NCBI GenBank assembly: GCA_001792535.1
Contig: MGGS01000016.1
Coordinates: 160-64,159 of the forward strand
DNA length: 64,000 nucleotides
Direction: 5' to 3'
DNA from: Candidatus Woesebacteria bacterium RIFCSPHIGHO2_02_FULL_42_20
Lineage (GTDB): Bacteria; Patescibacteriota; Microgenomatia; UBA8517
Shown here: positions 1-64,000 of the stretch, piece by piece
How positions within the stretch are numbered: position 1 is the stretch's first letter
How the letters are laid out: each line of letters starts with the position of its first letter
Translations under genes and position numbers: made by a program
Notes under the pieces: generated by a model
What the model was told of the DNA's origin: nothing
Seen by the model: only the letters and a program-made list of their open reading frames with translations
Databases searched by the model: none

Positions 1-48
1 GAGTTCTGTAAAGAATATTGAATCGCTTTACCACTAGTTATATTTCTT

Positions 49-678
49 TTAAATTCCAAACTTCTCAGACAAAAATTTAATTACTTTCTCGCCCAAAATT
101 TTGTGACCTTCAGAGTTTGGGTGCGCCGCATCAACAAGTAAGTCCTTGAATCCTAGTGCCAGCAAATTATCAAACAACTCCAACTTCTCTACTTTGGATT
201 TTTTGCATATTTCGCTTATAAATCCATCATACTTTCTAACTTCATCGTTGCTAAGAAGTAAACCTTTGGATTTTTGAGGGTTAACAGGAGTCAGGCCAAT
301 GAAAACTACTTCACAGTTAAAATCTGTCGATAATTTTATCAATCGTTCAAGCGCTTTTTTAAAATCCCTTTCAGGAGTCTGTTTGCCTTTTCTCCAATTG
401 TTAGGGCAGCTGTCGTTAATCCCTGTCGCAAAAATAACCAACACTTCATCCTCGGAGTCAACCAGACGAATCGCCAATTCACTTTTGACTCTCTCCGGTA
501 GCTCAATAGCAAGCTCGCCCGGAACCCCCAGATTATAAACCTGGAAATTATTTTCGCTGGCTAAGTTATATTTCTCGTCGATATAACGGCGAACACGCGC
601 AACCCAGCCACCTTCCCTATCCCACTTGCCGTAAGCAATGCTGTCGCCGAAAACAAAAATTTTATCTAACATTGTCAA
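49..678 (-). CDS. SGNH/GDSL-family hydrolase
   Basis: N-terminal GDSIAYG (GDS block), central GINDS, C-terminal DAAHPNSEGH (DxxH catalytic block); 209 aa. Confidence 0.75.
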   Translation of the reverse strand: MTMLDKIFVFGDSIAYGKWDREGGWVARVRRYIDEKYNLASENNFQVYNLGVPGELAIELPERVKSELAIRLVDSEDEVLVIFATGINDSCPNNWRKGKQTPERDFKKALERLIKLSTDFNCEVVFIGLTPVNPQKSKGLLLSNDEVRKYDGFISEICKKSKVEKLELFDNLLALGFKDLLVDAAHPNSEGHKILGEKVIKFLSEKFGI

Positions 679-698
679 ATTATATCAAAAACTATGGA

Positions 699-717
699 GC
701 TAATTTGAAGACAAATT
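699..717. repeat. Array repeat copy 1 (GCTAATTTGAAGACAAATT; AATTTG-AAGA-CAAATT imperfect palindrome)
   Basis: Read directly; lies between stop of ORF 700..936 and start of ORF 49..678. Confidence 0.9.
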
Positions 718-936
718 CATTTTTAATCTCTTGTACTCATCAAGAATTTTTTCTGCCCAATAAGTATAATTATCCGTAATCTCGTTTATATTCAAGGTCA
801 TTTTATCCCCCAACTTTTTCTTAGCTTTAAGAAGGAAAGATATACCAACATCTTTCGATTGTTTTGCAAAACAAAATGACGCTCGATAAAGATCGGCAAT
901 TGCATCAGAAGTTTTATCAAATTTATTTAGTGCCAT
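700..936 (-). CDS. hypothetical small protein (78 aa)
   Basis: ORF overlapping upstream 112-aa ORF by 10 nt (operon-like pair); no recognisable motif. Confidence 0.35.
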   Translation of the reverse strand: MALNKFDKTSDAIADLYRASFCFAKQSKDVGISFLLKAKKKLGDKMTLNINEITDNYTYWAEKILDEYKRLKMNLSSN

Positions 937-1265
937 AATTTTCCAAAGTACCTTTTTATAATATCATGAAATTCTTTTCGAATCTTTGAATTCAATATTT
1001 CCAAGTTATCGTTATTTAATCGAGGCCGAATGTTCAGGACTGCTGTCGTATCGATTTGCTTGTCAAAAAAATTAATTCCTCCACCCCAAATATCGTTTTG
1101 TCTGCTTCCCTTTTCAAGTAAAACCTTTTCGCCGTCAGCATGGAGATCGCCTCCGGCGACAATCCATTCGTTCTCGACATCTACAGTAAGCTTTATATAG
1201 TTACCGTATTTTTTGCGAAAACTTAAAATTTCGGTCTTAGTTAGTTCCTTATCGACAAACTTCAT
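927..1265 (-). CDS. hypothetical protein (112 aa)
   Basis: ORF with protein-like composition; no motif I can name. Confidence 0.4.
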   Translation of the reverse strand: MKFVDKELTKTEILSFRKKYGNYIKLTVDVENEWIVAGGDLHADGEKVLLEKGSRQNDIWGGGINFFDKQIDTTAVLNIRPRLNNDNLEILNSKIRKEFHDIIKRYFGKLWH

Positions 1266-1271
1266 TGTGTT

Positions 1272-1544
1272 TTATTCAAGCTGACTCTGACTCGCGATGA
1301 TATTATCTAGTAACCCCAGACTTTCGGCTTTGCATGTACCACGCGTAATCACACCAACTCTGCGGTTCGAAGTTACACCAACGCATTCAGCGCTACAACC
1401 GGGTGCGGTACACCTCTGGGGCTCAAGATAAGCTTCTCCGCCACCCCCAGCCACAAAATTCCCGGAAATTGCAACAATAACCTTTTGGCAACTTGTTAAC
1501 AACGCTATTCTGTCTCTCAGACTCATTGATCCAGCTTCTACCAT
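1272..1544 (-). CDS. Cys-rich hypothetical protein (90 aa)
   Basis: CTAPGCSAEC...TRGTC cysteine cluster, Gly-rich GGGGEAY; possible metal/redox small protein. Confidence 0.4.
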   Translation of the reverse strand: MVEAGSMSLRDRIALLTSCQKVIVAISGNFVAGGGGEAYLEPQRCTAPGCSAECVGVTSNRRVGVITRGTCKAESLGLLDNIIASQSQLE

Positions 1545-1589
1545 TTTGAGATTATATCCCCATTTTAGCAGTATTTTACTCCGGAGCTT

Positions 1590-1605
1590 GCTTTGAAGAC
1601 AAATT
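1590..1605. repeat. Array repeat copy 2 (GCTTTGAAGACAAATT, 2-nt shorter variant); second partial copy TATTTGAAGTTTAT overlaps TTG start at 1622
   Basis: Read directly. Confidence 0.85.
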
Positions 1606-1621
1606 CTATATTATAAACTAT

Positions 1622-2263
1622 TTGAAGTTTATAATATCTAAAACTGTGTTAAAAATTTATTTAGCAAGACATGGACAAGACGAAGATAACGTCAAGGGCA
1701 TTTTGAATGGAAGAAGGGATAAGCCTTTAACCCCCAAAGGAACCGAGCAGGTAAAAGAAGTTGCAGAAAAAATTAAAGATTCCGGTCTCAACTTTGATAA
1801 AATTTATTCTTCACCTTTGAAAAGGACATATAAAACAGCTAAAATAATTTCCGAGGCACTTGGTATGGGTAAACCCTCGGTGTTGCAAGATCTTATCGAA
1901 CGCGATTTTGGAATAATGACAGGTAAACACATTAGTCAAATCGAAGAAATGTGTAAACCATATATCCTCAAAACCGAAACAATAACTTACTTTCTCAAAC
2001 CTAAAGGTGCAGAAACATTTCCCCAACTTGTTGAAAGAGGAAAAAAATTATTATCAAAAATTAGGAAGTTACACCCAAAAGGAAATATCTTATTAGTAAC
2101 TCATGGAGATATTGGAAAAACGATATATGCAGCCTACTATAATCTAAAGTGGAAAGATGTACTAACTATGTTTCACTTTGGCAACTCCGATTTACTTTTA
2201 CTTTCCAAGAATTCTCCGGCCGAGGAAGCATATGTGTTTAAAAGTGATCAATACAATTTATAG
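1622..2263 (+). CDS. histidine phosphatase (phosphoglycerate mutase-like) family protein
   Basis: IYLARHGQ (RHG catalytic motif) near N-terminus, LVTHGD later; TTG start called by ORF track (alternative GTG at 1646). Confidence 0.75.
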   Translation: MKFIISKTVLKIYLARHGQDEDNVKGILNGRRDKPLTPKGTEQVKEVAEKIKDSGLNFDKIYSSPLKRTYKTAKIISEALGMGKPSVLQDLIERDFGIMTGKHISQIEEMCKPYILKTETITYFLKPKGAETFPQLVERGKKLLSKIRKLHPKGNILLVTHGDIGKTIYAAYYNLKWKDVLTMFHFGNSDLLLLSKNSPAEEAYVFKSDQYNL

Positions 2264-2303
2264 TTTTAGACTCACATTCGTATAATATAACAAAAGTAAC
2301 AAA

Positions 2304-2690
2304 ATGAATTGGTATAAAGGAAATATTGAAGAGGAAACTTTGAAAAATAATTACTTTAGAAAAGTACTCTTTACAGGAAAGCATGCGCAGCTTGTCGTAA
2401 TGTGCTTGAAACCCGGAGAAGAAATTGGCTTGGAAGCGCATGAGAATGTAGATCAGTTTTTCAGGTTTGAAAAAGGCTCGGGAAAAGTTATAGTTAACGG
2501 TGAAGGAAAAACTGTAAACGATGGAGACGCCGTGATAGTCCCAGCCAGCAGCGAACACAATATCGTCAATGCTTCAGTTAGTCAAGATCTGAAACTTTAC
2601 ACAATCTATTCTCCACCCAACCATCCGGACGGGACTGTACACAAAACAAAGGCTGAAGCGGACAAAGCCGAAGAACACGAGAGTCACTAA
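2304..2690 (+). CDS. cupin domain protein
   Basis: G-x-E-x-H-x-N ... VPASSEHNIVN two-His cupin motifs, 128 aa. Confidence 0.7.
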   Translation: MNWYKGNIEEETLKNNYFRKVLFTGKHAQLVVMCLKPGEEIGLEAHENVDQFFRFEKGSGKVIVNGEGKTVNDGDAVIVPASSEHNIVNASVSQDLKLYTIYSPPNHPDGTVHKTKAEADKAEEHESH

Positions 2691-2797
2691 GTCAATTCCT
2701 CCGCGGGCCTAGAGTCCACGGTTTCTTTGAAACTGATATGACAAATTAATTTTCAATCTTTTATGTTCATTGGAAATTTTTTTAATTCTCACAAGTA

Positions 2798-3520
2798 TCA
2801 ACTATAAACTTTTTGGGTATCAAATATTAGCTGCTCCAGATGATCAAACATATCTTCATTAATCCCGTATTTTACCTTTTCATCTTCACTTATTGTCATG
2901 TTGAACCCAACCCTCAGAGATCTTAAATTATCAATAATATCTCGATGTAATAGTCTATTTAACAGGACGCCAATTCTATCTTTATCCACACTTTGCATTC
3001 TGCCTTTTCTAAAAGAATCGAGTATGTGGGTTAATTCATTGATATTTAGTTCAACTTCCGCCCAGGATGCCAGCGTCTGCAGTAAGTATGTCTCGCCCTC
3101 AGTTAATTTTATGGGCTTTGTGTCTTTGATACAAAAAACGCCTACTTTCTTGCCATCAATAGAATGTATAGGCACTCCTGCATAAAAGCGGATATACGGG
3201 GGACCCGCTACCATTGGATTGTCGGCAAAACGATTATCTTTTTTAGTATCGTCAATGACAAGAATGTCATTGGTTAATATTGCATGGCCGCAAAACGATA
3301 TCATTCTATCCCTCTCTCTTTCTGATACTCCATGGCAGGACTTATACCACTCGCGATTTGAATCAACTAAGGTAATTGTTGAAATCGATACCTTGAACAT
3401 TCGTAGCGCTGTCAAAGTAATGCGATCAAAGCGGGCTTCCAGTGGGGTATCCAGAATTTTCAATCCTTGTAAAGAGGCTAATCGCTGTATCTCGTCGTCA
3501 GCTATAGCAGACGACTGCAT
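2798..3520 (-). CDS. GAF domain-containing protein
   Basis: N-terminal GAF-like region (LQTLASWAEVEL, FCIKDTKP, YAGVPI), 240 aa. Confidence 0.6.
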   Translation of the reverse strand: MQSSAIADDEIQRLASLQGLKILDTPLEARFDRITLTALRMFKVSISTITLVDSNREWYKSCHGVSERERDRMISFCGHAILTNDILVIDDTKKDNRFADNPMVAGPPYIRFYAGVPIHSIDGKKVGVFCIKDTKPIKLTEGETYLLQTLASWAEVELNINELTHILDSFRKGRMQSVDKDRIGVLLNRLLHRDIIDNLRSLRVGFNMTISEDEKVKYGINEDMFDHLEQLIFDTQKVYS

Positions 3521-3680
3521 ATAGTGTAGTTCTTAATAGTATCATTTAGAATTCACTCGCACAATAACCGGATCAATCACTCAAGTTGATTAAACTTGTG
3601 CAGCGCCAGTTAATTTCAGTAGTATTGCATTCAGTAGACGTACAAATTCCTAAGAAAGCAACCAGGTATAGACCGGGTGA

Positions 3681-3700
3681 TATTAATTTGAAGACAAATT
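3681..3700. repeat. Array repeat copy 3 (TATTAATTTGAAGACAAATT)
   Basis: Read directly; ends 2 nt before stop codon of BrnA-like ORF. Confidence 0.9.
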
Positions 3701-3702
3701 GT

Positions 3703-4014
3703 TTAGATAGTTATCGAAGTTTTACCCTCGGCATACTTGTGAATTAGTACATTTAAAAGCCTTTGGTAAGGGATATTAACTCTTTTTGCCTTTGCTTTAA
3801 CTTTAATAATATCCTCATTTTTCACTCTCAATGTTATTCTTTTCGTCTTTTGTAATTCCAAAAAGTTTTTCGCAGATTCTTCAAGCTCTTTTTTCCTTTT
3901 TTCAAAGTTTTTAATAGATACAAATTCACCCTTTTCTAGGAATTCCTCTAGCTCCATTTCGTAATCATCTAGGGGAAATTCATCAAAATAATCTTTCTTC
4001 TGTTTTTTATTCAT
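3703..4014 (-). CDS. brnA: BrnA-like antitoxin (CopG/RHH type)
   Basis: C-terminal ITLRVKNEDIIKVKAKAKRVNIPYQRLLNVLIHKYAEG typical of BrnA; overlaps upstream toxin ORF by 4 nt (ATGA). Confidence 0.65.
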   Translation of the reverse strand: MNKKQKKDYFDEFPLDDYEMELEEFLEKGEFVSIKNFEKRKKELEESAKNFLELQKTKRITLRVKNEDIIKVKAKAKRVNIPYQRLLNVLIHKYAEGKTSITI

Positions 4015-4292
4015 ATTTTTAAATACTTCTTCTTCAAATTTCTATTCGGATAAATCGTTTTTAAAAATCTAACTTTTCTTACTTTATCAATTACATATGG
4101 CACAGCATATACTTTATTTTTTATACTTACTATCAAGATCCTCTGATTGGGATATCTCCTCTTGTTAAAGTGATCAATATCATCCAGAACTTTCCCGCTT
4201 TCAATCGCTTCAATAATTTCTTCAAAACCGACTCCCCTTGTTGCTTTTATTATTAAGTTTTTCTCTTCAGGGTAATCAAATTTATACTTCAT
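4011..4292 (-). CDS. brnT: BrnT-like ribonuclease toxin (DUF497)
   Basis: KFDYPEEKNLIIKATRGVGFEEIIEA resembles BrnT N-terminus (FEWDxxKNxxNxxKHGxSFEEA); toxin-first order as in BrnTA. Confidence 0.65.
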   Translation of the reverse strand: MKYKFDYPEEKNLIIKATRGVGFEEIIEAIESGKVLDDIDHFNKRRYPNQRILIVSIKNKVYAVPYVIDKVRKVRFLKTIYPNRNLKKKYLKI

Positions 4293-4384
4293 ATACTAAT
4301 AGTTCGTACATCCGTTGTCAAGACATTATTAATTGTAATTGCTCTTCAAATACCCGCTTAACAATTCTATCACTTTCTATCGAA

Positions 4385-4403
4385 GCTAACTTGAAGACAA
4401 ATC
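4385..4403. repeat. Array repeat copy 4 (GCTAACTTGAAGACAAATC)
   Basis: Read directly. Confidence 0.9.
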
Positions 4404-4449
4404 TACCCTTGTAACTCATTTACACTTCCGGCTGCCGGTAATAGAGGTA

Positions 4450-4898
4450 TTACATCCTTTCTGCAAATTCCCGTCCCTTGAGCAAACCATTCTTTGCCAA
4501 TATTGCTCGCACATCTTTCTTTAACATCTCTTTCTTTTCATCTTTAGATAGTCTTGTTAAACCAACAGGAATTTCTACTCCGTTTGTTTCCACATTCTTA
4601 AATTCACTAGATATCCGTAACATCTCTGGTCTTCTTTTCAGTCCTTTTCTTTCCAGTCTTCTTGCCTTGAGTAAAAACATTCTAAACTGCATCCTGTTTC
4701 AGCAATTCTAAATCTGAAAACATCAGGGTCCCAAGGTAAAGATAAAGCAGATAAACCGGCTCTACTTTCTCTAATGTCAAATCTATCCCACCTTATTTCC
4801 TCAACGGATAATCCCAATCTTTGAGAAATGAACTGTTTAGCATCATCCAGAGACGGCGCATCTTTATTAGCTTCACTTTCTAAAACACCTTCTGTCAT
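4450..4898 (-). pseudogene. small hypothetical gene apparently frameshifted (two overlapping ORFs, 86 aa + 80 aa, different frames)
   Basis: ORFs 4638..4898 and 4450..4692 overlap by 55 nt in different frames; no recognisable family. Confidence 0.3.
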
Positions 4899-4931
4899 AT
4901 TTATATTACTGTTAATTCATTCTATTTCTAA

Positions 4932-4950
4932 GCTAATTTCGAGACAAATT
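4932..4950. repeat. Array repeat copy 5 (GCTAATTTCGAGACAAATT)
   Basis: Read directly; overlaps stop codon of VapC ORF. Confidence 0.9.
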
Positions 4951-5319
4951 ATTAAGCAGTTTCTTGTCAAATGATGCTATCTTGCCTTTGTTTACTTCGG
5001 CCCACGAAAGTAGATAACTGTCAACAAAATGTAAGTTTCTTCTGTAAAAATCCCACAAAGAAAGCAGGACTTCTCTTTCTTCGACTCTTAACCACTTCTG
5101 AGAAAGAAAGGTTTCCATCGACTCCGCTATATCTTCCCTATTATTTTTATAAAATGATTCGAGGACAAAGACAACTTCACTTATGACGAGCGCTTTTATT
5201 ATCAGTTTTGACTTTCCTTTTTGCACGTTTTCAAATAACTTTCTGGCATTTTGGTATTGAGATTCAATGTCTCCTACCAAATATCTTAGGATTACATTGG
5301 TGTCAACTATTTGCTCCAT
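4933..5319 (-). CDS. vapC: PIN-domain toxin VapC
   Basis: IVDTNVILRYL N-terminal PIN acidic motif, 128 aa, overlaps upstream antitoxin ORF. Confidence 0.75.
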   Translation of the reverse strand: MEQIVDTNVILRYLVGDIESQYQNARKLFENVQKGKSKLIIKALVISEVVFVLESFYKNNREDIAESMETFLSQKWLRVEEREVLLSLWDFYRRNLHFVDSYLLSWAEVNKGKIASFDKKLLNNLSRN

Positions 5320-5564
5320 TGTTTCACTAAGCTTTTACCAAATTCTTTCCTTGCTTTTCTTAAATCCGAATCGGAAAGTTTTATCCCTGTATTTAAAGAT
5401 CCTCCAAGTGACCAAAAATCCTTTTTTAACTCCACCTCTAATTTATCAGCCTTCTTTCTAATAACAGCCTTGACCGGCCCGTTTACCCCTAGTGAGCGAA
5501 GCATTATTTGCGGGACAGTCAATTGGCCTTGACTGGTAATCGAAACTACTTTTTGCATTTCCAT
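5307..5564 (-). CDS. vapB: AbrB/SpoVT-family antitoxin (VapB-like)
   Basis: VVSITSQGQLTVPQIMLRSLG swapped-hairpin beta-barrel motif; start placed at internal Met (MEMQK...), ORF track extends to 5594. Confidence 0.6.
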   Translation of the reverse strand: MEMQKVVSITSQGQLTVPQIMLRSLGVNGPVKAVIRKKADKLEVELKKDFWSLGGSLNTGIKLSDSDLRKARKEFGKSLVKQWSK

Positions 5565-5770
5565 TATCATACTGAGATAATAATGTAATGTCAATTGTTA
5601 TTGTTTCATTACTACAACCAAATCTTACAATAAATAGCCTACCGAAAATGCGGTCAAAAATGTTAAATATCATTCTCCAGTTATCCAGATGCAATATTTG
5701 AATATCAACTTTTGATTAACAGCTTGTTTACAAAACCCACATTCAGATTCTACCACGATTTCTAAGCAAG

Positions 5771-5788
5771 GCTAATTTGAAGACATTT
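5771..5788. repeat. Array repeat copy 6 (GCTAATTTGAAGACATTT, right arm degenerate)
   Basis: Read directly; copy nearest the recombinase gene. Confidence 0.85.
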
Positions 5789-5861
5789 TTCTAGTTTCGT
5801 TTTTGCAGATTTTTGGAAATTTACAGTAGATAAACAGTCCAACTTTGAGTAACATTTAGTC

Positions 5862-7431
5862 ATGGAACCGGAGGACACCGACAAATCGGTTTTACAGGAA
5901 CAATCGCGGACAATATTTTACGATCTTAGACAGAACTTAATAAAACTGCGTTCGCAAGACCAATCAGGTGAAAATACAGAAAGTCTAGCTGCAAAAGTTG
6001 CAGAGTTAATGACAAGGTTATACGACTACCACCTATCTTTGTATCAACTTTCCGGAAAATCATTTAATTCTGCAGGTCCATTTTGGAATGGCTAATCAAT
6101 ACTCACGAAATTTGAGTAAAAATGTAAAGCGTGGGAATCAATACAGATTCCATAACAAATAGCAGTGGCTTGGACCCGCAAAGATTGGGTGGCTTAACGT
6201 TACTAACCCCGATACACAGGAGAAGGGAATAGTTGTTGACCCAGATAGATTTCCTCTGATTGTTAAGGGGATTCGGCTCATTATCACCGGCGCACACACT
6301 CCAATGCAGGTTTTGCACAAGCTTAATAACGAATGGGGCTTCAGGACCAGGATAACAAGGCGTCAGGGAGGTAAGCCACTAAGTAAGAGTGCTTGGTATA
6401 AACTATTAGCAGATCCCTATCTTTACGGACTAATGATCCGCAGCGAAGGGGAGGAAATAGGAAACCATAAACCTGTGCTTAGTAAGGACGATTTTGATAA
6501 ACTACAAATTATGTTAGGGCGTAAGGGGAAACCGCGGGTAGCAAAACACGAATTTGCCTATAAAAAAGAGGTGCTTAAATGTGGGGAATGCGGCGGGTCG
6601 GTGACAGCCGAAGAACACTGGCAGATTATTTGCCCGGAGTGTAGAACAAAGTTCAATAAGGCCAAGACAGCCGATAGGTGCAAGGGGTGCGAGCTTCTGA
6701 TTGAGGAGATGAAAAATCCAAAGATTCTCCACTATGTTCACTATCATTGCACAAAACGTATCAACCCAAAATGTGCACAACGCAGTATTCCGCTACATAA
6801 ACTTGAAAAACAGATTGACGAGGAACTTTCAAAGTTTGAAATAAAAGAGGAATTTAAGGACTGGGCAATCCAGTATTTGAACGAGTTAAACGATAATGAG
6901 GTTAAAGAACACTATGTAAGCCGAAATAATACCGGAGAAGCCCTCAAGGATACTATAAAGAGGCTGGATAGCCTTACCAAACTCTTTATATCGCCACAAA
7001 ACTCCGAAAGAGAGCTGATGACGGAGGAAGAATACTCCTCACAGCGCAAACCCCCTCTTGAAGAAAAGGAGAGCTTGGCATGATTAGCAAAGGAAATAGA
7101 CCAACAACAGGATAACTGGCATGATCTAATAGTAAATACCTTCAACTTTGCGTGTTATGCGCGTTACTGGTTTGCTAAGGGTGATTTAAAGGAGAAAACC
7201 GAGATACTCGGCGCACTTGGTTCGAACCTTACAATAACAGACAAAAAACTGTGTGTTGACGGTCTAAATCCATTTTTGATCATCGCGGACGAAAGGAGTA
7301 AAGTAGAAGAATTGTCCAAAATGTTCGAACCTGCAATAAAGCCTGATTTGTCGCACCGAAGTGCCCCTCTCAAAGAGCTTTGTCAATCTTGGCTGGCCGT
7401 TTACAAAAAATGTCGAACTTCATTTGATTAG
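5862..7431 (+). pseudogene. large serine recombinase, decayed (frameshift near 6013-6095, in-frame TAG at 6160-6162 and TGA at 7081-7083)
   Basis: Frame-1 translation 6163..7431 gives recombinase-domain-like GWLNV..., zinc beta-ribbon CGECGGSV...CPEC and coiled-coil tail; upstream fragment ...ANQYSRNLSKNVKRG resembles end of resolvase catalytic domain; 115 stop-free codons continue past the TGA. Confidence 0.65.
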
Positions 7432-7552
7432 CTCGCCTCGCCCCGCTCGGCTCGCAATGTGAGCGCGGCGTACATGTAACTTCGTTACAGTATAAACCCC
7501 TTTACCCTGAAAAACTCCTCAGAGTTTTTTACGGGCACCCGCCGTGCCTCCG
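7388..7552. repeat. Left arm of perfect 165-bp inverted repeat
   Basis: 7388..7552 is the exact reverse complement of 8776..8940 (checked base by base); contains hairpin AAAAACTCCTCAGAGTTTTTT at 7510..7530. Confidence 0.95.
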
Positions 7553-7575
7553 TTATTTTTTGCGCGCGCGATTTT

Positions 7576-7608
7576 CTCGCCCTTCGGGCGAGGAGAGTTT
7601 TGTTATTT
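7576..7608 (+). terminator. Rho-independent terminator-like hairpin (CTCGCCC-TTC-GGGCGAG followed by T-rich run)
   Basis: 7-bp GC-rich stem, 3-nt loop, then GAGTTTTGTTATTTT; just inside left IR at 3' end of ORF 7608..8417. Confidence 0.4.
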
Positions 7609-8417
7609 TAATCCTGGATTAATTGGAAGTCACTACAGTGCTTTTTAGAATCAGATGACAGGGTACTGAGATTTTGTGGTAGGGAGGTAATATATTTTTT
7701 TATGGCTTCTGGTAAATTTTTAGTGGAAGAAACTATTTCGTTGAAACGTTCTTGAGACCAACCGTAATAGAAACACGACTCTAGATTCCAAGTGTTAGCG
7801 CCACTAGCCAAACTCAATAATTTACCAATACCCTCACCACTACCGGCACCGTAAGTATCTACCACCATAACGTATAACTTTCCGTTTTGATAATCCATTA
7901 GGTAAGGATTATTACTCGATCCAGAAAGATCTTTGATGTGTGTAAATATTTTCCAAATACTGTCGTTTTTATTTGCATACAAAATACCGGAAATATCTCC
8001 TGATCGGACTATGTTCATATTCCCTTTTTGAAAGATTGCATATTCAACACCATTAAAAGTATATGTTTTATCAACTTGATCAGGCATTATTGAGGTGGGA
8101 ACATTCCTATTTAAAACCAGAGGTCTGACGTTAGTTACCACAAAATGTCCTATCTTGTCCCCTTTGCTATATCCTGATTTATTTACATAGCCTGCAATAA
8201 TTGTCTCTTTACCTATTTGGCTTTCCAACTCAGGCCATACATTGTTTTTGCTAGGTTTAATAATCAGTTTAAAATTTTGAGGCGTATCTTCAAAACTAAG
8301 CGTGCTCAAAGTAGACTTCGTTAATTTAAATTCGTAGTCATCGTCGATAAATGGATTTGTCCTTTTGTTTACCTGAAGAGGGCTTAGTTTGTAAAGTTCG
8401 TATATACCAGGCTTCAC
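7608..8417 (-). CDS. hypothetical protein (269 aa), sole ORF inside the IR-bounded module
   Basis: GTG start preceded by in-frame TAA; no recognisable catalytic motif (not an obvious DDE/serine/tyrosine recombinase). Confidence 0.5.
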   Translation of the reverse strand: MKPGIYELYKLSPLQVNKRTNPFIDDDYEFKLTKSTLSTLSFEDTPQNFKLIIKPSKNNVWPELESQIGKETIIAGYVNKSGYSKGDKIGHFVVTNVRPLVLNRNVPTSIMPDQVDKTYTFNGVEYAIFQKGNMNIVRSGDISGILYANKNDSIWKIFTHIKDLSGSSNNPYLMDYQNGKLYVMVVDTYGAGSGEGIGKLLSLASGANTWNLESCFYYGWSQERFNEIVSSTKNLPEAIKKYITSLPQNLSTLSSDSKKHCSDFQLIQD

Positions 8418-8775
8418 TTATCACAGCAACCACTAAAAGGATTACCAGAAATATCCAGTAATTAATTTTGATACTCTTTACACTTTTTGGGGCCATATTC
8501 GCAATGTCCATTTCCATATGTAATCTAAGTATAACAAATTTAAGACATGATCATTTTCGTGAATGTCTTGTTGCTTTTGTATTACAAGTTTTGGTATATT
8601 TTAGTTGGACTCAACTTTTACCAATTGCTATTTTTAATGGCGCATTTGGACAATCTGAGCAATCGGGTTGAGTCCACCGGATGCGCCATTTGAGATTTAT
8701 AAAAGTTCTTTAAAATTTTTGCGTTTTTTCTAGACAAAATCAGAAATGATTTTGTCTTATACGAGCCGACAGTTT

Positions 8776-8940
8776 CGGAGGCACGGCGGGTGCCCGTAAA
8801 AAACTCTGAGGAGTTTTTCAGGGTAAAGGGGTTTATACTGTAACGAAGTTACATGTACGCCGCGCTCACATTGCGAGCCGAGCGGGGCGAGGCGAGCTAA
8901 TCAAATGAAGTTCGACATTTTTTGTAAACGGCCAGCCAAG
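8776..8940. repeat. Right arm of perfect 165-bp inverted repeat
   Basis: Exact reverse complement of 7388..7552; includes last 13 codons of ORF 8901..9212. Confidence 0.95.
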
Positions 8941-9212
8941 GATTCGAACGTATTTGTCGAAACCTGCTGTATACCTGAAACTTCAGAACTCGGAGTCGGA
9001 GTAGCAGAAATATCTTTTTGGTGCTCATAAACCGCCACGCCCACAGCTGTCGTCCCTGCCACAACTGTGCCGGCAAGCAAAATTTTGCCGAGTAACGTTC
9101 CGAATATAGCGGATATAAATTGGCCGACTTGTATTGTATCGGCGCTCAGGCCCAAAAACTCCCGTAGTTTAGACGTCTTTTTCTTCTCCTCCATTTCAAA
9201 GTGAGTATACAC
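8901..9212 (-). CDS. hypothetical small membrane-associated protein (103 aa)
   Basis: Hydrophobic stretch AIFGTLLGKILLAGTVVAGTTAVGVAV; C-terminus encoded inside right IR. Confidence 0.4.
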   Translation of the reverse strand: MYTHFEMEEKKKTSKLREFLGLSADTIQVGQFISAIFGTLLGKILLAGTVVAGTTAVGVAVYEHQKDISATPTPSSEVSGIQQVSTNTFESLAGRLQKMSNFI

Positions 9213-9321
9213 CTGGAGACTAAAAAATTTCTATGTTATCCTGTTGCAAACCAAATCTTTCTTTAAATTTCCGGCGCTATTTTGCACAACTTAAATATCT
9301 TGATTGTTGTAAAATTCAAGA

Positions 9322-10500
9322 ATGAAACGAAACATAAAAATTACCTACTTACTAAGCTATCTTAAACACTCATGGTTTTGGATCGGCATTTGGGTTTTTT
9401 ATTATTTGCGATTCACCGACTACGCAGGTATAGGCCTAATTGAAACCGTCATGATTGGCACAATGTCTTTATCAGAAATACCCACAGGTGCCATCGGAGA
9501 TTTATTTGGTAAAAGAGTTACCCTTTTTATAGGCTTTTTCATGGAATCCGCGGGAAATTTTATAATGGCTTTTGCGCCCAATTTTAATGTTTTGGTCCTG
9601 TCTGTTATTATAATGTCTTTTGGCGGATCAATGTACTCGGGTACGTCAGAGGCACTTGCTTACGACTCGCTAAAACAAATCGGCAAAGAACGAAATTACA
9701 ATAAAGTCACAGCAAACTCACAATCTTTTCAATGGATTGCCGTTACACTTACAGGAATAATAGGAGGGCTTTTATACAAAATTAACCCTTCGTACCCGTT
9801 TATAGCTTCGGGAATTTTCTTTTTTATTGGAGCGCTATTATGCCTTTTAATACACGAGCCCAGAATTGATACCGAAAAATTTTCTATTAGAAATTTCATA
9901 AATCAAAACAAGATCGGACTTAGAAGCTTATTTATAAATAGCGAAGTGAAACGGCTAACACTTTTTCTCGCGGCGATAGGAGCAATAATAGTTCTTTCTT
10001 GGGAAATGCTTGATGGTATATTAGGGATGGAGTTCGGCTATGATCCGCTAGGTCTTTCCGTTTTGTCGGCAGTTTTGTTTTTAGCAGCGGCTGGGGCATC
10101 ACAATTGACTGCGTTTTTACATGAAAGGTTCGGGGCATCAAAAGCAATAATATTTCTCGCAATAATAACAATTGTTACTTTTTTAGTGTCACCTATTGCC
10201 GGCCTTATTATCGGAGGACTAAGTTTAATTCTTCGGTCAGCAGTACAAACGATAATAGTGAACTTAACTTCCGTTGTGATAAATGAGAACGTAGAATCAA
10301 AATATCGAGCTACAGCGCTTTCATCTTTTAATATGTTTAAAAACCTGCCTTACGTTCTGTCGGCCTATCTTCTTGGCAGCTTGATGGATACAATAACTGC
10401 CAGAAATTTTGCCTTTGTTTTAGGGGTATTGCTCGGAACACTACTTCTAATTAATAGTATTAGAACTAAAAATACCAGTAAACGTTATGCTAAAATGTAG
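9322..10500 (+). CDS. MFS transporter
   Basis: ~12 predicted TM segments; MFS-like G-x-x-x-D-x-x-G-K-R motif (GAIGDLFGKR). Confidence 0.75.
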   Translation: MKRNIKITYLLSYLKHSWFWIGIWVFYYLRFTDYAGIGLIETVMIGTMSLSEIPTGAIGDLFGKRVTLFIGFFMESAGNFIMAFAPNFNVLVLSVIIMSFGGSMYSGTSEALAYDSLKQIGKERNYNKVTANSQSFQWIAVTLTGIIGGLLYKINPSYPFIASGIFFFIGALLCLLIHEPRIDTEKFSIRNFINQNKIGLRSLFINSEVKRLTLFLAAIGAIIVLSWEMLDGILGMEFGYDPLGLSVLSAVLFLAAAGASQLTAFLHERFGASKAIIFLAIITIVTFLVSPIAGLIIGGLSLILRSAVQTIIVNLTSVVINENVESKYRATALSSFNMFKNLPYVLSAYLLGSLMDTITARNFAFVLGVLLGTLLLINSIRTKNTSKRYAKM

Positions 10501-10502
10501 AC

Positions 10503-10883
10503 ATGAAAATTATTAAAAAAGTCTACAAAATAAAATCTTCGGTCGAAAAAGTATGGGATGCGCTAACTAATCCAGTGACTATGGACAAATGGGGCGCAAA
10601 CTCCGCCAAAATGAGCGACAAGCAAGACTTTGAGTTTTCGCTTTGGAATGGAGATATCTGGGGAAAAAACACAGAGGTTGTCTCCGGCAAAAAACTGGTG
10701 CAGGAGTGGTTTGCAGGAAAATGGTCCAAGCCTTCCATTGTTACTTTTACTTTGTCCGAAAAAGACGGAGTCACTACTCTGGCTTTGGTACATACCGGTG
10801 TCCCGGAAAAAGAGTTTGATTCGATAAATACTGGCTGGGACAGTTTTTACCTGGGAGAAATCAAAAAACTTCTTGAGCCTTAG
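10503..10883 (+). CDS. SRPBCC (AHSA1/START-like) domain protein
   Basis: 126 aa with N-terminal VEKVWDALTNPVTMDKW and TGW/WD patterns typical of the Aha1-like family. Confidence 0.6.
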   Translation: MKIIKKVYKIKSSVEKVWDALTNPVTMDKWGANSAKMSDKQDFEFSLWNGDIWGKNTEVVSGKKLVQEWFAGKWSKPSIVTFTLSEKDGVTTLALVHTGVPEKEFDSINTGWDSFYLGEIKKLLEP

Positions 10884-11233
10884 TTAAATAATTCTCGTTT
10901 TAATAAATTAAGTGCCTCTACTAATAGTTTTCTGTTTTTTTCATTGTGTTTCCAGATGCTTGCTCCCGATGGGTGTGGTAGTGGAATTATCGACAGCTCT
11001 TTTTCCAATAAATTATACGGATCCAACTTGTACATATTCCCAATTACACTGTTTAATTGGCTAAACTGCATATCCAGACAATAACAAATAGATAATTTTC
11101 CAACAGGAACAACTAACTGCGGATTAAAATCTGAGATTCCAATTGAATAAAGCCAGTTGTTTAGCGTCGGCCAGTCATGCAAATCGCTCTTGTTTCTGGG
11201 CATCGCCTGGCCAATAAAAATTGCCCGCTTCAT
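10880..11233 (-). CDS. short uracil-DNA glycosylase-like protein (tentative)
   Basis: IPLPHPSGAS resembles UDG motif B (HPSP); N-terminal GQAMP resembles motif A, but at 117 aa it is much shorter than canonical UDGs. Confidence 0.3.
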   Translation of the reverse strand: MKRAIFIGQAMPRNKSDLHDWPTLNNWLYSIGISDFNPQLVVPVGKLSICYCLDMQFSQLNSVIGNMYKLDPYNLLEKELSIIPLPHPSGASIWKHNEKNRKLLVEALNLLKRELFN

Positions 11234-12261
11234 TACAGGTTTTCTTTGAAAAACTCCACTGTCCGTTGCATAGCGGTCGTAAAACTTAATCCCGTAAGAT
11301 TGTGGCCACCTGAGGGATATTCAAATAGCTCGTGGCTTATCTTTGTGTCGTCTAATATCTCCATTAAATCACGACTGTAGCCGATGTTCACCACCCCATC
11401 GTCTACGGCGTGATGTATTTGAACAGCGCCACCTACACCAGCCAAATAATTCGTGGGGACAACTTGGTACCAAAAGTCGCTCGTGGGGTTGAAATCGCCA
11501 TGAGTATTTCTAAGCTCCTCGCGCTTTTTTCTCCTTTCGGATTCTTGAGGCGGAGGCTGATAACTGTTATCGCTAATTCTATACTTTTGCATGTCTTCAT
11601 AACTGTAAACTGCACCCGCCCAAATGACCACAGCCCGAATATCCTGCAACGCTACAAGGCTTCTAAAGACAATGTTGCCAGCCATCGAGTGACCCCAAAG
11701 GCCAATTTTGGCCTGATCAACAAAGTCCGCACCAAAAAGAGCGGCACGCGCATTCAGAGTATCAATAATATAATCTCCCGAATAATAAGCTCCACTGGCA
11801 ACGCCCTCTGATTTAGCATGCCCCCGCAGGTCAATTTTGAAAACCACAAAACCATTTTTTGCCAAATAATCAACGTAAGAATTATAGTTAGCTGTCGTCT
11901 TGTAACTTGCCGGAGGGATGTAGCCGTGGATAAAAATAATCGCCGGCCAGGGGGGTGAACCCGTCGAAGGCACAGTTATAAGTCCGTTTATCTTTAGACC
12001 ATCCGAGTTATAGCTTGTCAAATAAGAAGTGTATTGAGTGTTTTCGGAATATTTTTCAAGATTACCTAACTTACTCTCGTAAGTTCTTTCCCGTAAATAC
12101 GGAAGTGTAATTTTCCTAAACTCAAGTGATATAGAATTAACCGGTTCGGAAGTTTTCTGAGGAGCCGAAACCCCTCCGGTTGACACAGAAATTTGCATTC
12201 TCGATAGCACATAGAAAATCACTGCCGTAGCTGTCACAAACCCCAACAATTTTTTTGACAT
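11233..12261 (-). CDS. secreted alpha/beta hydrolase (dienelactone hydrolase/S9-like)
   Basis: N-terminal signal-like hydrophobic segment; nucleophile elbow GHSMAG; later H in VQIHHAVDD. Confidence 0.65.
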   Translation of the reverse strand: MSKKLLGFVTATAVIFYVLSRMQISVSTGGVSAPQKTSEPVNSISLEFRKITLPYLRERTYESKLGNLEKYSENTQYTSYLTSYNSDGLKINGLITVPSTGSPPWPAIIFIHGYIPPASYKTTANYNSYVDYLAKNGFVVFKIDLRGHAKSEGVASGAYYSGDYIIDTLNARAALFGADFVDQAKIGLWGHSMAGNIVFRSLVALQDIRAVVIWAGAVYSYEDMQKYRISDNSYQPPPQESERRKKREELRNTHGDFNPTSDFWYQVVPTNYLAGVGGAVQIHHAVDDGVVNIGYSRDLMEILDDTKISHELFEYPSGGHNLTGLSFTTAMQRTVEFFKENL

Positions 12262-12310
12262 CCGTATAGTTTACAATAAATGTACAATACTGTCCGAAGA
12301 GCTCTTTTAG

Positions 12311-13111
12311 TCAATTTTTAAACAAAAGGCTTAACAAAAAGGCAGAGATTGATATTAAAACAACAATTGGTCCCGGCGCCACCCCTAAAGATTGTGCAAC
12401 CAGTATTCCGCAAGCGGCCGAAGCCACACCAATAACCGAAGACATTATCTGAAAACTTCTAACACTTTTTGTCATGTTTTTCGCAGCTACGGCGGGAACG
12501 ATTACTAATGCACCCGTCAAAAGCGTTCCTACAAACTTCACGCCGAGTGCAACAACCAGGCCAACCAAAAGAAGATATGCAAGGTTTACTTTGTGCATTT
12601 TGACGCCCATCGACCGGGCCAGATCTTCCGAAACTACCCCAAGGAGCAGCCTGTCAGACAACTTCATTGCACCAAAGAAAATCAAAATCGATCCGCAAAT
12701 CGTTACTAATCCGTCAAACAAATTTATATTTTCAATATTGCCAAAAAGAGCTTCGAGCAATTCCGGCTCCGGTGTTATTAAAATTCCCATTGCCAAACTT
12801 GCAGTAAAGAAAACCCCGACCAAGGCTTCAGAGTAAACTTCCGTCTTTTCCCCTAAATACCAAATTCCGAAAACCGCAAAAGTCAAAGCCATTATCGCCC
12901 CGACAATGGGGTTTAGGGAAAACGTGAGTGCAATCGCCATTCCGGGAAGAGCCACATGGCTTAAAGCATCACCAACCAAAGACATTCTCTTTAAAACCAT
13001 AAAAGACCCCAGTAATCCCGAAGATGCTCCCACTAAAGATCCCACCAATATAAGGAAAATTGTATTAGCCATTGTGCTGATGTTCGTGATGTTTAAAAAA
13101 GTTAACCTCAT
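12311..13111 (-). CDS. metal (Zn/Mn) ABC transporter permease, ABC-3 family
   Basis: Multi-TM; conserved LVGDALSHVALPG motif of ZnuB/MntB-type permeases. Confidence 0.8.
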   Translation of the reverse strand: MRLTFLNITNISTMANTIFLILVGSLVGASSGLLGSFMVLKRMSLVGDALSHVALPGMAIALTFSLNPIVGAIMALTFAVFGIWYLGEKTEVYSEALVGVFFTASLAMGILITPEPELLEALFGNIENINLFDGLVTICGSILIFFGAMKLSDRLLLGVVSEDLARSMGVKMHKVNLAYLLLVGLVVALGVKFVGTLLTGALVIVPAVAAKNMTKSVRSFQIMSSVIGVASAACGILVAQSLGVAPGPIVVLISISAFLLSLLFKN

Positions 13112-13799
13112 CCCCGTAAAGCCGATTTAAGCTTGTTTTATCTATGGCGCTTCGGGGTGGACCAAAACACACCTTCTCTTTATTTAAACAAAGTACGTTC
13201 GCAGCATACTTATAAACAACCTCCAACTCGTGAGATATAAAAATAATAGTCAAATCTTCTTCTTCTTTTAATTTACTTATCAAGCTGTAGACCGTTTCTT
13301 CCGCAGATATATCCACACCGCTAGTAGGCTCGTCGAAAAGCAAAACATTAGGTCTACCAAGTATCGCAAAAGCAATTAGCACCCTCTGGAGCTCTCCACC
13401 GGACAATACTCCCAATTTTGTTCCTAAAAGCCGGCTTCCTCTGTGAATGGAGTGCAAATTATCACTTCCAAATCCCACTTTAATTAACGCCTCCTCAACT
13501 TTTAAGTGATCCTTCTCCTTAAACGACAAAAATTCATCCACGGTAAGCGGAACGTCTTTATCTACATACAACTTTTGAGGAACATAGCCAATAGTAGCAC
13601 CGCTCGCCCAAATCACTTTTCCCTTGTACGGTAATAAACCCAAAATGCATTTAAACAATACAGTTTTACCTGCGCCATTCGGGCCGATAATTGCCAGCGT
13701 GTCGTCCTTTTTAACATCAAAGGAAATATCTTCAAGAATTTTGTGGCCGTCAAATACTACATTTAAACCGGTTACTTTGAGTAATAAATCGTCTGTCAT
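13065..13799 (-). CDS. metal ABC transporter ATP-binding protein
   Basis: Walker A GPNGAGKT, ABC signature LSGGELQR, Walker B LLLFDEP. Confidence 0.85.
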   Translation of the reverse strand: MTDDLLLKVTGLNVVFDGHKILEDISFDVKKDDTLAIIGPNGAGKTVLFKCILGLLPYKGKVIWASGATIGYVPQKLYVDKDVPLTVDEFLSFKEKDHLKVEEALIKVGFGSDNLHSIHRGSRLLGTKLGVLSGGELQRVLIAFAILGRPNVLLFDEPTSGVDISAEETVYSLISKLKEEEDLTIIFISHELEVVYKYAANVLCLNKEKVCFGPPRSAIDKTSLNRLYGDEVNFFKHHEHQHNG

Positions 13800-13863
13800 T
13801 CCAAACCATTAAACAAATAAATGGCAAATCCCGTAAAATTCCAGTTTGTATTTTTTGCAATTT

Positions 13864-14217
13864 TCATTGACTAGATGGCTGTTGGAAGGCTTGTTGTGGC
13901 TTAGAGTCTGCTTCCATCAGCGAGTATACTTCGGTATAGCCACCGTTATGTTGGTGTGGTGCACTTCTAGCAATGTCCAGCGCTTCATTAAACGAGTCAA
14001 GGTTTACTACCATATAGCCGCCCGCCCCGTCTATAATGCTAGAAACGTGGTTTTCGGGCCCCTGGACTTTTTTTTGTTCTTCGGCAAAGGGCATGCCCGA
14101 CTCATATTTACCCTCGTTTGTTAACCCCTGGATCCAGGTTTTCCATTCTTCCATGTGGGTGACCTTTGTTTCGGGCGTCGGGTCCCCGCCTTTAAATACT
14201 AACAAAAACTTCGCCAT
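13864..14217 (-). CDS. YciI-like (YCII-related) domain protein
   Basis: 117 aa; GGYMVVNLDSFNEALDIARSAP resembles YciI family core. Confidence 0.55.
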   Translation of the reverse strand: MAKFLLVFKGGDPTPETKVTHMEEWKTWIQGLTNEGKYESGMPFAEEQKKVQGPENHVSSIIDGAGGYMVVNLDSFNEALDIARSAPHQHNGGYTEVYSLMEADSKPQQAFQQPSSQ

Positions 14218-14245
14218 ATATATCTCAAAATTAGTTTAACCAAAG

Positions 14246-14764
14246 TTATCCTGGATAGCAATTGGGCCAGAGATAACTTTTACCTACTGAAATTGCATAC
14301 GCTGCCGTTTGAGTCGCTTCTTCGGCGTTATAACGAAGGCCTAAGTTTGCATCTTCACCCATCGCAGACCTACTAGTTTTCCACGCACCCGGGCCGAACT
14401 GAAAAAGACCAACATAAACCCCATTAGTCGAATTTGCAATCAGTCCAGACTCGCAAATAGCCAAGTGTCGCAAGACATTCACGTCCACGCCGTACTGGAG
14501 CGCAAAGCGTACCAAAAATTCTTGTATTTGCTCTTGGTTAAATTGAGGTGGAGGAATTACGGTAGGGACCGGTGATTGAGTAGGCGTGGAAACCGGCGAA
14601 GGAGTTTTGGCCAAAAGCCGATCAGTCTCTGGCTGAGAACTCGGTACAGCGCCTGGAGTAAGGCTCGGTTCGGTAGGTTCCCTCTTATACCATCTGGTAA
14701 ACCAAGCAGCAAACATCACCGCTAAAAGGCATTCCAGTAAAAAAAACTTCTGCCAAGGTTTCAT
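14246..14764 (-). CDS. Rpf-like transglycosylase domain protein, membrane-anchored
   Basis: N-terminal TM, Pro/Thr-rich linker, C-terminal ICESG...YVGLFQF...AW (transglycosylase-like/Rpf signature). Confidence 0.6.
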   Translation of the reverse strand: MKPWQKFFLLECLLAVMFAAWFTRWYKREPTEPSLTPGAVPSSQPETDRLLAKTPSPVSTPTQSPVPTVIPPPQFNQEQIQEFLVRFALQYGVDVNVLRHLAICESGLIANSTNGVYVGLFQFGPGAWKTSRSAMGEDANLGLRYNAEEATQTAAYAISVGKSYLWPNCYPG

Positions 14765-14770
14765 AATTTA

Positions 14771-15088
14771 CTACTTTTGAAGGGCAGCGGCAGTTACCAA
14801 CAAGACAAGAAAAAACAAGCAAAGCCAAGCCGTCGTGTAAACGACCAAATTAATCGCCTCACGTTTTTTGTCATTGAAAAATAGTTTATAAGGCCTGTAA
14901 AATACAATCAGCCCGCAAACCAGACCTGAAACTATAAAAAGCACCAAAAAAGCTACTGGACCTAAGTAACTAGGAACTTTGCCAAAAATTTCATTCCCCC
15001 TCCAAAAAAGCAATCCCACCAAGCCACAATAAAATGTAATTCCAAGTGACTGAAGAAGAGCCATCAATTTCAGAGAGCTTTTACCCAC
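14771..15088 (-). CDS. hypothetical membrane protein (105 aa)
   Basis: Three hydrophobic segments. Confidence 0.4.
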   Translation of the reverse strand: MGKSSLKLMALLQSLGITFYCGLVGLLFWRGNEIFGKVPSYLGPVAFLVLFIVSGLVCGLIVFYRPYKLFFNDKKREAINLVVYTTAWLCLFFLVLLVTAAALQK

Positions 15089-15132
15089 AAATCAATTATA
15101 CTACCCGGGGCAAGCTGTGCTAAACTGACAGC

Positions 15133-15399
15133 ATGAACAAAGTAATTAAAAGAGACGGTAACGTGGAAGATTTTGACACCGGGAAAATTGAGCGGATTGC
15201 CAAAGCAGCCGGACTCAATGACGTTGACTCCCAAAAGGTTGCTAAAAATGTGGCTGAATGGGTGCTTGCTCAGGGCAAACCGGTACAGACCGTAGATATC
15301 CGAAATGAGGTCGTCAACGAATTACAAAAAGTAAATTCTTATGCGGCAAATCTTTATCTGTGGTATGAAACCACTAAATACAAGCAGGATAAAGTCTAG
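15133..15399 (+). CDS. ATP-cone domain protein
   Basis: VIKRDGNVEDFDTGKIERI matches ATP-cone N-terminal consensus (V.KRdG..e.Fd..KI). Confidence 0.55.
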   Translation: MNKVIKRDGNVEDFDTGKIERIAKAAGLNDVDSQKVAKNVAEWVLAQGKPVQTVDIRNEVVNELQKVNSYAANLYLWYETTKYKQDKV

Positions 15400-15412
15400 T
15401 CTGCAACTATTC

Positions 15413-17179
15413 TCAACCTTCTTCACAATCTTCACACTCGCATTTTAGAGTCTTAAACCCTTCGTCGTTTAATAAGCTTTTTATCAAAGTGACCCTTCCA
15501 CCTTTTTTATCTGGTTCTCTCGCCAACTCCCAAACTAACATGTGAATCAGGTGTCTTGCAGTCTCAGTCAGGGCTCTGTTGCCAAATATTGCCTTTGCCT
15601 TAGGAACCACGTTTCGATTTAAATAGACTGCGGACAACAAAGCTCCACCTGGTGTTATTTCGGGATGCCCGTCTTTTCCTTGCCTCCTGGCTAGTCCCAT
15701 TAGCACTAAGTCATCCCAGGGAATTTTAGAAGCTCTGAAACTTAGCGACCTGTGTCTATAATACGCACCCAATGGCACCATAAAACCTGTCTTGGGAACT
15801 TTTTTATCAGATGCTGCGGCGTTAGCGACCTCTTTGTTGGTAGCCGGTTTAAGTACCTGCAAAAACCTTTCATCCGGCTCGGGAGTTTCTAAAACGGTTT
15901 TTACTAAGTCGGCTTTAACCTCTCCTACCTCAGACGATTTAACTCCCGCAACAGTGATTGGAATGGGCAACTCCGCAGGTTTTTGGTCTTCAAGTTCGCG
16001 CAAAACCTCAGCAAGAGTAAAAGCTTCTGCCTCTCTGATAAGTATTGCGGTTTTATACGTTGCAGTCAAGATTCTCGCCTTGACTTCCGCCAAAAGTAAC
16101 TGGTCGATTCTTCTTTGAGGACCAGTCTCAATGCTACTCATTGCCTCGGCAATTGTCTTTCCACTATACAAAGTTATTATTCTCTCAATCTCTTTCGGTC
16201 CTATCCCAAGAAACTCACAGACCCCCAATACTTTCTCAACTTTATTTTCTGACATCGGCAGCTTGCCCGAATACGCTAGTGAAACGTCGTCGCCCATTAC
16301 AAACCGCTGATCAAAATCGGCAAACATTACCTGTCCGATTTCTTCTTTACCCGGTATGTCATCACCATTAACCCTTGCTCCCAACTCCTCCCAAGCAACT
16401 TCGGGAAATTCCGGGTCCAATTGATCGGCAATTCTAAGCCTATCTGAGCCACCACCGGCAAATCCCCTAACGTGAACTACAAGAGGTATTTGTCTAGATA
16501 GAAAATCTCTAATTCTAGTCCTATTCAAATGACCAACTTTATAAACGTTGTGCTCTCCACGATTTACATAACCCACCTCTTCCAAAGCTTTCATATTTCT
16601 ATATGCCGATGTCCTCTCCAAACCAGATAGTTCAACTATCGCTTTTCCAATAACTTTTCCGTCGTCTAATCCAACTAGGCCAGAAATTCTAGAAAGGAAA
16701 TCCGCCAAGTGCGGTTCGAGTAGTCTTTCATCCGTCTCGTCAGCAACCCAATTGTTAAAATTTCTTTGATTTAGTATATGTGGCGGCTCGGGTCTGGAGA
16801 GCGCTTCGAGAAAATTATTTGGTCTTGTCAAAAGTCTGTAGCCAAGCCTTTTCGACACTTCTAGTAGTCCTACCTCCGAAAGTGGTCCTAGCATATGTTC
16901 ATATAACTGCTCTAGAGTAAAATGACCCTCTGCCACTGCCGCTACCTCCTGGCGAGTTATCCATGGAACAAGAGATTGATTTACTTTTAGCCTCGTCAGC
17001 TCACCAAAGTAAGCTGCCATTGCTTTAGTTTCTTCAACCATTCTGACAGAAGCCACACTTCCGCCCTGGCGCAAAACCTGCAGGTCTATCAAAGAGTGAT
17101 CAACTTCCACAATCACCCTACCTGTAAACGGTTCGGAAATTTCTGCCGGCTGGCGACGTCTAATTTCAAGCATTAACAA
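15413..17179 (-). CDS. large conserved hypothetical protein (588 aa), possible nucleic-acid-binding
   Basis: Helix-hairpin-helix-like GIGPKEIERI, C-terminal CECEDCEEG; no family assignable by eye. Confidence 0.45.
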   Translation of the reverse strand: MLMLEIRRRQPAEISEPFTGRVIVEVDHSLIDLQVLRQGGSVASVRMVEETKAMAAYFGELTRLKVNQSLVPWITRQEVAAVAEGHFTLEQLYEHMLGPLSEVGLLEVSKRLGYRLLTRPNNFLEALSRPEPPHILNQRNFNNWVADETDERLLEPHLADFLSRISGLVGLDDGKVIGKAIVELSGLERTSAYRNMKALEEVGYVNRGEHNVYKVGHLNRTRIRDFLSRQIPLVVHVRGFAGGGSDRLRIADQLDPEFPEVAWEELGARVNGDDIPGKEEIGQVMFADFDQRFVMGDDVSLAYSGKLPMSENKVEKVLGVCEFLGIGPKEIERIITLYSGKTIAEAMSSIETGPQRRIDQLLLAEVKARILTATYKTAILIREAEAFTLAEVLRELEDQKPAELPIPITVAGVKSSEVGEVKADLVKTVLETPEPDERFLQVLKPATNKEVANAAASDKKVPKTGFMVPLGAYYRHRSLSFRASKIPWDDLVLMGLARRQGKDGHPEITPGGALLSAVYLNRNVVPKAKAIFGNRALTETARHLIHMLVWELAREPDKKGGRVTLIKSLLNDEGFKTLKCECEDCEEG

Positions 17180-17244
17180 ATTATACTATATCTTATAGTT
17201 TGGTTCTAGCGCACAACTTGAAATGTTTGTTATATAATTGCGCA

Positions 17245-17574
17245 ATGACAAAGTATCAAGAATATTTCGAGCGAATGCTAAGCCAAAACAAGAAATTTTT
17301 CGATGAATTCAAGCTCATCCATGACAAATTTGCTTTAGACCAAGACCGTTGCCAGAATGAATACAACGAAATAGGAAGTAAGGCACTTTTAATAATTAAA
17401 GACTGGGAAGACAGGCTTTGCAAACAGTCGGAAAAGGCAGGCTACTCAACATTCACCGGTGGATTAGCCGAAAAATTTCAAGCCGAGATAAGAAGAAATT
17501 TTGCCATGATAGACTGGATCGGCGTATTAAATAAATCGTCAGAAAAAGACTTCGTTCTAAAAAAGCTACTTTGA
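17245..17574 (+). CDS. hypothetical protein
   Basis: ORF 17200..17574; start placed at second Met (MTKYQEY...). Confidence 0.35.
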   Translation: MTKYQEYFERMLSQNKKFFDEFKLIHDKFALDQDRCQNEYNEIGSKALLIIKDWEDRLCKQSEKAGYSTFTGGLAEKFQAEIRRNFAMIDWIGVLNKSSEKDFVLKKLL

Positions 17575-18021
17575 ACCCAAACTTTCCTTGTCAAAAGAAA
17601 AAACCAAATTCCTTTTCGCGGGTCCATTAAATTCGATCAAAACCACCCTCTGCCATTTTCCGAGCTTGAGTTTACTTCCCTTAAAGGGTATACAAACAGA
17701 AGGACCAATGAGCGTTGCCAATATGTGATCCTGCACATGCGTCGGGTCGTGAGGGTGGATGTAATCGAGTTTCGGAATAAGCTGACCGAACGCTTTTATC
17801 ATGTCTTTATCTGTCCCCGGATCAAGGTCAGCTGTCGTAACTGCACAAGTTGTGTGCTTGACAAAGATGGTACACATTCCCTCGCCCTCACCGACACTTT
17901 TGAGTTCCTGCTCAATTTGCGGGGTAATGTCAACCACTTCACGCAGCTTTTTTGTCTCAACGACTAAATCAATCATACAATTTATAATACCACAAACGCC
18001 AATCCTGGATTTAGAGGTCAA
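17566..18021 (-). CDS. YjbQ/UPF0047 family protein (secondary thiamine-phosphate synthase-like)
   Basis: CTIFVKHTTCAVTTADLDPGTD ... IHPHDPTHVQDH ... GKWQRVVLIEFNGP are family hallmarks. Confidence 0.75.
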   Translation of the reverse strand: MTSKSRIGVCGIINCMIDLVVETKKLREVVDITPQIEQELKSVGEGEGMCTIFVKHTTCAVTTADLDPGTDKDMIKAFGQLIPKLDYIHPHDPTHVQDHILATLIGPSVCIPFKGSKLKLGKWQRVVLIEFNGPAKRNLVFSFDKESLGSK

Positions 18022-18029
18022 GAAATTGG

Positions 18030-20225
18030 CTAGATCTTGGTCAATTTCAAGCGAAGTGAATTTCCCACAACTGATATCGAGGACGCTGCCATGGCAAAAG
18101 CCGCCAATGCAGGGTTAAGTAACCAGCCTGTAAAGGGGTATAAAATACCGGCGGCAACAGGAATCAGAATCACGTTATAACCAAATGCCCAAAATAAGTT
18201 TTGACGTATCGTATTCATTGTTCTTCGAGACAAATCAATTGCCGATACGACAGACTTCAAGTCCTTATTTAAAAGGGTAACGCCGGCAGATTCTATTGCT
18301 ACGTCTGTCCCCGAACCCATCGCTATTCCGACATCAGCGCTGGCCAATGCGGGAGCATCATTAATTCCGTCCCCGACAAAGGCCACTGCAAACCCCGAAC
18401 CACGAACTTTTAATCCTCTAACTTTGTCCGCTTTTTGATCAGGTAGTACGTCTGCCAAAACATTTTTTATACCAAGTGACTCTGCAATCGCTTTACCGGT
18501 CCTCTTGTTATCCCCTGTTATCATCCAAACCGCAACCCTCTTTTTAGTCAAAATATTTATAGTTTCCTTAGCACTTTGCTTAGGCACGTCGGCAACTGCG
18601 ACAATTCCAAGCAGTTTTTTCTTTTCTGCCAGAAACATTACCGTTTTGCCCCTAGCTTCAAGCCCAATCGAATCTTTTTCCAAGTCGCGAGTATCAACGC
18701 CTGACTCGGCCATTAATTTTCTATTGCCAAAATAGTACATCTTCCTTTCAATAGATCCTCTTATACCCATTCCATGCAGAGCCTTAAAATCACTGACCGG
18801 CAGCGCGTTTATTTCTTTTTTGCGTGCTTGTTCCAAAACAGCCTCTGCCAAAGAATGCTCCGATCCTTTTTCCAAACTTGCAGCAATTTGTAATAAATTT
18901 CGAATTCTACCTGCCTGCCGGCGAGATAGGAATTTTAAATTTTTAACTGGAGTGACGTCGGTCACGACTGGTTTGCCTTCCGTCAAGGTTCCCGTTTTAT
19001 CAAAGATAATGGTGTTAATTTTGTTTGCAATCTCGAGTGCTTCCGCGTCCTTTATCAAAATCCCTTTTTCGGCGCCCTTGCCCACTCCTACCATAATCGC
19101 AGTCGGCGTCGCTAGTCCCAAAGCACAGGGGCAAGCGATAATTAACACAGCTATCATATTGGAAAATGCAAATGAAAAACCTGAAGTTACATACCAGACG
19201 ACGAAAACCGAAGTCGCAATCATCAAAACAACCGGTACAAAGACGCCGGAGACTTTATCTGCAAGGCGCGCAATAGGCGAGCGGGAACTTTGGGCTTCAC
19301 TTACCATCTTTACAATCTGGGCAAGGACAGTATCTCGACCTACTTTGGTGGCTCGCATAACAAAACTGCTGCTTGTATTAAATGTTGCCCCAATAACAGC
19401 ATCTCCCTGGCCCTTGTCAACAGGCATTGACTCACCTGTAACCATAGATTCGTCCAGACTGGAAGACCCCTCGGTAATCACTCCGTCAACAGGAATTTTT
19501 TCCCCTGGCCGGACCCGGATTAAGTCATCTACCTTGACTTCTTCAACGGGTACATCAGTTTCTTTTTCACCTCTAATAACTCTGGCCGTTTTCGGAGCGA
19601 GCCCAAGCAATTTACTAATAGCATCGCTGGTATGTGCCTTGGCTTTTGCCTCCAAATACCGACCCAGTAAAATCAGTGTAATAATCACGGCCGATGTATC
19701 AAAATACATTGCCCCGTCAGCATTAAGAGATATTACCGAATATAGATAGGCAACCGAGGTACCGATAGCAATTAATGTATCCATACTTGCAGCTCGGTTT
19801 CTTAGCCCCGACCAAGTAGCCAAATAAAATTCCCTCCCCGCCCAAAACTGCACCGGCGTAGCAAGAAACCACAAGAGATAAGGGTTCATCTGCGTGAAAC
19901 TTCCCAAGAGAATAGCTATGCTCAGAATTGAAGAAACTATTACTTTAATTTTCAGTTCCTGTAGTTGCCTTGTTTTTTCTTCTTCTTTTAGCTCTTGGGT
20001 ATCCTTCCCCAATATCGCTTTATAGCCGGCGCTCTGTACTGCCTTTTCCAAGTCTTTAGGACTACAAACTGTATTACTATACTCGACACTTGCCTGTTCG
20101 CTTCCATAATTTACCTGTGCGTTAACTACGCCTGAAGTACTTTTCAGACTACGTTCAATCAACCGCGCACAACTGGCACAGTGCATACCTATTACAGGAA
20201 AACTGAGTTTTGCGATTTGAGTCAT
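18030..20225 (-). CDS. copA: copper-translocating P1B-type ATPase
   Basis: N-terminal [16 protein letters not shown] motif ([11 protein letters not shown]), DKTGTLT phosphorylation site, [10 protein letters not shown]. Confidence 0.9.
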
Positions 20226-20229
20226 GAGT

Positions 20230-20583
20230 TTAACCCACCACTATCTTCCCCTTAAACATATTCATTGCACAATGAAATTCATATTTTCCCCGTTCTTTAG
20301 GATTAATTTCAACATTTACCGGTTCGTTCATCGGTAAATACCTTTTAATTTTAAAATCAGGAAAGACAAGCTCTTCCAAACAACTATTTGAGTCCTTCCT
20401 CAAAAAGGTTAATGTTGTAGTTTTGTCTTTTTCTAATCTTATTACGGACGGTTTATAACCACCCTCAACGGTTACTGTCAACTTGTTGGCCGCAACGGTT
20501 GCGGCCTCCTTTTTCCCAAAGAAAAACCAGTACACAAAACCAATAACCCCAACTCCTAAAACGGTCACAACTATTTTATCCAT
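20230..20583 (-). CDS. cupredoxin-like domain protein (membrane-anchored)
   Basis: N-terminal TM; C-terminal [11 protein letters not shown] (Cys/Met-rich copper-site-like). Confidence 0.55.
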
Positions 20584-20586
20584 TTT

Positions 20587-20865
20587 TTATATGCTACCTG
20601 CCGTCCTTTTAAACAAGTCGAGGACTTCTTCGATTAATTTCTCTCTTTCCGACTTCGTACCGTGGATCTCTTTAAAAACACAGGAGTGAAGATGGCCGTG
20701 AAGCAAGCGCTCATCAACCTTTTTCAAAGCGGCCTGAACCGCACGGGACTGGTGTATGACATCGGGGCAGTAAGCACCGCTTTCAACCATTTCCCTAACC
20801 TTTCTCAAATGGCCTTCGGCCCGAGCCAATCTGTCTGCAACTTCTTTCCTGACTTTAGTATCCAT
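20587..20865 (-). CDS. csoR: CsoR/RcnR-family metal-sensing transcriptional repressor
   Basis: YCPDVIHQSRAVQAAL ... LLHGHLHSCV (C-H-C metal-sensing triad spacing). Confidence 0.8.
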   Translation of the reverse strand: MDTKVRKEVADRLARAEGHLRKVREMVESGAYCPDVIHQSRAVQAALKKVDERLLHGHLHSCVFKEIHGTKSEREKLIEEVLDLFKRTAGSI

Positions 20866-20989
20866 CTTAATTCACTCCGTCCCTATCCCCCCGATGGGGA
20901 TATTAAAATCATAGACTTCCTCTTGTTTTTGTCAAGAATCAAAAAGTACTCCTTGATTGGTAAGGTTTACTTATTTAAAATCGACTGAT

Positions 20990-21991
20990 ATGAATACGTT
21001 CTGGCTAGCTTTCGTCACCGGGCTCACAACCGGTGGTGTATCCTGTTTAGCCGTCCAAGGCGGACTCTTATCGTCTACTATCGCGAATCAACAATCTACC
21101 GGGTCAAAACAAACAGTGGCCGCATTTCTAGCCTCAAAATTACTGGCCTACACAATCCTAGGCGGTCTTCTTGGCTTAATAGGAAGCGCAGTCACTTTCA
21201 GTTTAACGCTCCAAGGCTTGATGCAGATAGCAGCAGGGCTTTTTATGTTAGCCACGGCCGGAAGATTACTCAACCTACACCCTGTTTTTCGCTACACAGT
21301 GTTTACCCCTCCAAAGTTCATACTCCGAAAGCTTCGCAACAGAAGCCACAATGCCTCGACCTTCGCTCCCGCATTTCTGGGAGGTTTAACCGTTTTTATT
21401 CCTTGTGGAGTAACACAAGCCATGATGGTTCTGGCGGTCGCCAGCGGAAGTGTATTTTCAGGTGCAGCTATAATGTTCTTTTTTACGCTGGGAACAACAC
21501 CTGTCTTCGGCATTATAGGCGCTGCAGCATTAGAGCTTCTAAGCAAAAAGCCGTTCGCCTATCTTGCCGCCAGTGTGGTCACGATTCTTGGAATTTTGGC
21601 TATTAACACGGGGCAGGTCCTCCGGGGCTCCCCTCACACAATCCAAAACTACATTAAAGTTGCTGCAAAGGGTCAAGACGCTTACACATTACAAGGAAAA
21701 ACTGCAGGCCTTGACAATGCCGGAATGCAAGTGGTTAGTATAGACGTATCAAATTATGGCTATTCGGCGTCAGCTTCCGTGCTAAAAGTTGGCGTGCCGG
21801 TGAAACTGAAATTAAAAACTCAAAACGTGACAAGCTGTTCAAGGGCATTTACAATTCCTGTTCTTAATCTGACAAAAATTCTTCCGGAATCTGGTGAAGA
21901 AATTTTAGAGTTCACACCCGCTAAACCGGGCCGGCTTGCATACAACTGCTCAATGGGCATGTACACTGGATCATTCACAGTTGTTGAATAA
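20990..21991 (+). CDS. membrane protein with DsbD_2-like TM region fused to C-terminal cupredoxin-like domain
   Basis: TM Cys residues (GGVSCLAVQGG, FIPCGVTQAMM); C-terminal AYNCSMGMYTG parallels the cupredoxin motif of ORF 20230..20583; start placed at MNTFWLAFV. Confidence 0.5.
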   Translation: MNTFWLAFVTGLTTGGVSCLAVQGGLLSSTIANQQSTGSKQTVAAFLASKLLAYTILGGLLGLIGSAVTFSLTLQGLMQIAAGLFMLATAGRLLNLHPVFRYTVFTPPKFILRKLRNRSHNASTFAPAFLGGLTVFIPCGVTQAMMVLAVASGSVFSGAAIMFFFTLGTTPVFGIIGAAALELLSKKPFAYLAASVVTILGILAINTGQVLRGSPHTIQNYIKVAAKGQDAYTLQGKTAGLDNAGMQVVSIDVSNYGYSASASVLKVGVPVKLKLKTQNVTSCSRAFTIPVLNLTKILPESGEEILEFTPAKPGRLAYNCSMGMYTGSFTVVE

Positions 21992-22040
21992 TCCAATTTC
22001 AAAATCAAACCTGTCTGCCGACAGGCAGGTGTAAAAAAAC

Positions 22041-22247
22041 ATGAAAATTATTAAAAGGACTTACAAAGTTGCTGGTATGGATTGCGTATCGTGTGCAGCT
22101 TTGCTTGAAATGGATTTGGAAGATTTGGGAATTAATGCAAAGTGTAGTTATCCAAAACAGACATTAAACGTCGAGTTTGACCCAAAAAACACAAATGAAG
22201 ATATGATCAAAAAAGTGGCCAAATCCTCAGGTTACTCACTCTCCTAA
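22041..22247 (+). CDS. copZ: heavy-metal-associated copper chaperone
   Basis: 68 aa with GMDCVSCA (GMxCxxC). Confidence 0.8.
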   Translation: MKIIKRTYKVAGMDCVSCAALLEMDLEDLGINAKCSYPKQTLNVEFDPKNTNEDMIKKVAKSSGYSLS

Positions 22248-22263
22248 TAATTAGCTGGTATAA

Positions 22264-23958
22264 TTGCAACTGATGATTACTATTTATGAAAACATCGAGG
22301 GGCAAAAGCGGGAAACCCAGCTAAACATATCTCCTAAATCCACGAACAACATCTCGAATGTTCTATTTTCCCCGTTTGGAAATAAGTTTTTAAATGACTT
22401 AACCCAAAAAACAAACCTTGACGAAGAAAATGAAATGATGGTCAGAGTAAGCGAAGCTTTGGGGGGCTTGGTTTATATATACGAACGCATCCGTAATGTT
22501 ATCGAATACAAAGGTGAAAACGTGCTTCGCAGATCTTCGATTGAACGCATGATTAAAAGATTACTCTGGGAGCGGCCAAGACACAATTCGTTAAAGGTCG
22601 CAGAGGCTTTGATCAAAGAACTCATTTGGTCGCGTTACCTTCCCAACAACAAAGTTCCCCACTCCAAAATAACCCAAATAGCCGAAATTGTTGAAAAATA
22701 CAAATACCTGATCGCGACGATTCATGAACGAGGAACAGTTCTTGCTTATTCAAGGCTCCGTGAATGGGTTTGGGGTATTGCTTCATGCGAAATCGAAGAA
22801 GCACTGCAAGCTTCTAAAAAAGAAGAATACGTTGAGCTTATGCATTCATGGTTTCTGAATTATTACGATTGGACAGACAATCAAATCAGCGACCACGAAA
22901 AAGACATCCAAATTTACTTGGCTGTCCACCGCAGTCTCGTAAAATCGGACGAAGCGATAATGCGGTACCACCTAGTTCTAAAGGAGATCCCAAATTGGAC
23001 AAATGCAAAAAACGAAGATGTTGATAGATTTACAAAAAGTTTCTCCAAAATGCATGAGGAGATCGAAGACCACCTAAGTCACCCAAACAGAATGGCGCTT
23101 TTCAGGGTAGTTCAAAAACATGCTGCCCCGTTTTTAATCTTAAGAGAATTCATCGAGCGTGAAGGCGATTACCTTAAAATTCTCCAAGACCCGGCAAAAT
23201 TTGAATCAAGCATATACGAACTTTGTGAAATAAATTACGCCAAAATCAGAAACAAAGTAAATAGAGGTATAGTCCGAAGTATACTGTATATCTTTGTAAC
23301 TAAAATATTCATCGCTTTTTTGCTCGAAACTCCTTATGAACTTCTACGATTTGGGGCACTAAGATTTATTCCGCTTGCAATTAACATTTCGGTACCGCCC
23401 TTGATGATGACGCTTATTGGGTTAACCATCCGCATCCCCAGCGAGCAAAACTCAAGGAGAATACTCAACAAATTAAAAACAATTATTTATACAGTCGAAA
23501 GCCCGACAAAACAGAAGTTTTCACTTAAAAAGGCGTCTAGAAGCGGCAGGGCTTCACTGGTATTCTCAACAATATACCTAGTTCTTTTTTTGCTGGTTTT
23601 TGGCGGAGTTTCATATCTCCTGTTCAAACTCGACTTCACAATTCTTGCAATACTGATATTTTTCATGTTTGTTTCCATGGTTTTGCTTTTTGGCTCTCGT
23701 GTGCGATTTACGGCATCCCAATTGTCTATCACCCCCGAAAGAGAAGGTTTAATTAAACAAATTATTGATAATCTTTCTCTTCCCTTCCTAAGTATGGGGG
23801 TCTATCTGTCCAAAGGTATAGCAAAGCTTAATTTCCTTACAATACTGCTTGATTTTCTAATCGAAGCGCCTCTCAAAATTATAGTAGAAGTAATCGAAGA
23901 GTGGACCAGTTTTATTCGCGAAAAGCGTGAAGAAGTCGTTGAAGTACCCGAGCAATAA
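22264..23958 (+). CDS. hypothetical protein (564 aa) with C-terminal multi-TM region
   Basis: ~330-aa charged helical N-terminal region, then 4-5 hydrophobic segments; no motif recognised. Confidence 0.45.
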   Translation: MQLMITIYENIEGQKRETQLNISPKSTNNISNVLFSPFGNKFLNDLTQKTNLDEENEMMVRVSEALGGLVYIYERIRNVIEYKGENVLRRSSIERMIKRLLWERPRHNSLKVAEALIKELIWSRYLPNNKVPHSKITQIAEIVEKYKYLIATIHERGTVLAYSRLREWVWGIASCEIEEALQASKKEEYVELMHSWFLNYYDWTDNQISDHEKDIQIYLAVHRSLVKSDEAIMRYHLVLKEIPNWTNAKNEDVDRFTKSFSKMHEEIEDHLSHPNRMALFRVVQKHAAPFLILREFIEREGDYLKILQDPAKFESSIYELCEINYAKIRNKVNRGIVRSILYIFVTKIFIAFLLETPYELLRFGALRFIPLAINISVPPLMMTLIGLTIRIPSEQNSRRILNKLKTIIYTVESPTKQKFSLKKASRSGRASLVFSTIYLVLFLLVFGGVSYLLFKLDFTILAILIFFMFVSMVLLFGSRVRFTASQLSITPEREGLIKQIIDNLSLPFLSMGVYLSKGIAKLNFLTILLDFLIEAPLKIIVEVIEEWTSFIREKREEVVEVPEQ

Positions 23959-23963
23959 TTATT

Positions 23964-24602
23964 TCAATATACAATTTTAATCTTTGCGCTTTCAATATAA
24001 ACTTTTGAGCTGTCGAAAGATCGGAATTGCACGCGGTATAAATTTTTTCCCGACCACAAATTAGCTACCCCCGAGGAAACTAAAGTCGTAGTCAATTTAT
24101 CTGTTTCTATATCACTCCCTGTAACCCCAATCCCATGAGTTACGTCGTAAAGCCTCACTTGCGCTTTACCACTATCTGCATGGAGCGACGCTTCAAAATA
24201 AACCTTTGCACCGTCGCCATAATCATTTTTAAGATCTACCCAGACTTCGCTTGAAGTAATATTTTGCCAATCCGGTGAGTTGGTAGATGCCTGGGCAATC
24301 AAAGTGATATAGTCAGTGTTTTTCTTGACAATTGTACTGGGTGTGGGAACTGCGATCGGACTACTCGCGGTTGTGGGTGTAGCTATCGGCGTTGTGGTAA
24401 AAAGCTGATCTTCCTCTGGAAGCGGCGTAGAAATACTAGGCATACTCTCAACAATTTTGACCATCGAATTGTTTGCAGAAAGTCTTTTTTCAAAAGAATC
24501 AATTCTGGTATATAGATAAAAACTAAAAGGAACAAGCAAGATAACTGCAACAAAAAGTAATAGCGTAATAAGAAAATGTATTTTTGGAGCAGCTATTTTC
24601 AT
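23964..24602 (-). CDS. hypothetical membrane-anchored secreted protein (212 aa)
   Basis: N-terminal TM, Pro/Thr-rich linker, beta-rich C-terminal domain. Confidence 0.45.
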   Translation of the reverse strand: MKIAAPKIHFLITLLLFVAVILLVPFSFYLYTRIDSFEKRLSANNSMVKIVESMPSISTPLPEEDQLFTTTPIATPTTASSPIAVPTPSTIVKKNTDYITLIAQASTNSPDWQNITSSEVWVDLKNDYGDGAKVYFEASLHADSGKAQVRLYDVTHGIGVTGSDIETDKLTTTLVSSGVANLWSGKNLYRVQFRSFDSSKVYIESAKIKIVY

Positions 24603-26033
24603 TTATTTTTTCTTGACTTTGACTCCGCGCGCTAAATCCTCAATCTTAAATCCTAAATCATAAATCTTTCTTCGTATTTCATCAGCTTCTTTATATCTCC
24701 TTCCTCTTCTCGAGTTTTCTCTTTGTTTAACTAATTCCTGAACTTCCTTTGGAATTTGAGAATTGGAAATTGTAAATTTAGAAAGCTGGAGACCAAGAAC
24801 TTGGTCAAAGCTTTCGATAAGATCATATTTATCATAATCCGGAATATTGGCCTTAACAACTTCCCAAAACACCGACAGCGCTTGGGGCATATTCAGATCG
24901 TCAGCGATAGCTTTTTCAAATTTTTCCCTGTAGAAATTTACTTTAGCCAATTTATCGACAGACAAAGTTGTTCGCCCTCTTGAATCGCGGTAATCGGTGA
25001 CAATTCCCTGAAGCTTGTTCAAAGAAGTTTGGGCGGCTGCTAGCGCATCCCATGTAAAATTTATCTGTTGTTTATAGTGGCCGGAAAAGTAAAAATAGCG
25101 AAGTGCTAAAGGATCAATATTTTTAGCTTCAACATCATACAATGTGTAAGCATTGCCTTCGCTTTTACCCATTCGCTTACCGTCAACGGTTAAAAATGCA
25201 CCGTGTACCCAATATCTCACAAACGGGTGTTTACCTGTTGCCGCCTCGCTTTGAGCAACTTCGTTTGGGTGATGGGTACTTTTTAAATCTTCACCGCCGG
25301 CATGAATGTCAAATTGTTCACCCAAATATTTCATACTCATTGCCGAGCACTCTATATGCCAGCCGGGAAAACCCACTCCCCAAGGGCTGTCCCATTCCAT
25401 ATGGCGTTTTACTCCAGTAGGAGAAAACTTCCAAAGAGCAAAGTCTCTTGGATTTTTTTTTTGTAGATTTGGCTCGACTCTCGCTCCTTCTTTAATCTTT
25501 TGAAGAGTCGAAAGCTCTCCATAAACATTCCCTGCTGTTTCATATGCTTGTACATCAAAATATATTCCGTCATCAATCTTATATGCATAACCTTTGCTAT
25601 GAATTTTTTCAACCAGTTCAATTTGTTCTTTAATGTATTCCGTTGCTCTTGTGAACTTTTCAGGCCTTGTCAGATTCAATTTTTCATACGACTCTAAAAA
25701 GTCTTTTATATAAAACTCGGCGATATCCCATGCGCTTTTTCCTTGCTTTTTAGCTGCCTTTTCCATCCTGTCCTCGCCTATGTCGGCGTCCCCCAGGTTA
25801 TCTCCTGTAAAGTGGCCCACATCCGTCAAATTCATATAAAATATAGGTTTATAACCCAAGTATTTTAAAACCCTCAGCAAAACGTCGCTTAGTGTATAAG
25901 TACGCCAGTTACCTATTGTCGGGTAATCATAAACAGTCGGCCCACAAGTGTATATCCCGACATCAGGAGGATTAATTGCTTCAAACTTTTCCTTTTTACC
26001 TGTTAATGAGTTAGTTAGATATAAATCAGCCAT
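24603..26033 (-). CDS. cysS: cysteinyl-tRNA synthetase
   Basis: YTCGPTVYDYPTIGNWRT, HIGH-region GHF, KMSKS as RMGKSEGN; 476 aa. Confidence 0.9.
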   Translation of the reverse strand: MADLYLTNSLTGKKEKFEAINPPDVGIYTCGPTVYDYPTIGNWRTYTLSDVLLRVLKYLGYKPIFYMNLTDVGHFTGDNLGDADIGEDRMEKAAKKQGKSAWDIAEFYIKDFLESYEKLNLTRPEKFTRATEYIKEQIELVEKIHSKGYAYKIDDGIYFDVQAYETAGNVYGELSTLQKIKEGARVEPNLQKKNPRDFALWKFSPTGVKRHMEWDSPWGVGFPGWHIECSAMSMKYLGEQFDIHAGGEDLKSTHHPNEVAQSEAATGKHPFVRYWVHGAFLTVDGKRMGKSEGNAYTLYDVEAKNIDPLALRYFYFSGHYKQQINFTWDALAAAQTSLNKLQGIVTDYRDSRGRTTLSVDKLAKVNFYREKFEKAIADDLNMPQALSVFWEVVKANIPDYDKYDLIESFDQVLGLQLSKFTISNSQIPKEVQELVKQRENSRRGRRYKEADEIRRKIYDLGFKIEDLARGVKVKKK

Positions 26034-26039
26034 TATAGT

Positions 26040-26525
26040 TTATTGCGATACGTTGCGGCCTTTTTCGGCACGGCCTACGACATTTGAAAGACCGCCTTTT
26101 TTCGGACCTTTCGCACCCGGCCCTTTCCCTATCGAAGGCTTACTCGCAGTCATTGGCGCTTCACGGGGCCTAGCCGCCTCCAATTGTTGTCGTCTGACCA
26201 TCTCTGCTTGCTCATTTTGTTGCTTCTCCTGCTCTTTCTGCCGCCTTATCTGGGCCATTTCCTCTTCAAGTTGCCGCGCACGAGCGACATCAAGTTTTTG
26301 AATTTCACCCTCGTCCACAAACCCCGTGTGAGTGCCTGGCAAATTATAAAGGTCGGGGGCTCCTGCCTGCGCCGACTGGTCAGACGGTTGCTGCAGTTTG
26401 GTTTCACCTGTTATTTGTAACCCGGTGCTTTTAGCAATCTCTCTAGTTTCCTCACCCAGCATTTTCCCAAACTGCACAAGCGATTTCCCGACAACTCTTG
26501 TGCCTTTTACCAAAGGATTAGCCAT
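26040..26525 (-). CDS. hypothetical protein with coiled-coil/low-complexity region
   Basis: EEEMAQIRRQKEQEKQQNEQAEMVRRQQ repeat-like charged stretch, Gly/Lys-rich tail. Confidence 0.4.
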   Translation of the reverse strand: MANPLVKGTRVVGKSLVQFGKMLGEETREIAKSTGLQITGETKLQQPSDQSAQAGAPDLYNLPGTHTGFVDEGEIQKLDVARARQLEEEMAQIRRQKEQEKQQNEQAEMVRRQQLEAARPREAPMTASKPSIGKGPGAKGPKKGGLSNVVGRAEKGRNVSQ

Positions 26526-26527
26526 AA

Positions 26528-27133
26528 CTACATTTCCCTCCTTCCCTCAATAGCCTGTATCAATGTCACATCATCCGCGTATTCCAAGTCTGCTCCCCTC
26601 GGTATCCCCATCCCTAGGCGCGAGACTTTGGGTTTTGGGTTTTGGGTTTTGAGTTTTTTATTAAGGTACATTGCAGTTGCCTCGCCTTCCATTGTAGGGT
26701 TAGTAGCAATAATAACTTCCTTAACAGGACCGCCATTTGTCAGTCTTTTGGACAAATCTTCGATATAAATTTCATCCGGGCCAATATTCTCTAAGGGGCT
26801 GATTGCTCCATGAAGAACATGATACAAGCCATTGTATTTTCCCATTCTTTCAATTGCAACTACATCAAGCGGTTGCTCAACTACAATAATAATTTTTGAG
26901 TCGCGGCTTGAATCACTACACAAATTACAAGGGTCGCTTTCCGAAACATTGCGGCAAATAGAACATAAAACAGTGTTTTTCTTCAGGTTAATTAGGGACC
27001 GACCAAATAAGTCAAGCTCACTTTGGGGAACATGCAGTAAATAGTATGTCAGTCGCTGGGAGGTTCTCGGCCCAATGCCGGGAAGTTTTTCAAAAGATTC
27101 GACTAAAGCTTGAACCGCTCTCGGTATCTTCAT
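26528..27133 (-). CDS. recR: recombination protein RecR
   Basis: KLPGIGPRTSQRL HhH, C4 zinc finger CSICRNVSESDPCNLC, Toprim region; start moved to MKIPRAV (ORF track extends to 27238). Confidence 0.85.
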   Translation of the reverse strand: MKIPRAVQALVESFEKLPGIGPRTSQRLTYYLLHVPQSELDLFGRSLINLKKNTVLCSICRNVSESDPCNLCSDSSRDSKIIIVVEQPLDVVAIERMGKYNGLYHVLHGAISPLENIGPDEIYIEDLSKRLTNGGPVKEVIIATNPTMEGEATAMYLNKKLKTQNPKPKVSRLGMGIPRGADLEYADDVTLIQAIEGRREM

Positions 27134-27191
27134 GTCAAGGAAATTATAGCAATTCTTAACTATCGGGGGAAATTTTAAATTGTTCTTTGGG

Positions 27192-27479
27192 CTACTGACC
27201 GAAGCCTTTGAGTATCCCGGAAAGGCCGCCGCCTGCATCCATCATTTTTTTAGCCGCTTTCTTCTGAACTTCTTTTAAAGCGGAATTGATTGCATCAACA
27301 ATATCCTTTCTCTCCTCCCCGTCAAGTTCTATTCTTATAATTTTTTGGTCACCAGAAACGACCACTTTAATACCGTCACGCTCAAAACTTTCCGTAACAC
27401 CGGCCAATTGCTTCTGAAGGTTCAACGCCTGCTGACGCATTTTAAGCAATTCTCCTGCTTGTCTTACTTTGTCGAACAT
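27192..27479 (-). CDS. ybaB: nucleoid-associated protein YbaB/EbfC
   Basis: 95 aa; MRQQALNLQKQLAGVTESF...GDQKIIRIELD pattern; conserved dnaX-ybaB-recR order. Confidence 0.85.
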   Translation of the reverse strand: MFDKVRQAGELLKMRQQALNLQKQLAGVTESFERDGIKVVVSGDQKIIRIELDGEERKDIVDAINSALKEVQKKAAKKMMDAGGGLSGILKGFGQ

Positions 27480-27496
27480 TGTTTAGCTAGTCAGTA

Positions 27497-29020
27497 CTAT
27501 GAGCCAAATATTTCTTTTGCCGCTTCCATTATATCAATGTCTGTATTCTCCGTCAACGCATTTCCTGTCTTTTTTATTCCCCCAATGACTTTTTTCTTAG
27601 GTTGGTCAGTTAATATGCAAACTACTCTCACCGGCGAGCCAACAACAGACGTTAGGATATCTTCCAAAGTCTTTCTATAAACGTCCGCCTCTAACCGTTC
27701 TTTGTGAAACTTGTAATAAACCCCCAAGCGTAAATTTTTACCGTCAAAGTCCAAGGGCTTACTCGACCGAAGCAGCGCTTCTACTGACACGTTTTTCTGT
27801 CTGACTTGCGAGAGCACTTTCTGCCAGACATCGCTTTCAAATTTCAAATCAACATTGCCGTTAGCAACAACATCTTCCGAGTGGCCATTCGTAACTTTGT
27901 CCCTCGGTTTCGTATTTTTAACTACGCTCACCACCGGCTTATCCTGACCGGTTTTTTGCTTCCAGGCAATCAACTCCATCTCAAGAGATAACTGCGGAAG
28001 CGGCGTGTCGGAATACTTTTTTTGAGCCACCATTAACACTTCTATCAATGAAACTGATTCATTTCTGATTAGATAGTCAAAAGCGTCGGTCTTGCCAACG
28101 CCGAGCTTGGCTAAAAGCGATTCGTGAAGAGAGGCAATCATCCCGTCAATGAGCTCTCTAACCGATCCCCCTTTGTTAATCATTGCCTCCAACTCCTCAA
28201 TAATTGCCTTGATATCTTTCTTGGCTATTATTTCAATATATTGCTTTGCTGTAATAGTTTTATTTTGTGTGACAAAACTCCTGGCTTTCTCCTGCGACAA
28301 CTCCGTCTCCCCCACCATCATCTGTTCAATAATCTTGATGGCGTCTCTAAACGATCCGTCTGCAGCGAGCGCCACAACATCAAACGCCTCGTCATCAACC
28401 TTCCATTTCTCGCCTTTGGCAACACGGCTAAGTAACCTTTTAATTTCCGGCAAACTGGCTTTAGTAAAGACAATATTCGTCAGTCGCGATCTAACCGTTG
28501 GTATCAATTTTTCGGGGTTGGTAGTGGCCAAAATAAAGACAACGTGACTAGGCGGCTCTTCGAGTGTCTTTAAAAAAGCATTTGCCGCCTCGAGAGTCAA
28601 CATATGTGCTTCGTCAACTACATAAACCTTTGTTTTAGCCGATACAGGTGACAGCTTTACCGCTTCGCGAAGGGATCTGATGTCGTCAATCCCGCGGTTA
28701 CTTGCGGCATCCATCTCGATAACATCAAGGCTGTTTCCTTTGGTAACCGCCTCGCATTGCATGCACCTGTTGCACGGCTCTCCTGACTTACCGGGTTTTT
28801 CACAATTAATTGCCTTTGCCAAAATTCTTGCCGCCGAAGTTTTTCCAATTCCCTTAGGTCCGGAAAAAAGCAGGGCATGGGGAATTTTCCCCGAGGCAAT
28901 TATTTTTTTAAGTCCCTCGCGCGCACTTGTCGAATCAAGCTCTCCGATGGTCTGAGGTCTGTACTTGAGGTATAGGGTCATAGAAATGTATACCAATATC
29001 CAATAAATACCAATTCCCAA
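27497..29020 (-). CDS. dnaX: DNA polymerase III subunit gamma/tau
   Basis: Walker A GPKGIGKTS, zinc module CEKPGKSGEPCNRCMQC, DEAH-like VVDEAHML, sensor SRL. Confidence 0.85.
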   Translation of the reverse strand: MGIGIYWILVYISMTLYLKYRPQTIGELDSTSAREGLKKIIASGKIPHALLFSGPKGIGKTSAARILAKAINCEKPGKSGEPCNRCMQCEAVTKGNSLDVIEMDAASNRGIDDIRSLREAVKLSPVSAKTKVYVVDEAHMLTLEAANAFLKTLEEPPSHVVFILATTNPEKLIPTVRSRLTNIVFTKASLPEIKRLLSRVAKGEKWKVDDEAFDVVALAADGSFRDAIKIIEQMMVGETELSQEKARSFVTQNKTITAKQYIEIIAKKDIKAIIEELEAMINKGGSVRELIDGMIASLHESLLAKLGVGKTDAFDYLIRNESVSLIEVLMVAQKKYSDTPLPQLSLEMELIAWKQKTGQDKPVVSVVKNTKPRDKVTNGHSEDVVANGNVDLKFESDVWQKVLSQVRQKNVSVEALLRSSKPLDFDGKNLRLGVYYKFHKERLEADVYRKTLEDILTSVVGSPVRVVCILTDQPKKKVIGGIKKTGNALTENTDIDIMEAAKEIFGS

Positions 29021-29052
29021 TAAAATTCAATTGGCAATTTGGCATTTGAAAT

Positions 29053-29451
29053 TTAATCGTGGTGAATACCTGCCAAATGAAGTGCACCATGCTCCGCTAA
29101 CTCTAATACAACTTGTTCAACTAATTTCCCGCTTGTGTTTGCCGTTTCAACCGCCTTCGGATAACCAATAATTATCTCTCCCAGATAAAGATCATGTCCC
29201 GGCTGATAGATAAATGGCTGGTCAATTTCAGAGTCAGGAAAAGCCAAAACCGGGTGCTCTCCAGCAACTTGCTCGCTTTCACCTAAGTACGACATGGCCA
29301 GTTCCGCTATTTTTTTCCTGCCGACAAGTGCTACTTCAACCGTCGAATCGGACATTATCCCGTTTTTTTCGAGTACCAACTGGACAACGGCCTTTATTTT
29401 TGTTGCCTTAATCGGGTAGTTACTCTGTTTGTAGACATTGACTTTGATCAT
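29053..29451 (-). CDS. ybeY: rRNA maturation endoribonuclease YbeY
   Basis: HGALHLAGIHHD (H-x3-H-x5-H zinc motif) at C-terminus. Confidence 0.8.
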   Translation of the reverse strand: MIKVNVYKQSNYPIKATKIKAVVQLVLEKNGIMSDSTVEVALVGRKKIAELAMSYLGESEQVAGEHPVLAFPDSEIDQPFIYQPGHDLYLGEIIIGYPKAVETANTSGKLVEQVVLELAEHGALHLAGIHHD

Positions 29452-29876
29452 CCAAGCTTACCTTTTACTACCCGGGCAACTTTAGCACCGTCTGCTCTTC
29501 CTTTTACCTTGGCCATTACAAGCCCCATAGTGCGTCCAAAGTCACCACCACTCTCGGCTACTGCGCTTGACACAATTTCTTCCAATTCCACCCCGGACAG
29601 TTCTTTGGGCAAATAGTCTTTTAATATTGCCAGTTCTTTTTTTTCTTTTGCTGACCGCGCTGCTTCACCGGCTTTGTCATAAATCTCAATAGCGTCTCTA
29701 CGCTTTTTGGCTTCTTTGTTTACGACAGCCAATTCTTCTTCCGTCGACAAAACGTGTTGCTTGGCAATTCTGTCGTAATTAAGAGCCGAGGAGAGCATGC
29801 GCAGAGTCGAAAGTCTAATTTCGTCTCTGGCCTTAAGTGCCTCAATAATCTGTTTTTGAATAGTGTCTGCGATCAT
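29448..29876 (-). CDS. GatB/YqeY domain protein
   Basis: 142 aa matching YqeY pattern (ALKARD..R..TLRML.SAL, DYLP). Confidence 0.7.
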   Translation of the reverse strand: MIADTIQKQIIEALKARDEIRLSTLRMLSSALNYDRIAKQHVLSTEEELAVVNKEAKKRRDAIEIYDKAGEAARSAKEKKELAILKDYLPKELSGVELEEIVSSAVAESGGDFGRTMGLVMAKVKGRADGAKVARVVKGKLG

Positions 29877-30358
29877 CTTTTCCGATATCCACTTATTAAC
29901 CGTATTTTATCTCCTAGACTTTTTAACTCTTCATCTGGCGCCCTGTCGGCATCATGAGAGGATAAATACCCTGGATACTTTTTGAAAAAAACTTTTTTGG
30001 ATCTCTCGATTTTCTCCCACCATTTAAGCTCTGATGTCCCGTGCATAGGAAATAACTTTGAATGCAAGTGATCTACACCAAAACCTTCAAAAAACATTCC
30101 GCATCTTGATACATCATCAAAGGACTTATCCAAAATTTTTGCGACTTTTTTAGTTGCTACTACTAGATCCGATAGGATTTTGTCATTATTAGCAAACGCA
30201 TAGCTAGGATTGTGCATTTTGGTTGCAACTATAGTAAAGCCTTCTGTATTTGGAAAAATACTTAAGAAAGCAATGTGCTTTTTGTCCTCCCAAATCACTT
30301 CAGCAGGAAGTTCCCCTTTAACAATTTTACAAAAAACACAATCATCCATAACGAACAT
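29873..30358 (-). CDS. HIT-family hydrolase
   Basis: CVFCKIV N-terminal, histidine-triad-like VDHLHSKLFP. Confidence 0.65.
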   Translation of the reverse strand: MFVMDDCVFCKIVKGELPAEVIWEDKKHIAFLSIFPNTEGFTIVATKMHNPSYAFANNDKILSDLVVATKKVAKILDKSFDDVSRCGMFFEGFGVDHLHSKLFPMHGTSELKWWEKIERSKKVFFKKYPGYLSSHDADRAPDEELKSLGDKIRLISGYRKR

Positions 30359-30378
30359 CAGTATAGTGATTTAAACAT

Positions 30379-31299
30379 GTGAAATCAACGATTGAGAAAA
30401 AGGGTACTATAGGATACAATCACCCAATGGAAAGAAGGTTTGGAAGGAGAGGCTTTAATAGGGTTTTTGGACTAGGAATACCACTCGCACTTGCTCTGGC
30501 TGCTTGTGATACACCTGACAAACCACCCTTACTTGAGCCAATTAATGTTCCTGGATCAGAGTTCGATTTCATCAGAGACTATTATCCCGAATTAGGCGAT
30601 AAACTAGTTACTCAGGCTTTTTCTTTCTCTCACGAGGGTGTTGGTAGTAGTGCTATAACTACAATTTACTCCTTTGCTGGCGATCGAGTAGTAGATCCTA
30701 ATACTGCAAAACGTACGTTCGAATATTTTTATTCGCTATCACAACCGCCACGTTTCGTAATTTTTGATAACCAAAGTTTCAATTTTACGTCGGAACTAAC
30801 CAGATTTGAAAAAGTAACAAATCATTACGTTGTAATTATTCCGAAAGGTTTTCCGCCACCAAAATGGGGTACTAATGACTTTTCGGCATACACTGGTCAT
30901 TTCGCTATTAATCATAATCAAGAACCAGTCTATACAGTCTCCGTCATTAAAACCGGAATAAGTACTAGTAACGATATTATGGGTTTAGCGGTTGAAGCCT
31001 GCAATGCGACGGTTCGTGTAAATAACCTCCGGGTAGATAAGTCTAACAACGGTTCCACTAATTTCGTGCTTCCAGACGGAACGGAAGTAGACGATGGATT
31101 AGCCGCCCAAGAAGTCATTTGTAATTCACTAGGTTTGGCATTTGCAAACAAACAACTTGGTTTTGCTTATCCGATCTATAGACTCGAGGGAGTACAACCA
31201 GCGTTGCACACTAGAAATCTCGGCTTTATGGTTGATGAAGAAATGTACGCAAGTATACCTCAAATTGGATCTGCTATATCTCAGATATCTAAACCATAA
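30379..31299 (+). CDS. hypothetical lipoprotein
   Basis: Signal/lipobox-like LALALAAC near N-terminus (likely start at MERRFGRR); no catalytic motif. Confidence 0.45.
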   Translation: MKSTIEKKGTIGYNHPMERRFGRRGFNRVFGLGIPLALALAACDTPDKPPLLEPINVPGSEFDFIRDYYPELGDKLVTQAFSFSHEGVGSSAITTIYSFAGDRVVDPNTAKRTFEYFYSLSQPPRFVIFDNQSFNFTSELTRFEKVTNHYVVIIPKGFPPPKWGTNDFSAYTGHFAINHNQEPVYTVSVIKTGISTSNDIMGLAVEACNATVRVNNLRVDKSNNGSTNFVLPDGTEVDDGLAAQEVICNSLGLAFANKQLGFAYPIYRLEGVQPALHTRNLGFMVDEEMYASIPQIGSAISQISKP

Positions 31300-31319
31300 T
31301 CAGTTTAGACCTTGACCAA

Positions 31320-32309
31320 CTAAATTAGCGATGTCACCGCTTTAGCAAGCTTGTCGGGATCGTGACGGACGACACTTCTGGTAAGTTTGTCCGACTCAAG
31401 CTTTTGGTAAAAGTGCTTTGACACTAAGTCTCTTCTTATAATTTTAAGTTTACCTGAATCAACTATATTATCTTCTACAGGACCCGTGTCTACCTGGCTG
31501 TACCAGTCAATAACATTCTTTGGGAAATCTGTTTTATTAATTAAACAGTAATCCATAACTTCTTTCCCCAGATACTTTTCCAACTCGCTTATGAAGTTTT
31601 TTGCTTTAAACCCAACAGTTTGCCCAAATCTGGTCATCAAATTCATAACAAAAACTTTTTTTGCCCTGGACTTTACAATTGCCTCTTTTATGCCGGCAAC
31701 AACGATGTTTGGCAGTAAACTTGTATATAAATCCCCCGGCCCCAAAACAAGAAGGTCGGCTGCTTTAATTACGGCAATTGCCTTTGGATTTACATAAGGA
31801 GCCGGAAAAAGCTCCAAATTCACAATGTGCTCTTTCCACAAGCTTTCGTGTGGATCGTCAATGTAATGCTCGCCCAATATTTGCCTTTTGTTGGTCTAGG
31901 TGGCAACTAAATTGGTTGTGTCAAAGGTAACCGGAAGCACTTTACCTTTGACGTCCAAAAGTTGGCACGTTTTATAAATCGCTTTTTCTTGAGAACCATA
32001 AATATCGGCCAGGGCCGCCATAAATAAATTACCAAAAGTCATTCCGGAAATCCCTGTACCGCTGACATACCTATAGCTGAAAAGTTTCCTAAGAATTTTA
32101 TCCGATTTACCAGAAGCCAAAGCAACTATACACTGTCTAATATCGGAAGTTGGAAGAAGTCCAAATTCATCTCGGATGACTCTGTTGCTGCCGCCCGAGT
32201 CCATCATGGAAACAATTACAGACAAATCTACAGGGTACTTTTTCAATCCGGACAAAACCACAAACGTTCCAGTACCGCCGCCAATCACCACAATCCTTTT
32301 TCTTTTCAT
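31320..32309 (-). pseudogene. YvcK/CofD-family (UPF0052, gluconeogenesis factor-like) gene interrupted by one in-frame TAG (+strand CTA at 31896..31898)
   Basis: N-terminal ORF (IVVIGGGTG...) and C-terminal ORF share the same frame (32309-31877=432); together ~330 aa as expected for the family. Confidence 0.6.
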
Positions 32310-32332
32310 ACCTTCCAGCCGCTGAAATTATA

Positions 32333-33556
32333 TCAAAGCAGTTTGCTTATCACCTTATCAAAAGTAAGAAGTGCGGCATTTCTTTTTGTTCTTTCCTTCC
32401 ACTCGATTTTGTCGCCGATTTTTTTGGAAACCGTCAGGCGGACAGGAATGCCGATCAGGTCTGCATCCGCAAACTTCTCTCCTGCCGATATGCGTCTGTC
32501 GTCATATAAAACCTCAACTTTTGCTTTGGTTAACTTCTCGTAGACCGATTGTGCATTTTTCTCCAGTTCAATTAAATGAACTTGAAATGGCGCGACCTGT
32601 GGTGGCCAAATAATTCCGACTTTGTCGTGGTTAACTTCCACTAAAGCTCCCATAACTCGTGTTGGTCCTATACCGTAACTCCCAAACCAAACAGGTTTTT
32701 TTGAACCCTCTTTGTCAGTAAAAAACACTCTCATCTTTTCAGCATACATTGTCCCTAGTGGAAAAATATTTCCCACTTCGATTGCTTTTGAGCTTTTGAT
32801 CTTTTCCTTTTTACACCTTGGGCAGAGATTATCTGCTTTACCGTTTTCGAATACTTCAAGATTTGCGCCCCAGGAACAGTCATCACAATAAAAAATTGTA
32901 TCCTCTCCGCCACTTGAGAGCACTTGGAATTCATGAGTATGTTTGTCGGTAAAGACTCCGCCTGAAGCTTCGGTTATCCTAAAGTCAAACCCAAGTCCGG
33001 TAAAAATATTAGTATAGGCGGATTTAACCACTTCGTAGTAGCGCATCAAATCTTTTTCACTTTCGTGAGCACTATACAAATCCTTCATCATGAATTCGCG
33101 GCCACGGAGAATTCCCGACCTTGCCCTAAGTTCATTTCTAAATTTCGTTGAAAAGTGGTAAACCGAAATAGGTAGGTCTTGATAACTTTTGATATTTTTT
33201 CGCAGTAAATCCATGACAATCTCTTCGTGAGTAAACGATAATACGTATTCTTTTCCTTCTTGGGACTTTAACTTATACATGATTTCGGAAGCCGTTTCCC
33301 ATCTGCCGGTTTCGTTCCAGATAGTTTTAGGGTGTAAAAGCGGCATAAGCATTTCTTGCCCACCAATAGCATCCATTTCCTTGCGGATAATATTATTAAT
33401 CTTTGTGACAACTCTCCAACCCAAGGGCAGAAGTGTCCAACTGCCGGACATCAGCTGATCTATAAAGCCGGCACGGACTAAGAGTTTATGGTTCACACTT
33501 TCCGCTTCTCTCGGCGCTTCTTTTCTTGTCTTTGGAAACAGCTTACTTTGAAGCAT
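32333..33556 (-). CDS. proS: prolyl-tRNA synthetase (bacterial type, no editing insertion)
   Basis: N-terminus MLQSKLFPKTRKEAP...HKLLVRAGFI parallels E. coli ProRS start; class II motifs; internal CDDC...CPRC cysteine cluster. Confidence 0.8.
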   Translation of the reverse strand: MLQSKLFPKTRKEAPREAESVNHKLLVRAGFIDQLMSGSWTLLPLGWRVVTKINNIIRKEMDAIGGQEMLMPLLHPKTIWNETGRWETASEIMYKLKSQEGKEYVLSFTHEEIVMDLLRKNIKSYQDLPISVYHFSTKFRNELRARSGILRGREFMMKDLYSAHESEKDLMRYYEVVKSAYTNIFTGLGFDFRITEASGGVFTDKHTHEFQVLSSGGEDTIFYCDDCSWGANLEVFENGKADNLCPRCKKEKIKSSKAIEVGNIFPLGTMYAEKMRVFFTDKEGSKKPVWFGSYGIGPTRVMGALVEVNHDKVGIIWPPQVAPFQVHLIELEKNAQSVYEKLTKAKVEVLYDDRRISAGEKFADADLIGIPVRLTVSKKIGDKIEWKERTKRNAALLTFDKVISKLL

Positions 33557-33626
33557 GAGTCAAATATACCAAAGTTTTCGCTAAAAAACCATAGATCGGT
33601 AATTCGAATTGTTGTAAAATAACCTC

Positions 33627-35744
33627 ATGGGTGCATATTCTCCAGATATTTCAGCTTCACTTGAAAGGGGAATAATCCCAGAGGAACTACAACAGCCGGG
33701 CGATCTTAGTCCGCGGCTTACAAGAAAAATTGTATTCTCGGTCTCTAACCTGGCGCAGGAAATGGCTAAGTCCGGCATCGAAGAAGAAATTATTGGCAGC
33801 ATCAATTTTGGGAAACGAGTATTTGGAAAAGAAGGCTCAATGTACACAATATCTGCAGGCGAGTACTCTATTGCCGTTTTTAATTCTAAAGCCTCGAACA
33901 GCGACAAAGAAAGCCTTCGAGAGATTAGATTTCGAAAAAAAGACGATCCGAATGAAGTTTTCATTTCCTTTTCAGGAGATGACCCTAACTCAATTGGCAC
34001 CAAAGTAGAACTCTATGACGCCGAAAAAAATGAAAAAGAACCGGCCGACCAAGACATATTGGAACAAAAAGCTTACCAAATAGGCAGATTTTCCCAACGT
34101 TTAAGAACGGCAATCGAGTCGGGAGAAGACCCATGGTTAGCTTACAGCCCGAGCCGCCGTAATTTCCTTATGCTCAGCGCTGCTCTTGGTATACTAGAAC
34201 TCGCAAGCTTTGCCTGCTCAGGGCTGCAAATAAAAAGTCCTATAGAACCGGCCAGAGTAGCCAAAATAACAGCTGTTCCCCCGGCAGAAAAGGTCGAACC
34301 AACCGATAAAGAAACAGAAATACAAGAAAGGCTTTTAAGTGAAATTGTCGATTATCGAAACCAACTGGGGCTTGACGGTCTTCCTCCTGAATTAGAATGG
34401 CGCATGCAAACCGATGACCGGGAATTTAATTGGGAAGATGCCGAAAGCCGGCCCTTTGTCAACGACCTTCCTGAAACCATGGTCTCGTTTGGAATCCATG
34501 CGCAAGACATTGCCCAAACCGTGTTGGGTTTACGCGCAAAACACTTTGTTTGGGGATCGGAAGTAGATAAAGATTACCCACTATCGTTCGAATTCAATGT
34601 CGGAAGAAGAGTAATTCATTTACCAATAAACGTCTATAGGGACCATGTACTTAGAAGTACTACTGGCGTAATAACTCACGAGGCCGTCGGCCACGCTACA
34701 GAACCGGATGTGGCAGAAAATCCGGAAATGCCTAGAAAGACTTATCCACTGGATGTTCTTATACAAGTTGAGCACGGTAAATGGCGGGCAGTCTCACAAA
34801 TCCCCCACCTAAACAAAGACGCGATGTGGTACCCGGAAGGACTAATCATGCCTCATGTTGGGCGGGAGTTGGGCGAGCGAACTGGCAGAGCAATGTACGA
34901 CAACAATCACGACCTTTTAGCTTCCTACTTTGACCCAGAGAGTCTCGGCGTTGTTCAAAATGAAGTCGCTAAAGTAGCTGAGGCTCGGGGAGTCAGTACC
35001 GACAAGATTATTTGGACCAAAAAGGCCTGTAGGGAATTTGGCGCCAGATTGATAAAGCTAAAGCAACAAGGGGAAATACGTTTCAGCGGAGATCTGGATT
35101 CGCTTTACGACTACAATATAGGTATTTTGTATTCAAGAGAGGGTTACGCAGAGCTAATAGAATATAGCTTAAATTATCCTGAAAAAATTGCCAACAACGC
35201 AGAGGTTTTAGCCGGAATAACCGAAGTTCTGTCGGCAATTAGGGGCGAAGAGGTTGACTTAAGCAGTCTAAGGCAACAGATATCAACCCCCAACCAAGAA
35301 GCAGAAGCAGCATTTGAAAAAGAAAAACCTTTAAGGGTAGACGATATTGTGACGCCTGAAGAGAGGGCTGTAAACTTCGAAGAACAGTGGTATCAAAGTT
35401 TCCTAAAAGGGCAAATTAGAGAAGGTTTAACATTGAGCTCGGAACAAAGGACTTTGTTAGACCTCTGGGCAAAATCAGGTTATATAGTCTTTCAAAAATA
35501 CCCCAATCTTATTAACTCTGATGCTTCAGGCTACAATGTCGACTTCGACCCGGAGTGGATGCACATTTGGGAAACCAGAGACATTGAATTCGCCATTGCA
35601 AGGCCAATAATTGTAGATATTATGGGCGGGGCAGACAGGGTTAAACACCATTTTGACTGGATTAAAAAAGCCCTCGGCAATTTAGAAAAATTCACTTCCT
35701 CGCAGGAGTTTAAAGAAATACCTATTTCAACACAGAATCAATAA
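33627..35744 (+). CDS. hypothetical HExxH protein (705 aa), putative membrane-anchored zinc metallopeptidase-like
   Basis: Internal RRNFLMLSAALGILELASFACSG hydrophobic segment at ~aa 175; ITHEAVGHATEP (HExxH) at ~aa 350. Confidence 0.45.
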   Translation: MGAYSPDISASLERGIIPEELQQPGDLSPRLTRKIVFSVSNLAQEMAKSGIEEEIIGSINFGKRVFGKEGSMYTISAGEYSIAVFNSKASNSDKESLREIRFRKKDDPNEVFISFSGDDPNSIGTKVELYDAEKNEKEPADQDILEQKAYQIGRFSQRLRTAIESGEDPWLAYSPSRRNFLMLSAALGILELASFACSGLQIKSPIEPARVAKITAVPPAEKVEPTDKETEIQERLLSEIVDYRNQLGLDGLPPELEWRMQTDDREFNWEDAESRPFVNDLPETMVSFGIHAQDIAQTVLGLRAKHFVWGSEVDKDYPLSFEFNVGRRVIHLPINVYRDHVLRSTTGVITHEAVGHATEPDVAENPEMPRKTYPLDVLIQVEHGKWRAVSQIPHLNKDAMWYPEGLIMPHVGRELGERTGRAMYDNNHDLLASYFDPESLGVVQNEVAKVAEARGVSTDKIIWTKKACREFGARLIKLKQQGEIRFSGDLDSLYDYNIGILYSREGYAELIEYSLNYPEKIANNAEVLAGITEVLSAIRGEEVDLSSLRQQISTPNQEAEAAFEKEKPLRVDDIVTPEERAVNFEEQWYQSFLKGQIREGLTLSSEQRTLLDLWAKSGYIVFQKYPNLINSDASGYNVDFDPEWMHIWETRDIEFAIARPIIVDIMGGADRVKHHFDWIKKALGNLEKFTSSQEFKEIPISTQNQ

Positions 35745-36834
35745 AGCCCGATACTCCGCCGGCTGTAATCAGCCGGGAAATGTCGCGAGCCGTGATTGCG
35801 GCGATCAAAAGAAGAAGAATTACAAGACCCACGGCATGGACAACGGCTTCGACTCTGGGCAAAACCTTGCGGCCTAATAACCCCTCAAGGGCGATAAAAA
35901 GTAACCTTCCGCCGTCAAGTGCGGGAAAAGGAATAATATTAAAAATGGCCAGGTTAACCGACAAAATTCCCACGAAATTAACGAGAGCCACAAAGCCGAC
36001 TTTCGCAGCTTCACTGGTCACTATATATACGCCCACCGGGCCGGTTAAGTCGGTGGGTGCTTGCCCTGAGAGAAGCTGACCAATTATGTTAACTAAACCC
36101 ATGACAACCGCCTTTCCCCAAAATACGCTTTCTCTGGCACCATAATACACGCCGTAAACCACCCTTTCACCCAAAGGCGGGAAAAATACTTCCGTCTGGC
36201 TAATTACCACTCCCAATGGCCCTTCATTTTCCGGCGGGTTAACCCTAGGCGTCAAATACATAGTAATAGTATTAGTCTGCCTACCTTCCACTCTTTCAAT
36301 TTCAAACTTCACCCGCGTGCCTTTGTTTTCTTCAACAACACTAATGAACTGATCAACACTGATTATTTCCTGGCCGTTAGCGGACTTAAAAATGTCTTCG
36401 GGAATAAGACCGGCTGCCTGTGCCGGTGCGCCGGCAGTTACATCCAATACGCGGACATTTTTTGTTTCCCTCGGGATCCCTTGTGTCGAATAAACAATAG
36501 TGAAAGCCACAAGAGCCAAAACGAAATTCATTACAACGCCTGCGGTAACAATCGCTACCCGAACTTTTTTAGATTTTCCTAAAAAAGCCCTTTTAGGCTT
36601 TTGTAACTTGTCTTCGCCCGACTCGCCATGAAGCCTGACAAATCCGCCAAACGGGAGTAAATTGATCGAGTATAGCGTTTCACCAATTTTTTTCCCCCAC
36701 AAGCGCGGTGGCAAGCCGAATCCAAACTCCTCTACCCAAACTCCGCCAAGCCTGGCTACTATATAGTGGCCGAATTCATGGACCAAAACAAGAAGCGACA
36801 ATACTAAAATAAATACAAGAATAGATCCAAGCAT
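35722..36834 (-). CDS. rseP: RIP metalloprotease RseP (site-2 protease, M50)
   Basis: N-terminal HEFGHYIVAR, PDZ-like middle, C-terminal LDGG motif (PALDGGRL). Confidence 0.85.
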   Translation of the reverse strand: MLGSILVFILVLSLLVLVHEFGHYIVARLGGVWVEEFGFGLPPRLWGKKIGETLYSINLLPFGGFVRLHGESGEDKLQKPKRAFLGKSKKVRVAIVTAGVVMNFVLALVAFTIVYSTQGIPRETKNVRVLDVTAGAPAQAAGLIPEDIFKSANGQEIISVDQFISVVEENKGTRVKFEIERVEGRQTNTITMYLTPRVNPPENEGPLGVVISQTEVFFPPLGERVVYGVYYGARESVFWGKAVVMGLVNIIGQLLSGQAPTDLTGPVGVYIVTSEAAKVGFVALVNFVGILSVNLAIFNIIPFPALDGGRLLFIALEGLLGRKVLPRVEAVVHAVGLVILLLLIAAITARDISRLITAGGVSGFIDSVLK

Positions 36835-36838
36835 ATAA

Positions 36839-37393
36839 TTATACAGTCAGAAGCTCCTGCTTCTTTTTTTCTCCCAACTGGTCAACCAGTTCAACAAATT
36901 TGTCGGTGAGTTCTTGCAACTTTTTTTCCTGGGCAAACTTTTCGTCCTCAGTCATCACTTTTGTCTCATACGCCTTTTTAAGCTCGTGCATAACGTCACC
37001 CCTGACTTGTCTGATCATTACCTTAGCGCTTTCTGTTTTGGACGACAAAAGCTTGACAAATTTTTCTCTGTCTTCCAAAGTCATCGCAGGTACACTAATT
37101 CTGATTATCTCGCCATCGACAGACGGATTAAGTCCTATATTAGCAACAAGAATTGCCTGTTTAATCTCACCTATAACAGACTTGTCCCAAGGGTCGACAA
37201 CAAGCGATTGTGAATCAGGAGCCAAAATGCTGGCCAATTCCAAAATCCTTAGTTTTTGAGTACCGCCATACGCCGAAACCAGAATATTTTCAATCAAAGA
37301 AGGTACTGCCCTGCCAGTCCTGATTGCTGAAATGTCGCGACGGGCGACGTCCACTACTTGCTGCATCCTGGAAGTAAGAGAAGATTCGTCCAT
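36839..37393 (-). CDS. frr: ribosome recycling factor
   Basis: 184 aa with RRF pattern (RTGRA.P.L...I.V.YYG, VMIRQVRGD). Confidence 0.9.
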   Translation of the reverse strand: MDESSLTSRMQQVVDVARRDISAIRTGRAVPSLIENILVSAYGGTQKLRILELASILAPDSQSLVVDPWDKSVIGEIKQAILVANIGLNPSVDGEIIRISVPAMTLEDREKFVKLLSSKTESAKVMIRQVRGDVMHELKKAYETKVMTEDEKFAQEKKLQELTDKFVELVDQLGEKKKQELLTV

Positions 37394-37438
37394 TGACTAA
37401 ATAATACCAATAGTTACCAATAAATACCAATTTCGAAT

Positions 37439-37918
37439 TTATTTTTCTCCCAATTCCATCCTGAAGATTCGCCCCACCCGAACATTCTCGCCGGTTTTAG
37501 CAATAACTTCCTTGACCAAGTCCTGCACCTTTTTGGCAGAATCCTTAATAAAGTCTTGTTCGAGTAGTCTTTTCGTATCAGCAGGTTTCATTGAGGCCAC
37601 CTGCATTGCCAAGTTTTTGCCGAGCTGACTAAATAAATCATTCCTAGCGACAAAATCTGTTTCACACAAAAGCTCAACAGCTGAAACAATCTTACCCGAA
37701 TGATGGCTATATGTAGAAATTACTCCGGCACCAGTAGCCCGGCCTTCCCGCCTAATCGCTTTTTCAAAGCCTTCCTTTTTAAGCAATGCCAGTGCTCTTT
37801 GTTCACCTGCTTGCGCAGGCAAGTCCGCAAACTCTTCCAAAACCTTCTTAACACGGATAACCGGAGCGCCAGACTCGTCACGCAGTTTTTTTATTGTGTC
37901 AACGCTTATTTTCTTCAC
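37439..37918 (-). CDS. tsf: elongation factor Ts (short form)
   Basis: N-terminal IKKLRDESGAPVIRVKKVLEE (UBA-like EF-Ts start), LAMQVASMKP; rpsB-tsf order. Confidence 0.8.
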   Translation of the reverse strand: MKKISVDTIKKLRDESGAPVIRVKKVLEEFADLPAQAGEQRALALLKKEGFEKAIRREGRATGAGVISTYSHHSGKIVSAVELLCETDFVARNDLFSQLGKNLAMQVASMKPADTKRLLEQDFIKDSAKKVQDLVKEVIAKTGENVRVGRIFRMELGEK

Positions 37919-38658
37919 TTCTTCTTTTTGGTTTCCTTTTTAGTTTTGACAGCCTTTTTTGGCTTAACTTCTTTGGTTATTAGTTTGCCGGCAAGTGATT
38001 GCGCAACTAAAGACAAGACATATTCCACAGATTTTTTAGCGTCGTCGTTCATGGGAATTACATAGTCAATCATATCCGGATCGCTATTGGTGTCGACCAC
38101 ACCTACGACAGTGACTCCCATTTTCTTAGCTTCCTTGACCGCTCCGATCTCTTTATGGGTGTCAAGAATAAAAGCAACGTCTGGGATTCTATCCATGACA
38201 AGCAAGCCACCCAACATCCGCTCCATCTTTTCAATTTTGCGGTCGACCAGAAGTTTCTCTTTTTTGGTGTAATCGGAAAATTCGCCTTTCGACTTGCTGG
38301 CTTTAAGATCTCCAAGTTTTCTCAATGACTTGCCAATCTGGTTAAAATTAGTAAGCGTCCCTCCCAAAAACCTCTCGCAAACGTATGGAATTGATAAGGA
38401 CTCTCCAATTTCCCTGACCAGGTCTCTGGCTTGCCTTTTGGTCCCGACGATTAAAATTAGTTTACCTTCCTTTTTGCTCTTAGCTAAAAACTCCAACGCT
38501 TCTTCAAGTTTTGCTTTTGTTTTAATCAAGTCAAAGACGTGCACGCCACTCTCTTTACCATAAATATATGGGCGCATTTTCGGATTCCAGCGATGAATCT
38601 GGTGACCGTAGTGAGCACCGACCTCCAGTAACTTGTCTAAATCAACTTTTACTACCAT
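37915..38658 (-). CDS. rpsB: 30S ribosomal protein S2
   Basis: LLEVGAHYGHQIHRWNPKM, FVD..NSDPD patterns. Confidence 0.9.
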   Translation of the reverse strand: MVVKVDLDKLLEVGAHYGHQIHRWNPKMRPYIYGKESGVHVFDLIKTKAKLEEALEFLAKSKKEGKLILIVGTKRQARDLVREIGESLSIPYVCERFLGGTLTNFNQIGKSLRKLGDLKASKSKGEFSDYTKKEKLLVDRKIEKMERMLGGLLVMDRIPDVAFILDTHKEIGAVKEAKKMGVTVVGVVDTNSDPDMIDYVIPMNDDAKKSVEYVLSLVAQSLAGKLITKEVKPKKAVKTKKETKKKK

Positions 38659-38703
38659 TTGAAATTTTTTGCCCTCCTTAGTTCCGCCATCCGTCAGAAG
38701 TAA

Positions 38704-39564
38704 TCAGGAGGAGCCTGACAGATGTGTGTCCCGAGTAGTGTAGCAAGCTTCAACCAAATTCTCAAGTAGACAAACCACGGTAACCGGCCCCACTCCTCCC
38801 GGAACTGGCGTGATAAACTTCACCCTCCGGGCAACTTCGGGGTCGACATCACCCCTGGGCGAACCGACATCAATAATAACCACGTCCTCTTTAACCATAT
38901 CCTTCTTGATTAAACCAGGCTTTCCAGCCGCACTTATCAATATATCTGCATTTTGGGTAACTTGGCCCATATTCTTTGTTTCTGAATTACACCCTCTTAC
39001 CTCATATCTCATACCTACTAACTCTGTTATTAGTGGTCTTCCCACCATTCCCCTGTCACCGATAACGACAAATTTTTTACCTTTCAAATCTATTTTCAAG
39101 ACTTTTTCCGCATAATCCAAAATTGTCAAAACAGCTTTTACTGTCGCACTTGTATACGGACTTTTTTCGGTCAGACCATCAACGTCTTTTTTAGGGTTAA
39201 TAGCTCCAATAATCTTTACCCAGTTATAACTAATTACGTCTTCTTTATGGGAAGGATGCTGTACCATCAATCCGTAGATTTTGGGATCGGTATTAAAGCT
39301 TTTGACGATTTTAATTATTTTGGCTATTTCTTTTTCGGCAACAGCAACAGCAAAAAATTTAGCGCCAATTTCCTCAGCTGCCTTTACTTTAATCCTGGTG
39401 TATAAAACACTTCCCGGATCCCTATCAGAATATATACTTACCAGCGCCGGAGTAACTCCATGCTTAAGAAGATTATCTACTTTACTTCTTAACAATTTTT
39501 TCTTACTTTCCGCAAAAACTCTACCGTCGAAGATTATCACCATGAAGTAATTGTAGTCTTTCAA
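38704..39564 (-). CDS. folD: bifunctional methylenetetrahydrofolate dehydrogenase/cyclohydrolase
   Basis: [36 protein letters not shown]; likely start at MVIIFDG (39543). Confidence 0.85.
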
Positions 39565-40835
39565 GTCCCTTCCTGCCAGCTGGTGAGATATTTTTTCTGC
39601 CTTGGGGTAAGTTTGTCTATTTTAATTCCTTTAGATCTAAGTTTCAGCGAAGCAATTTTATTATCAAATTCACTACCCAAAGTGTAAACTTTTGCTTCCA
39701 ATTTGCCTTTATTCTTAACAAGCCACTCAGCAGCTAGAGCTTGATTGGCAAAACTCATATCCATTACTTCTGCGGGATGACCTTCTGCTCCCACCAGGTT
39801 TACGAGCCGCCCTTGAGCCAAAACCATAATTCTATTGCTGTTGGCAAATGTATATTCCTCTAAATTTTTTCTGATCACCCGTTTTGACTTTGCTTTTTTC
39901 TCAAGTTTTCCAACTTCTATCTCAACGTTAAAATGCCCGGAATTGGCAAGTAGTGCTCCGTCCTTCATCTTCCTCATATGAGCCAAGGTAATAACTTCTA
40001 TGTTTCCTGTTGCTGTTACAAAAAGATCCCCGACGGGGGCTGCATCTTCCATCCTGGCTACTTCAAAGCCGTCCATTACTGCCTCAAGGGCTTTCACAGA
40101 ATCTACTTCACAAACAATTACTTTTGAACCCATGCCGCGAGCCCTCATGGCTATTCCCCTACCACACCAGCCGTAGCCGACAACAACAAATTTCTTACCA
40201 GCTAAAAGCACATTTGAAGATCGAATAATTCCATCAATCGCAGATTGACCCGTGCCATAGCGGTTGTCAAACACATGCTTGGTAAGAGAGTAATTAACTG
40301 CCACTGCAGGTACCCTAAGTTTGCCGGCTTCCTCCATTGCCCGAAGCCTGATAACGCCAGTTGTTGTCTCCTCATTGCTTCCGATTATATCTTTAAGTTG
40401 GGACTTTCTTTTTGTATGGAGATAAAAAACCAAGTCTCCGCCGTCATCCATTGTGATATTGGGGTGGTTATCAAGCACTTTCTCTATGTGTTTATAATAA
40501 GTTTTTGTATCCTCGCCTTTTTGTGCAAAGACAGATACTTGATAATCGGATACCAGGGATGCGGCTACCTCATCTTGGGTCGATAAGGGATTACAGGCGC
40601 AAAGAGCAACTTCCGCACCTCCTGCAGCAAGGGTGATCATTAAATTCGCGGTTTCGCTGGTAACGTGAAGACAGGCTCCGATTTTGATGTTTCTGAAAGG
40701 TTTATCCTTCCTGAACCTTTCTTTAATCAATTGAAGTACAGGCATAGAACGGGCTGCCCACTCGATGCGAAGTTTTCCTTCCTTAGCCAAAGCCAGATCG
40801 ACAATCTCATATTGGTCTAGATTAAGCCTTCTCAT
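39561..40835 (-). CDS. ahcY: adenosylhomocysteinase
   Basis: [38 protein letters not shown]; NAD-binding [10 protein letters not shown]. Confidence 0.9.
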
Positions 40836-41802
40836 AAAGATTTAAATCCTCTCCAAAATTGCGTTTATATCTTACACGAAATTCCGTCCTTGTAAACTTG
40901 TGGGTCGTGGTACCGTATTTTTCAACTGTATAAACCGCAGCAACTGCACCCATCTTTCCGCAAACGTCCAAAGCTAAACCTCGCAAGTAGCCAGTTAAAA
41001 ATCCCGCCCGATATGCATCCCCTGCACCTGTGGGGTCGGAGGTATTTCTAGACCTAGCAGCTGGAATTCTGAAAACAGCACGGCCTTGCCGAATCAATGA
41101 CCCTTTGGCACCAAGCGTTGTTATTACTACCCTACCCTTGCCAAGCAAATCCTTCATGCTTAATTCCAGCCTTCTTTTTAAAAGAGAGATTTCGTAATCA
41201 TTGCCTATTAATATGCTGCAGTTTGTAACACCTTTTTTAAGCTCTGTTTCCGGAAGCGTGGGTATATAAAAGGCCGGATCATACATGTAATCGAATTTGT
41301 ATTTAATGCATTGGCTTACAAAATTTGACAAACCTTCTGTCCCGCTTGGGCTAACTACAACAAATGGTTTTTGTAACTTGAATTTTCCCAAAGACAGAAG
41401 CTTGTTATAGTCCATCGCCCCGCCAGAAAAGCCCCACATCTGGTTATCGTCCTGATCGGTTAAACAAAAACCGGTAGAGCAAAGGTTTGATTTAAACACC
41501 CTAACTTCCTTGCAATCTACTCCGTTTGCCTCCAAAAATTTTTTGTAGTCAGCAAAATCACTTCCTGCAGCTGCAACAAGATGAGGCTTCTGCCCTAACA
41601 GCCCCAAAGTATATGAAATATTCCCTGCCGTTCCTCCACGCTCGCGGCGCATTTTCCGGGCATAAAAGCTGACGTTGAGCATGTGAATTTTGTCGGGCAT
41701 TATGTAATCACGAAATCTTGAAGGCAAATTCATAATGTGATCAAAGGACAGGCTTCCGGTTACGACGACTTTTCGCATTAGGGTACGGGGAACTTTTTGC
41801 AA
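40822..41802 (-). CDS. PfkB-family carbohydrate/nucleoside kinase (adenosine kinase-like)
   Basis: [13 protein letters not shown] (PfkB motif 2); methyl-cycle context next to ahcY. Confidence 0.7.
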
Positions 41803-43085
41803 AGTGTTTTTACTTCTCCGGCGATAGTTTTCAAAAAATTGTCGCCAAAAATCTCTTTTTTAAATTTTTTTAATTGTATATCTCTCTCTTCTTTGACGCC
41901 TGGTATAGCCCTTTCTCCAATGTGGTTAATTACGCTATTAATCCAGTCGGACACCAAGTCCATCTCTTTTACCCCCATCCCCCTCGCAGTTATAGCGGGA
42001 GTTCCCAATCGAAGACCAGATGGGTAATAAGGAGAGCCTGTGTCATACGGAACGGTATTTCTATTTACAATAAGGCCAGCTACCTCAAGCGCCCAGGCTG
42101 CAAACCAACCGTTTATGTTTTTATTCCGCAAATCAACTAAAACCAGATGTTTGTCCGTCCCGCCACTGACGACATCAAATCCAAGCTTCTGAAGATCTTT
42201 CGCCAACCGCTGAGCATTCTTAATAGTTTGCAATGCATTAGCTCTGAATTCTTTTGTTTTAGTTTTCTCCAAAGCTACGGCAATCCCGGCAATTGTATGT
42301 AAGTGCGGCCCACCCTGAAGGCCGGGGAAAATGGCCGCGTCAAGGGCTTCACCAAATTCTTTCCGGACAAATGCCAGAGCTCCCCTGGGCCCCCGAAGAG
42401 TTTTATGGGTCGTCATTGTAACGGCATCGGCGTACGGAAAAGGGCTCATATTAACACCCGCTGCAACTAGCCCCGCCTCATGAGCGATGTCGGCAAGGTA
42501 TTTGGCTCCGACCATCCTGGTAATTTCTCCCACTCTTTTATGATTAATTTCCCTTGGGTAAGCCGTGCCGCCGGAGATAAGTAAATTAGGTTTAAATTTT
42601 TTTGCTTGGCTTTCGATTTGGTCGTAATCAAATATTTTCGTCTCCGGGTTGACGTGATAAAAATCAATATCGAAAATTTTGGAAGTAAAAGTAATTTTAT
42701 TTCCTTTGTACTCCCAACCGTGGGAAAGATGTCCTCCGTCCGGCAAATACATTGCCATTATGCGGTCCCCTGGTTTAAGAAAAGTGGCGTATATCGCGAG
42801 GTTTGCGGGGGTCCCTGAATAAGGCTGGACGTTTACGACCCAGTCACTTTCATCTAAACCAAACGCTTGCAGAGCTCTTTGTTCACACAGCAACTCAACA
42901 TTATCGATAATTTCATTACCTTGGTAATAGCGTTTTTTGGGCTGGCCTTCGGCGTATTTGTGCATCAAGACCGAGCCAACGGCCTTACGAACTTCGGGGT
43001 AAGTATAGTTTTCAGACGGAATCATCATAAGTGTATTTTGCTGCCTTTCCTCTTCCTTTTTTATAAGTTTAAATATTCTGTCCAT
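41778..43085 (-). CDS. glyA: serine hydroxymethyltransferase
   Basis: PLP lysine context TTHKTLRGPRGA; 435 aa. Confidence 0.9.
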   Translation of the reverse strand: MDRIFKLIKKEEERQQNTLMMIPSENYTYPEVRKAVGSVLMHKYAEGQPKKRYYQGNEIIDNVELLCEQRALQAFGLDESDWVVNVQPYSGTPANLAIYATFLKPGDRIMAMYLPDGGHLSHGWEYKGNKITFTSKIFDIDFYHVNPETKIFDYDQIESQAKKFKPNLLISGGTAYPREINHKRVGEITRMVGAKYLADIAHEAGLVAAGVNMSPFPYADAVTMTTHKTLRGPRGALAFVRKEFGEALDAAIFPGLQGGPHLHTIAGIAVALEKTKTKEFRANALQTIKNAQRLAKDLQKLGFDVVSGGTDKHLVLVDLRNKNINGWFAAWALEVAGLIVNRNTVPYDTGSPYYPSGLRLGTPAITARGMGVKEMDLVSDWINSVINHIGERAIPGVKEERDIQLKKFKKEIFGDNFLKTIAGEVKTLCKKFPVP

Positions 43086-43139
43086 AAAGCAATTATAACT
43101 AAAAAAATGATTAAGCCTAATAATCAGATCAAAAAACTG

Positions 43140-43562
43140 GATTTTCTCAATATCAAAACTGAGTCCTCAAAAATTTGATCCACAGAGCCAGACGCGTCAA
43201 TAGTCAACCATTTATTTGGCATTCCGGGTAGAAACCTCGGGGTTCTTGCCAGTTGACGATAATTCGCACGCACCCTCTGATGAAATTATATCTTCATTAA
43301 GTCAAACCTATCGACATTATCATTTCCTGCCTTCCTTTGGAAAGCAACTTCGGGAATAAGGTCGTAATACAAAACAGCATTGGGTCGCAATCCCCCCGTC
43401 GCGAGCCAACTCACTGCCCAGATAACTGGCTTGGATACCGCATAGGGATCTACTTCATATCCAAAAACTTTGCCAATCGGTCTGATTGGGTTGTTTTACC
43501 CACACCCGAATTTCCTTCAAGTACCAAAAATCTTCCTCCTTCGACTGTCATAGAACCCGTTT
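43140..43562 (-). pseudogene. tmk: thymidylate kinase remnant (frameshifted, internally deleted)
   Basis: Minus-strand MTVEGGRFLVLEGNSGVGKTTQSDRLAKFLDMK then stop; shifted frames give ...LYYDLIPEVAFQRKAGNDNVDRFDLMKI and FHQRVRANYRQLARTPRFLPG...TIDASGSVDQI (Tmk lid/C-terminal-like). Confidence 0.5.
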
Positions 43563-43622
43563 CAATATTTCCATTTTTCATCCTCTTCATTCTTTGTTCT
43601 ACCGTTCTAGAACTCTGGAACA

Positions 43623-45395
43623 TTACTTAACAATACTTTTGAGTTTGGCTTCGATTTTTTTCTCGCTTTCCCGGCGGGCAAGTGAATAGTCATTATAATC
43701 AATCATCATTCCCTGAAAAACTGATGGATCTTTTTCTTTTGCTAATGTCGCAATTTGCTGGCAAATTTTTCGGTAGTGCGGACGCCCTTGAGGAGAGGTA
43801 CGAAGTTCACCTATCCAGTAAATCTCACGTGCTGTTAAGTGCATATACCAATGTGTGATGTAGGCAAAAGCTACAGAGTATTGAGCAACATACGGCGAAG
43901 CCCGCAGTAATTTCGGGTAAAGTTCTTGAATAACCTTCAGAGCCATTTCAACTTTTTCTTTGAATGGCGATTTTTTTAATTCATCCTCGATATCATAGCC
44001 CCAGAACGAGTTGAATCTTTGTCTATCTTGAGTTTGTTGGCGGTGCCTTTGCAAGTCTTTATAGTCTCCACTTCTTGCCCAAACTTCAAAAAGGTAGTGC
44101 GCATTTTCAAACGCGCGCGGAACTTTTCTAAATCTGACTTCAGACCTTTCGGAATTCATTTTATTGAACTTTCTCTCAAGAAGAATTTTGCCTAAAAATT
44201 CGACACGTTTTCTTTCTGTGAGTTTTTTAACTTTTTCCTTAATGTCTTTGAGGGATCTTGCGATTCCGGCGGAGAAAAGATACGAAGAAAGAATCTCGAC
44301 ATCAGCATTCGGCGTGGCTGAAACTAAACTAACCCATTTTTTAAATTGGCTCAGAGTTTTAACTTTTGCGAAAGCTTCATCGTATAATTCATCTTTTAAA
44401 GCTATAATGTTCTTTCTATATAGTTGAACCTGTCCGCCTCTTTCAGTTTTTGGCCGTCTCACGAAAGATGGAACAACTTTTTCTAGTTCAGTAAGTATCA
44501 TTTGACCCCACCACCGGAGTTCACCTAGAGGGTGTCCCAGAAGCCGATTTATCAGGTCTTCAAATGCACGGCCATTACCAAATAGAGCAACATTTGTTTG
44601 AGTCGAGTAAGGTAACAAATCTCTTAAATCATCAAACCGTTTTGCGGATCTTGAAGCGATAAATGATCTTTCCGTTTCATCTTCACCCATAGGATAAAGA
44701 GACTTAATATATTCTAAATAGGGTTCCAGCAGTTCAACATAAGTTCCAAACAGAGTATCCATTGAACCTTTATATTCTGATTCAAGCTTTGTGCCCTTTA
44801 TCTCTCCGGGGAGAACATATTGATATTCTCCATCTGCGCGCTTTTGCGCAAATGATACGTACCTAGTTGACTTTTCCAAAGGCGATAAACCAATTCTTTT
44901 GTCCTCAATCTCTTTAACCGCAACATTTGAAAGTCCTTCTACACAAAGATGCACTCCACCCATTTCGGCAATCGAGTCGTCTCCATATTCTGCCAGCCAT
45001 CTGTCAAAAAAAGCTCTGCTTCGTTGGACATTTACCACTTCATCAATTCCCCTGCTTCTGTTTAGAAAATTAATATATTCCAAGAATCTGTCTCGAAGTT
45101 TCAAGTCCCGTCTAGTTGGGTTTTCGGTACTTACAATCGGACCAACATATTCGTCCAAAAACATTCGCCGCAGTGACCGTGTTGAGCGGCTGTAACGGGA
45201 AGAAAGAGCACCCATAACCTCTTCCGGTAAATTTTTTACAACAAAAACAGGTTTATCGATGTTTGTAAAAAAGGGACTTAACCACTTCAATTCTTTTCTG
45301 GTAAACTTCTCTGGAGTATATGGAACTGCAAATTTCGAAAGATCTTCCTCTGCAGGTAAATGATTTACATTATAGTTTCTTTTTAATTTAAACAT
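43623..45395 (-). CDS. thyX: flavin-dependent thymidylate synthase ThyX-like, long form (590 aa)
   Basis: C-terminal ~200 aa align by eye to ThyX (QRHRQ..., LTAREIYWIGELR...ICQQIATLAKEKDP vs T. maritima [37 protein letters not shown]); N-terminal VMGALSSRYSRS resembles ThyX start (VMGNDLSAVRAARVS). Confidence 0.5.
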   Translation of the reverse strand: MFKLKRNYNVNHLPAEEDLSKFAVPYTPEKFTRKELKWLSPFFTNIDKPVFVVKNLPEEVMGALSSRYSRSTRSLRRMFLDEYVGPIVSTENPTRRDLKLRDRFLEYINFLNRSRGIDEVVNVQRSRAFFDRWLAEYGDDSIAEMGGVHLCVEGLSNVAVKEIEDKRIGLSPLEKSTRYVSFAQKRADGEYQYVLPGEIKGTKLESEYKGSMDTLFGTYVELLEPYLEYIKSLYPMGEDETERSFIASRSAKRFDDLRDLLPYSTQTNVALFGNGRAFEDLINRLLGHPLGELRWWGQMILTELEKVVPSFVRRPKTERGGQVQLYRKNIIALKDELYDEAFAKVKTLSQFKKWVSLVSATPNADVEILSSYLFSAGIARSLKDIKEKVKKLTERKRVEFLGKILLERKFNKMNSERSEVRFRKVPRAFENAHYLFEVWARSGDYKDLQRHRQQTQDRQRFNSFWGYDIEDELKKSPFKEKVEMALKVIQELYPKLLRASPYVAQYSVAFAYITHWYMHLTAREIYWIGELRTSPQGRPHYRKICQQIATLAKEKDPSVFQGMMIDYNDYSLARRESEKKIEAKLKSIVK

Positions 45396-45958
45396 TATTT
45401 TTTAAATTCTTTCCAAACTTTGCTTGCCGTCGGACCTTTTTGTCCCTGATATTTGCTACCCAATTTTTTGCTTCCATACAAATTTATTGGCGACGACGTC
45501 ATTAAAATAAAGGCAACCTGACAGACTCTCATACCAGCATAAAGCTTTATTGGGATGCGAGAGATATTAGAAATTTCGAGAGTAATATTTCCCCGAAAAC
45601 CCGGGTCAATATAGCCAGCGGTTGCATGTATCATCAAGCCCAATCTACCCAAAGAACTTTTACCTTCAACCTTAGCTGCAATATCGCTTGGTATCTTTAC
45701 TTTTTCTATAGTTGACCCCAAAATAAATTCGCTCGGGTGAATAATGAACGATCCACTTCTGCCAATATCAACAATTTCTGCGACATTCAATCTTTTAGCA
45801 AGGTCAATTATTCCGACACGCCAATTGCTAAAAACACTTATTTGTCTGTCGAGATGAAAATCTACAGTTGAAGGTTGTATACAATTAATATCTAAAGGTT
45901 CTATTACAAGATCATCTTTCTCTAGCCTCTTAAGAATGTCCCTATCTGAAAGAATCAT
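45395..45958 (-). CDS. dcd: dCTP deaminase
   Basis: MILSDRDILKRL...IEP start parallels E. coli Dcd (MRLCDRDIEAWL); beta-clip fold residues; start set at internal Met (ORF track to 46027). Confidence 0.85.
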   Translation of the reverse strand: MILSDRDILKRLEKDDLVIEPLDINCIQPSTVDFHLDRQISVFSNWRVGIIDLAKRLNVAEIVDIGRSGSFIIHPSEFILGSTIEKVKIPSDIAAKVEGKSSLGRLGLMIHATAGYIDPGFRGNITLEISNISRIPIKLYAGMRVCQVAFILMTSSPINLYGSKKLGSKYQGQKGPTASKVWKEFKK

Positions 45959-46002
45959 GAAACTCTTAAGAGTTTTACAGTAAATTTTATAAAATGCAAC
46001 AG

Positions 46003-46905
46003 TTAGAAAGAAGTATAATCCTTCCAAAATTTCTCAATCATGATCTCTGTCCATGTTTCAACTTTAGGCCCCACACCTTTAGCCCAATTCTCTTGCCTTT
46101 CTTCAAGCTCTTGCTTTACCTTTCCAAAAGGAACCCACCATGCTTTTGCTATTTCACTGGCCCGAAAAACCAAACGATTTATTACCAATGGATTAACATC
46201 TAAAATAGCAGCAATACCTGTGTGCACCCACCCCACTTGAACGGGTAAGAGGGGGTCTTCTATTCTTTTATCATAAAATGCGCCGAGGAGAGTTAAATCT
46301 TTGATACCCTCCCTAGAAATCCCGATTTCTTCTTCTACTTCGCTGAAAAAACCTTTGTTTAAACCCACCACTGTTCCAATCTCTTCTTCTACGGCCGGAA
46401 GAAGATCTTTAAGAAAAATAAGTTCCTCTCTGCTTATTGTGATATCTTCCCGAGTCTTATGTCCTCCAAAACCGACCGAAAATCTCCCTTGCAATCTTGG
46501 GTCACCCACAAATTCCCCTTTTTGTTTGTTGGGGCTAGTTCTTTGATACCACAATAAATGATTCTGACAGGTGACCATTGAATACACTATAATTTGTTGC
46601 CTGGTTGGGTCATTTTCCAGACCTCCGTCACCGTATCTTCTTGCTACATTCCCCTGTTTAAATATAACTTTTAAAACCTCACCAATTTTATTAGTCACCA
46701 ATACTTGATCGGAAAAAGAAGATGCGACAAAACCGGTTCTATCATCAAAAAGAGACTCAGTTTTTACGTATAAAGCAGTCTTTTCGATCATTGGTTCTTT
46801 TTCTTTTTTGTTTGCTATGACATTAGGGATAGGAAGAGTGAATACCCTCCGACCAGTCCTTGCTTCTGCAGCTCTTTCTGAGGTTAACTTTTTTTTCCTA
46901 ACCAT
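46003..46905 (-). CDS. hypothetical protein (300 aa)
   Basis: Weak Nudix-like stretches (GHKTRE...RE, VEEEIG) but not a canonical Nudix box. Confidence 0.35.
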   Translation of the reverse strand: MVRKKKLTSERAAEARTGRRVFTLPIPNVIANKKEKEPMIEKTALYVKTESLFDDRTGFVASSFSDQVLVTNKIGEVLKVIFKQGNVARRYGDGGLENDPTRQQIIVYSMVTCQNHLLWYQRTSPNKQKGEFVGDPRLQGRFSVGFGGHKTREDITISREELIFLKDLLPAVEEEIGTVVGLNKGFFSEVEEEIGISREGIKDLTLLGAFYDKRIEDPLLPVQVGWVHTGIAAILDVNPLVINRLVFRASEIAKAWWVPFGKVKQELEERQENWAKGVGPKVETWTEIMIEKFWKDYTSF

Positions 46906-46978
46906 TAAAAACCCCCTTATAAAGGAGGGCAGATTCGAACTATTCTATGATAAAATTACTTATTTTTCAATAAGTAAT

Positions 46979-47716
46979 TTACCAACTCGCGACAAATCTG
47001 TGTTTCGACTCATACGGAGCGGTGTACCTCCATTGACTACCAAAAGCATCATTAACCAGTTCTAATCCTTCCACTCGACCTAGATGGTCTTCAAGCCAGG
47101 TTTCGATATAGCCCACATTTCCATGTGAACCGTGTGGACCATCACTGCGAATTAAATGCCGGATAAACTGGGGTCGATTAAACTCCTGTTTGTAAATAAC
47201 GTCGTTCCCGTCAACTAACCGCATCAACTCTCGAGGAGTAAACGGCTTAGCGTAAATTACATCACTGTCCCCAGCTACTTTCCAACCTTTTTTGTCAATC
47301 CGTGGCGCATTTAGAAATTCCGCTAAGTAGATTACTCCTATTCTTGTCCTTCCTGCTTCAGGAAATTCAGCTATTTGCGGCGGACCTAACAAATTTACAT
47401 TTCTCCAACCACCCGGTAAACCGGTTTCCTCTGCCAATTCTCTCCTTACAGCTTCTTCAAGTTTTTCGTTGGGACCCAGATGACCGGAAGGTAACGACCA
47501 ACCTTCGCCAACGCCTCGTTTGACTAAAAGCAGCCTGTTACTTCCTCTGGGACTTAGTAGTATTGCTACAGAAACATCAAGATTTAGTTTTTCAGAGTTC
47601 GTTAATCTATCTGGACTCATTGTTCCGATAGTACCACGAGTAAAAATATTTAGAAAGTTATTTTTGAGGTTTAGTCCAGCTGGCCCATTTACAATCGGGG
47701 TAACGGGAACAGCCAA
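46979..47716 (-). CDS. Nudix hydrolase
   Basis: Nudix box GHLGPNEKLEEAVRRELAEETGL; probable start at internal Met (~47620), avoiding topA overlap. Confidence 0.7.
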   Translation of the reverse strand: MAVPVTPIVNGPAGLNLKNNFLNIFTRGTIGTMSPDRLTNSEKLNLDVSVAILLSPRGSNRLLLVKRGVGEGWSLPSGHLGPNEKLEEAVRRELAEETGLPGGWRNVNLLGPPQIAEFPEAGRTRIGVIYLAEFLNAPRIDKKGWKVAGDSDVIYAKPFTPRELMRLVDGNDVIYKQEFNRPQFIRHLIRSDGPHGSHGNVGYIETWLEDHLGRVEGLELVNDAFGSQWRYTAPYESKHRFVASW

Positions 47717-49574
47717 AAAACTTGCGGCCGCGTTTTGTCCTTTTAATTATCACATCCCCGTCTTTACACTCGGGGCATTTCATCCCAGCTTTGTCAATTA
47801 ATTTTTCAGTATGGCGGCACTCCGGAAAACGCGAGCAGGAAATAAATTTGCCAAATCTGCCAGTTCTAATTACTAACTCGCCCTCTTTGCACTCGGGGCA
47901 TTTACGGCCCAATTTTTCCGTTTCTATCTTGACCCTTTTTGACTTTTCTTCAACATACCCAAGTTTTTTTACAAATGGCCCCCAAAAGTCTTTAATCATC
48001 CCATGCCACTCTGTATCTCCTTTGGCGATCGAGTCCAAGCCATCTTCCATTTTGGCAGTGAAACTATACTCAAGTTCCTCCGGAAAGTTTTTAACTAAAA
48101 AGTCGTTGACCGCTACTCCTACGGTCGTCGGCTTGAAAGCACCTTCGTCTTTTTCGACATAACTTCTAACCTGAATGGTCGAAATCGTCGGCGCATATGT
48201 ACTGGGCCTGCCTATGCCCAATTTTTCCAAGGTCTTTATTAATGACGCTTCGTTGTACCTGGGGGGTGGAGTTGTGAATTTTTGGTTAGGCATTACTTTA
48301 ACTAAGTCAAGCGGTTCGCCGTCAATTACATCAGGAAGTGCCGCTTCAGTCTCATTGGGGTTCTGCCCACCAAAAACCCGACGCCAGCCATCAAATTGCA
48401 TGATAGTACCTGTGGCCCGAAGCAAATAACTATCCGCAGACACATCTACGGTTGTTTGGTTATACACTGCCTGACTCATTTGGCAGGCAATAAACCGTTT
48501 CCAAATGAGCGAATAAAGCCTTGTCGAGTCTTTTTCAAATCTTGCCGTGTGTGCTTCAGTGACGTTTACATTTGTAGGCCGTATCGCTTCATGGGCTTCC
48601 TGGACTAACTTTGACTGGCGCTTAAAACCTCTGGCTTCGCTCGGTAAATAGTTGGCGCCATATTTTTGCTGAATATATTTTCGTGCGACAGCAACCGCGG
48701 ATGCAGCCATATTTACCGAGTCCGTCCTGTGATATGTAATTTTACCCTCTTCATACAAACTCTGGGCAACACTCATTGTCTTTTTGGAAGACCAGCCCAA
48801 AAGCCTTGCCGCCGCTTGCGTCAAAGTCGAAGTGGTAAACGGCGGATAAGGATTTTTTTTGACTTCCTTCTTAGTCACATTCTTTGCCGAATAGTTTGCT
48901 TTAGTTAAATCTCCGACAACTCCGTCCGCAGATTTTTTAGTATTAATTTCTTTTTTAATTAGTCGCACAATAAATTTTTGTTTATCTTTTTTTGCAACTT
49001 CGACGTCTATTTCCCAATATTCCTTGGGTTTAAAAGCTTCAATCTCACGCTCTCGTTCGACAACTAAGCGCACTGCAACTGATTGGACTCGGCCTGCAGA
49101 CAATCCCCGCCTGACTTTTTTCCAAAGTAAAGGCGAAAGCTTATAACCGACCAGCCTATCAAGGACCCGTCTTGCGGTTTGCGCAGAAACCAAATTTATG
49201 TCGATGCCTCGTGGGTTTTTCAACGCCTCCTCAATTGCCTCTTTGGTAATTTCGTGGAAAACGATTCTTTGTGTTTTGCCATCACCGATTACTTCCTTCA
49301 CATGCGCCGAAATCGCCTCACCTTCCCTGTCCGGATCCGTCGCCAAATAAACAGTCTTTGCTTTTTTGGCCATTTTTTGGAGTAGCCTTATCACTTTTTC
49401 CTTATCAGGAACATCGACGTATTGCGGATCGAAATTGTTTTCTACATCAATACTCAACTTGCTCTTTGGAAGATCTTTGATATGGCCCATTGTAGCTTCC
49501 ACAGCAAAATCCTTCCCCAAAAAGCGGGCAAGTGTACGGGCCTTTGTCGGGCTTTCAACTATTATTAAGTTCAT
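47658..49574 (-). CDS. topA: DNA topoisomerase I
   Basis: Toprim N-terminus LIIVESPTKARTL, active-site Tyr region, C-terminal zinc ribbons (CPECKEGELVIRTGRFGKFISCSRFPEC x2). Confidence 0.9.
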   Translation of the reverse strand: MNLIIVESPTKARTLARFLGKDFAVEATMGHIKDLPKSKLSIDVENNFDPQYVDVPDKEKVIRLLQKMAKKAKTVYLATDPDREGEAISAHVKEVIGDGKTQRIVFHEITKEAIEEALKNPRGIDINLVSAQTARRVLDRLVGYKLSPLLWKKVRRGLSAGRVQSVAVRLVVEREREIEAFKPKEYWEIDVEVAKKDKQKFIVRLIKKEINTKKSADGVVGDLTKANYSAKNVTKKEVKKNPYPPFTTSTLTQAAARLLGWSSKKTMSVAQSLYEEGKITYHRTDSVNMAASAVAVARKYIQQKYGANYLPSEARGFKRQSKLVQEAHEAIRPTNVNVTEAHTARFEKDSTRLYSLIWKRFIACQMSQAVYNQTTVDVSADSYLLRATGTIMQFDGWRRVFGGQNPNETEAALPDVIDGEPLDLVKVMPNQKFTTPPPRYNEASLIKTLEKLGIGRPSTYAPTISTIQVRSYVEKDEGAFKPTTVGVAVNDFLVKNFPEELEYSFTAKMEDGLDSIAKGDTEWHGMIKDFWGPFVKKLGYVEEKSKRVKIETEKLGRKCPECKEGELVIRTGRFGKFISCSRFPECRHTEKLIDKAGMKCPECKDGDVIIKRTKRGRKFFGCSRYPDCKWASWTKPQK

Positions 49575-49644
49575 GAGTTTAAAGTTAGTCGGTTAACCGT
49601 TCACAAGTCAAGTAGTATAACACCGAATGTAGTAAAATAATGCC

Positions 49645-49896
49645 ATGAGCGAACAACCCATAAATGCTTTGCAAGTTTTGGCGACGGAATGGCAAGGCAG
49701 TAAACAAATAAACATAGCCAGCCGCTGCTTTAATGAAGATTCAAAACTCACATTCGATAGGGAAACCGGAAAAATCGAAGTGGAGACAACATTACGGGAG
49801 GGGTTTGTGGAAGGCGGACAAAGAGTGCGCATGGTACTGTCTACACCAACCGTCGTTCCAATAGTCCCCGATTCTGAAACAATAGGATACTTATAA
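49645..49896 (+). CDS. hypothetical small protein (83 aa), low confidence
   Basis: Composition more protein-like than overlapping antisense ORF 49608..50000. Confidence 0.25.
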   Translation: MSEQPINALQVLATEWQGSKQINIASRCFNEDSKLTFDRETGKIEVETTLREGFVEGGQRVRMVLSTPTVVPIVPDSETIGYL

Positions 49897-49925
49897 ACCC
49901 AAATCCCAATCGGAACAGTGATAAC

Positions 49926-50255
49926 TTGAGACGTTATCACTGGGTTATCCATTCTGCAACCATAGATCTTCAAGCGAGACTTATTCAAAAATTTGCCCAC
50001 ATGATTCCTTTAATATTTAACACATGGGGATCAATTTGTGAAAATGAGGTAACTGCAAATAAATCTGCAATAAAGTTGATTGCTGAAGAAAGAGAAAACG
50101 GCAACGATATGTTTCCAAAAGATACCGATTTCCACAGAGTAAGAAAGTTTCTGGCTACGAACACATTAACTTATCTGGGTGTGCTAAGAGGTGCATTCGC
50201 AAAGAGACTTAGTAAGGATAAACTTCGCGAACTTGCTTTTCCTGAAATAGTGTGA
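49926..50255 (+). CDS. hypothetical small protein (109 aa), low confidence
   Basis: ORF with charged, protein-like composition. Confidence 0.25.
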   Translation: MRRYHWVIHSATIDLQARLIQKFAHMIPLIFNTWGSICENEVTANKSAIKLIAEERENGNDMFPKDTDFHRVRKFLATNTLTYLGVLRGAFAKRLSKDKLRELAFPEIV

Positions 50256-50262
50256 ATATTTT

Positions 50263-50631
50263 TTAACTGATATCTGAAATATCTAAGTCTTTCATAGGAA
50301 AATGTCTTTTATTGTAGGTAACCAGAATACACTTCTCACAGACCGCCGTGGCGGCAATTAACATGTCGGCAATTTCCAAATTATATTTCTGCTTGTATTT
50401 GCCGGCCATCTCAGCAACATTTTCATCAACCGGTTGTGGTTTAAAAATTTCTTTTAGTTTGGCGATCACACTTCCAACATCCTTCCTCAAACCTGTTCTA
50501 ACTTCAGTAATCGTGACTACAGAAATAAAAAGATCCCCTTGGAAAGCTAGCTGCTTTATCAATTTTACCTCCTTATCCCTGCCACGCAGAAACCAAATAA
50601 CTACATCGGAATCAACCAAAAACTTTTTCAT
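50263..50631 (-). CDS. vapC: PIN-domain toxin VapC (second copy)
   Basis: FLVDSDVVIWFL PIN N-terminus; 4-nt overlap with upstream antitoxin. Confidence 0.75.
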   Translation of the reverse strand: MKKFLVDSDVVIWFLRGRDKEVKLIKQLAFQGDLFISVVTITEVRTGLRKDVGSVIAKLKEIFKPQPVDENVAEMAGKYKQKYNLEIADMLIAATAVCEKCILVTYNKRHFPMKDLDISDIS

Positions 50632-50897
50632 TCTTTTGCCAGTCTTTTATCGAAAGAAGACCACAGTTTTTTCCTCCACAAAGATAATTCTTTGTCGTTT
50701 TTAAATGGAATACCACCGGCTTTTTTCCAAATTCCAGCCAATTCTTCGATAGCCTTCTCCCTTTTAATTTTAGTCAGTTTCTCTTCAAGTGCTTCAGAAA
50801 CAATTTTGCTCCTCATTCTTTCAGGAACAACACGCCTAAGTTCTGATATCAAATCAGAAGGAGCGGTAATATTTAATCTGGTAAACAACACTGTCAT
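50628..50897 (-). CDS. antitoxin (ribbon-helix-helix-like, VapB-type)
   Basis: 89 aa; N-terminal beta-strand-like TRLNITAPSDLISELRR; translationally coupled to vapC. Confidence 0.5.
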   Translation of the reverse strand: MTVLFTRLNITAPSDLISELRRVVPERMRSKIVSEALEEKLTKIKREKAIEELAGIWKKAGGIPFKNDKELSLWRKKLWSSFDKRLAKE

Positions 50898-50909
50898 TGC
50901 ACACTAATA

Positions 50910-51569
50910 CTACACACTATTAGTAAGTACGTCAAGTATGTCTTCAGGTTTTGTGGCGATCCTTGCCCCTTGGTCGATTAGGAAATTTGGTGTTCCGGAC
51001 AACGGCGAATTAATAGGCCCCGGGACCGCAAACACTTCCCGCCCAAGGTTTGCCGCGTGATTTGCGATAGAAAATGTCCCGCTTCTTCTGGCACCTTCTA
51101 CGACCACGACAGCTTTAGAGAGTGCCGCAATTAGCTTGTTACGCATCAAAAAATTCTGCGGCAGCGGCTTAACTCCGGGTGCAAATTGGGAAACTACAGC
51201 CCCGCAGGCAACTATCTTTTGAAAAAGTTTCACATTTTCCGGCGGATAAACGACGTCGATCCCGCTTCCCAAGACTGCAATTGTTCTACCATGAACAGCT
51301 AGGGCTGCAACGTGCGCCATTGTATCCACCCCCCGGGCCATCCCGGAAACAATGGTCACCCCACGTGAAGCCAGAAAACCTGCAAATCTCGTTGTCACCT
51401 GCCTGCCATAAGTCGTCATCGATCTTGATCCTACTATCGCAACCGCATTAGAATCAATTTCCTTAAAGCTGCCAGAAATATAAATCCTGGGAGCAAACTT
51501 CTCCAATATTAATAAATTTTTGGGGTAGCCACTACTCCAAGGATAGATTAATTTGATACTTTCACTCAT
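50910..51569 (-). CDS. dprA: DNA processing protein DprA (Rossmann-fold core only)
   Basis: IAVLGSGIDVVYPPEN, GAVVSQFAPG..P....F..RN, VVVVEGARRSG. Confidence 0.8.
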   Translation of the reverse strand: MSESIKLIYPWSSGYPKNLLILEKFAPRIYISGSFKEIDSNAVAIVGSRSMTTYGRQVTTRFAGFLASRGVTIVSGMARGVDTMAHVAALAVHGRTIAVLGSGIDVVYPPENVKLFQKIVACGAVVSQFAPGVKPLPQNFLMRNKLIAALSKAVVVVEGARRSGTFSIANHAANLGREVFAVPGPINSPLSGTPNFLIDQGARIATKPEDILDVLTNSV

Positions 51570-53182
51570 TTGCGACCGAAATAAAACTCAAGTAATTCCT
51601 TGGCAACAGGCGCAGCGACAGATGAGCCTTCTCCTCCGTTTTCGACCAGCACAGTTACAATAATTTCAGGGTCGTCTGCAGGCGCGAACACCGTAAACCA
51701 AGCGTGGGGCATGCCCAATAGCGAAGTTTCCGCAGTGCCCGTCTTACAGGCTACCTGCGGTTTATAGTCAAAAAACGGATAAGCCGTGCCGCCGGGTTGA
51801 CAAGCTTGAATCAAGCCTTGCTTAACCAGATCAATATTCTTCCGGTCTATTCCCATGTCCGTACAATTTTCACCCCGCGAGTCCTGAACCAAATAAGGTG
51901 CACAAAGTCTTCCCCCGGTGGCGATTACCGAAGTAACTTGGTTCACAGCCAGCGGTGTGACCGCCAAGTCGCCTTGACCAATACTCATGTGGTAAGTGTT
52001 TCCCAAAAACCATCGCTCTCCTTTGACCTCAAGTTTCCATTTTGGGTCCGGAACCAATCCCTGCACCTCACCTTCCAAATCGATTCCTGACTTTGATCCT
52101 AAACCAAACTTTCTGGCCCACTCGGCAAGTTTATCGACCCCCACCGCCTCGCCGATCTTGTAAAAAAATGTATCGGTAGAACGGGCAATAGCACGAGTCA
52201 AGCCGATTTTACCCTCCACCGCACCATACTGTGTGAAGTACCAGTTGGTATATTCAAAATTATTGACAACGATTGCGCCTGTGTCTTCATAAATATAATC
52301 TTTGTCGATTTTGCCTTCCTCAAGTGCCGCAATCGAAGTAACTATTTTGAAAGTGGAGCCGGGGTGGTAAAGCCCGCCTACAACTCTATTAAACAAGGGA
52401 AAGCTTTGGTCACGTAGTATCCCCTCAAGTCTGGTTTCGTTTTCTTTTTTGGGATCTGCAAAAAGATTCGGGTCATACGACGGGCTTGAGTAAAGGGCAA
52501 GGACTTGACCGTGGATGTCGGTAGCTATAATTGAACCAATAGAGTCGGTGAGTAGCCCTGCGGCTTTTTTTTGTAAGCCGTAATCGATAGTTGTTGTGAT
52601 GTCAGCCCCTCGCCTGGCAGGCTTCCTCCCAAGTAATCGGACTTTATTACCAAACGTGTCAACTTCGATCAACTCCTCGCCATCCGTCCCGCGCAGTCTG
52701 CAATTGGAGGTTTGCTCCAGCCCGCTTCTTCCTGTCCAGCCCGCCGACACAAGCGGTCCTTTGTCCGAGCAGCCCGGCTCGACTTTGCCAAGTTCATCGC
52801 TAGTGACCTCCCCGACATAGCCCGTCACGTGAGCCGCGCCGCCTCCTAACGGATAAAACCGTTTGGATTCAACAATAGCTTCGGGAAAATCGGTTCCGAC
52901 CTCAACTTTTTGATAACCGCCGTCGCCGGTCAATACCAATTTTTTGTAAACATCTTTATTACCCACCAGCACTTCCCCACCACGAGCCATTATGCGCCCA
53001 CGGGGGGCACCAATCGTTATCTTACGGACTCTGTTCCCGTCGGACAGACCACGGTAATAGTCACCCTTGATCACTTGGAGTTCAAAAAGGCGGGCCACTA
53101 AAACAAACGTCCCGAGAAGCAGAATTCCGCGCAAAAACCAAGAAAGCCAACTTTGTTCCTCCTTGAGGCTCAAACTTTTCAT
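51566..53182 (-). CDS. mrdA: penicillin-binding protein 2 (peptidoglycan D,D-transpeptidase)
   Basis: N-terminal TM; SxxK (GSTFK), SxN region, KTGTAE. Confidence 0.85.
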   Translation of the reverse strand: MKSLSLKEEQSWLSWFLRGILLLGTFVLVARLFELQVIKGDYYRGLSDGNRVRKITIGAPRGRIMARGGEVLVGNKDVYKKLVLTGDGGYQKVEVGTDFPEAIVESKRFYPLGGGAAHVTGYVGEVTSDELGKVEPGCSDKGPLVSAGWTGRSGLEQTSNCRLRGTDGEELIEVDTFGNKVRLLGRKPARRGADITTTIDYGLQKKAAGLLTDSIGSIIATDIHGQVLALYSSPSYDPNLFADPKKENETRLEGILRDQSFPLFNRVVGGLYHPGSTFKIVTSIAALEEGKIDKDYIYEDTGAIVVNNFEYTNWYFTQYGAVEGKIGLTRAIARSTDTFFYKIGEAVGVDKLAEWARKFGLGSKSGIDLEGEVQGLVPDPKWKLEVKGERWFLGNTYHMSIGQGDLAVTPLAVNQVTSVIATGGRLCAPYLVQDSRGENCTDMGIDRKNIDLVKQGLIQACQPGGTAYPFFDYKPQVACKTGTAETSLLGMPHAWFTVFAPADDPEIIVTVLVENGGEGSSVAAPVAKELLEFYFGRK

Positions 53183-53183
53183 C

Positions 53184-54332
53184 TTAACCGGTCAGTTTTA
53201 TTTTATTTAAGAGACTGTCGTTCTCCAAAAGTATTCCACACCCACGCACCACACAAGTCAGAGGATCCTCGGCGATAACTACAGGCATATGAGTAGCTTC
53301 CGAAATTGCCTTATCTATTCCCGCCAGGAGAGCACCACCGCCGGCTAAGACTATCCCCCGGTCAGTAATATCCCCAATGAGCTCCGGCGGTACCTCCTCA
53401 ATTGTCTCAATAATACACTTTGAAATCTCCCTTAAAATCGGTGAGAGAGCCTCACGGATCTCAACACTGGTAAGTTTCACTGTCTTGGGCAAACCTGTTT
53501 CCAGATCTCGACCGCGAACTATATGAAACTTTTCTTTGGGCAATGGGTATGCCGAGCCAATGGAGATCTTTACTTGCTCTGCGGTAGGTTCACCCACGAG
53601 AAGCGAATACTTAAGGCGGACATAACTGACAATCGCCTCGTTCATCTCGTCGCCGGCGATCCGGACAGACCTGCCCAAGACAACTCCACCAAGGGAAATC
53701 ACCGCAATTTCACTAGTCCCGCCCCCGATATCGACTATAAAGACTCCTTCCGGATCCTCAACAGGAAGGAGCGCCCCGATTGCTGCAGCCATTGGCTCCT
53801 CGACCAGATCGGCGCGTCTCGCACCGGCATTGACAGCCGCGTCGGCGACTGCCCGGCGCTCGACTTCGGTGACTCCCGACGGTATGCCAATAATCAGCCG
53901 GGGTCTGGGAATTTTGGGGATAACGGTTCCAGACTCATGAACTTTTTTAATGTAGTAGTCAAGCATGGCGACAGTCGCGTCAAAGTCGGCAATCACTCCG
54001 TCTTTGAGGGGGCGGACCGACTCTATTGTTTTGGGTGTCCTGCCTTCCATCTTTTTGGCAGCAGAGCCTATCGCAAGCAGTTCTTTGGTTTTTTTCTTTC
54101 TTGCCACACTCGAAGGCTCACGAATCACAATACCTTTGCCTCTTACATAAACCAGGGTGTTTGCAGTCCCCAGGTCAATCCCGACCTCGTGGGATAAGTT
54201 GCCGAAAAATCTATTTAATGAAAACGAAGAAAGCCTATTCCAAAACTTTTTGGGGTCGGTTTTTTTTATTTTCCCCAAAAATCTGTCTATTGCCATTTTG
54301 CCACAGTATAACTGCAAGAAAAATGATTGCAA
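53184..54332 (-). CDS. mreB: rod shape-determining protein MreB
   Basis: VGIDLGTANTLVYV, DIGGGTSEIAVISLGG actin-fold motifs; true start probably downstream of ORF-track start. Confidence 0.85.
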   Translation of the reverse strand: MQSFFLQLYCGKMAIDRFLGKIKKTDPKKFWNRLSSFSLNRFFGNLSHEVGIDLGTANTLVYVRGKGIVIREPSSVARKKKTKELLAIGSAAKKMEGRTPKTIESVRPLKDGVIADFDATVAMLDYYIKKVHESGTVIPKIPRPRLIIGIPSGVTEVERRAVADAAVNAGARRADLVEEPMAAAIGALLPVEDPEGVFIVDIGGGTSEIAVISLGGVVLGRSVRIAGDEMNEAIVSYVRLKYSLLVGEPTAEQVKISIGSAYPLPKEKFHIVRGRDLETGLPKTVKLTSVEIREALSPILREISKCIIETIEEVPPELIGDITDRGIVLAGGGALLAGIDKAISEATHMPVVIAEDPLTCVVRGCGILLENDSLLNKIKLTG

Positions 54333-54367
54333 AGGGTAAGTCTGCTTCCGAATGTTATACTTACACC

Positions 54368-54892
54368 ATGATCTTAAAAATCGTAGGCATTAAAGACCCC
54401 GTCTTGCGCAAAAAAGCTAAAAGAGTGGGTAAGGTCGACAAAAAAATAAAGTCCTTGATTTATGACATGCAAGAAACTTTGAAAGCCCAAAAAGACCCCG
54501 AGGGTATCGGCCTGGCAGCTCCCCAAGTCGGCAAATCGCTGGCTCTCTTCATTGTCAACTTTGAAGGCCTTAAAAGAGTCATCATCAATCCCGAGGTAAT
54601 TAAAAGTAAGAAAGTAGACAAGACCAAAAAAGCAAAAATGACCAAGCTCTTGGAAGGGTGCCTGTCGCTGCCCAATTATTACAGCCCGGTTAAGCGCGGC
54701 AAATACATTATAATTAAATACTTGGATATCGCCGGCAAAACCGTTACCGAAGAATTTAACGACTTCCCCGCCCAAGTGATCCAGCACGAAATCGACCATC
54801 TCGATGGTGTATTGTTTGTGGATCACGTACTTAAACAAAACTCTCCGTTATATAAATTCGACGGCGATGAGTGGGAGGAAGTGGAGCTATGA
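54368..54892 (+). CDS. def: peptide deformylase
   Basis: GIGLAAPQVG, EGCLSLP, QHEIDHLDG metal-binding motifs; start at MILKIVG; stop overlaps fmt start (ATGA). Confidence 0.85.
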   Translation: MILKIVGIKDPVLRKKAKRVGKVDKKIKSLIYDMQETLKAQKDPEGIGLAAPQVGKSLALFIVNFEGLKRVIINPEVIKSKKVDKTKKAKMTKLLEGCLSLPNYYSPVKRGKYIIIKYLDIAGKTVTEEFNDFPAQVIQHEIDHLDGVLFVDHVLKQNSPLYKFDGDEWEEVEL

Positions 54893-55857
54893 AAGTAGTC
54901 TTTTTTGGCACGCCTGACTTTGTTGTCCCAATCGTCGACGCGCTGCATAAAACTTACCGTGTTCCCCGCGCTAAAGAAAGCGGGGTTGTAGCGGTCGTCA
55001 CCCAGCCTCCAAGTCCAGCCGGACGCGACAAAAGAATAGACCATTCGCCCGTTGATCAATGGGCTTGGGATAAAAAAATTAAAGTAATTACGGGTTTTAA
55101 TAACAGCCTACCGGATGCAGACTTGGGAATTGTGGCTGCTTACGGCAAAATAATTCCGGAAAAAATTATCAAACACTTCCCAAAAGGGATTCTTAACCTT
55201 CACCCGTCGCTTCTACCTGTTTTCCGCGGAGCCTCCCCCATCCAGGCTGCGATAGTAACAGACACAAACCGGACCGGCCTAACGGTAATCAAAATGGACA
55301 AATTGATGGATCATGGCCCGATTATTTCTTTGTTTAAAGAAGATGTTTTGCCCGAAGACACAACCGAAACACTTCGCCGTAAGCTTTTTGAAAGGTCCAT
55401 TCAATTTCTACTTGACCTAATTCCCAATTACCTAAGCAAAAAAATAATACCAAAAGAGCAAGATCACGCAAAAGCGACCTATACAAAGATCATAACCCGC
55501 GAGGATGGGTTTATTGACCCCACAAATTTACAAAAGGTTATTGACAACAAAACACCTCGAAAAAAGTGGGTTATATCGTTTGTTAGCAATTTCACTACCC
55601 AATATTCGCCAGTCACTATTCACCAGTTTATCCGAGCCATGACCCCTTGGCCCGGAACGTGGACTCTCCTTCGCCTTACGGCGGGCGGGCAAGCACCAAA
55701 ACGATTAAAAATTATAAGGGCCCACCTCTCACAACCCACCAAGCACAACCCACAACTTATTCTCGACGAAGTCCAACTCGAAGGCAAAAACCCGGTAAGT
55801 TGGGAGGAATTCAAACGAGGTTATCCTAACACTGCGCTCACTCGGGACGGCGTATAG
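54889..55857 (+). CDS. fmt: methionyl-tRNA formyltransferase
   Basis: MKVVFFGTPDFVVP, NLHPSLLP, def-fmt order. Confidence 0.85.
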   Translation: MKVVFFGTPDFVVPIVDALHKTYRVPRAKESGVVAVVTQPPSPAGRDKRIDHSPVDQWAWDKKIKVITGFNNSLPDADLGIVAAYGKIIPEKIIKHFPKGILNLHPSLLPVFRGASPIQAAIVTDTNRTGLTVIKMDKLMDHGPIISLFKEDVLPEDTTETLRRKLFERSIQFLLDLIPNYLSKKIIPKEQDHAKATYTKIITREDGFIDPTNLQKVIDNKTPRKKWVISFVSNFTTQYSPVTIHQFIRAMTPWPGTWTLLRLTAGGQAPKRLKIIRAHLSQPTKHNPQLILDEVQLEGKNPVSWEEFKRGYPNTALTRDGV

Positions 55858-56078
55858 ATCTTTTTGTCTTTTTTAAACCGCTTTATACACTTTGTGCAAA
55901 GTTTCATTTTGACCACGCCGCCGGAAACGACAACATTTGCAAGTTGTAAATTAGGCTTAAAAAGCCTTTTAGTCGCTTGAGTACGTTTTTTCCAGCGCTT
56001 GCCGGCGACACCCCGGCGGTGCTTTTGGCTTTGGCCAAAAACTACTCCCTTTCCACAGTTAGCACAAATCATCGCCAT
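55821..56078 (-). CDS. rpmB: 50S ribosomal protein L28
   Basis: MAMICANCGKGVVFGQSQKHRRGVAGKRWKKRTQATKRLFKPNLQ matches L28 pattern; start set at internal Met. Confidence 0.8.
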   Translation of the reverse strand: MAMICANCGKGVVFGQSQKHRRGVAGKRWKKRTQATKRLFKPNLQLANVVVSGGVVKMKLCTKCIKRFKKDKKIYTPSRVSAVLG

Positions 56079-56134
56079 ACTCGTAATTGCCTTTCCGACG
56101 GTGTTTATTATAATAGATAAGCTGATTATTAACA

Positions 56135-56779
56135 ATGTTGGATTTTCTGTTTACCTCGCCAATCATTTTTTTCACTTGGATAGCGGCACTACTTTTCGCC
56201 ATCACTATCCACGAGTTCTCGCATGCCTGGACAGCCGATAGGCTCGGGGACCCGACGCCGCGGCTGCAAGGGAGGATTACGCTTAACCCGATTGCCCACC
56301 TGGACCCATTAGGGACATTCATGCTTATTTTCTTTCGATTTGGTTGGGGCAAACCAGTCCAATTCGACCCCTTTAACCTCAAAAACCCGAGGCGAGACGC
56401 TGCAGTTATTTCCCTGGCCGGGCCGGCGGCAAATTTAGTTGCCGCAACGGCTCTCTCTTTGATATTGCGAACAATGGGGGCAGCTCTGCCGTTGATTGTC
56501 ACCGAAACCTTTATTCCGACATTTATTATTCTTAACGTTTTGCTTGCAATCTTTAATCTAATTCCGATTCATCCCCTGGACGGCGGCAAAATATTAGTCG
56601 GGCTACTCCCGGCAAAAGATGCACATGAGTTAGATGGTTTCTTGCACAAATATGGCATATTTATTTTGTTTCTGTTAATTTTTCCCTTTGCAGGTACGTC
56701 GCCGATATCATCATTTCTTTCTCCTGTCATGAGTTTTTTCCTAAAGATTTTGCTTCCTGCGAGCGCAACTTTGGTCTAG
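56135..56779 (+). CDS. site-2 protease family (M50B) zinc metalloprotease
   Basis: TIHEFSHAW (HExxH in TM helix), later PLDGG motif (IHPLDGGKI). Confidence 0.75.
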   Translation: MLDFLFTSPIIFFTWIAALLFAITIHEFSHAWTADRLGDPTPRLQGRITLNPIAHLDPLGTFMLIFFRFGWGKPVQFDPFNLKNPRRDAAVISLAGPAANLVAATALSLILRTMGAALPLIVTETFIPTFIILNVLLAIFNLIPIHPLDGGKILVGLLPAKDAHELDGFLHKYGIFILFLLIFPFAGTSPISSFLSPVMSFFLKILLPASATLV

Positions 56780-56981
56780 AAGTCGTTGACTTGATCTGCT
56801 AAAATAAAACTGACCCTGTGGGAAGTGTTAGATAAACTTTCCTGACCAATTACAATATCGGGAGGGCTGGGTCCCACGAAGCCTTGTGCGACGTTGGGCA
56901 GCTCACCCACCTGGTTACTACAGGAAAATTTACCCTGGCACGGAACATCAGGGTCATTCCCTTAGGAAGCAGTGGAGTTTT

Positions 56982-57069
56982 TGGTGCTGGGACCAGGATT
57001 CGAACCTAGGTAGGCCTTTCGGCCGCGAGATTTACAGTCTCGTGCGATTGTCCACTCCGCCATCCCAGC
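56982..57069 (-). tRNA. tRNA-Tyr (GTA), long variable arm, CCA encoded
   Basis: Hand-folded cloverleaf: acceptor GCTGGGA/TCCCAGC, anticodon stem CGAGA/TCTCG loop CTGTAAA, variable-arm hairpin GGCC-GAAA-GGCC, T-loop TTCGAAT. Confidence 0.85.
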
Positions 57070-57070
57070 C

Positions 57071-57144
57071 TGGAGCCTTCCCAGAGAATCGAACTCTGAT
57101 CGACGGTTTACAAAACCGCTGCTCTGCCACTGAGCTAGGAAGGC
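57071..57144 (-). tRNA. tRNA-Thr (TGT), CCA encoded
   Basis: Acceptor GCCTTCC/GGAAGGC, anticodon stem GCGGT/ACCGT loop TTTGTAA, T-loop TTCGATT. Confidence 0.85.
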
Positions 57145-57169
57145 CTAAAGTTAATGGTATTATATTACA

Positions 57170-58234
57170 TTGATGCAGCTTTCCCAACTTGACTACTTTT
57201 TACCAAAAGAGCTTATTGCTCAAAAGCCTGTATCGCCCCGTGACAGGTCAAAACTTCTTGTTTTAAACAGAAACACTGGGGAAATTCAGCAAAAATGTTT
57301 TTTTGAAATTGAGGACTACCTGTCTCCCAACGACGTGCTTGTGATGAACAATACCAAAGTCTTTCCGGCCCGGATTTTCGCCAAAAATTCAAAAGGGAAG
57401 CAAATCGAATTACTCCTGGTAAAGGAAATTAAAAATGGCACTTGGGAAGCAATGAGGCGAGGTAAAGTTAAAGTAGACGAACTGTTAAAATTTGCAGGCG
57501 TTAAATTTAAAATTCTTGAAAATAGAGGTGAAAATGTACTAGTTGGGTTTCCAATCACAACAGAAGAGCTTTTTGCAAAACTTTACAGATATGGCATCAC
57601 TCCCCTTCCGCCTTATATTAAGCCTACCAAAAATGAGCACGAGATAAGGAAGCTTTACCAAACGGTCTATGCCAAGCAGGTCGGGTCAGTCGCGGCACCC
57701 ACCGCAGGATTTCATTTTACCGAAAAACTAATCCGCACATTAAAGCAAAAAGGTATTCAAATAGAATACGTCACTTTGCAAGTGGGACTCGGAACTTTTT
57801 TACCCATCAAAGCTACCGATCTTGGTAAACACACAATGCATAGCGAAAGCTTTGAGGTACACCACAACACTCTCAAAAGACTTAACCAAGCCAAAGCCCA
57901 AGGCAAGAGAATTATCGCCACAGGCACAACTACAACCCGCGTTTTGGAAACTCTTGCAGATGACAGTCACAAATTGAAAATCGAAAATTTTTCAGGCTCA
58001 ACAAATTTGTTCATCTATCCGCCTTACAAGTTCAAATTTGTCGATGCCTTAATCACCAACTTTCACCTACCCAAATCAACTCTACTCGCATTGGTTAGCG
58101 CATTTGTAAGTAATCCAAATTCCACAGACAAATTCAGAAATTTGGCAGAATCAACCGTCGGCAAAGCTTACATCGAAGCGATTAACCGAAATTACCGATT
58201 CTATTCTTTCGGTGATGCAATGTTTATTTATTAA
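57170..58234 (+). CDS. queA: S-adenosylmethionine:tRNA ribosyltransferase-isomerase
   Basis: N-terminus LSQLDYFLPKELIAQKPVSPRDRSKLLVL parallels QueA; 354 aa. Confidence 0.9.
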   Translation: MMQLSQLDYFLPKELIAQKPVSPRDRSKLLVLNRNTGEIQQKCFFEIEDYLSPNDVLVMNNTKVFPARIFAKNSKGKQIELLLVKEIKNGTWEAMRRGKVKVDELLKFAGVKFKILENRGENVLVGFPITTEELFAKLYRYGITPLPPYIKPTKNEHEIRKLYQTVYAKQVGSVAAPTAGFHFTEKLIRTLKQKGIQIEYVTLQVGLGTFLPIKATDLGKHTMHSESFEVHHNTLKRLNQAKAQGKRIIATGTTTTRVLETLADDSHKLKIENFSGSTNLFIYPPYKFKFVDALITNFHLPKSTLLALVSAFVSNPNSTDKFRNLAESTVGKAYIEAINRNYRFYSFGDAMFIY

Positions 58235-58658
58235 AATGCTTTTTAACTTCACCAACCATGTGCCTGGCATCGTCCTCCAAGGCCTTGCCAAATGCAAGCC
58301 CCAAAGCGATTGCCACTGCAAAGCTCAAGCCATTTAGCAGTGCGTTTACCAAAGATTGGGCTATACCAAGGTAGTCCAAAACTATTAACACCAATAAGAA
58401 TTTCCCTAAAACCAACACCACTTGAGTCACTGTGTCCAGCGCCTTGTCGGCCAGCTTCATACCCTTAAACTCGATTCTCTTCAGCAGTGTCACTGCAGTA
58501 TTGATTAGCGATTTACCGACTACCCAAATTACTATTGCCACAAGTACCTTCGGCAAAAATAACATCAGCTGATACCAGAATTGTTGAAAAGATGTTACAA
58601 ATACATCTCCATATGGAACCATTTTTATCACCCCCTCCGCCAAGGCTTCGCGGGGCAC
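58224..58658 (-). CDS. hypothetical membrane protein (144 aa)
   Basis: Three hydrophobic helices; possibly small mechanosensitive-channel-like, not confirmed. Confidence 0.4.
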   Translation of the reverse strand: MPREALAEGVIKMVPYGDVFVTSFQQFWYQLMLFLPKVLVAIVIWVVGKSLINTAVTLLKRIEFKGMKLADKALDTVTQVVLVLGKFLLVLIVLDYLGIAQSLVNALLNGLSFAVAIALGLAFGKALEDDARHMVGEVKKHFNK

Positions 58659-58742
58659 GCCCCCTTTGCTCTTAGCTATTTAAACCATAGCACTAAATTT
58701 CACTTCCTGTCCAGTGTTTTTTGATGATATAATTAGCTTCAT

Positions 58743-58815
58743 GCCTGGGTAGCTCAGTCGGTAGAGCGCATTCTTGGTAAGAATGAGGTCTCGGGTTCGA
58801 TTCCCGATCCAGGCT
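58743..58815 (+). tRNA. tRNA-Thr (GGT)
   Basis: Acceptor GCCTGGG/TCCAGGC, D-arm GCTCAGTCGGTAGAGC, anticodon stem CATTC/GAATG loop TTGGTAA, T-loop TTCGATT. Confidence 0.85.
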
Positions 58816-60056
58816 CAAACGCTAGGTAAGGTTTGTAGGAGTTTTTTTATCTTTTCCCTTGTCGAGTCATAAGAGAAATGCTTTTCCCCAATTTTAAAAT
58901 TTTTTTCTACCAAGCGATCGTATTCTTGCCCGTCAGCAATCAAACTGTTAACTTTTGCGACAGCTTTTCCAAAATTCGCTCCATTTAATTCTATAGTCTC
59001 GAAGCCAAGCGGAGCAATATCTGATTTATAAACCGGGTATGGCGTTAAAATAATCGGCTTTTTGAAATACATTGTCTCTACAAACTGGTTGCCAAAACCT
59101 TCGACCTCAGTCGGGTAAGTGACAAAGTCCGCATTTACGTAACAGTCCCAAAGAGTATAAATTCTTTTGCCACTTATTATCTTTCTTTGGGAATTAACCC
59201 TATCGCCTATAAATTTGCACCTGATCCCAGTTTCTTGTGCCAACTTTTTCAATTTTTTTTCGTAGCCCGGCTGTTCATCTCCTTCTCTTTGGGATATCAC
59301 TAAAACTGCGTTGGGGTCATTTAAGGCCTTAATGAATTCAATTGACAACTCAATTCTTTTTCTTGGTACAATGCGTGTCGGCTGTAAGAAGACTTTGTCT
59401 TCTGCCCCTATCTCAAAATCGGGCCGAAAATGCTTTGAATAAGAATCGGCAACGGCTTTGTTTGAAGCAAAATCAAAAGTATCACTAATAATATCTGCAT
59501 CTAACCCATATCTTTTTTTAAGCTCGGCTTTCGCAATCGAATTAATAACAGTGTGTTTAACTGTAGGAAGTTTTGGAGGAAACCAATTTTCGAAAAACTT
59601 AAAAAGTGATGACTCCAAATACTTTTGCCTTTCCCACCAAAAATCATGATGACGGGCAATTGTGGGAATTGAATACTCTCCAACTATGCGGCTAAGCGCA
59701 ACAGTCAAAGGAAAATGCATCGGCAAAGAAAATATATTAGCAACAATAAGAAGGTCAACTTTTCCGTTGTGACGCAAGACCTCCCTGAGTTTTCCCTCAA
59801 TTTTACCAGCCAAAGTAAAAATCCCGCGTTCAACGTCTTCATATTTTTCATCTCCGTATACAACTCTTTCATGAATTTGGTAGACATAGGGCCATTTAAA
59901 GTGAAGCTCTGGAAGCAGTACCCCGCTACGGTCAAGCTCTCCGGCCAAAAAAGTTACTTTATGTCCCATTCTCTCTAAAATTTCCTTCCAGTGAACTGCT
60001 TCTAGGGACACTCCGTCAAGGCCTGCAATTCGGAAAGAAAGAAAAACTATATTCAT
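58815..60056 (-). CDS. GT4-family glycosyltransferase
   Basis: GT-B fold; C-terminal EVEGFGNQFVETM (E-x7-E motif); start set at MNIVFLSF; stop overlaps tRNA-Thr 3' base. Confidence 0.65.
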   Translation of the reverse strand: MNIVFLSFRIAGLDGVSLEAVHWKEILERMGHKVTFLAGELDRSGVLLPELHFKWPYVYQIHERVVYGDEKYEDVERGIFTLAGKIEGKLREVLRHNGKVDLLIVANIFSLPMHFPLTVALSRIVGEYSIPTIARHHDFWWERQKYLESSLFKFFENWFPPKLPTVKHTVINSIAKAELKKRYGLDADIISDTFDFASNKAVADSYSKHFRPDFEIGAEDKVFLQPTRIVPRKRIELSIEFIKALNDPNAVLVISQREGDEQPGYEKKLKKLAQETGIRCKFIGDRVNSQRKIISGKRIYTLWDCYVNADFVTYPTEVEGFGNQFVETMYFKKPIILTPYPVYKSDIAPLGFETIELNGANFGKAVAKVNSLIADGQEYDRLVEKNFKIGEKHFSYDSTREKIKKLLQTLPSV

Positions 60057-60068
60057 ATCGAAACTAAT

Positions 60069-62021
60069 ATGTTTTATAGTAGAATAGTTTGTGTGAAAAG
60101 GCAAAAGGAAATCGAAAAAAATCTTGTCCTTCTTTACGGCAAAACTGCAGCCCGCGAAACCCTTTTTAAGATCAAGAAACTATCTGTCAACTACAAGACC
60201 AGGAATAATGCTCATTCTAGAAAAGTTTATGCTTCCTCTTGTTTAATTACCTACGCTAATAGTATTCAAGGGAATAATGAAACTCCCCTGAAATCATTGG
60301 CCGGCTTTATTGACAACTTTAAACTTGATAGCATTTTTGAATTAGTTCACATACTTCCCTTTTATCCGTGGGATACTGACCGAGGTTTTTCTGTTTGTGA
60401 TTTTTACAAAGTTGACCAGAATAACGGAAATTGGCAGGATATTAAAAAACTCTCCACTTTTCTCCCCTTGATGTTTGACTTTGTAGTAAACCATGCATCA
60501 ATTGATAATCCACTTATTCAAAAAGCGCTTATTGAGAGGCACCTTTCCAAAAACGACTCTCGCTATAAAAAATACGCGCCGTATAAAGACTTCGTGATTG
60601 CATTCTTTCAAAATGATAGACCAGACAACAAAGTACTTTCGAAGCTAATACGCCCCAGGCCGACACCCGTTCTTACTCATTATTTTGTACAAGAAACTAA
60701 AGGCAATCTCAGAGCTAATCTCGGTGAATTCCAGGACAAAACCGGTTTAAAAATCTTGGGAAGTGGTTGGGTGTGGACAACATTCTCCAGACCAAAAAAC
60801 CCTGATGGTACGGAAAGCACGCGTCAAGTGGATCTGAATTTTACAAATCCTGATGTTTTAGTTGAAGCTATGAAAATTATCCTTTTTTACTATCAAAAAG
60901 GAGCGTTGTGGGTTAGACTCGACGCCATAGGCTACATATGGAAAAAACTTAGCTCCAGTTCGTTACACGAAAAAGAGACGCATACAATTATTTCTGTCCT
61001 TTCAGAATTTCTTCGAGTGACAGTGCCGACTTTAGTAACTGTTTCAGAAGTCAACGAACCACAAGAAAAGGCAATCGAATACCTGGGGAAAAAAGGCTCT
61101 AAAGAAGCCGACCTTTTTTATCAATTCGCGCATTTTCCCCTGGCCGTCTACGCGATGCTCACTTCAGACCCCAAACCCTACAAAAAATGGATCGGAACAT
61201 TGCCTGAAACAAAAGGCCGACAGTTTATTACAGCTTTGGGGAGTCATGACGGAATGGGCTTAAAACCCGTCCGTGGATTTCTAAACGAAAATCAAATCGA
61301 CAAACTGATCAAAATTTTAATTAAAAAACACAACGCTCTTCCAAACTACTCCAGCCTGCCCGGAGGAGAAAAAATAGTCTACGAGATCTGTTCTACCCCT
61401 TGGAATCTTGTTAACCCGCCTGGAAAATATTCGGGCAATGCAATTGCTCTAAACCGCTACCTTTCTGTTGTCGCCATAGGATTACTTCAAAAAGGAACTC
61501 CGGCGATTTACATTAACGGTCTACTTGGAGCAACAAATTATCTGCCCCAGAAAGGCCTTGACGAGAACCGAACAATAAACCGTGAAATTTTTTTAAAAAC
61601 AAAACTTTTCCACGAGTTAAAAAACCCCAAGTCTCATAAAGGCAGAGTGTTCCAAAATGTTAGCAAATTACTTAAACTAAGAAAAAAATTGCCTTGGTTT
61701 GGTCCCGGCCTTCCTAAACCTGAAGTTGTAACAAGTAATGATAAATTACTGCTCATTCTTTTGAGGAACAAAGACGGAGATGATAACCTTTTGTCTGTAA
61801 CAAACTTTTCCCACCGACCTACGCGGTTGGGGATCAATCCTAATCTTATTTCAAACAATGTTGATGTTCTGAAAAATGCAATCAATGGTCAAGACTACAG
61901 AGTTAAGAACAATAAAACCTCAATATATTTACTCCCGTTTCAGACCATCTGGCTAGTGGCTATTCACTATGGTAGAATACCCGTATGGCTAAAAAGGGAG
62001 CAAGGGAAATTGTCGGACTAG
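60069..62021 (+). CDS. GH13 family glycoside hydrolase/phosphorylase (sucrose-phosphorylase-like subfamily)
   Basis: GH13 regions: FDFVVNHAS (I), WVRLDAIGYIWK (II), EVNEP (III), LGSHDG (IV); GFSVCDFYKVD like sucrose phosphorylases. Confidence 0.7.
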   Translation: MFYSRIVCVKRQKEIEKNLVLLYGKTAARETLFKIKKLSVNYKTRNNAHSRKVYASSCLITYANSIQGNNETPLKSLAGFIDNFKLDSIFELVHILPFYPWDTDRGFSVCDFYKVDQNNGNWQDIKKLSTFLPLMFDFVVNHASIDNPLIQKALIERHLSKNDSRYKKYAPYKDFVIAFFQNDRPDNKVLSKLIRPRPTPVLTHYFVQETKGNLRANLGEFQDKTGLKILGSGWVWTTFSRPKNPDGTESTRQVDLNFTNPDVLVEAMKIILFYYQKGALWVRLDAIGYIWKKLSSSSLHEKETHTIISVLSEFLRVTVPTLVTVSEVNEPQEKAIEYLGKKGSKEADLFYQFAHFPLAVYAMLTSDPKPYKKWIGTLPETKGRQFITALGSHDGMGLKPVRGFLNENQIDKLIKILIKKHNALPNYSSLPGGEKIVYEICSTPWNLVNPPGKYSGNAIALNRYLSVVAIGLLQKGTPAIYINGLLGATNYLPQKGLDENRTINREIFLKTKLFHELKNPKSHKGRVFQNVSKLLKLRKKLPWFGPGLPKPEVVTSNDKLLLILLRNKDGDDNLLSVTNFSHRPTRLGINPNLISNNVDVLKNAINGQDYRVKNNKTSIYLLPFQTIWLVAIHYGRIPVWLKREQGKLSD

Positions 62022-62170
62022 TTTGCAAAACATGCAAATCTCAAAACTACGTAACCACGCGTAATAAGGTTAATATGGATGCCAAAGGCAAAGGTAAGCT
62101 GCAAATAAAGAAGTGGTGCAGACAGTGTAGAAAAGTGCAATTGCACAAAGAGACAACTAAACTAAAGTAA
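61985..62170 (+). CDS. rpmG: 50S ribosomal protein L33
   Basis: 61 aa; CKTCKSQNY...KKWCRQCRKVQLHKETT (zinc-ribbon L33 pattern); overlaps 3' end of preceding ORF by 37 nt. Confidence 0.8.
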   Translation: MAKKGAREIVGLVCKTCKSQNYVTTRNKVNMDAKGKGKLQIKKWCRQCRKVQLHKETTKLK

Positions 62171-62222
62171 GATATTAAGTGCTCCGATATTAAGATATAA
62201 AGCAATATTGTAAGATTAGTCT

Positions 62223-63569
62223 GTGGAAAATCTTTTATCCAAAGATAATTTAATAATTTTCACAACAGCTCCAACCGGTCTGGGGCATATCCGTGTAATG
62301 GATGCTCTACTCGACGGACTGCCAGAAGGTGTGGATGTTAAAGAAGTGGGTGTGCAAAACATCAGCGCAGCTAAAATTCACAGGCTCGGAAGCGTATTCC
62401 CCTTCCTGCAAAAGATCACAGAGTTTTATCAAACAAATCCTATGGCGGAAAAAATTGCGGCCGGCGTTTACAAAGCCTACCACCACTCCAAAACCAAAGA
62501 GATTACCGCAAGACTCAAAGAGTTAAAAGTAAAATTCCCAAATAAAAAAAATTGGCTTATTGTATCGACCCACCACGCGTTTGCGCACGAGATTGAATAT
62601 ATCAAAGGTAAACTTGAAAGAAATCTTGGTATTAAAATTTTATTATTCGTTATAATGACCGATGATTCACCCCAACGGGTATGGGTAATAAACAATGCCG
62701 ATATTATTTTTTCACCCAGCGAAAGAACTTCCTTAAAAATCCACTCTATGCTTAAAAGCAATTCTGCTGCCAAAATCATAACAATCTCTTTCCCTGTTTC
62801 TCCTCGGTTAACCAAAAGACTCACGGACGAAGAGTTCAACCAAATTTCAGGGCAATTTGATAACGCCCAAAAACAACCGTTGCATATTGAAATTCCAATA
62901 AGTGGCGCCGCAGTCCAGTTGGATTTTTTCAAAAAATTAATCGATTCACTAAAACAGGAAAAAATAAAGTTTACTATTGTAGGTCAGGACTCTATTTACA
63001 CCAAAATGTTTTTCACTCATCTTGGCAAAAATCAAAATGTTGGGCTTCTTATTGGCCGGGGGGCCAAACAAACCGTGAATTACTACGAATCTCTTTTTTA
63101 CCAAAGCCCGCGCCCGGGGGTGGAAATCACAAAACCATCCGAACAATGCTTTAAGTCAATTTTAAAACCGAACGAGCAGGGAGGTGTAGTCCTTCTACTT
63201 ACAAACCCCGTTGGCCGCCAGGAACAAGATAATTTAAATTTTCTTGTTCGTCACGACCTTATCCCGGACACAAAACACCAAGAAAAGCTTTTTTCTATAT
63301 TGCTAACTTCCGCCAAAGGCGGACCAGCCTTCGGCTGGAACATGCAAGAATTATCGTATTGGACTTACCGCGCAAGCCACTGGAGAGGTGTACGATTGCC
63401 GAGTAACTCAAAAGACGCTGCCGAGTTTATCATCAATTTAAAACAAAGCGGGATACTCCTGGCCATGCTATCATATGTTTCGCACAAGAAAAAGGAACTT
63501 ACGTCAGGAGGCGTCGCACAAATTTGGGAGGAAATAGATAAGTTTCTGGGGTATAATAAGCGTGCTTAG
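62223..63569 (+). CDS. hypothetical GT-B-like glycosyltransferase (tentative)
   Basis: N-terminal IIFTTAPTGLGHIRVMDAL resembles MGDG-synthase/GT28-type G-rich loop; rest unassigned. Confidence 0.35.
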   Translation: MENLLSKDNLIIFTTAPTGLGHIRVMDALLDGLPEGVDVKEVGVQNISAAKIHRLGSVFPFLQKITEFYQTNPMAEKIAAGVYKAYHHSKTKEITARLKELKVKFPNKKNWLIVSTHHAFAHEIEYIKGKLERNLGIKILLFVIMTDDSPQRVWVINNADIIFSPSERTSLKIHSMLKSNSAAKIITISFPVSPRLTKRLTDEEFNQISGQFDNAQKQPLHIEIPISGAAVQLDFFKKLIDSLKQEKIKFTIVGQDSIYTKMFFTHLGKNQNVGLLIGRGAKQTVNYYESLFYQSPRPGVEITKPSEQCFKSILKPNEQGGVVLLLTNPVGRQEQDNLNFLVRHDLIPDTKHQEKLFSILLTSAKGGPAFGWNMQELSYWTYRASHWRGVRLPSNSKDAAEFIINLKQSGILLAMLSYVSHKKKELTSGGVAQIWEEIDKFLGYNKRA

Positions 63570-63638
63570 GGGCGTCGTTCAGTGGTAGGACCCGGGTCTC
63601 CAAAACCCGTGACGAGAGTTCGATTCTCCCCGCCCCTG
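63568..63638 (+). tRNA. tRNA-Trp (CCA)
   Basis: Acceptor AGGGGCG/CGCCCCT, anticodon stem CGGGT/ACCCG loop CTCCAAA, T-loop TTCGATT (one A:C mismatch in T-stem); starts inside stop codon of preceding ORF. Confidence 0.75.
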
Positions 63639-64000
63639 CCCAGAAGGACATTGGGATAAAAAGTGGCTGTTCTTCCCAAATACAAGGCAATTTTAGAGGT
63701 TCGAACCAGCTTGAAAAAGGATACATACATCATCAACTTCTTACACTTAACAAGATGGTCGTTCTATTTTAGACAGTAAAACAGAACGATATCCAAACAT
63801 CGTTTCGTTTATGAAAAACATGGGATCAGGTAAATACTTAACACTACTTACTGTGCATTTAGAATATAAAGCATTTATACCCAATCTCCTCTCTTTTGAT
63901 ATAATCCTCTCATGGATTCTTCCGGGTTTATAAAAATAGATAATAAAGAGTTATTTTCAATTTTCACTGATGCTGGAAGCAAAAAACTTGTTATATTTTG

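Follow-up and report, generated by a model that had tools for sequence, protein, structure and literature searches.

A junction element of about 35 bp probably separates exchangeable cassettes within an AT-rich, hypervariable island of the Woesebacteria chromosome and provides part of each cassette's promoter, with the serine recombinase gene remnant beside the array as a likely bystander. In the mechanism we propose, a 20-bp core would be placed at cassette boundaries, in a single orientation, within an island of these Candidate Phyla Radiation chromosomes. The upstream gene would end on the core, the -35 box of the core and a -10 box carried by the cassette would jointly allow transcription of an incoming forward cassette, and recombination between cores would lead to cassette gain, loss or replacement, either by short-homology recombination, as with the PeSL elements of phages, or through a sequence-specific enzyme encoded elsewhere.

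The 64,000-nucleotide stretch of DNA analysed here (the window) had been predicted to contain a 19-bp motif six times in its first 5.8 kb and nowhere else, always in the same orientation and at boundaries between gene blocks. A window-wide mismatch search recovered one exact copy of the 19-mer GCTAATTTGAAGACAAATT (699-717, plus strand) and four copies with 2 mismatches (3682, 4385, 4932 and 5771, all on the plus strand), for a chance expectation of 0.06 at up to 2 mismatches; none of 100 shuffles reached five copies. The sixth copy, at 1590, was found only through a 16-mer core with 2 mismatches; read on the plus strand, its final 14 nt (TTTGAAGACAAATT) are exact and its 5' part has diverged. 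The six sites therefore stand, but the exact 19-mer occurs in only one of them. With a weight matrix derived from all copies, no site in the other 58 kb exceeded 17.1 bits, against 20.6-28.4 bits at the six copies, which span 699-5789; ORF positions place one at each gene-block boundary. The working strand of the motif is the minus strand, on which the 20-bp core AATTTGTCTTCAAATTAGCT lies within the junction element of about 35 bp (consensus TAATTTGTCTTCAAATTAGCTCCGGAGTAGAATT). GC content is 35.5-37% in the array (38% for the segment that extends into the recombinase remnant) versus 39-47% elsewhere. The parts of the array, in its own order, are as follows.

5770..5789, minus strand: junction core, the array's first copy and the nearest to the recombinase remnant (20.6 bits); degenerate left arm, AAAATGTCTTCAAATTAGCC in array orientation, with an extended -10 (TGGTAGAAT) about 25 nt from the -35 position.
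4951..5767, minus strand: cassette 1, a VapB-like gene (5307-5594) and a PIN/VapC gene (4933-5319), from ORF and domain searches; the VapC stop is the TAG within the next core.
4931..4950, minus strand: junction core (mismatch search, promoter scan); TTGTCT, a 17-nt spacer and TAGAAT (4947..4919) would make up a complete sigma-70-like promoter.
4405..4928, minus strand: cassette 2, a single small gene, apparently frameshifted, present as two overlapping ORFs (4450-4692 and 4638-4898).
4384..4403, minus strand: junction core (GATTTGTCTTCAAGTTAGCT; 25.7 bits).
3702..4381, minus strand: cassette 3, a putative toxin-antitoxin pair, DUF4258-like (4011-4292) and CopG/BrnA-like (3703-4014).
3681..3700, minus strand: junction core (AATTTGTCTTCAAATTAATA; 23.4 bits), directly after the BrnA-like stop codon.
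1607..3678, minus strand: cassette 4, possibly two cassettes; a GAF protein gene (2798-3520, minus) and a reversed pair, cupin (2304-2690, plus) and histidine phosphatase (1622-2263, plus), separated from the GAF gene by a degenerate junction-like sequence.
2729..2754, minus strand: this candidate degenerate junction, left half AATTTGTC only, 3' of the GAF stop (weak match: 9.7 bits, E 8.8).
1586..1605, minus strand: junction core with diverged 3' part (AATTTGTCTTCAAAGCAAGC; 21.2 bits); TTGTCT, an 18-nt spacer and TAAAAT form a predicted promoter at 1602..1573 (promoter scan).
719..1583, minus strand: cassette 5, a 90-aa Cys-rich ORF (1272-1544), a DUF5674 gene (927-1265) and a 78-aa ORF (700-936) whose stop is the TAG of the next core.
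698..717, minus strand: junction core, exact consensus AATTTGTCTTCAAATTAGCT (28.4 bits); downstream of it, TATAAT lies 8 nt ahead of the SGNH ATG.
1..695, minus strand: cassette 6, an SGNH/GDSL hydrolase (49-672; domain search); the array goes on past the window start in locus L001.
6058..7431, plus strand: large serine recombinase gene remnant (homology), judged outside the system.

Cassette 3 had been described as a BrnTA block; hits to such families exist, but they fall below the Pfam cut-offs (CopG_antitoxin, 27.1 bits against a cut-off of 28; DUF4258, 22.4 against 25).

The core contains TAA and TAG stop codons in two frames, and the gene upstream of it has its stop codon directly adjacent to the core or overlapping it. 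Across the junctions collected, the core itself supplies the TAA or TAG that terminates 51 of the 150 upstream forward genes; in the window, core copies overlap the stop codons of two minus-strand genes (ORF 700-936 and VapC 4933-5319), whose products terminate in NLSSN/NLSRN directly before the stop. TTGTCT in the core would represent the -35 box of a split promoter, with forward cassettes supplying a -10 box of their own (TAnAAT) exactly 17 bp downstream, so that a cassette arriving behind any core would be transcribed at once. Of the 149 junctions that lead into a forward gene, 67 (only about 45%) have a TAnnnT 16-18 nt from TTGTCT; for junctions that lead into a reversed gene the figure is 7 of 42. 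The start codon comes 6-9 nt past the box in 25 of those 67 forward junctions, a distance that implies leaderless mRNA; such cassettes would then yield leaderless transcripts. Within the window, the promoter scan found the right spacing at just two of the six copies, the others having -10-like boxes 24-25 nt away. The window's tRNA promoters (TTGnnn-17-TATAAT) lack the core, which, with the absence of the motif from the other 58 kb, argues against a general housekeeping promoter.

The suspicion that the array extends upstream of the window start was borne out by L001, where it runs for 4 kb more with 5-6 further junctions of a diverged form. The same core punctuates similar arrays with variable cargo in at least eight named Woesebacteria genomes and in 98 metagenome contigs, which hold 237 core copies and among which no locus (0/98) mixes core orientations; both here and in the window, the predicted cassette-like layout of one co-oriented site per module is found. 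Among 103 genome hits, multi-copy arrays occur in Woesebacteria only, and the 19-mer has no hits in viral contigs. The exact 20-mer is present in 93 of 213 unique junctions. Information content is high across positions 2-21 and falls steeply on the left, the asymmetric spacer and the 3' AGCT being conserved to the same degree as the arms, and this conservation holds although the KsgA proteins of the array genomes are only 50-65% identical. The cargo comprises 194 distinct proteins in 118 families, including toxin-antitoxin pairs, NUDIX, GNAT, SGNH and EamA proteins and methyltransferases. In the window's own species, no cassette variation was detected across dozens of metagenome contigs, the sole array difference being an IS3 insertion, and half of the array now carries, through drift, a non-palindromic variant with the promoter boxes alone retained. 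With several decayed genes and no within-population variation, the window array is old and sedentary.

Evidence of exchange in these uncultured groundwater bacteria comes from related genomes, which carry the same cassettes in other orders, with exchange points within the core. Modules that are 88-100% identical sit beside differing neighbours, and their homology breaks exactly at the core, which identifies them as exchangeable cassettes and agrees with the anticipated bounding of content variation by the motif. Examples of modules that recur in different contexts are m34, m31-32, m83, m39, m6, m7, m85 and the BrnTA-like m3 of the window. The window contributes two such cases: m3 (cassette 3) recurs in loci L125 and L177 with other neighbours at no less than 85% nucleotide identity, and the DUF5674 and 78-aa ORF pair is also core-bounded, with different neighbours, in CAZVJU6. 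When the upstream module is shared (14 pairs), identity runs through the core and bulk divergence begins at positions 20-25 in 13 of the 14, most of these also lacking isolated differences before that point. When the downstream module is shared (14 pairs), bulk divergence is over by position 4 or earlier in 13 and ends 16 nt upstream in the remaining pair, several pairs having isolated differences further into the core. Overall, 26 of 70 internal homology breakpoints lie, in both partners, between -15 and +45 relative to a core, far above the expectation from the core's share of sequence (about 7%). A variant core accompanies the upstream module at m34, and the core at m83 has differences at positions 3, 16 and 20. 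Core orientation is constant regardless of gene orientation inside the cassette. A homology of 20-35 bp is barely long enough for RecA-type recombination, a point against our reading.

The core dyad, AATTTG-N4-CAAATT (6-4-6), has an asymmetric centre. Its arms show no compensatory variation among the 213 unique junctions, so there is no evidence for a folded, attC-like site; they are conserved as sequence rather than as pairing, the short form shows no selection for pairing, and a stem-loop is absent or weak in most copies (-3.7 kcal/mol). Roughly 10% of junctions elsewhere are of a 38-nt long form, in which a covarying, 19-nt GC hairpin is inserted exactly at the dyad centre and destroys the -35 box; our proposed mechanism does not account for this form.

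The original prediction pictured the adjacent large serine recombinase as the engine of an integron-like array, with the 6-4-6 palindrome as crossover site and the nearest copy as an attI-like site. The remnant does adjoin the first, atypical copy at 270 bp, divergent to the cassettes, and in locus L211 an intact serine recombinase gene is found at a distance of 2.9 kb from the final core; that gene, however, lies downstream rather than upstream. The window gene is decayed, as had been stated, but homology spans only about 6058-7431 and not 5862..7431: its first 119 or so codons (the catalytic domain) occur nowhere in the window, and two in-frame stops (around 6160 and 7081) are fixed in the population. 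An intact homolog (P0002) belongs to a small integrative element that is unrelated, carries HTH_17 and has no motif nearby, and apart from L211 no homolog of the remnant was found at the arrays of the eight other named Woesebacteria genomes and about 100 metagenome contigs. Nor is the attI-like distinction consistent, since among the genome-derived arrays inspected the first copies in MGGJ and LBWB2, for instance, are canonical cores. We therefore regard this engine as very improbable; the 3' end of the remnant lies inside a 165-nt inverted repeat flanking another gene, which suggests a different former role, and the pseudogene looks like what is left of an unrelated integrated element. Alternatively, a site-specific recombinase dedicated to the array, with its gene elsewhere in the genome, might read the core as a duplex and insert or excise circular cassettes there, in an integron analogue that combines a short double-stranded site with a split promoter; we entertain this possibility only tentatively. 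All 20 core positions are kept between genomes with KsgA proteins 50% identical, which the -35 box and stop codons do not explain and which points to a sequence-specific protein; strict co-orientation, cores left intact before reversed cassettes that need no promoter, cassettes packed tightly against the core on either side, and an asymmetric 6-4-6 dyad that takes the long-form hairpin precisely at its centre also speak for it. Yet the 147 non-redundant flanking proteins contain no recurrent recombinase family, and 580 kb of array loci yielded no XerD-like hit and only the two serine recombinases. No recombinase was found in the 24 kb around the MGGJ array or among the window ORFs tested; the two informative junctions (m34 and m83) put exchange at different core points, and the window's species keeps only promoter boxes in half of its array.

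Two further readings were weighed. A shared promoter and operator of a regulon without a part in shuffling, with a repressor dimer bound to the dyad over the -35 box and rearrangements that are intergenic by chance, would suit a dyad whose centre precedes the inferred transcription start by about 30 nt (a position typical of many repressors), arms kept as sequence, and -10 boxes enriched at the proper spacing. We consider it unlikely, because the core stays fully conserved ahead of some 42 reversed cassettes that it cannot drive and is never inverted in front of them, its spacer and AGCT are as conserved as the dyad arms, breakpoints coincide with it far beyond its sequence share, and the cargo is functionally heterogeneous and variable. 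Its extragenic, palindromic nature, its position directly 3' of stop codons and the covarying hairpin of the long form recall a selfish repeat of the REP/REPIN or MITE kind, one that a transposase (e.g. RAYT) disperses and that is devoid of host function. Confinement to arrays (the 58 kb of housekeeping DNA has no copy), strict co-orientation, precise phasing with downstream -10 boxes and start codons, the lack of selection for pairing in the short form, and the lack of a recurrent Y1 or other transposase near arrays make this origin scarcely credible.

Cassette exchange at the junction element, our preferred reading, invites comparison with several known systems. Chromosomal (sedentary) integrons and CALINs likewise consist of small cassettes, closely packed and co-oriented, each with one site; their cargo too is rich in toxin-antitoxin pairs, acetyltransferases and unknowns, they have occasional reversed ORFs as well as ORFs ending in the site, and they differ in cassette order between relatives. 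However, the flanking proteins and array loci searched here include no IntI or tyrosine recombinase. Whereas attC is a 57-141-bp element conserved in structure, the core is a 20-bp conserved duplex, and whereas a single Pc promoter drives integron cassettes, those described here would bring their own -10 box. Xer-dependent modules (pdif of Acinetobacter plasmids, IMEX arrays at dif) share small modules, including toxin-antitoxin pairs, short sites and a recombinase encoded elsewhere. Sites of the dif type measure 28 bp in an 11-6-11 arrangement and pdif sites alternate in orientation; to our knowledge the core bears no similarity to known dif sites, and the window contains no GC-skew switch. 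REP/BIME elements and REPINs are also short extragenic imperfect palindromes right after stop codons, with a hairpin variant (PMC8049555), but the core is clustered in one island, co-oriented and promoter-phased, with no RAYT found nearby. Putative mobile promoters similarly place highly similar promoters before non-homologous genes (Matus-Garcia et al. 2012, PMC3488235); here only the -35 half is conserved, and it stays in the array backbone rather than with the genes, even where no gene can be driven.

PeSLs (promoter-early stem-loops) are mobile regulatory cassettes of T4-type phages (Arbiol et al. 2010, PMC2839356; Comeau et al. 2014, PMC4122927). Unlike them, the core resides on a cellular (CPR) chromosome, is a single 20-bp sequence near-identical across genera where PeSLs have just the promoter boxes and a variable stem in common, has a weak stem-loop or none in most copies, and would form a promoter split with the cassette and often leaderless, where a PeSL is followed by a Shine-Dalgarno sequence. 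Both, however, are short conserved intergenic repeats that start at the upstream gene's stop codon (PMC2839356, PMC4122927) and have a sigma-70-like promoter (a predicted one in the case of the core), with or without a stem-loop; both are concentrated in hyperplastic regions rich in small genes of unknown function and sit where insertions, deletions and replacements between close relatives begin and end, and the stem-loop over the -35 box in the 38-nt long form matches one PeSL subclass. The element is neither an integron nor a member of a known repeat family, and its nearest analogue is the PeSL of T4-type phages.

The 19-mer GCTAATTTGAAGACAAATT has a single exact copy in the window, at 699, and a search allowing two mismatches recovers four further copies, at 3682, 4385, 4932 and 5771; all five lie on the + strand, with 0.06 expected by chance. 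At 1590 lies a sixth site, in which the 14 nt of the 3′ part are preserved and the 5′ end has diverged. Scored with a weight matrix derived from all copies, the six sites reach 20.6-28.4 bits and the rest of the 64 kb scores at most 17.1 bits. Every copy sits between gene blocks, which are constituted by:

SGNH hydrolase
three small ORFs, DUF5674 among them
a GAF protein and a reversed cupin/histidine phosphatase pair
a putative CopG/DUF4258 toxin-antitoxin pair
a small gene, frameshifted
a VapBC pair

The observation on which the original prediction was built, six sites on one strand at gene-block boundaries, is thus real. Because the genes lie mostly on the minus strand, the motif should preferably be read on that strand, as the reverse complement AATTTGTCTTCAAATTAGC, where it directly follows the stop codon of the upstream gene and in two cases contains it (products ending in NLSSN* and NLSRN*). 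The GC content of the array is 35.5-37% (38% for the segment that extends into the recombinase remnant), versus 39-47% elsewhere. A general housekeeping promoter, the alternative that the original prediction had named against itself, was rejected: there are zero copies in the other 58 kb, and the tRNA promoters of the window lack the core, the 20-bp minus-strand form of the motif. A location at an origin or terminus (dif) was ruled out as well, since GC skew switches nowhere in the window. Among the tRNA annotations, the tRNA-Val predicted by ARAGORN at 56982-57144 (+), overlapping tRNA-Tyr and tRNA-Thr (-), is probably a mirror-image false positive.

The array continues upstream of the window start, as had been suspected. 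Contigs of the source population, retrieved through an exact-protein look-up of the SGNH hydrolase and including NCBI GCA_001792415.1, extend 10 kb beyond that point and carry further array genes:

creatininase
histidine phosphatase fragment
HIT
HigBA
nitrilase fragments

These genes are separated by a diverged junction, TAATTTGCCTCAACTTYAGCTTGGGAGTAGAATTT (9028-12611 of L001, one of the contigs compared), with the same left half as the motif of the window. This variant has the layout of a textbook promoter (TTGCCT, 17 nt, TAGAAT); the palindrome is lost and there is no folding. Several cassettes in this stretch of L001 hold gene fragments, namely of a histidine phosphatase and of a nitrilase and, between the SGNH hydrolase and creatininase genes, the short tail of an unannotated ORF. 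Eleven junctions scoring at least 16.8 bits are spread over 9.5 kb, all on the same strand, with a weaker, degenerate copy at L001 11370 (15.5 bits) in addition. Two exact-protein look-ups of 24 contigs each revealed one fixed gene order and no presence/absence of cassettes within the window's species, the sole variant being an IS3 insertion. The array of the window looks old, given its several decayed cassettes, the drift of half of the junctions to the non-palindromic form and the lack of cassette polymorphism in the population. In some contigs of this population (L110 7383-8457; L116 1673-2747, just past the window start) the SGNH hydrolase and creatininase genes are separated by the IS3-family element (rve + HTH_Tnp_1), and the window and many contigs terminate at its insertion point.

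A degenerate scan for the 20-mer in one genome per species yielded 103 stretches, with multi-copy arrays all in Candidatus Woesebacteria MAGs plus one MAG labelled Gammaproteobacteria, and metagenomes contributed another 98 loci, which together hold 237 copies. In related genomes and metagenomes alike the motif marks variable gene content and keeps the same orientation within every locus, none of the 98 metagenome loci having copies in both. The consensus junction unit, a ~35-bp element around the core, is TAATTTGTCTTCAAATTAGCTCCGGAGTAGAATT; its positions 2-21 are almost invariant, its right half is found in about half of the copies, and the exact 20-mer is present in 93 of 213 unique junctions. 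The genomes bearing arrays are mutually distant (KsgA proteins 50-65% identical, peptide deformylase 65%), and the arrays share a syntenic chromosomal neighbourhood of KsgA, peptide deformylase, short-chain dehydrogenase, NUDIX and peptidase S51 genes. Viral contigs hold no match to the 19-mer, and a viral origin was rejected, with 15-mer matches occurring only singly per viral contig and taken as chance. A known RNA family was likewise rejected, as Rfam gave no match at E≤1 in the first 10 kb of the window or in six other array loci, and the literature searched mentions neither the motif string nor any gene cassettes of Woesebacteria. The MAG labelled "uncultured Gammaproteobacteria" (CAZVJU010000006.1 and CAZVJU010000013.1, loci L042 and L106) carries typical Woesebacteria arrays, with cassettes reaching 85% protein identity to those of Woesebacteria MAGs, and is probably mis-binned or mislabelled.

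To analyze cassette content, loci were cut at the cores and the resulting pieces clustered into modules at ≥85% nucleotide identity. Modules of one cluster recur between different neighbours:

m6: followed by m39 in one contig and by m29 in three contigs
m83: followed by m84 or by m90
m7: in the order m72 - m7 - m73 or m86 - m7 - m87
m34: preceded by m33 or by an unrelated module
m3 (the window's BrnTA-like module): with the window's own neighbours or between m29 and m33

Similarly, a HigBA cassette present in locus L191 is missing at the same place in L210. For 26 of 70 internal ends of high-identity alignments, the end falls within -15..+45 nt of a core in both partners, with cores making up roughly 7% of the sequence. 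In 14 non-redundant pairs sharing the upstream module, identity continues through the core and bulk divergence begins at positions 20-25 in 13, most of them without earlier isolated differences. Conversely, in 14 pairs sharing the downstream module, bulk divergence stops at position 4 or before in 13; in one pair it ends 16 nt upstream instead, and several present isolated differences further in. The limits of a cassette are therefore about position 22 of one junction and position 21 of the following one, and exchange occurs inside the core, where two informative junctions disagree on the exchange point and the sequence is too invariant to map a fixed crossover. Chimeric assembly is an unlikely source of these module orders, both because a 20-35 bp repeat is shorter than the final assembly k-mers implied by names like k141 and because several arrangements recur in independent samples. 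With the same modules found in different contexts and homology breaks clustered at the core, comparative evidence backs the cassette interpretation of the original prediction, which is essentially right. Two modules lying between two cores, of 107-136 nt, are non-coding (~91-300 of L136 and ~2600-2800 of L200, in oriented coordinates); both hold a palindrome built on TATGATATATCATA, in the form ACTATGATATATCATAGT in L136 and AGTATGATATATCATACT in L200.

The function of the junctions was assessed from sequence on 205 non-redundant instances, of which 149 are followed by a forward gene and 42 by a reversed one. A TAnnnT box stands 16-18 nt from TTGTCT at 45% of the forward junctions and at 17% of the reversed ones, the lower figure being close to chance level as roughly estimated from base composition. 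Among the 67 forward junctions with a box, 25 have a start codon 6-9 nt past it, a spacing that implies leaderless transcripts. Of the 150 forward genes upstream of a core, 28 end on a TAA at core positions 1-3 and 23 on a TAG at positions 17-19. From the stop-codon and -10-box counts we infer that the core combines a stop-codon trap with the -35 half of a predicted split promoter, to which forward cassettes would bring the -10 half. Within the window, a consensus promoter scan reports junctions 4947..4919 and 1602..1573 as complete promoters, and the other four junctions have -10-like boxes 21-25 nt off. Reversed cassettes still have a perfect core in front of them, without a -10 box, and no reversed core was ever seen; the core is thus part of the array backbone, not of single genes.

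As single-stranded DNA, the core of the usual, short junction forms a weak A/T hairpin (-3.7 kcal/mol), and of the 135 arm changes relative to the consensus just 3 are compensatory. The palindrome is therefore conserved as a duplex sequence, not as a fold, and a folded attC-like site or an RNA hairpin was rejected for the short form on these two figures. About 19 unique junctions elsewhere (~10%) adopt a long form of 38 nt, AATTTGTC[C YWGGRACGT YYG ACGTYC]TTCAAATTAGC, in which a GC hairpin with a 6-7-bp GC stem is inserted exactly at the dyad centre and a non-consensus hexamer replaces the -35 box. The inner stem covaries, one pair being A-U in 8 copies and G-C in 7, a count biased by a selection of copies that required pairing. 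Long forms are interspersed with short forms in the same orientation, at loci that include:

L082 (the LBWB14 array): 3364 and 4908
L195: four copies
L133, L188, L214 and others

The window holds no long form, and a covariance model of the long form finds only short copies there. At 24038-24068 that model reports a motif-like AAATTTTTTCCCGACCACAAATTAGCTAC inside an ORF (20.1 bits, E 0.047), probably by chance or as a relic.

The adjacent large serine recombinase, proposed in the original prediction as the engine of the array, did not withstand analysis. Its full-length homologs have ~450 aa and a Resolvase domain; of the best of them, P0002, the remnant in the window matches only residues 120-428, the N-terminal catalytic domain is nowhere in the window, and the reading frame is interrupted by in-frame TAG and TGA stops. 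P0002 itself ends a small integrative element with an HTH_17 gene, where the motif is absent, and another homolog, P0006, lies among ordinary genes with no motif near. Searches with tblastn detected no homolog of the remnant in 12 other arrays and, with P0002 as query, only one other serine recombinase in 580 kb of array loci (L211 3461-4444), 2.9 kb downstream of the last core; a XerD-like match was not found in the same 580 kb, within the limited sensitivity of tblastn. According to Pfam, no recombinase family recurs with at least two members among 147 non-redundant flanking proteins of ≥170 aa, and neither the window ORFs nor the 24 kb around the MGGJ array, from another Woesebacteria genome, encode an IntI-type tyrosine recombinase. 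A test for res/hix/att-type sites likewise found no catalytically competent recombinase co-occurring with the cores. Because the catalytic domain is missing, the frame is broken by stops, P0002 and P0006 lie away from the motif and no recombinase recurs near the arrays, we conclude that the window recombinase, a truncated pseudogene, is a bystander. The 3′ end of the remnant lies inside a perfect 165-nt inverted repeat flanking another gene, which hints at a different former role.

That repeat (7388-7552/8776-8940) flanks an ORF at 7608-8417 (-), and its left arm includes the final 44 nt of the remnant. Five other assemblies have the segment in this orientation too; near 8364 an additional 402 nt in L003 bring the ORF to 430 aa, and L005 differs there as well. 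The segment may be what is left of an invertible one that belonged to that recombinase. The L211 recombinase is 32% identical to P0002 and has an intact N-terminus. P0003 and P0006 (L217 324-1664) are intact ~450-aa homologs in which the N-terminal Resolvase domain is missing, and P0003 aligns to the window from the MANQYSR... stretch onwards; they may be domesticated, catalytically dead derivatives.

That all 20 positions are conserved across genera goes beyond what a -35 box plus stop codons would demand. This excess may come from cassettes moving often from genome to genome, which would homogenise the core. A sequence-specific protein may instead keep the core conserved, although we regard this as less likely than not. 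It is conceivable, though also less likely than not, that Woesebacteria have an undescribed gene-capture system functionally parallel to integrons, in which a recombinase encoded off the array would recognise the 20-bp double-stranded core and insert circular cassettes into it. Every insertion would then restore a split, leaderless promoter by joining the -35 box of the core to the -10 box of the cassette, and would provide the upstream gene with stop codons already in place.

The genomes of CPR bacteria are tiny, and the ways in which these organisms gain and express accessory genes are poorly understood. The arrays constitute a lineage-wide cassette system that is defined by sequence and has boundaries readable directly from DNA, making the 20-mer a simple marker for the flexible gene pool of Woesebacteria in any metagenome, and the predicted split, often leaderless promoter provides a testable model for organisms without genetics. 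With these arrays one can also ask in concrete terms if a dedicated recombinase, as in integrons, is required for modular shuffling, or if a short regulatory repeat held in common is enough, as in phage PeSLs. If a dedicated enzyme exists, it would recognise a compact 20-bp site and be of interest as a new recombination system and as a tool.

The resemblance to an integron noted in the original prediction holds for the logic of the array, with co-oriented sites, one per cassette, bounding a cassette content that varies between relatives, and fails for IntI, structured attC sites and Pc-type expression. Integron attC sites are imperfect palindromes of 57-141 bp (R''-L''...L'-R') that conserve folded structure rather than sequence, whereas the core described here has 20 bp and is conserved in sequence; the long form, which has a covarying stem, does not approach the length of any attC and does not occur in the window. 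Integron cassettes are mostly promoterless and expressed from a common Pc promoter, whereas forward cassettes here bring a predicted -10 box at 17-bp spacing in 45% of junctions, and no IntI lies near the arrays. REP/RAYT (REPIN) systems, which have extragenic copies scattered over the whole genome and a RAYT transposase gene between repeats, also differ, as the 58 kb of window outside the array contain no copies and no transposase family recurs near the arrays. The PeSLs of T4-type phages are intergenic repeat motifs with a sigma-70-like -35/-10 promoter, starting at the upstream stop codon (PMC2839356). A stable stem-loop acting as terminator or attenuator and the formation of mini-circles are further features of this class. 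The Woesebacteria motif likewise begins at the upstream stop codon and has a sigma-70-like promoter, indels and replacements between close relatives end in it, and it lies in hyperplastic regions. As to a stem-loop, the short form (all window copies) has only a weak A/T hairpin and the long form has a GC stem. Unlike PeSLs, however, it has no match in viral contigs, resides in the chromosome of a CPR bacterium, beside KsgA, peptide deformylase and tRNA genes, rather than in a T4-type hyperplastic region, and combines one near-invariant 20-bp core with a promoter that is predicted to be split and often leaderless. The arrays represent a variant, not described before, of modular gene shuffling that is mediated by repeats.

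Follow-up and report, generated by a model that had tools for sequence, protein, structure and literature searches.

Studied serine integrases set the polarity of recombination by asymmetric crossover dinucleotides, and most known integrative elements that target tRNA genes use tyrosine integrases. SCCmec and psi-SCC are composite islands of staphylococci with Ccr large serine recombinases that act at the rlmH 3′ end; CIMEs are cis-mobilisable elements. The invertible G segment of Mu and C segment of P1 lie next to a serine invertase gene (Gin and Cin, respectively) and are bounded by long inverted repeats with the crossover sites at their outer ends.

The window analysed here, a 64-kb stretch of Woesebacteria DNA, contains the relic of a large serine recombinase (LSR) gene, which we call LSR1, adjoining a cassette between two inverted arms. 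The relic is very probably the 3′ two-thirds of an LSR-type integrase gene from an element of a kind that inserts at tRNA-Gln, and its end would form a hybrid junction with a cassette that lacks a recombinase of its own. The pseudogene verdict is solid; the formation of the junction and the movement of the cassette are what we infer.

Like the serine integrases phiC31, Bxb1, A118/LI and TP901-1, the intact homologs of LSR1 (560–600 aa) show the order resolvase, recombinase, zinc ribbon and coiled coil (PF00239, with or without PF07508 and PF13408), and they likewise come last in an integrated element, beside its attachment site. The copy in the window, however, has no catalytic domain and carries two stops. 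The attP core of LSR1 lies within the last codons of the gene and, in contrast to the studied integrases, its putative crossover is a palindromic GC; phiBT1 integrase given GC makes anti-parallel products such as P′OP′ and POP (PMC3836970). As in other tRNA-gene elements and prophage remnants, LSR1 elements target a tRNA 3′ end, carry defence cargo, restore the tRNA end (CCA from …TTG of the gene end) and decay to leave integrase pseudogenes, but the LSR1 recombinase is a serine integrase and the identity segment is about 6–7 nt rather than a long copy of the tRNA 3′ end. The cassette shares with SCCmec and CIMEs the presumed accretion of elements at one site, boundary repeats bearing the core, and some members without a recombinase that would depend on supply in trans. 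It differs from SCCmec in host phylum, target (tRNA-Gln) and recombinase families, in its long (95–165 bp), near-perfect inverted arms, and in keeping a second, inverted copy of a recombinase 3′ end. With the Gin and Cin segments it has in common a recombinase gene just outside the repeat-bounded segment, a core at the outer repeat ends, and the occurrence of both orientations among genomes of CPR bacteria, possibly also within this population. Unlike those segments, it goes with large serine integrases from mobile elements and not with small invertases, its cargo is variable, its orientations are distributed about 80:20 among genomes and not as in an equilibrium switch, and the recombinase adjoining the window cassette is dead.

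The identity of the relic was established from homologs, profiles and predicted structure. It occupies 6058–7395 on the forward strand in a single frame and corresponds to codons 120–564 of a gene of approximately 580 codons; the best of 1101 homologs is 77% identical (E 1e-229), and a 575-aa relative shows 85% DNA identity. The fragment matches PHROG 95 ‘integrase’ (E 8.9e-26), with its residues 1–199 on PHROG positions 214–415. An AlphaFold model of 6163–7080 (pLDDT 87) found serine-integrase chains as all of its best 12 PDB matches. These fold matches include 4kis, 9dxd, 9dxh, 9y66 and 9iu2; the model matches LI integrase (4kis, 6dnw), Bxb1 (9iu2) and other serine-integrase complexes, aligning with the C-terminal domains of LI integrase and Bxb1. 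The structure 4bqq, which comprises the N-terminal and recombinase domains of phiC31, matches weakly (rank 13, E 0.075). Since Pfam, NCBIfam and PDB sequence searches with the fragment gave no significant match, and the Pfam recombinase-domain model did not reach E 1, the family assignment rests on PHROGs, homologs and fold.

From the end of helix E, the relic extends through the recombinase domain, zinc ribbon and coiled coil into the C-terminal region. The recombinase domain (PF07508) is indicated by PHROG 95, the homologs and the fold, and the zinc beta-ribbon (PF13408) by conserved cysteines, beta-ribbon strands in the model and the homologs. The zinc-ribbon region (6580–6774, forward strand) has eight conserved cysteines, in CxxC pairs at 6580/6589, 6631/6640 and 6679/6688 and singly at 6748 and 6772; in an alignment of 49 sequences (A1), C140, C143, C157, C160, C173, C176 and C204 are invariant and C196 is nearly so. 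Long helices at residues 229–276 and 288–305 of the model (pLDDT 80–94) represent the coiled coil, which is cut by the TGA at 7081. The earlier note, made from the letters alone, had read a recombinase-like frame with a CxxC zinc ribbon and a coiled-coil tail, and all three hold. It had also proposed HMM scans for the three LSR domains and a comparison with intact homologs. For the recombinase domain the scans gave the PHROG 95 match, and for the zinc ribbon the Pfam model Zn_ribbon_recom (PF13408) stayed below its 25.3-bit cut-off (E 0.0014, 19.4 bits); for the resolvase domain they gave nothing significant, and the comparison with intact homologs showed a truncation.

By tblastn, the 64-kb window has no counterpart to residues 1–119 of intact LSRs in any of its frames, and the N-terminal-domain HMM of the family reaches at best E 0.8 there. 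In intact homologs, PF00239 and the motif Y-x-R-K-S-S-E are present. Because this resolvase-type catalytic domain is absent from all six frames, the window holds a gene fragment and not a recombinase, and the relic is incapable of cutting DNA. Upstream, a 77-codon ORF (5862–6095) passes out of frame into LSR sequence before ending at the stop at 6095. Its residues 3–69 are 41% identical to residues 4–68 of P0155, a protein of 231 aa (E 7e-4 library-wide, 8e-14 pairwise), while Pfam and PHROG searches with it matched nothing. It has no similarity to the genes upstream of intact LSR1, and we rejected the idea that it is the truncated usual neighbour. The alignment to P0155 stops at residue 69, that is, at nucleotide 6068, and LSR homology starts at 6052–6070 by tblastn with six intact LSRs. 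The boundary is a deletion joint, since the ORF upstream is an N-terminal piece of an unrelated family: about 69 codons of a gene family of approximately 231 aa (5862–6068, forward strand) form its left side, and at 6055–6068 (forward strand) this homology gives way to that of LSR codon 119–120. The gene's principal defect is the loss, by a 5′ deletion, of the whole catalytic domain: the deletion took the promoter-proximal 119 codons or so and fused the rest to the first 69 or so codons of the unrelated gene. The remainder of an LSR1 element was sought elsewhere in the window and this possibility rejected, as tblastx with five element bodies found no match; neither the small ORFs, HTH_17, HTH_3 and cargo that precede the recombinase nor other element genes occur there.

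The frame of the relic is further interrupted by a TAG at 6160–6162 and a TGA at 7081–7083, both on the forward strand and both already recognized in the earlier note. Homologs have K, R or Q at the first position, one substitution away from the stop via AAG or CAG, and R (in one case G) at the second, one substitution away via CGA, AGA or GGA; the two single-base nonsense mutations arose after the deletion or along with it. Every assembly of this Woesebacteria population that was examined, more than 20 in all, has both stops. As the fragment ORF is identical on 26 contigs (NCBI, JGI, ENA, Logan) and 10 assemblies align to the relic region at 99.8–100%, the stops are not errors of one assembly. 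LSR C-terminal homology continues past the TGA to 7395 (tblastn), within 115 stop-free codons (7084–7428) whose chance by composition is 6e-4 to 1.4e-3, in agreement with the earlier estimate of about 1e-3.

Changes specific to the relic lineage comprise 47 synonymous and 29 nonsynonymous substitutions and the 2 stops, giving a dN/dS of 0.145 compared with 0.044 and 0.047 in two intact lineages (Fisher p 6e-4). None of the 35 columns conserved at ≥95% is mismatched. Changes are most elevated in the last segment (13 nonsynonymous versus 12 synonymous), and the 13-mer TTCGTCAATCTTG, invariant in 7 intact LSR1 genes, has one change in the relic (TTTGTCAATCTTG). The pseudogene appears young, its decay relaxed but recent: the description of the gene as decayed is right for the truncation and the two nonsense codons, but the sequence is otherwise well preserved. 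A dN/dS far below 1 fits recent inactivation; residual constraint would fit too.

Three other readings of the gene have to be weighed. The earlier note had proposed a frame change near 6013–6095. A complete but frameshifted gene, with its catalytic domain in another frame at ORF 5862–6095 and the two stops in addition, would suit the overlap of this ORF with the start of the recombinase frame. This is most improbable and was rejected on the tblastn and N-terminal HMM evidence: residues 120–564 map in one frame, the ORF belongs to a different family, and only 196 nt separate its ATG from the start of LSR homology where about 357 nt would be needed. Just as little probability falls to the reading that TGA or TAG is sense and a long truncated protein is made, despite a close homolog (P0002) with Gly at the position of the TGA, the use of TGA for Gly in some CPR lineages, and the stop-free stretches of 115 and 306 codons that flank the stops. 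All three stop codons end long ORFs in the window (TAA 20, TGA 12, TAG 12), those ending in TGA and TAG including conserved ones, which makes recoding unlikely, as the earlier note had argued on the same grounds; moreover, 72% of the window lies in unbroken code-11 ORFs ≥200 codons long, recoding is not known from Woesebacteria, the group of the host, and a read-through product would still be without the catalytic domain. By this stop usage the genetic code is standard, and recoding was rejected. A third reading, improbable but less so than these two, is that the remnant is kept for use, either as a 259-aa ORF (6304–7083) whose product occupies att sites by DNA binding only, or as a 3′ end serving as half-site in cis. 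The low dN/dS, the intact conserved columns and the identity of the fragment across many samples would suit it, as would the persistence of recombinase 3′ ends beside arms elsewhere, namely the inverted 105–137-nt copy that LSR2 elements (see below) regularly keep and a 16-nt stub of the LSR1 end at one further locus (L066). However, the stops separate the recombinase domain from the coiled coil, ATG 6304 has no Shine-Dalgarno-like sequence before it, dN/dS is raised three-fold and most in the very segment that would be the half-site, where the otherwise invariant 13-mer is altered, and identity between samples is expected inside one population. The relic is a pseudogene rather than a recoded gene, a verdict, given as probable in the earlier note, that is solid, with the catalytic domain gone and two stops recurring across assemblies.

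Intact LSR1 relatives are the last gene of integrative elements of 8–12 kb, which carry an excisionase-like HTH_17 gene, an HTH_3 gene and defence cargo. Their 3′ end (…CAATCTTG-GC-TG) adjoins an antisense tRNA-Gln. Identical …CAATCTTGGCTG followed by antisense tRNA-Gln was found at five loci (L002, L003, L005, L007, L008); in L002 and L007 ARAGORN called a tRNA-Gln that overlaps the gene end, and in L003, L005 and L008 partial antisense tRNAs stand where the contig ends. In the window, the last LSR-homologous sequence is the attachment-site core TTGGCTG (7389–7395, forward strand), which on the opposite strand reads as the tRNA-Gln 3′ end (C-A-G-C-C-A) with an A added. The crossover dinucleotide is probably the GC at 7392–7393, placed there because conservation begins at this point in 65 repeat arms. 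The C-terminal tails of most LSR1-family members are translated antisense tRNA; integration would rewrite the tail, since the attP core sits inside the last codons. The gene end …TTCGTCAATCTTG-GC-TG abutting an antisense tRNA-Gln is not found in the window, where the core is present but is followed by an arm. ARAGORN found no tRNA-Gln in the 64 kb, a second LSR1 attachment junction was not found there either, and a scan of viral contigs for the recombinase gave zero matches.

The relic is thus joined at the core not to a tRNA but to one arm of a 165-bp inverted repeat, whose copies at 7388–7552 and 8776–8940 are 100% identical. The left arm (forward strand) provides the last 36 nt of the relic ORF, 12 codons including the stop (AVYKKCRTSFD, stop), so the gene does run into the repeat as first described. 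Its inner end belongs to type ‘A’ and leads into a terminator-like hairpin with a T-run. The 1223-bp segment between the arms (7553–8775, reverse strand) contains a cargo ORF of 269 aa (7608–8417) without a family match, before which, in another frame, lies an ORF of 59 codons that includes a TM helix. The right arm (reverse strand) has an inner end of type ‘B’ and the same core at its outer end, with GC at 8935–8936. The right flank (8941–9212, reverse strand) includes a membrane-anchored ORF of 97/103 aa reading into the right arm. The flank starts with CAAGG, and the junction …CA-GC-CAAGG resembles a tRNA 3′ end followed by CCA-A; the flank might be the former downstream flank of tRNA-Gln. 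That the repeat is a known RNA or a tRNA remnant was rejected, with Rfam finding no RNA family in 5000–10000 at E ≤ 1 and ARAGORN being negative. A search with Tandem Repeats Finder showed no array nearby, and the ‘adjacent array’ of the earlier note can only mean the inverted-repeat segment. The 1223-bp segment is flipped in one of about 24 scaffolds (L078, the same as L083), which could be a mis-resolved repeat, since neither the reads nor the k-mers used span the 165-bp arm.

With two inverted arms, inner ends of types A and B, and bracketed cargo, this segment belongs to a repeat family found at 54 loci in CPR genome bins. The arms are conserved (about 95–165 bp), with the same core at their outer ends; the consensus of 63 arms, which the window arms match, has (T)GGCTGGCS-GTTTACRAAAAATGTCGAACTTCA at its outer end, contains GC-rich hairpin modules and shows both inner-end types. 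The cargo varies (1–3.4 kb), with arm pairs enclosing different ORFs in different genomes. Normally the cassette is paired at tRNA-Gln with the 3′ end of LSR2, a recombinase unrelated in sequence to LSR1: LSR2 or fragments of it lie near 29 of the 54 loci, and tRNA-Gln within the 8 kb examined at 18 of them. LSR2 is 87–91% identical across several candidate phyla, and its 3′ end plus core and arm recurs as the inverted copy already mentioned (91–99% identity). A conserved flank, ‘GAAAGCGCTACC…TTTAC’, was rejected as LSR2 promoter or 5′ UTR; it is the LSR2 3′ end, present twice and inverted. Scans of viral contigs for the arm and the predicted palindromic circle junction (GTAAACSGCCAGCTGGCSGTTTAC) gave zero matches. 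The window contains neither of the usual neighbours, LSR2 and tRNA-Gln, and the LSR1 relic stands where the LSR2 3′-end copy usually is. This inverted-repeat gene cassette family of CPR bacteria is widespread and apparently undescribed. Tentatively, the repeats may delimit small mobile units of 3–5 kb at the tRNA-Gln 3′ end, each with LSR2 and a cargo cassette, although we would put this at somewhat less than an even chance. The cassette would lie between two inverted, near-identical attP-like sites, each formed by a recombinase 3′ end, the palindromic GC and an arm; because such a crossover is without polarity and the sites are inverted, flipping or exchange of the cargo (natural cassette exchange) would be possible. 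At the core they have in common, LSR1 and LSR2 could exchange arms, leaving relics like that in the window.

The origin of the junction can be considered against this background. Elements sharing the GC crossover at tRNA-Gln would accrete or exchange arms there, and the window would show the hybrid junction left after most of the LSR1 element was deleted. The same LSR1-core-arm junction occurs in L006 with an intact gene (P0124), in P0015 (53% identical) and, as the 16-nt stub, in L066, the one true match of a metagenome scan that also gave three chance matches. Conceivably, the junction is no hybrid but the plain attP of an LSR1 element with the repeat as its far arm, i.e., a closed attP plus an inverted duplicate. 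P0124 has this junction while the near-identical P0130 (L008) adjoins tRNA-Gln, the pattern expected of excised versus integrated forms, and in LSR2 elements the arm does act as the far arm of attP. On the other hand, seven LSR1-family proteins not abutting a tRNA share another conserved tail, (D/E)x(I/V)RTxF, which is the likelier candidate for the native LSR1 far arm; the LSR1 lineages with a repeat-type tail are just 53% identical to each other whereas their arms are almost identical; and no repeat arms lie within 3–10 kb upstream in six LSR1 loci. Based on the tails and on these six loci, we judge it unlikely that the repeat is LSR1’s own far arm. The arm has no obvious similarity to the tRNA half-site or to the far-side arm of other LSR1 elements, and by eye no symmetry was found among the half-sites of the LSR1 end, the LSR2 end and the arm. 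At the hybrid junction that we favour, the cassette now lacks its own recombinase and therefore could move or flip only by an enzyme supplied in trans or by homologous recombination between the arms. As the earlier note suggested, the segment beside the relic may plausibly be a fossil or an element mobilised in trans: it belongs, without a recombinase, to a widespread family, and an intact recombinase stands at the same junction in L006.

The pseudogene itself is routine, as integrases of mobile elements decay everywhere. Nevertheless, on sequence evidence alone, the relic fixes where the attachment core lies in a large, previously uncharacterised family of Microgenomates serine integrases. 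The core corresponds to the 3′ end of tRNA-Gln, where crossover probably occurs at G73-C74; knowing it is useful for the annotation of mobile elements in CPR bacteria, and the LSR1 family is a source of new integrase/att pairs. Because integration rewrites the last codons, C-terminal tails can reveal the integration state of hundreds of homologs. The relic also led to a conserved inverted-repeat cassette system across CPR lineages, which, if it works as proposed, would be a natural case of polarity-free recombination and cassette exchange by serine integrases.

Window positions 6058-7395 (forward strand) are a fragment of a large serine recombinase (LSR) gene, here called the relic; intact members of its family, LSR1, are about 580 aa long. 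In a three-frame translation of 5700-7500, the forward-strand relic frame extends from approx. 6058 to 7431 and is interrupted by an in-frame TAG (6160-6162) and TGA (7081-7083); a separate 77-codon ORF (5862-6095, forward strand) is read in another frame. The chance of the 115 stop-free codons after the TGA is 6e-4 to 1.4e-3 by base composition, matching the estimate in the earlier note. Profile searches bore out part of the recombinase domain reading proposed there: fragment residues 1-199 matched positions 214-415 of the 651-position PHROG 95 ‘integrase’ profile (E 8.9e-26), the sole Pfam match was a sub-threshold zinc ribbon (E 0.0014), and the catalytic domain was not found. NCBIfam and PDB sequence searches with the fragment gave no match. 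Among 5.8 billion proteins searched, 1101 relatives were detected, the best being 560-600 aa long, with 70-77% identity across 95-100% of the fragment, an N-terminal PF00239 and, in some, additionally PF07508 and PF13408. Seven Cys columns are invariant and one is nearly invariant in a 49-sequence alignment. An AlphaFold model of 6163-7080 (pLDDT 87) contains a recombinase domain made of helices, the strands of a beta-ribbon and a pair of long helices, and its best 12 PDB matches were serine-integrase structures without exception (E 4e-7 to 9e-4; entries matched include 9dxd, 9dxh, 9y66, 4kis, 6dnw and 9iu2).

Residues ~120-564 of six intact LSRs map to 6058-7395 in one frame (tblastn). Their residues 1-119 had no tblastn match anywhere in the 64 kb, and an N-terminal HMM (135 residues, 113 homologs) gave no hit better than E 0.8 in the six translated frames. 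The frameshift previously claimed for the recombinase gene is, therefore, rejected. The 77-codon ORF aligns over its residues 3-69, at 41% identity, with the N-terminal part of P0155, a 231-aa protein without known function (library-wide E 7e-4, pairwise E 8e-14), and showed no relationship to genes upstream of intact recombinases. Since this ORF belongs to another gene and LSR residues 1-119 are missing, ~6055-6068 is a deletion joint at which fragments of two genes, oriented alike, meet. No other element genes were found in the window by tblastx with five element bodies. Directly left of the relic, 2798-5594 holds a series of small toxin-antitoxin-like genes, including a PIN domain gene (4933-5319, reverse strand), overlapped by a partner upstream of it, and, farther left, a CopG-like gene; GC content is 34-35% there versus 42% in 6001-8000.

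Both nonsense codons are real and function as stops. Homologs carry K, R or Q at 6160 and R, once G, at 7081, each one substitution from a stop. The relic region is 99.8-100% identical in ten assemblies, and the 259-aa ORF between the stops is identical on 26 contigs (NCBI, JGI, ENA, Logan), those from NCBI being Rifle aquifer MAGs of Candidatus Woesebacteria. In the window, ORFs of 200 codons or more, which under code 11 span 72% of its length, end in TAA (20), TGA (12) or TAG (12), which upholds the view that neither codon is recoded.

The 90% cluster of the relic fragment includes the intact proteins P0124, P0127 and P0130 (loci L006-L008; 84-85% DNA identity). Pairwise dN/dS is 0.088 for window versus L006, 0.080 for window versus L007 and 0.047 for L006 versus L007. 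By lineage, the values are 0.145 for the window (47 synonymous and 29 nonsynonymous changes, 2 stops), 0.044 for L006 (44 and 8) and 0.047 for L007 (67 and 13); tested against both intact lineages pooled, the window lineage stands apart (Fisher p 6e-4). The nonsynonymous excess is greatest 3′ of the TGA (changed codons: 13 nonsynonymous versus 12 synonymous), and all 35 columns with conservation of 95% or more among 113 homologs are unchanged. If omega rose from 0.046 to 1 at inactivation, about one tenth of the relic branch was neutral. A raised omega, yet with so small a neutral share, suggests that constraint is relaxed and inactivation recent. The pseudogene claim thus holds: the catalytic head is deleted, TAG and TGA are genuine, and this beheaded integrase gene was inactivated recently.

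Intact LSR1 genes are the final genes of their elements (L002-L005, L007), which contain small ORFs, HTH_17 (excisionase-like), HTH_3 and, as cargo, type I restriction-modification, Dcm with Vsr, or AbiTii with an OLD-like ATPase. All intact genes end in …TTCGTCAATCTTGGCTG. In L002 and L007, ARAGORN predicts a tRNA-Gln (UUG, CUG) on the opposite strand, starting from the TGG of the gene-end core, and the contigs of L003, L005 and L008 run out within the same antisense tRNA; the reverse complement of C71-A72-G73-C74-C75-A76 is TGGCTG. After a conserved (S/T)WL, the tails of 115 family members are mostly translated antisense tRNA (…RDSNP…SYH or a short RD*); seven members have an alternative tail, (D/E)x(I/V)RTxF, which we take to be the element's own far arm. 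By these gene ends, the family targets the tRNA-Gln 3′ end, with related tRNAs in more distant members, and its attachment core lies within the gene's final codons. A second copy of CTTGGCTGCG at L005 3158, between the AbiTii and OLD-like genes and 8.5 kb 5′ of the recombinase end, could represent that LSR1 element's left attachment junction. Elsewhere in the window, three overlapping ARAGORN tRNA calls lie at 56982-57144 (Tyr, reverse; Val, forward; Thr, reverse), at least one of them probably spurious.

The relic likewise ends in the core TTGGCTG (7389-7395), with a single change in an otherwise invariant 13-mer (TTTGTCAATCTTG). In place of the tRNA, the core is followed by one arm of a perfect 165-bp inverted repeat (7388-7552 and 8776-8940, 1223 bp between), which has no further copy in the window. 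The left arm contains the final 12 codons and stop of the relic frame, and the right arm terminates in the same core, then CAAGGATTCG…. An LSR1-core-arm junction with a similar tail occurs in three places outside the window: L006 (P0124, intact, GVYEKCRTSMC versus AVYKKCRTSFD in the window), P0015 (53% identical to the window's protein, also AVYKKCRTSFD) and L066, where a 16-nt stub of the gene end adjoins the arm.

A search of the species-level genome collection for the exact 24-nt arm pattern GTTTACRAAAAATGTCGAACTTCA matched 54 stretches, of which nine have two inverted copies 1.2-3.4 kb apart; by record title, the bins are labeled Woese-, Levy-, Roizman-, Gottesman-, Collier-, Ames-, Curtiss-, Shapiro-, Chisholm- and Spechtbacteria, WWE3, ‘Saccharibacteria’ and, in several cases, Gammaproteobacteria. 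Such elements turned up nowhere in a narrow literature search. The arms have in common an outer end, (T)GGCTGGCS-GTTTAC…, modules of GC-rich hairpins, and an inner end of type A (CTATTTTTTGCGCGCG, terminator-like) or B (AAACTGTCGGCTCGAAC); in the window, the left arm is A and the right B. The bracketed ORFs vary between genomes, and private variants are common to both arms of one locus in L010, L033 and L050. The window cassette (arms plus the segment between) holds a 269-aa ORF (7608-8417, reverse strand) whose start is overlapped in another frame by a 59-codon ORF with a TM helix (8338-8517, reverse strand). This cargo, without match in Pfam or PHROG, may be the frameshifted gene of a membrane-anchored or secreted protein. 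L069 (GCA_001792415.1), of the same population, has ~390 extra bases in the cassette, including a 95-nt duplication relative to window 8364-8458; the difference may reflect genuine variation or a scaffolding error.

A second recombinase family near these cassettes, LSR2 (~505-518 aa), is 28% identical to the window recombinase. It occurs in 29 loci, 12 with full-length genes (L010, L016, L021, L023, L029, L032, L037, L047-L050 and L056; e.g., L048 3016-4572) and 17 with fragments only; a tRNA-Gln lies within the stretch examined in 18. The protein (start: MIKYIAYCRKSTDEPDRQILSIEAQ) is 87-91% identical across bins of many CPR candidate phyla, and the full-length gene is always located between tRNA-Gln and cassette, which points to a 3-5 kb element that has spread horizontally very recently. 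The LSR2 3′ end (…GAAAGCGCTACCTCCC…TCTTTAC|TGGCTG) abuts the antisense tRNA-Gln, and an inverted copy of it (105-137 nt, 91-99% identical) abuts the cassette arm, making ‘recombinase 3′ end + core + arm’ the rule in the repeat family; where those loci have ~130 nt of LSR2, 1338 nt of LSR1 stand in the window. The LSR2 gene is bracketed by such inverted copies with core (L010 5388-5524/7018-7154, L021 4205-4309/6329-6433, L029 2237-2366/3835-3964, L049 5339-5443/6940-7044), which gives the element two inverted attP-like sites. In L033, where a 52-codon N-terminal piece of LSR2 alone is left, a 202-nt, 99% inverted repeat of different sequence (3943-4144/6650-6851) encloses the Woesebacteria cassette and abuts tRNA-Gln(CUG).

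On the LSR2 side, the inner end of the arm was B in ~17 cases and A in four (L037, L040, L044, L055); on the other side, it was A in ~22 and B in five (L030, L043, L057, L060, window), as counted by eye, the automatic classifier having under-called LSR2-type flanks. Thus, both cassette orientations exist, but not at equilibrium. In one of ~24 scaffolds from the window's own population (L078 = L083), 7553-8775 is flipped versus the right flank, with an arm longer than the reads and a mis-join possible.

In arms with non-recombinase flanks, conservation starts at GCTGG and the two preceding bases vary, from which we infer GC (G73-C74 of the tRNA) as the crossover dinucleotide; the CA completing CCA would come from the element. 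This GC is palindromic, and with GC dinucleotides, phiBT1 integrase can recombine sites in anti-parallel, giving products such as P′OP′ and POP (PMC3836970). The window's junction could have arisen by tandem accretion, by arm exchange between co-resident elements, from the element's own attP, or by homologous recombination through the arms.

LSR2 C-terminal stubs or frameshifted pieces lie beside tRNA-Gln and arm in L057 (2059-2352), L019 (70-190) and L038 (2150-3200); cassettes that survive next to a decayed recombinase are recurrent and not peculiar to the window. The relic itself seems to mark a site where an LSR1-type tRNA-Gln element joined a recombinase-less inverted-repeat cassette via their shared core.

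Follow-up and report, generated by a model that had tools for sequence, protein, structure and literature searches.

A 1.2-kb segment between perfect 165-bp inverted repeats, assembled in both orientations, in a groundwater Candidatus Woesebacteria population

In the chromosomal DNA of a groundwater Candidatus Woesebacteria population (candidate phyla radiation), a segment of 1.2 kb is enclosed by two 165-bp arms that are perfect inverted repeats of each other, and public metagenome contigs carry this segment in both orientations. The coordinates given here (Table 1) refer to the 64,000-nucleotide stretch that was analysed (hereafter, the window). We give about even chances to the reading that the segment is a functionless flip-flop, inverting by general homologous recombination between its arms. 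The structure appears to be a by-product of an integrated element in decay rather than a working switch or a transposon. This is not a new mechanism, and it probably has no regulatory role because the adjacent recombinase gene and the enclosed gene are both decaying. If the two isomers are real, they would represent a clear case of DNA inversion within a population of an uncultured ultra-small bacterium of the candidate phyla radiation, and would show that short duplicated flanks allow general recombination to reshuffle the reduced genomes of such bacteria. To our knowledge, no within-population inversion has been described in such bacteria.

Table 1 Features of the repeat locus (window coordinates)
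Feature	Position	Strand	Description
LSR pseudogene	6175..7431	+	Large serine recombinase; alignment limited to residues ~155-506 of relatives, the recombinase and zinc-ribbon parts
Left arm	7388..7552	+	Native copy; 165/165 match to the right arm; homologous flank in L030
Segment between arms	7553..8775		1223 bp; both orientations among public contigs
Inner left flank	7553..7607	+	T-run, GCGCGCGCG, hairpin CTCGCCCTTCGGGCGAG, then T-run
269-aa ORF	7608..8417	-	C-terminal remnant of G
59-aa ORF	8338..8517	-	N-terminal remnant of G with transmembrane anchor; in another frame than the 269-aa ORF
Right arm	8776..8940	-	Secondary copy of the left arm, inverted; the 3' end of the orphan ORF is fused to it
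Orphan ORF (103 aa)	8901..9212	-	Last 12 codons inside the right arm

The geometry given in the preliminary description was confirmed. The reverse complement of the right arm equals the left arm at every position, and the interior holds the 269-aa ORF together with 358 bp upstream of it. Allowing up to three mismatches, the arm occurs twice in the window, against zero copies expected from 100 shuffles. Identity ends sharply at both the inner and the outer ends, with no similarity past them. The left arm consists of the last 14 codons and the stop of the large serine recombinase (LSR) pseudogene (7388-7431) plus 121 bp of its 3' flank. This flank is G+C-rich and hairpin-rich (fold z = -2.7 to -3.5), and it includes the palindrome TGTAACTTCGTTACA at 7475-7489 and a hairpin, GGCAC..GTGCC, at 7533-7549. 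Just inside the left arm, the inner left flank is terminator-like on the plus strand and is conserved beside the homologs of the enclosed gene (hereafter, G) in the relatives L030 and L027. An imperfect dyad, GTTTACA-A5-TGTCGAAC, is present at the outer arm ends (7398-7418 and 8910-8930); it is retained in L030 and L027 with changes on both sides, and the outer end of the arm lies ~10 bp or less from the switch of conserved LSR sequence to flank-encoded codons. The arm junctions showed neither microhomology nor the remnant of a second recombinase. Rfam returned nothing in or near the arms, with gathering thresholds across the whole window and with E ≤ 1 in 7200-9300, and no remnant of a tRNA or tmRNA was detected in 7300-9000 by ARAGORN when its thresholds were reduced to 80%; at 70% it gave nothing but junk. 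A second att-like site considered at 8941-8963 was dropped, as it was absent from the top-scoring window matches to the arm dyad.

Six or more independent metagenome assemblies of the one population, made with at least three pipelines, span both arms in the window orientation. They include JGI 3300025323 (L003), an ANAN16 scaffold from SAMN03842439 (L011), the NCBI genomes GCA_001793255.1 (L020) and GCA_001792415.1 (L002), and the MEGAHIT assemblies ERZ4903137 (L009) and ERZ4903072 (L001). Many other contigs terminate inside an arm, which is to be expected of a repeat beyond the reach of short reads. Perfect inverted repeats are the classic signature of a fold-back chimera, and the preliminary description had named a chimeric hairpin misassembly as the finding that would undo it. 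That a single contig was misassembled in this way is scarcely credible, and the possibility was excluded by the recurrence of the structure across these assemblies: the flanks are distinct, long and collinear across different samples and assemblers, and the structure sits 7 kb inside the contig, away from the contig end.

The evidence for inversion comes from three contigs in which the interior is reversed. Two of them (L014 and L024) run from the left flank through a full arm into the inverted interior, and the third (L018) runs from the inverted interior through a full arm into the right flank, so that each junction of the flipped state is represented. In all three the flanking sequence matches the window at 100%, except for one mismatch at 9597 in L018. 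They derive from three Rifle samples (SAMN03842436, SAMN03202994 and JGI 3300025317) and at least two pipelines, being one JGI assembly and two ANAN16 scaffolds (read-pair orientation assumed). At least 12 contigs were in the window state and 3 in the inverted state, with arms that probably exceed the read length. The inversion between the arms that had been suggested from the sequence is thus supported by these contigs, with their reversed interior and window-identical flanks, but it is not proven. The three reversed contigs fit an inversion polymorphism, and we infer from them that both isomers may truly coexist in the population.

The competing explanation accepts the repeat but holds that the segment has the window orientation only, the three inverted contigs being assembler artefacts; we consider this possible but less likely. 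A de Bruijn graph does not distinguish the two orientations when a repeat exceeds k, and a contig may exit the repeat wrongly. At 165 bp the arms are longer than the k of 141 used for the MEGAHIT contigs and longer than the assumed 150-bp reads, so read pairs or the choices of the assembler decide how a contig is oriented there. Each of the three inverted contigs ends at or inside the second arm, and not one of them reaches across both. The curated NCBI genome scaffolds were in the window orientation in four of four cases at the junctions that they cover. Against the artefact stand the recovery of inverted contigs from three samples and at least two pipelines, the coverage of both flipped-state junctions, and the expectation that assemblers using read pairs should not misorient a 1.2-kb segment without supporting pairs.

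Comparison of arm-crossing MEGAHIT contigs with the window revealed differences confined to the arms, all of them T>G and resembling sequencing errors (8791, 8814, 8824, 8832 and 7537; ERZ4903072, ERZ4903055 and ERZ4903137). MEGAHIT crosses the arms only where such 'variants' cut the identical stretch below 141 bp, which is a further point for the artefact. Their restriction to the arms indicates that assemblers do behave oddly at this locus. A diversity-generating retroelement was considered for the adenine-specific A>C differences in the arms and was rejected, as there is no reverse transcriptase and as these changes are the sole differences over 12-20 kb and lie just after a GGC-rich hairpin; they fit sequence-specific Illumina error. 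At this locus the practical effect is that short-read assemblies break or misorient the segment. More generally, a repeat that slightly exceeds the read length causes short-read assemblers to break or flip a segment, and the error-like base changes in MEGAHIT contigs fall precisely where they pass through such repeats.

The origin of the repeat was indicated by relatives. In L030, an intact LSR of 508 aa and a homolog of G (72% identity at the amino-acid level) are arranged tail-to-tail, and the spacer between them aligns with window positions 7395-7610, including the last LSR codons. L030 has no long inverted repeat and no counterpart of the arm upstream of its G homolog. Long inverted repeats were likewise not found in L027, L034, L037 and L038, where the longest inverted pairs were 39 and 31 nt with 72-74% complementarity, or there were none. 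This comparison shows the left arm to be the native copy and the right arm a lineage-specific inverted copy. L027 has an arm-like unit upstream of its G homolog and a 20-nt direct repeat on either side of the gene; its reading as a circular permutation that marks an attachment core was set aside, as it could not account for the inverted copy. The MFS protein, used as a query for orthologous loci, yielded a single contig that was short and uninformative.

These relationships bear on the suggestion that the segment is a young mobile element bounded by terminal inverted repeats. Perfect repeats around a single passenger gene would suit a young transposable element with 165-bp termini, and yet we regard this as very improbable. 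The sequences outside the arms, ...GTCAAT on the left (to 7387) and GATTCG... on the right (from 8941), contain no direct repeat that could be a target-site duplication. There is no transposase domain, the only gene being that of a membrane protein without a Pfam family. The left repeat is the native end of the LSR gene plus its flank, contiguous with G in L030 where no second repeat exists. Only the two arm copies occur in the window, and an exact search with an arm 29-mer gave zero matches in the genome_contigs and metagenome_contigs collections, which evidently do not hold the source genome.

The state of the two genes at the locus argues against a function for the flip. In tblastn searches, only residues 155-506 of LSR relatives aligned, to 6175-7368, and no catalytic resolvase domain was detectable upstream of the pseudogene. 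Two in-frame stops interrupt it, near 6160 and at 7084-7086. The frame supported by homology runs from 6304 to 7083, extends beyond the TGA at 7084 as far as the stop codon at 7429-7431, and ends in ...SWLAVYKKCRTSFD*. The use of TGA as a sense codon in an alternative genetic code was discounted, as many long ORFs read cleanly in table 11. Judged by its sequence, the adjacent LSR is dead and, being without a catalytic domain, would not be the catalyst of the flip. Other recombinases were found neither among 30 scanned ORFs of at least 150 aa at 20-57 kb nor among genes with precomputed Pfam matches, up to ~20 kb.

G encodes a membrane-anchored, mostly beta-strand protein of 430 aa with no assigned function and no Pfam family, probably surface-exposed, for which the AlphaFold model is of low confidence (pLDDT 57.8). 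In most assemblies it is broken by a frameshifting deletion of 404 bp with its junction at 8364/8365; the MEGAHIT contig from ERZ4903072 (L001) has 404 extra bp at this junction, which restore a continuous ORF. G is decayed. Its start region, with a conserved TATACT-like box before the ATG in the window, L030 and L027, is inside the segment. The two flanking genes had been thought to share their last 12 codons, but this could not be upheld: the LSR frame has its own ending, and the frame ending in AGRLQKMSNFI* is used only by the orphan ORF on the minus strand at the right. No homologs of this ORF were found outside this population, and it is possibly not a real gene.

The idea of a phase-variable switch, or inverton, was not supported. 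Classical invertons have repeats of ~10-35 bp that are the recombinase sites, together with an intact invertase, and inversion relocates a promoter or exchanges coding ends. In contrast, the repeat described here is 165 bp, the recombinase pseudogene is without a detectable catalytic domain, and a flip reconnects nothing: G and its conserved promoter-proximal region are both in the segment, and with identical arms a flip alters nothing within 165 bp of either end. The resemblance consists of inverted repeats that flank a segment beside a recombinase gene and, if the two isomers are real, of both orientations in one population, as in the hin/gin/cin/pin and fimS switches, the Bacteroides promoter invertons and the hsdS shufflons (e.g., PMC11602134, PMC7672463).

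A recombinase encoded elsewhere, such as an intact LSR of the same family, might nevertheless flip G as a programmed element for phase variation of a surface protein, which we find improbable. The segment adjoins a recombinase gene and occurs in both orientations among contigs, G is membrane-anchored and probably exposed at the surface, in LSRs of the family the ORF ends within the attachment site, and the dyad at the outer arm ends, kept in L030 and L027, is a candidate recombinase site. Yet the adjacent LSR and the window ORFs checked offer no functional cognate enzyme, and such systems need only ~30-50 bp, which leaves perfect identity over the full arm unexplained. Moreover, a flip would reconnect no promoter or coding part and would leave both junctions unchanged, G is a frameshifted remnant in most assemblies, and the repeat is absent from all relatives compared. 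That the arms are working sites of the Patescibacteria LSR family, with an intact member inverting the G segment in trans, is slightly more doubtful still. If true, it would be a recombinase-driven inversion in a bacterium of the candidate phyla radiation, with unusually long arms kept identical.

In the flip-flop that we propose, the ancestral state would have been an LSR gene tail-to-tail with G, with a hairpin-rich spacer between them. An inverted copy of the final 44 bp of the LSR gene and of 121 bp of the spacer would then have arisen beyond G, in this lineage alone, so that the G segment came to lie between an arm and its inverted copy, with the flanks outside. RecA-dependent exchange needs a few tens of bp at minimum, and the arms, 165 bp at 100% identity, should be sufficient for general (RecA-type) homologous recombination, the mechanism that we infer. 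The segment would flip occasionally, so that the population holds both isomers, and gene conversion through the same exchanges would keep the arms identical, although their identity could also reflect merely a very recent duplication with neither flipping nor conversion. The flip is presumably neutral, without an obvious regulatory effect, because G travels with its own upstream region, because the segment ends always abut the same arm sequence, and because G is already a frameshifted remnant in most genomes. Two recombination-mediator genes, encoding RecR (26528-27238) and DprA (50910-51569), are present in the window.

Flip-flop between long inverted repeats is well known from plastid genomes, the yeast 2-micron plasmid (599-bp repeats) and inverted IS or rrn copies in bacteria. 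In these systems, as proposed for the present locus, long identical inverted repeats bracket a segment found in two orientations, recombination and gene conversion keep the repeats identical, and inversion is usually neutral. The present case differs in its much smaller size, with 165-bp arms and a 1.2-kb segment, and in that its isomers are deduced from contigs and not from mapping or gels. The 2-micron plasmid has a dedicated recombinase (FLP), whereas the recombinase next to this segment is dead.

The genes to the left, which the preliminary description had called a cassette array, proved to be toxin-antitoxin and other small genes (PIN, CopG-like) and not an integron: the recombinase is of the serine family and not an IntI tyrosine integrase, and no repeated family of attC-like sites was detected in 1-16000. 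The locus can also be compared with islands and prophages integrated by LSRs. It differs from them in that no attL/attR pair was identified and the LSR is a pseudogene, and conservative site-specific recombination creates no 165-bp duplication. In such elements the recombinase gene abuts the attachment site. The locus resembles them in that its LSR gene borders a group of toxin-antitoxin and other small accessory genes, and in relatives of the LSR family the ORFs end inside a tRNA-derived attachment sequence.

The perfect inverted repeat of the preliminary description was confirmed: its two arms are exact reverse complements over 165/165 bases, with 1223 nt between them, and are the only copies in the window (≤3 mismatches allowed; none in 100 shuffles). 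The gene content of the interior also held, i.e., a single 269-aa minus-strand ORF with its upstream region (previously ~360 bp). Identity is lost abruptly at all four arm ends, no direct repeat that would mark a target-site duplication was found outside either arm, and neither microhomology nor a second recombinase remnant was found at the arm junctions. The two neighbors had been described as sharing their last 12 codons, but the frame of the left one, a large serine recombinase (LSR) pseudogene, is backed by homology and ends in ...SWLAVYKKCRTSFD at 7431, and the AGRLQKMSNFI tail occurs only in the orphan ORF on the right. One MEGAHIT contig (L015, ERZ27254791) has four substitutions (at 7545, 7548, 7568, and 7570) packed into 26 bp that straddle the inner edge of the left arm; strain variation or an assembly artefact could account for this cluster, seen in that one contig.

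Features of the inverted-repeat locus and of the ThyX gene, in window positions
Feature	Position	Strand	Remark
LSR pseudogene	6175..7431	+	left neighbor
Left arm	7388-7552
Segment between the arms	7553-8775
Interior ORF	7608..8417	-	269 aa; 358-bp upstream region also inside the interior
Short interior ORF	8338..8517		59 aa; part of gene G
Right arm	8776-8940		inverted
Orphan ORF	8901..9212	-	103 aa; right neighbor
ThyX (Thy1) ORF	43623-45395	-	590 aa; two matched stretches

An exact-sequence look-up of the window proteins returned dozens of Rifle aquifer metagenome contigs, among them four NCBI genomes (including GCA_001792415.1 and GCA_001793255.1). The window arrangement recurs across both arms in six assemblies made by at least three pipelines, i.e., a JGI contig (L003), an ANAN16 scaffold (L011), two NCBI genomes (L020 and L002), and two MEGAHIT contigs (L009 and L001); over 20.5 kb, L003 matches the window at 100% identity. 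Many further contigs end inside an arm, which would be expected of a repeat beyond the resolution of short reads. Given that six assemblies share the structure, a hairpin chimera of a single assembly was ruled out.

Three contigs carry the segment reversed. An ANAN16 scaffold (L014, SAMN03842436) and a JGI contig (L024, 3300025317) run from the left flank through the full arm into the reversed interior, with flanks 100% identical to the window, and L018 (SAMN03202994) runs from the reversed interior through the full arm into the right flank, with a single flank mismatch, at 9597. Between them, both junctions expected of a flipped segment are represented, and no single one of these contigs reaches across both arms. 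As the arms exceed both the assumed 150-bp reads and the MEGAHIT k-mer length (k = 141), the orientation in which a contig leaves an arm depends on read pairs or on choices made by the assembler. We regard true coexistence of both isomers as moderately probable. Over 12–20 kb, MEGAHIT contigs L001, L005, and L009 differ from the window inside the arms only, by T>G at 8791, 8814, 8824, 8832, or the mirror site 7537, with an additional G>T at 8889 in L009. A T>G in one arm equals A>C on the other, and almost all of the MEGAHIT differences are of that type. These T>G sites directly follow a GGC-rich GGCACGGCGGGTGCC hairpin and look like sequence-specific sequencing errors; in L001 and L009 they cut the identical stretch to <141 bp, which probably let the assembler cross the repeat.

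We favor homologous recombination between the arms as the process that would flip the segment. A few tens of base pairs suffice for RecA-dependent exchange, and RecR and DprA, both of which work together with RecA, are encoded in the window; the window ORFs checked yielded no other site-specific recombinase. Recurrent exchange with gene conversion would keep the arms identical, an identity that a very recent duplication would explain equally well. Action of an LSR in trans on sites inside the arms is improbable. The window LSR itself is dead: only residues 155–506 of its relatives align, to window 6175–7368 at about 26% identity, nothing resembling a catalytic domain lies upstream of that alignment, and in-frame stops occur near 6160 and at 7084.

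In a relative (L030), a homolog (72% identity) of gene G, the membrane-anchored protein gene of the segment, lies tail-to-tail with an intact 508-aa LSR (Resolvase, Recombinase, and zinc-ribbon domains). The 125-bp spacer aligns to window 7395–7610 and has in common with it the hairpin CTCGCCC-GAAG-GGCGAG, a AAAATCGCGCGCGCAAAAAA stretch, and a G+C-rich block. The two LSRs are only about 20% identical, yet share their last codons (ECFRKNSNLF* in L030, AVYKKCRTSFD* in the window) and flank. Long inverted repeats were found in none of the relatives' contigs L030, L027, L034, L037, and L038. Together with the spacer homology, this shows that the left arm is the native 3' end of the LSR gene with its flank, and the right arm a secondary copy, inverted and confined to this Woesebacteria population. 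The window spacer is ~65 bp longer than that of L030 (about 7471–7536); the extra stretch, mirrored in the right arm, holds two palindromes (TGTAAC-TTC-GTTACA and AAAAACTC-CTCA-GAGTTTTT) and resembles a small palindromic insertion.

Many C-termini of the Patescibacteria LSR family read like antisense tRNA 3' ends (..VTPRGIEPRLPG, ..GIRTPD.., GDPMGIRTPD), and in L037 (7480–7760) 130 bp separate an LSR from tRNA-Glu(ttc), and the 3' end of the LSR ORF repeats 14 nt (GTGAAGGCACGGGG) from the 3' end of that tRNA. ORFs of this family thus run into their tRNA attachment sites. We infer that the arm's outer boundary at 7388 is close to such an LSR-ORF/attachment-site junction, and this overlap may be a clue to the origin of the inverted copy. 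A second att-like site was suspected outside the right arm, and its match was not significant.

Another relative (L027, GCA_023245415.1; 7588–7781 and 9352–9372) has no LSR. Upstream of its G homolog it carries a diverged arm-like unit in which a 43-bp remnant of the LSR 3' end survives, and a 20-nt direct repeat, AAATCGCGCGCGC(T)AAAAAAA, that flanks the homolog on both sides may be an old attachment core. All four contigs of the relative that retains an intact LSR stop about 15–310 bp upstream of the G homolog, where another repeat may break assemblies; an ORF at L030 1–207(-) resembles, by eye, the N-terminal helix-turn-helix part of an IS transposase.

In L001 (ERZ4903072), 404 extra bases at window 8364/8365 (L001 8593–8994) yield a continuous G ORF of 430 aa, with a predicted N-terminal membrane anchor and mostly beta-strand body. 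G is frameshifted in the window, where it is split in two, and in most other assemblies, and the 269-aa ORF is, by this comparison, a remnant of it. The 404-bp deletion is thus polymorphic within the population, and GCA_001792415.1 has an N-gap at the same site. Only five relatives of G were found in 5.8 billion sequences.

A flip would change very little. G and its conserved start region, marked by a TATACT-like box ahead of the ATG that L030 and L027 also have, both lie inside the segment, both flanking ORFs converge on it, and the same arm sequence always abuts its two ends. The sole difference is whether the LSR pseudogene or the orphan ORF is the distant upstream unit that could read through an arm into G. 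The anatomy does not fit the phase-variable switch proposed earlier, as G carries its own start region and is already frameshifted in most assemblies.

The locus most resembles flip-flop isomerization across long inverted repeats, of the kind known from plastids, the 2-micron plasmid, and inverted IS or rrn copies. The inversion proposed in the preliminary description is supported by contigs in both orientations, whereas its inverton-like character is not: the window ORFs checked include no functional recombinase, and flipping would bring no regulatory rewiring. Its alternative, a young TIR-bounded mobile element, is contradicted by the native left arm and the absence of a target-site duplication and of a transposase at the locus. 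Unlike an integron, the locus has no IntI integrase or attC sites, and the supposed cassette array to its left comprises toxin–antitoxin pairs and other small genes without repeated attC-like sites. The locus is a caution for assembly and a candidate inversion polymorphism in a candidate-phyla-radiation bacterium.

Elsewhere in the window, the ThyX ORF greatly exceeds the usual length of ThyX proteins and may reflect a duplication, fusion, or insertion.
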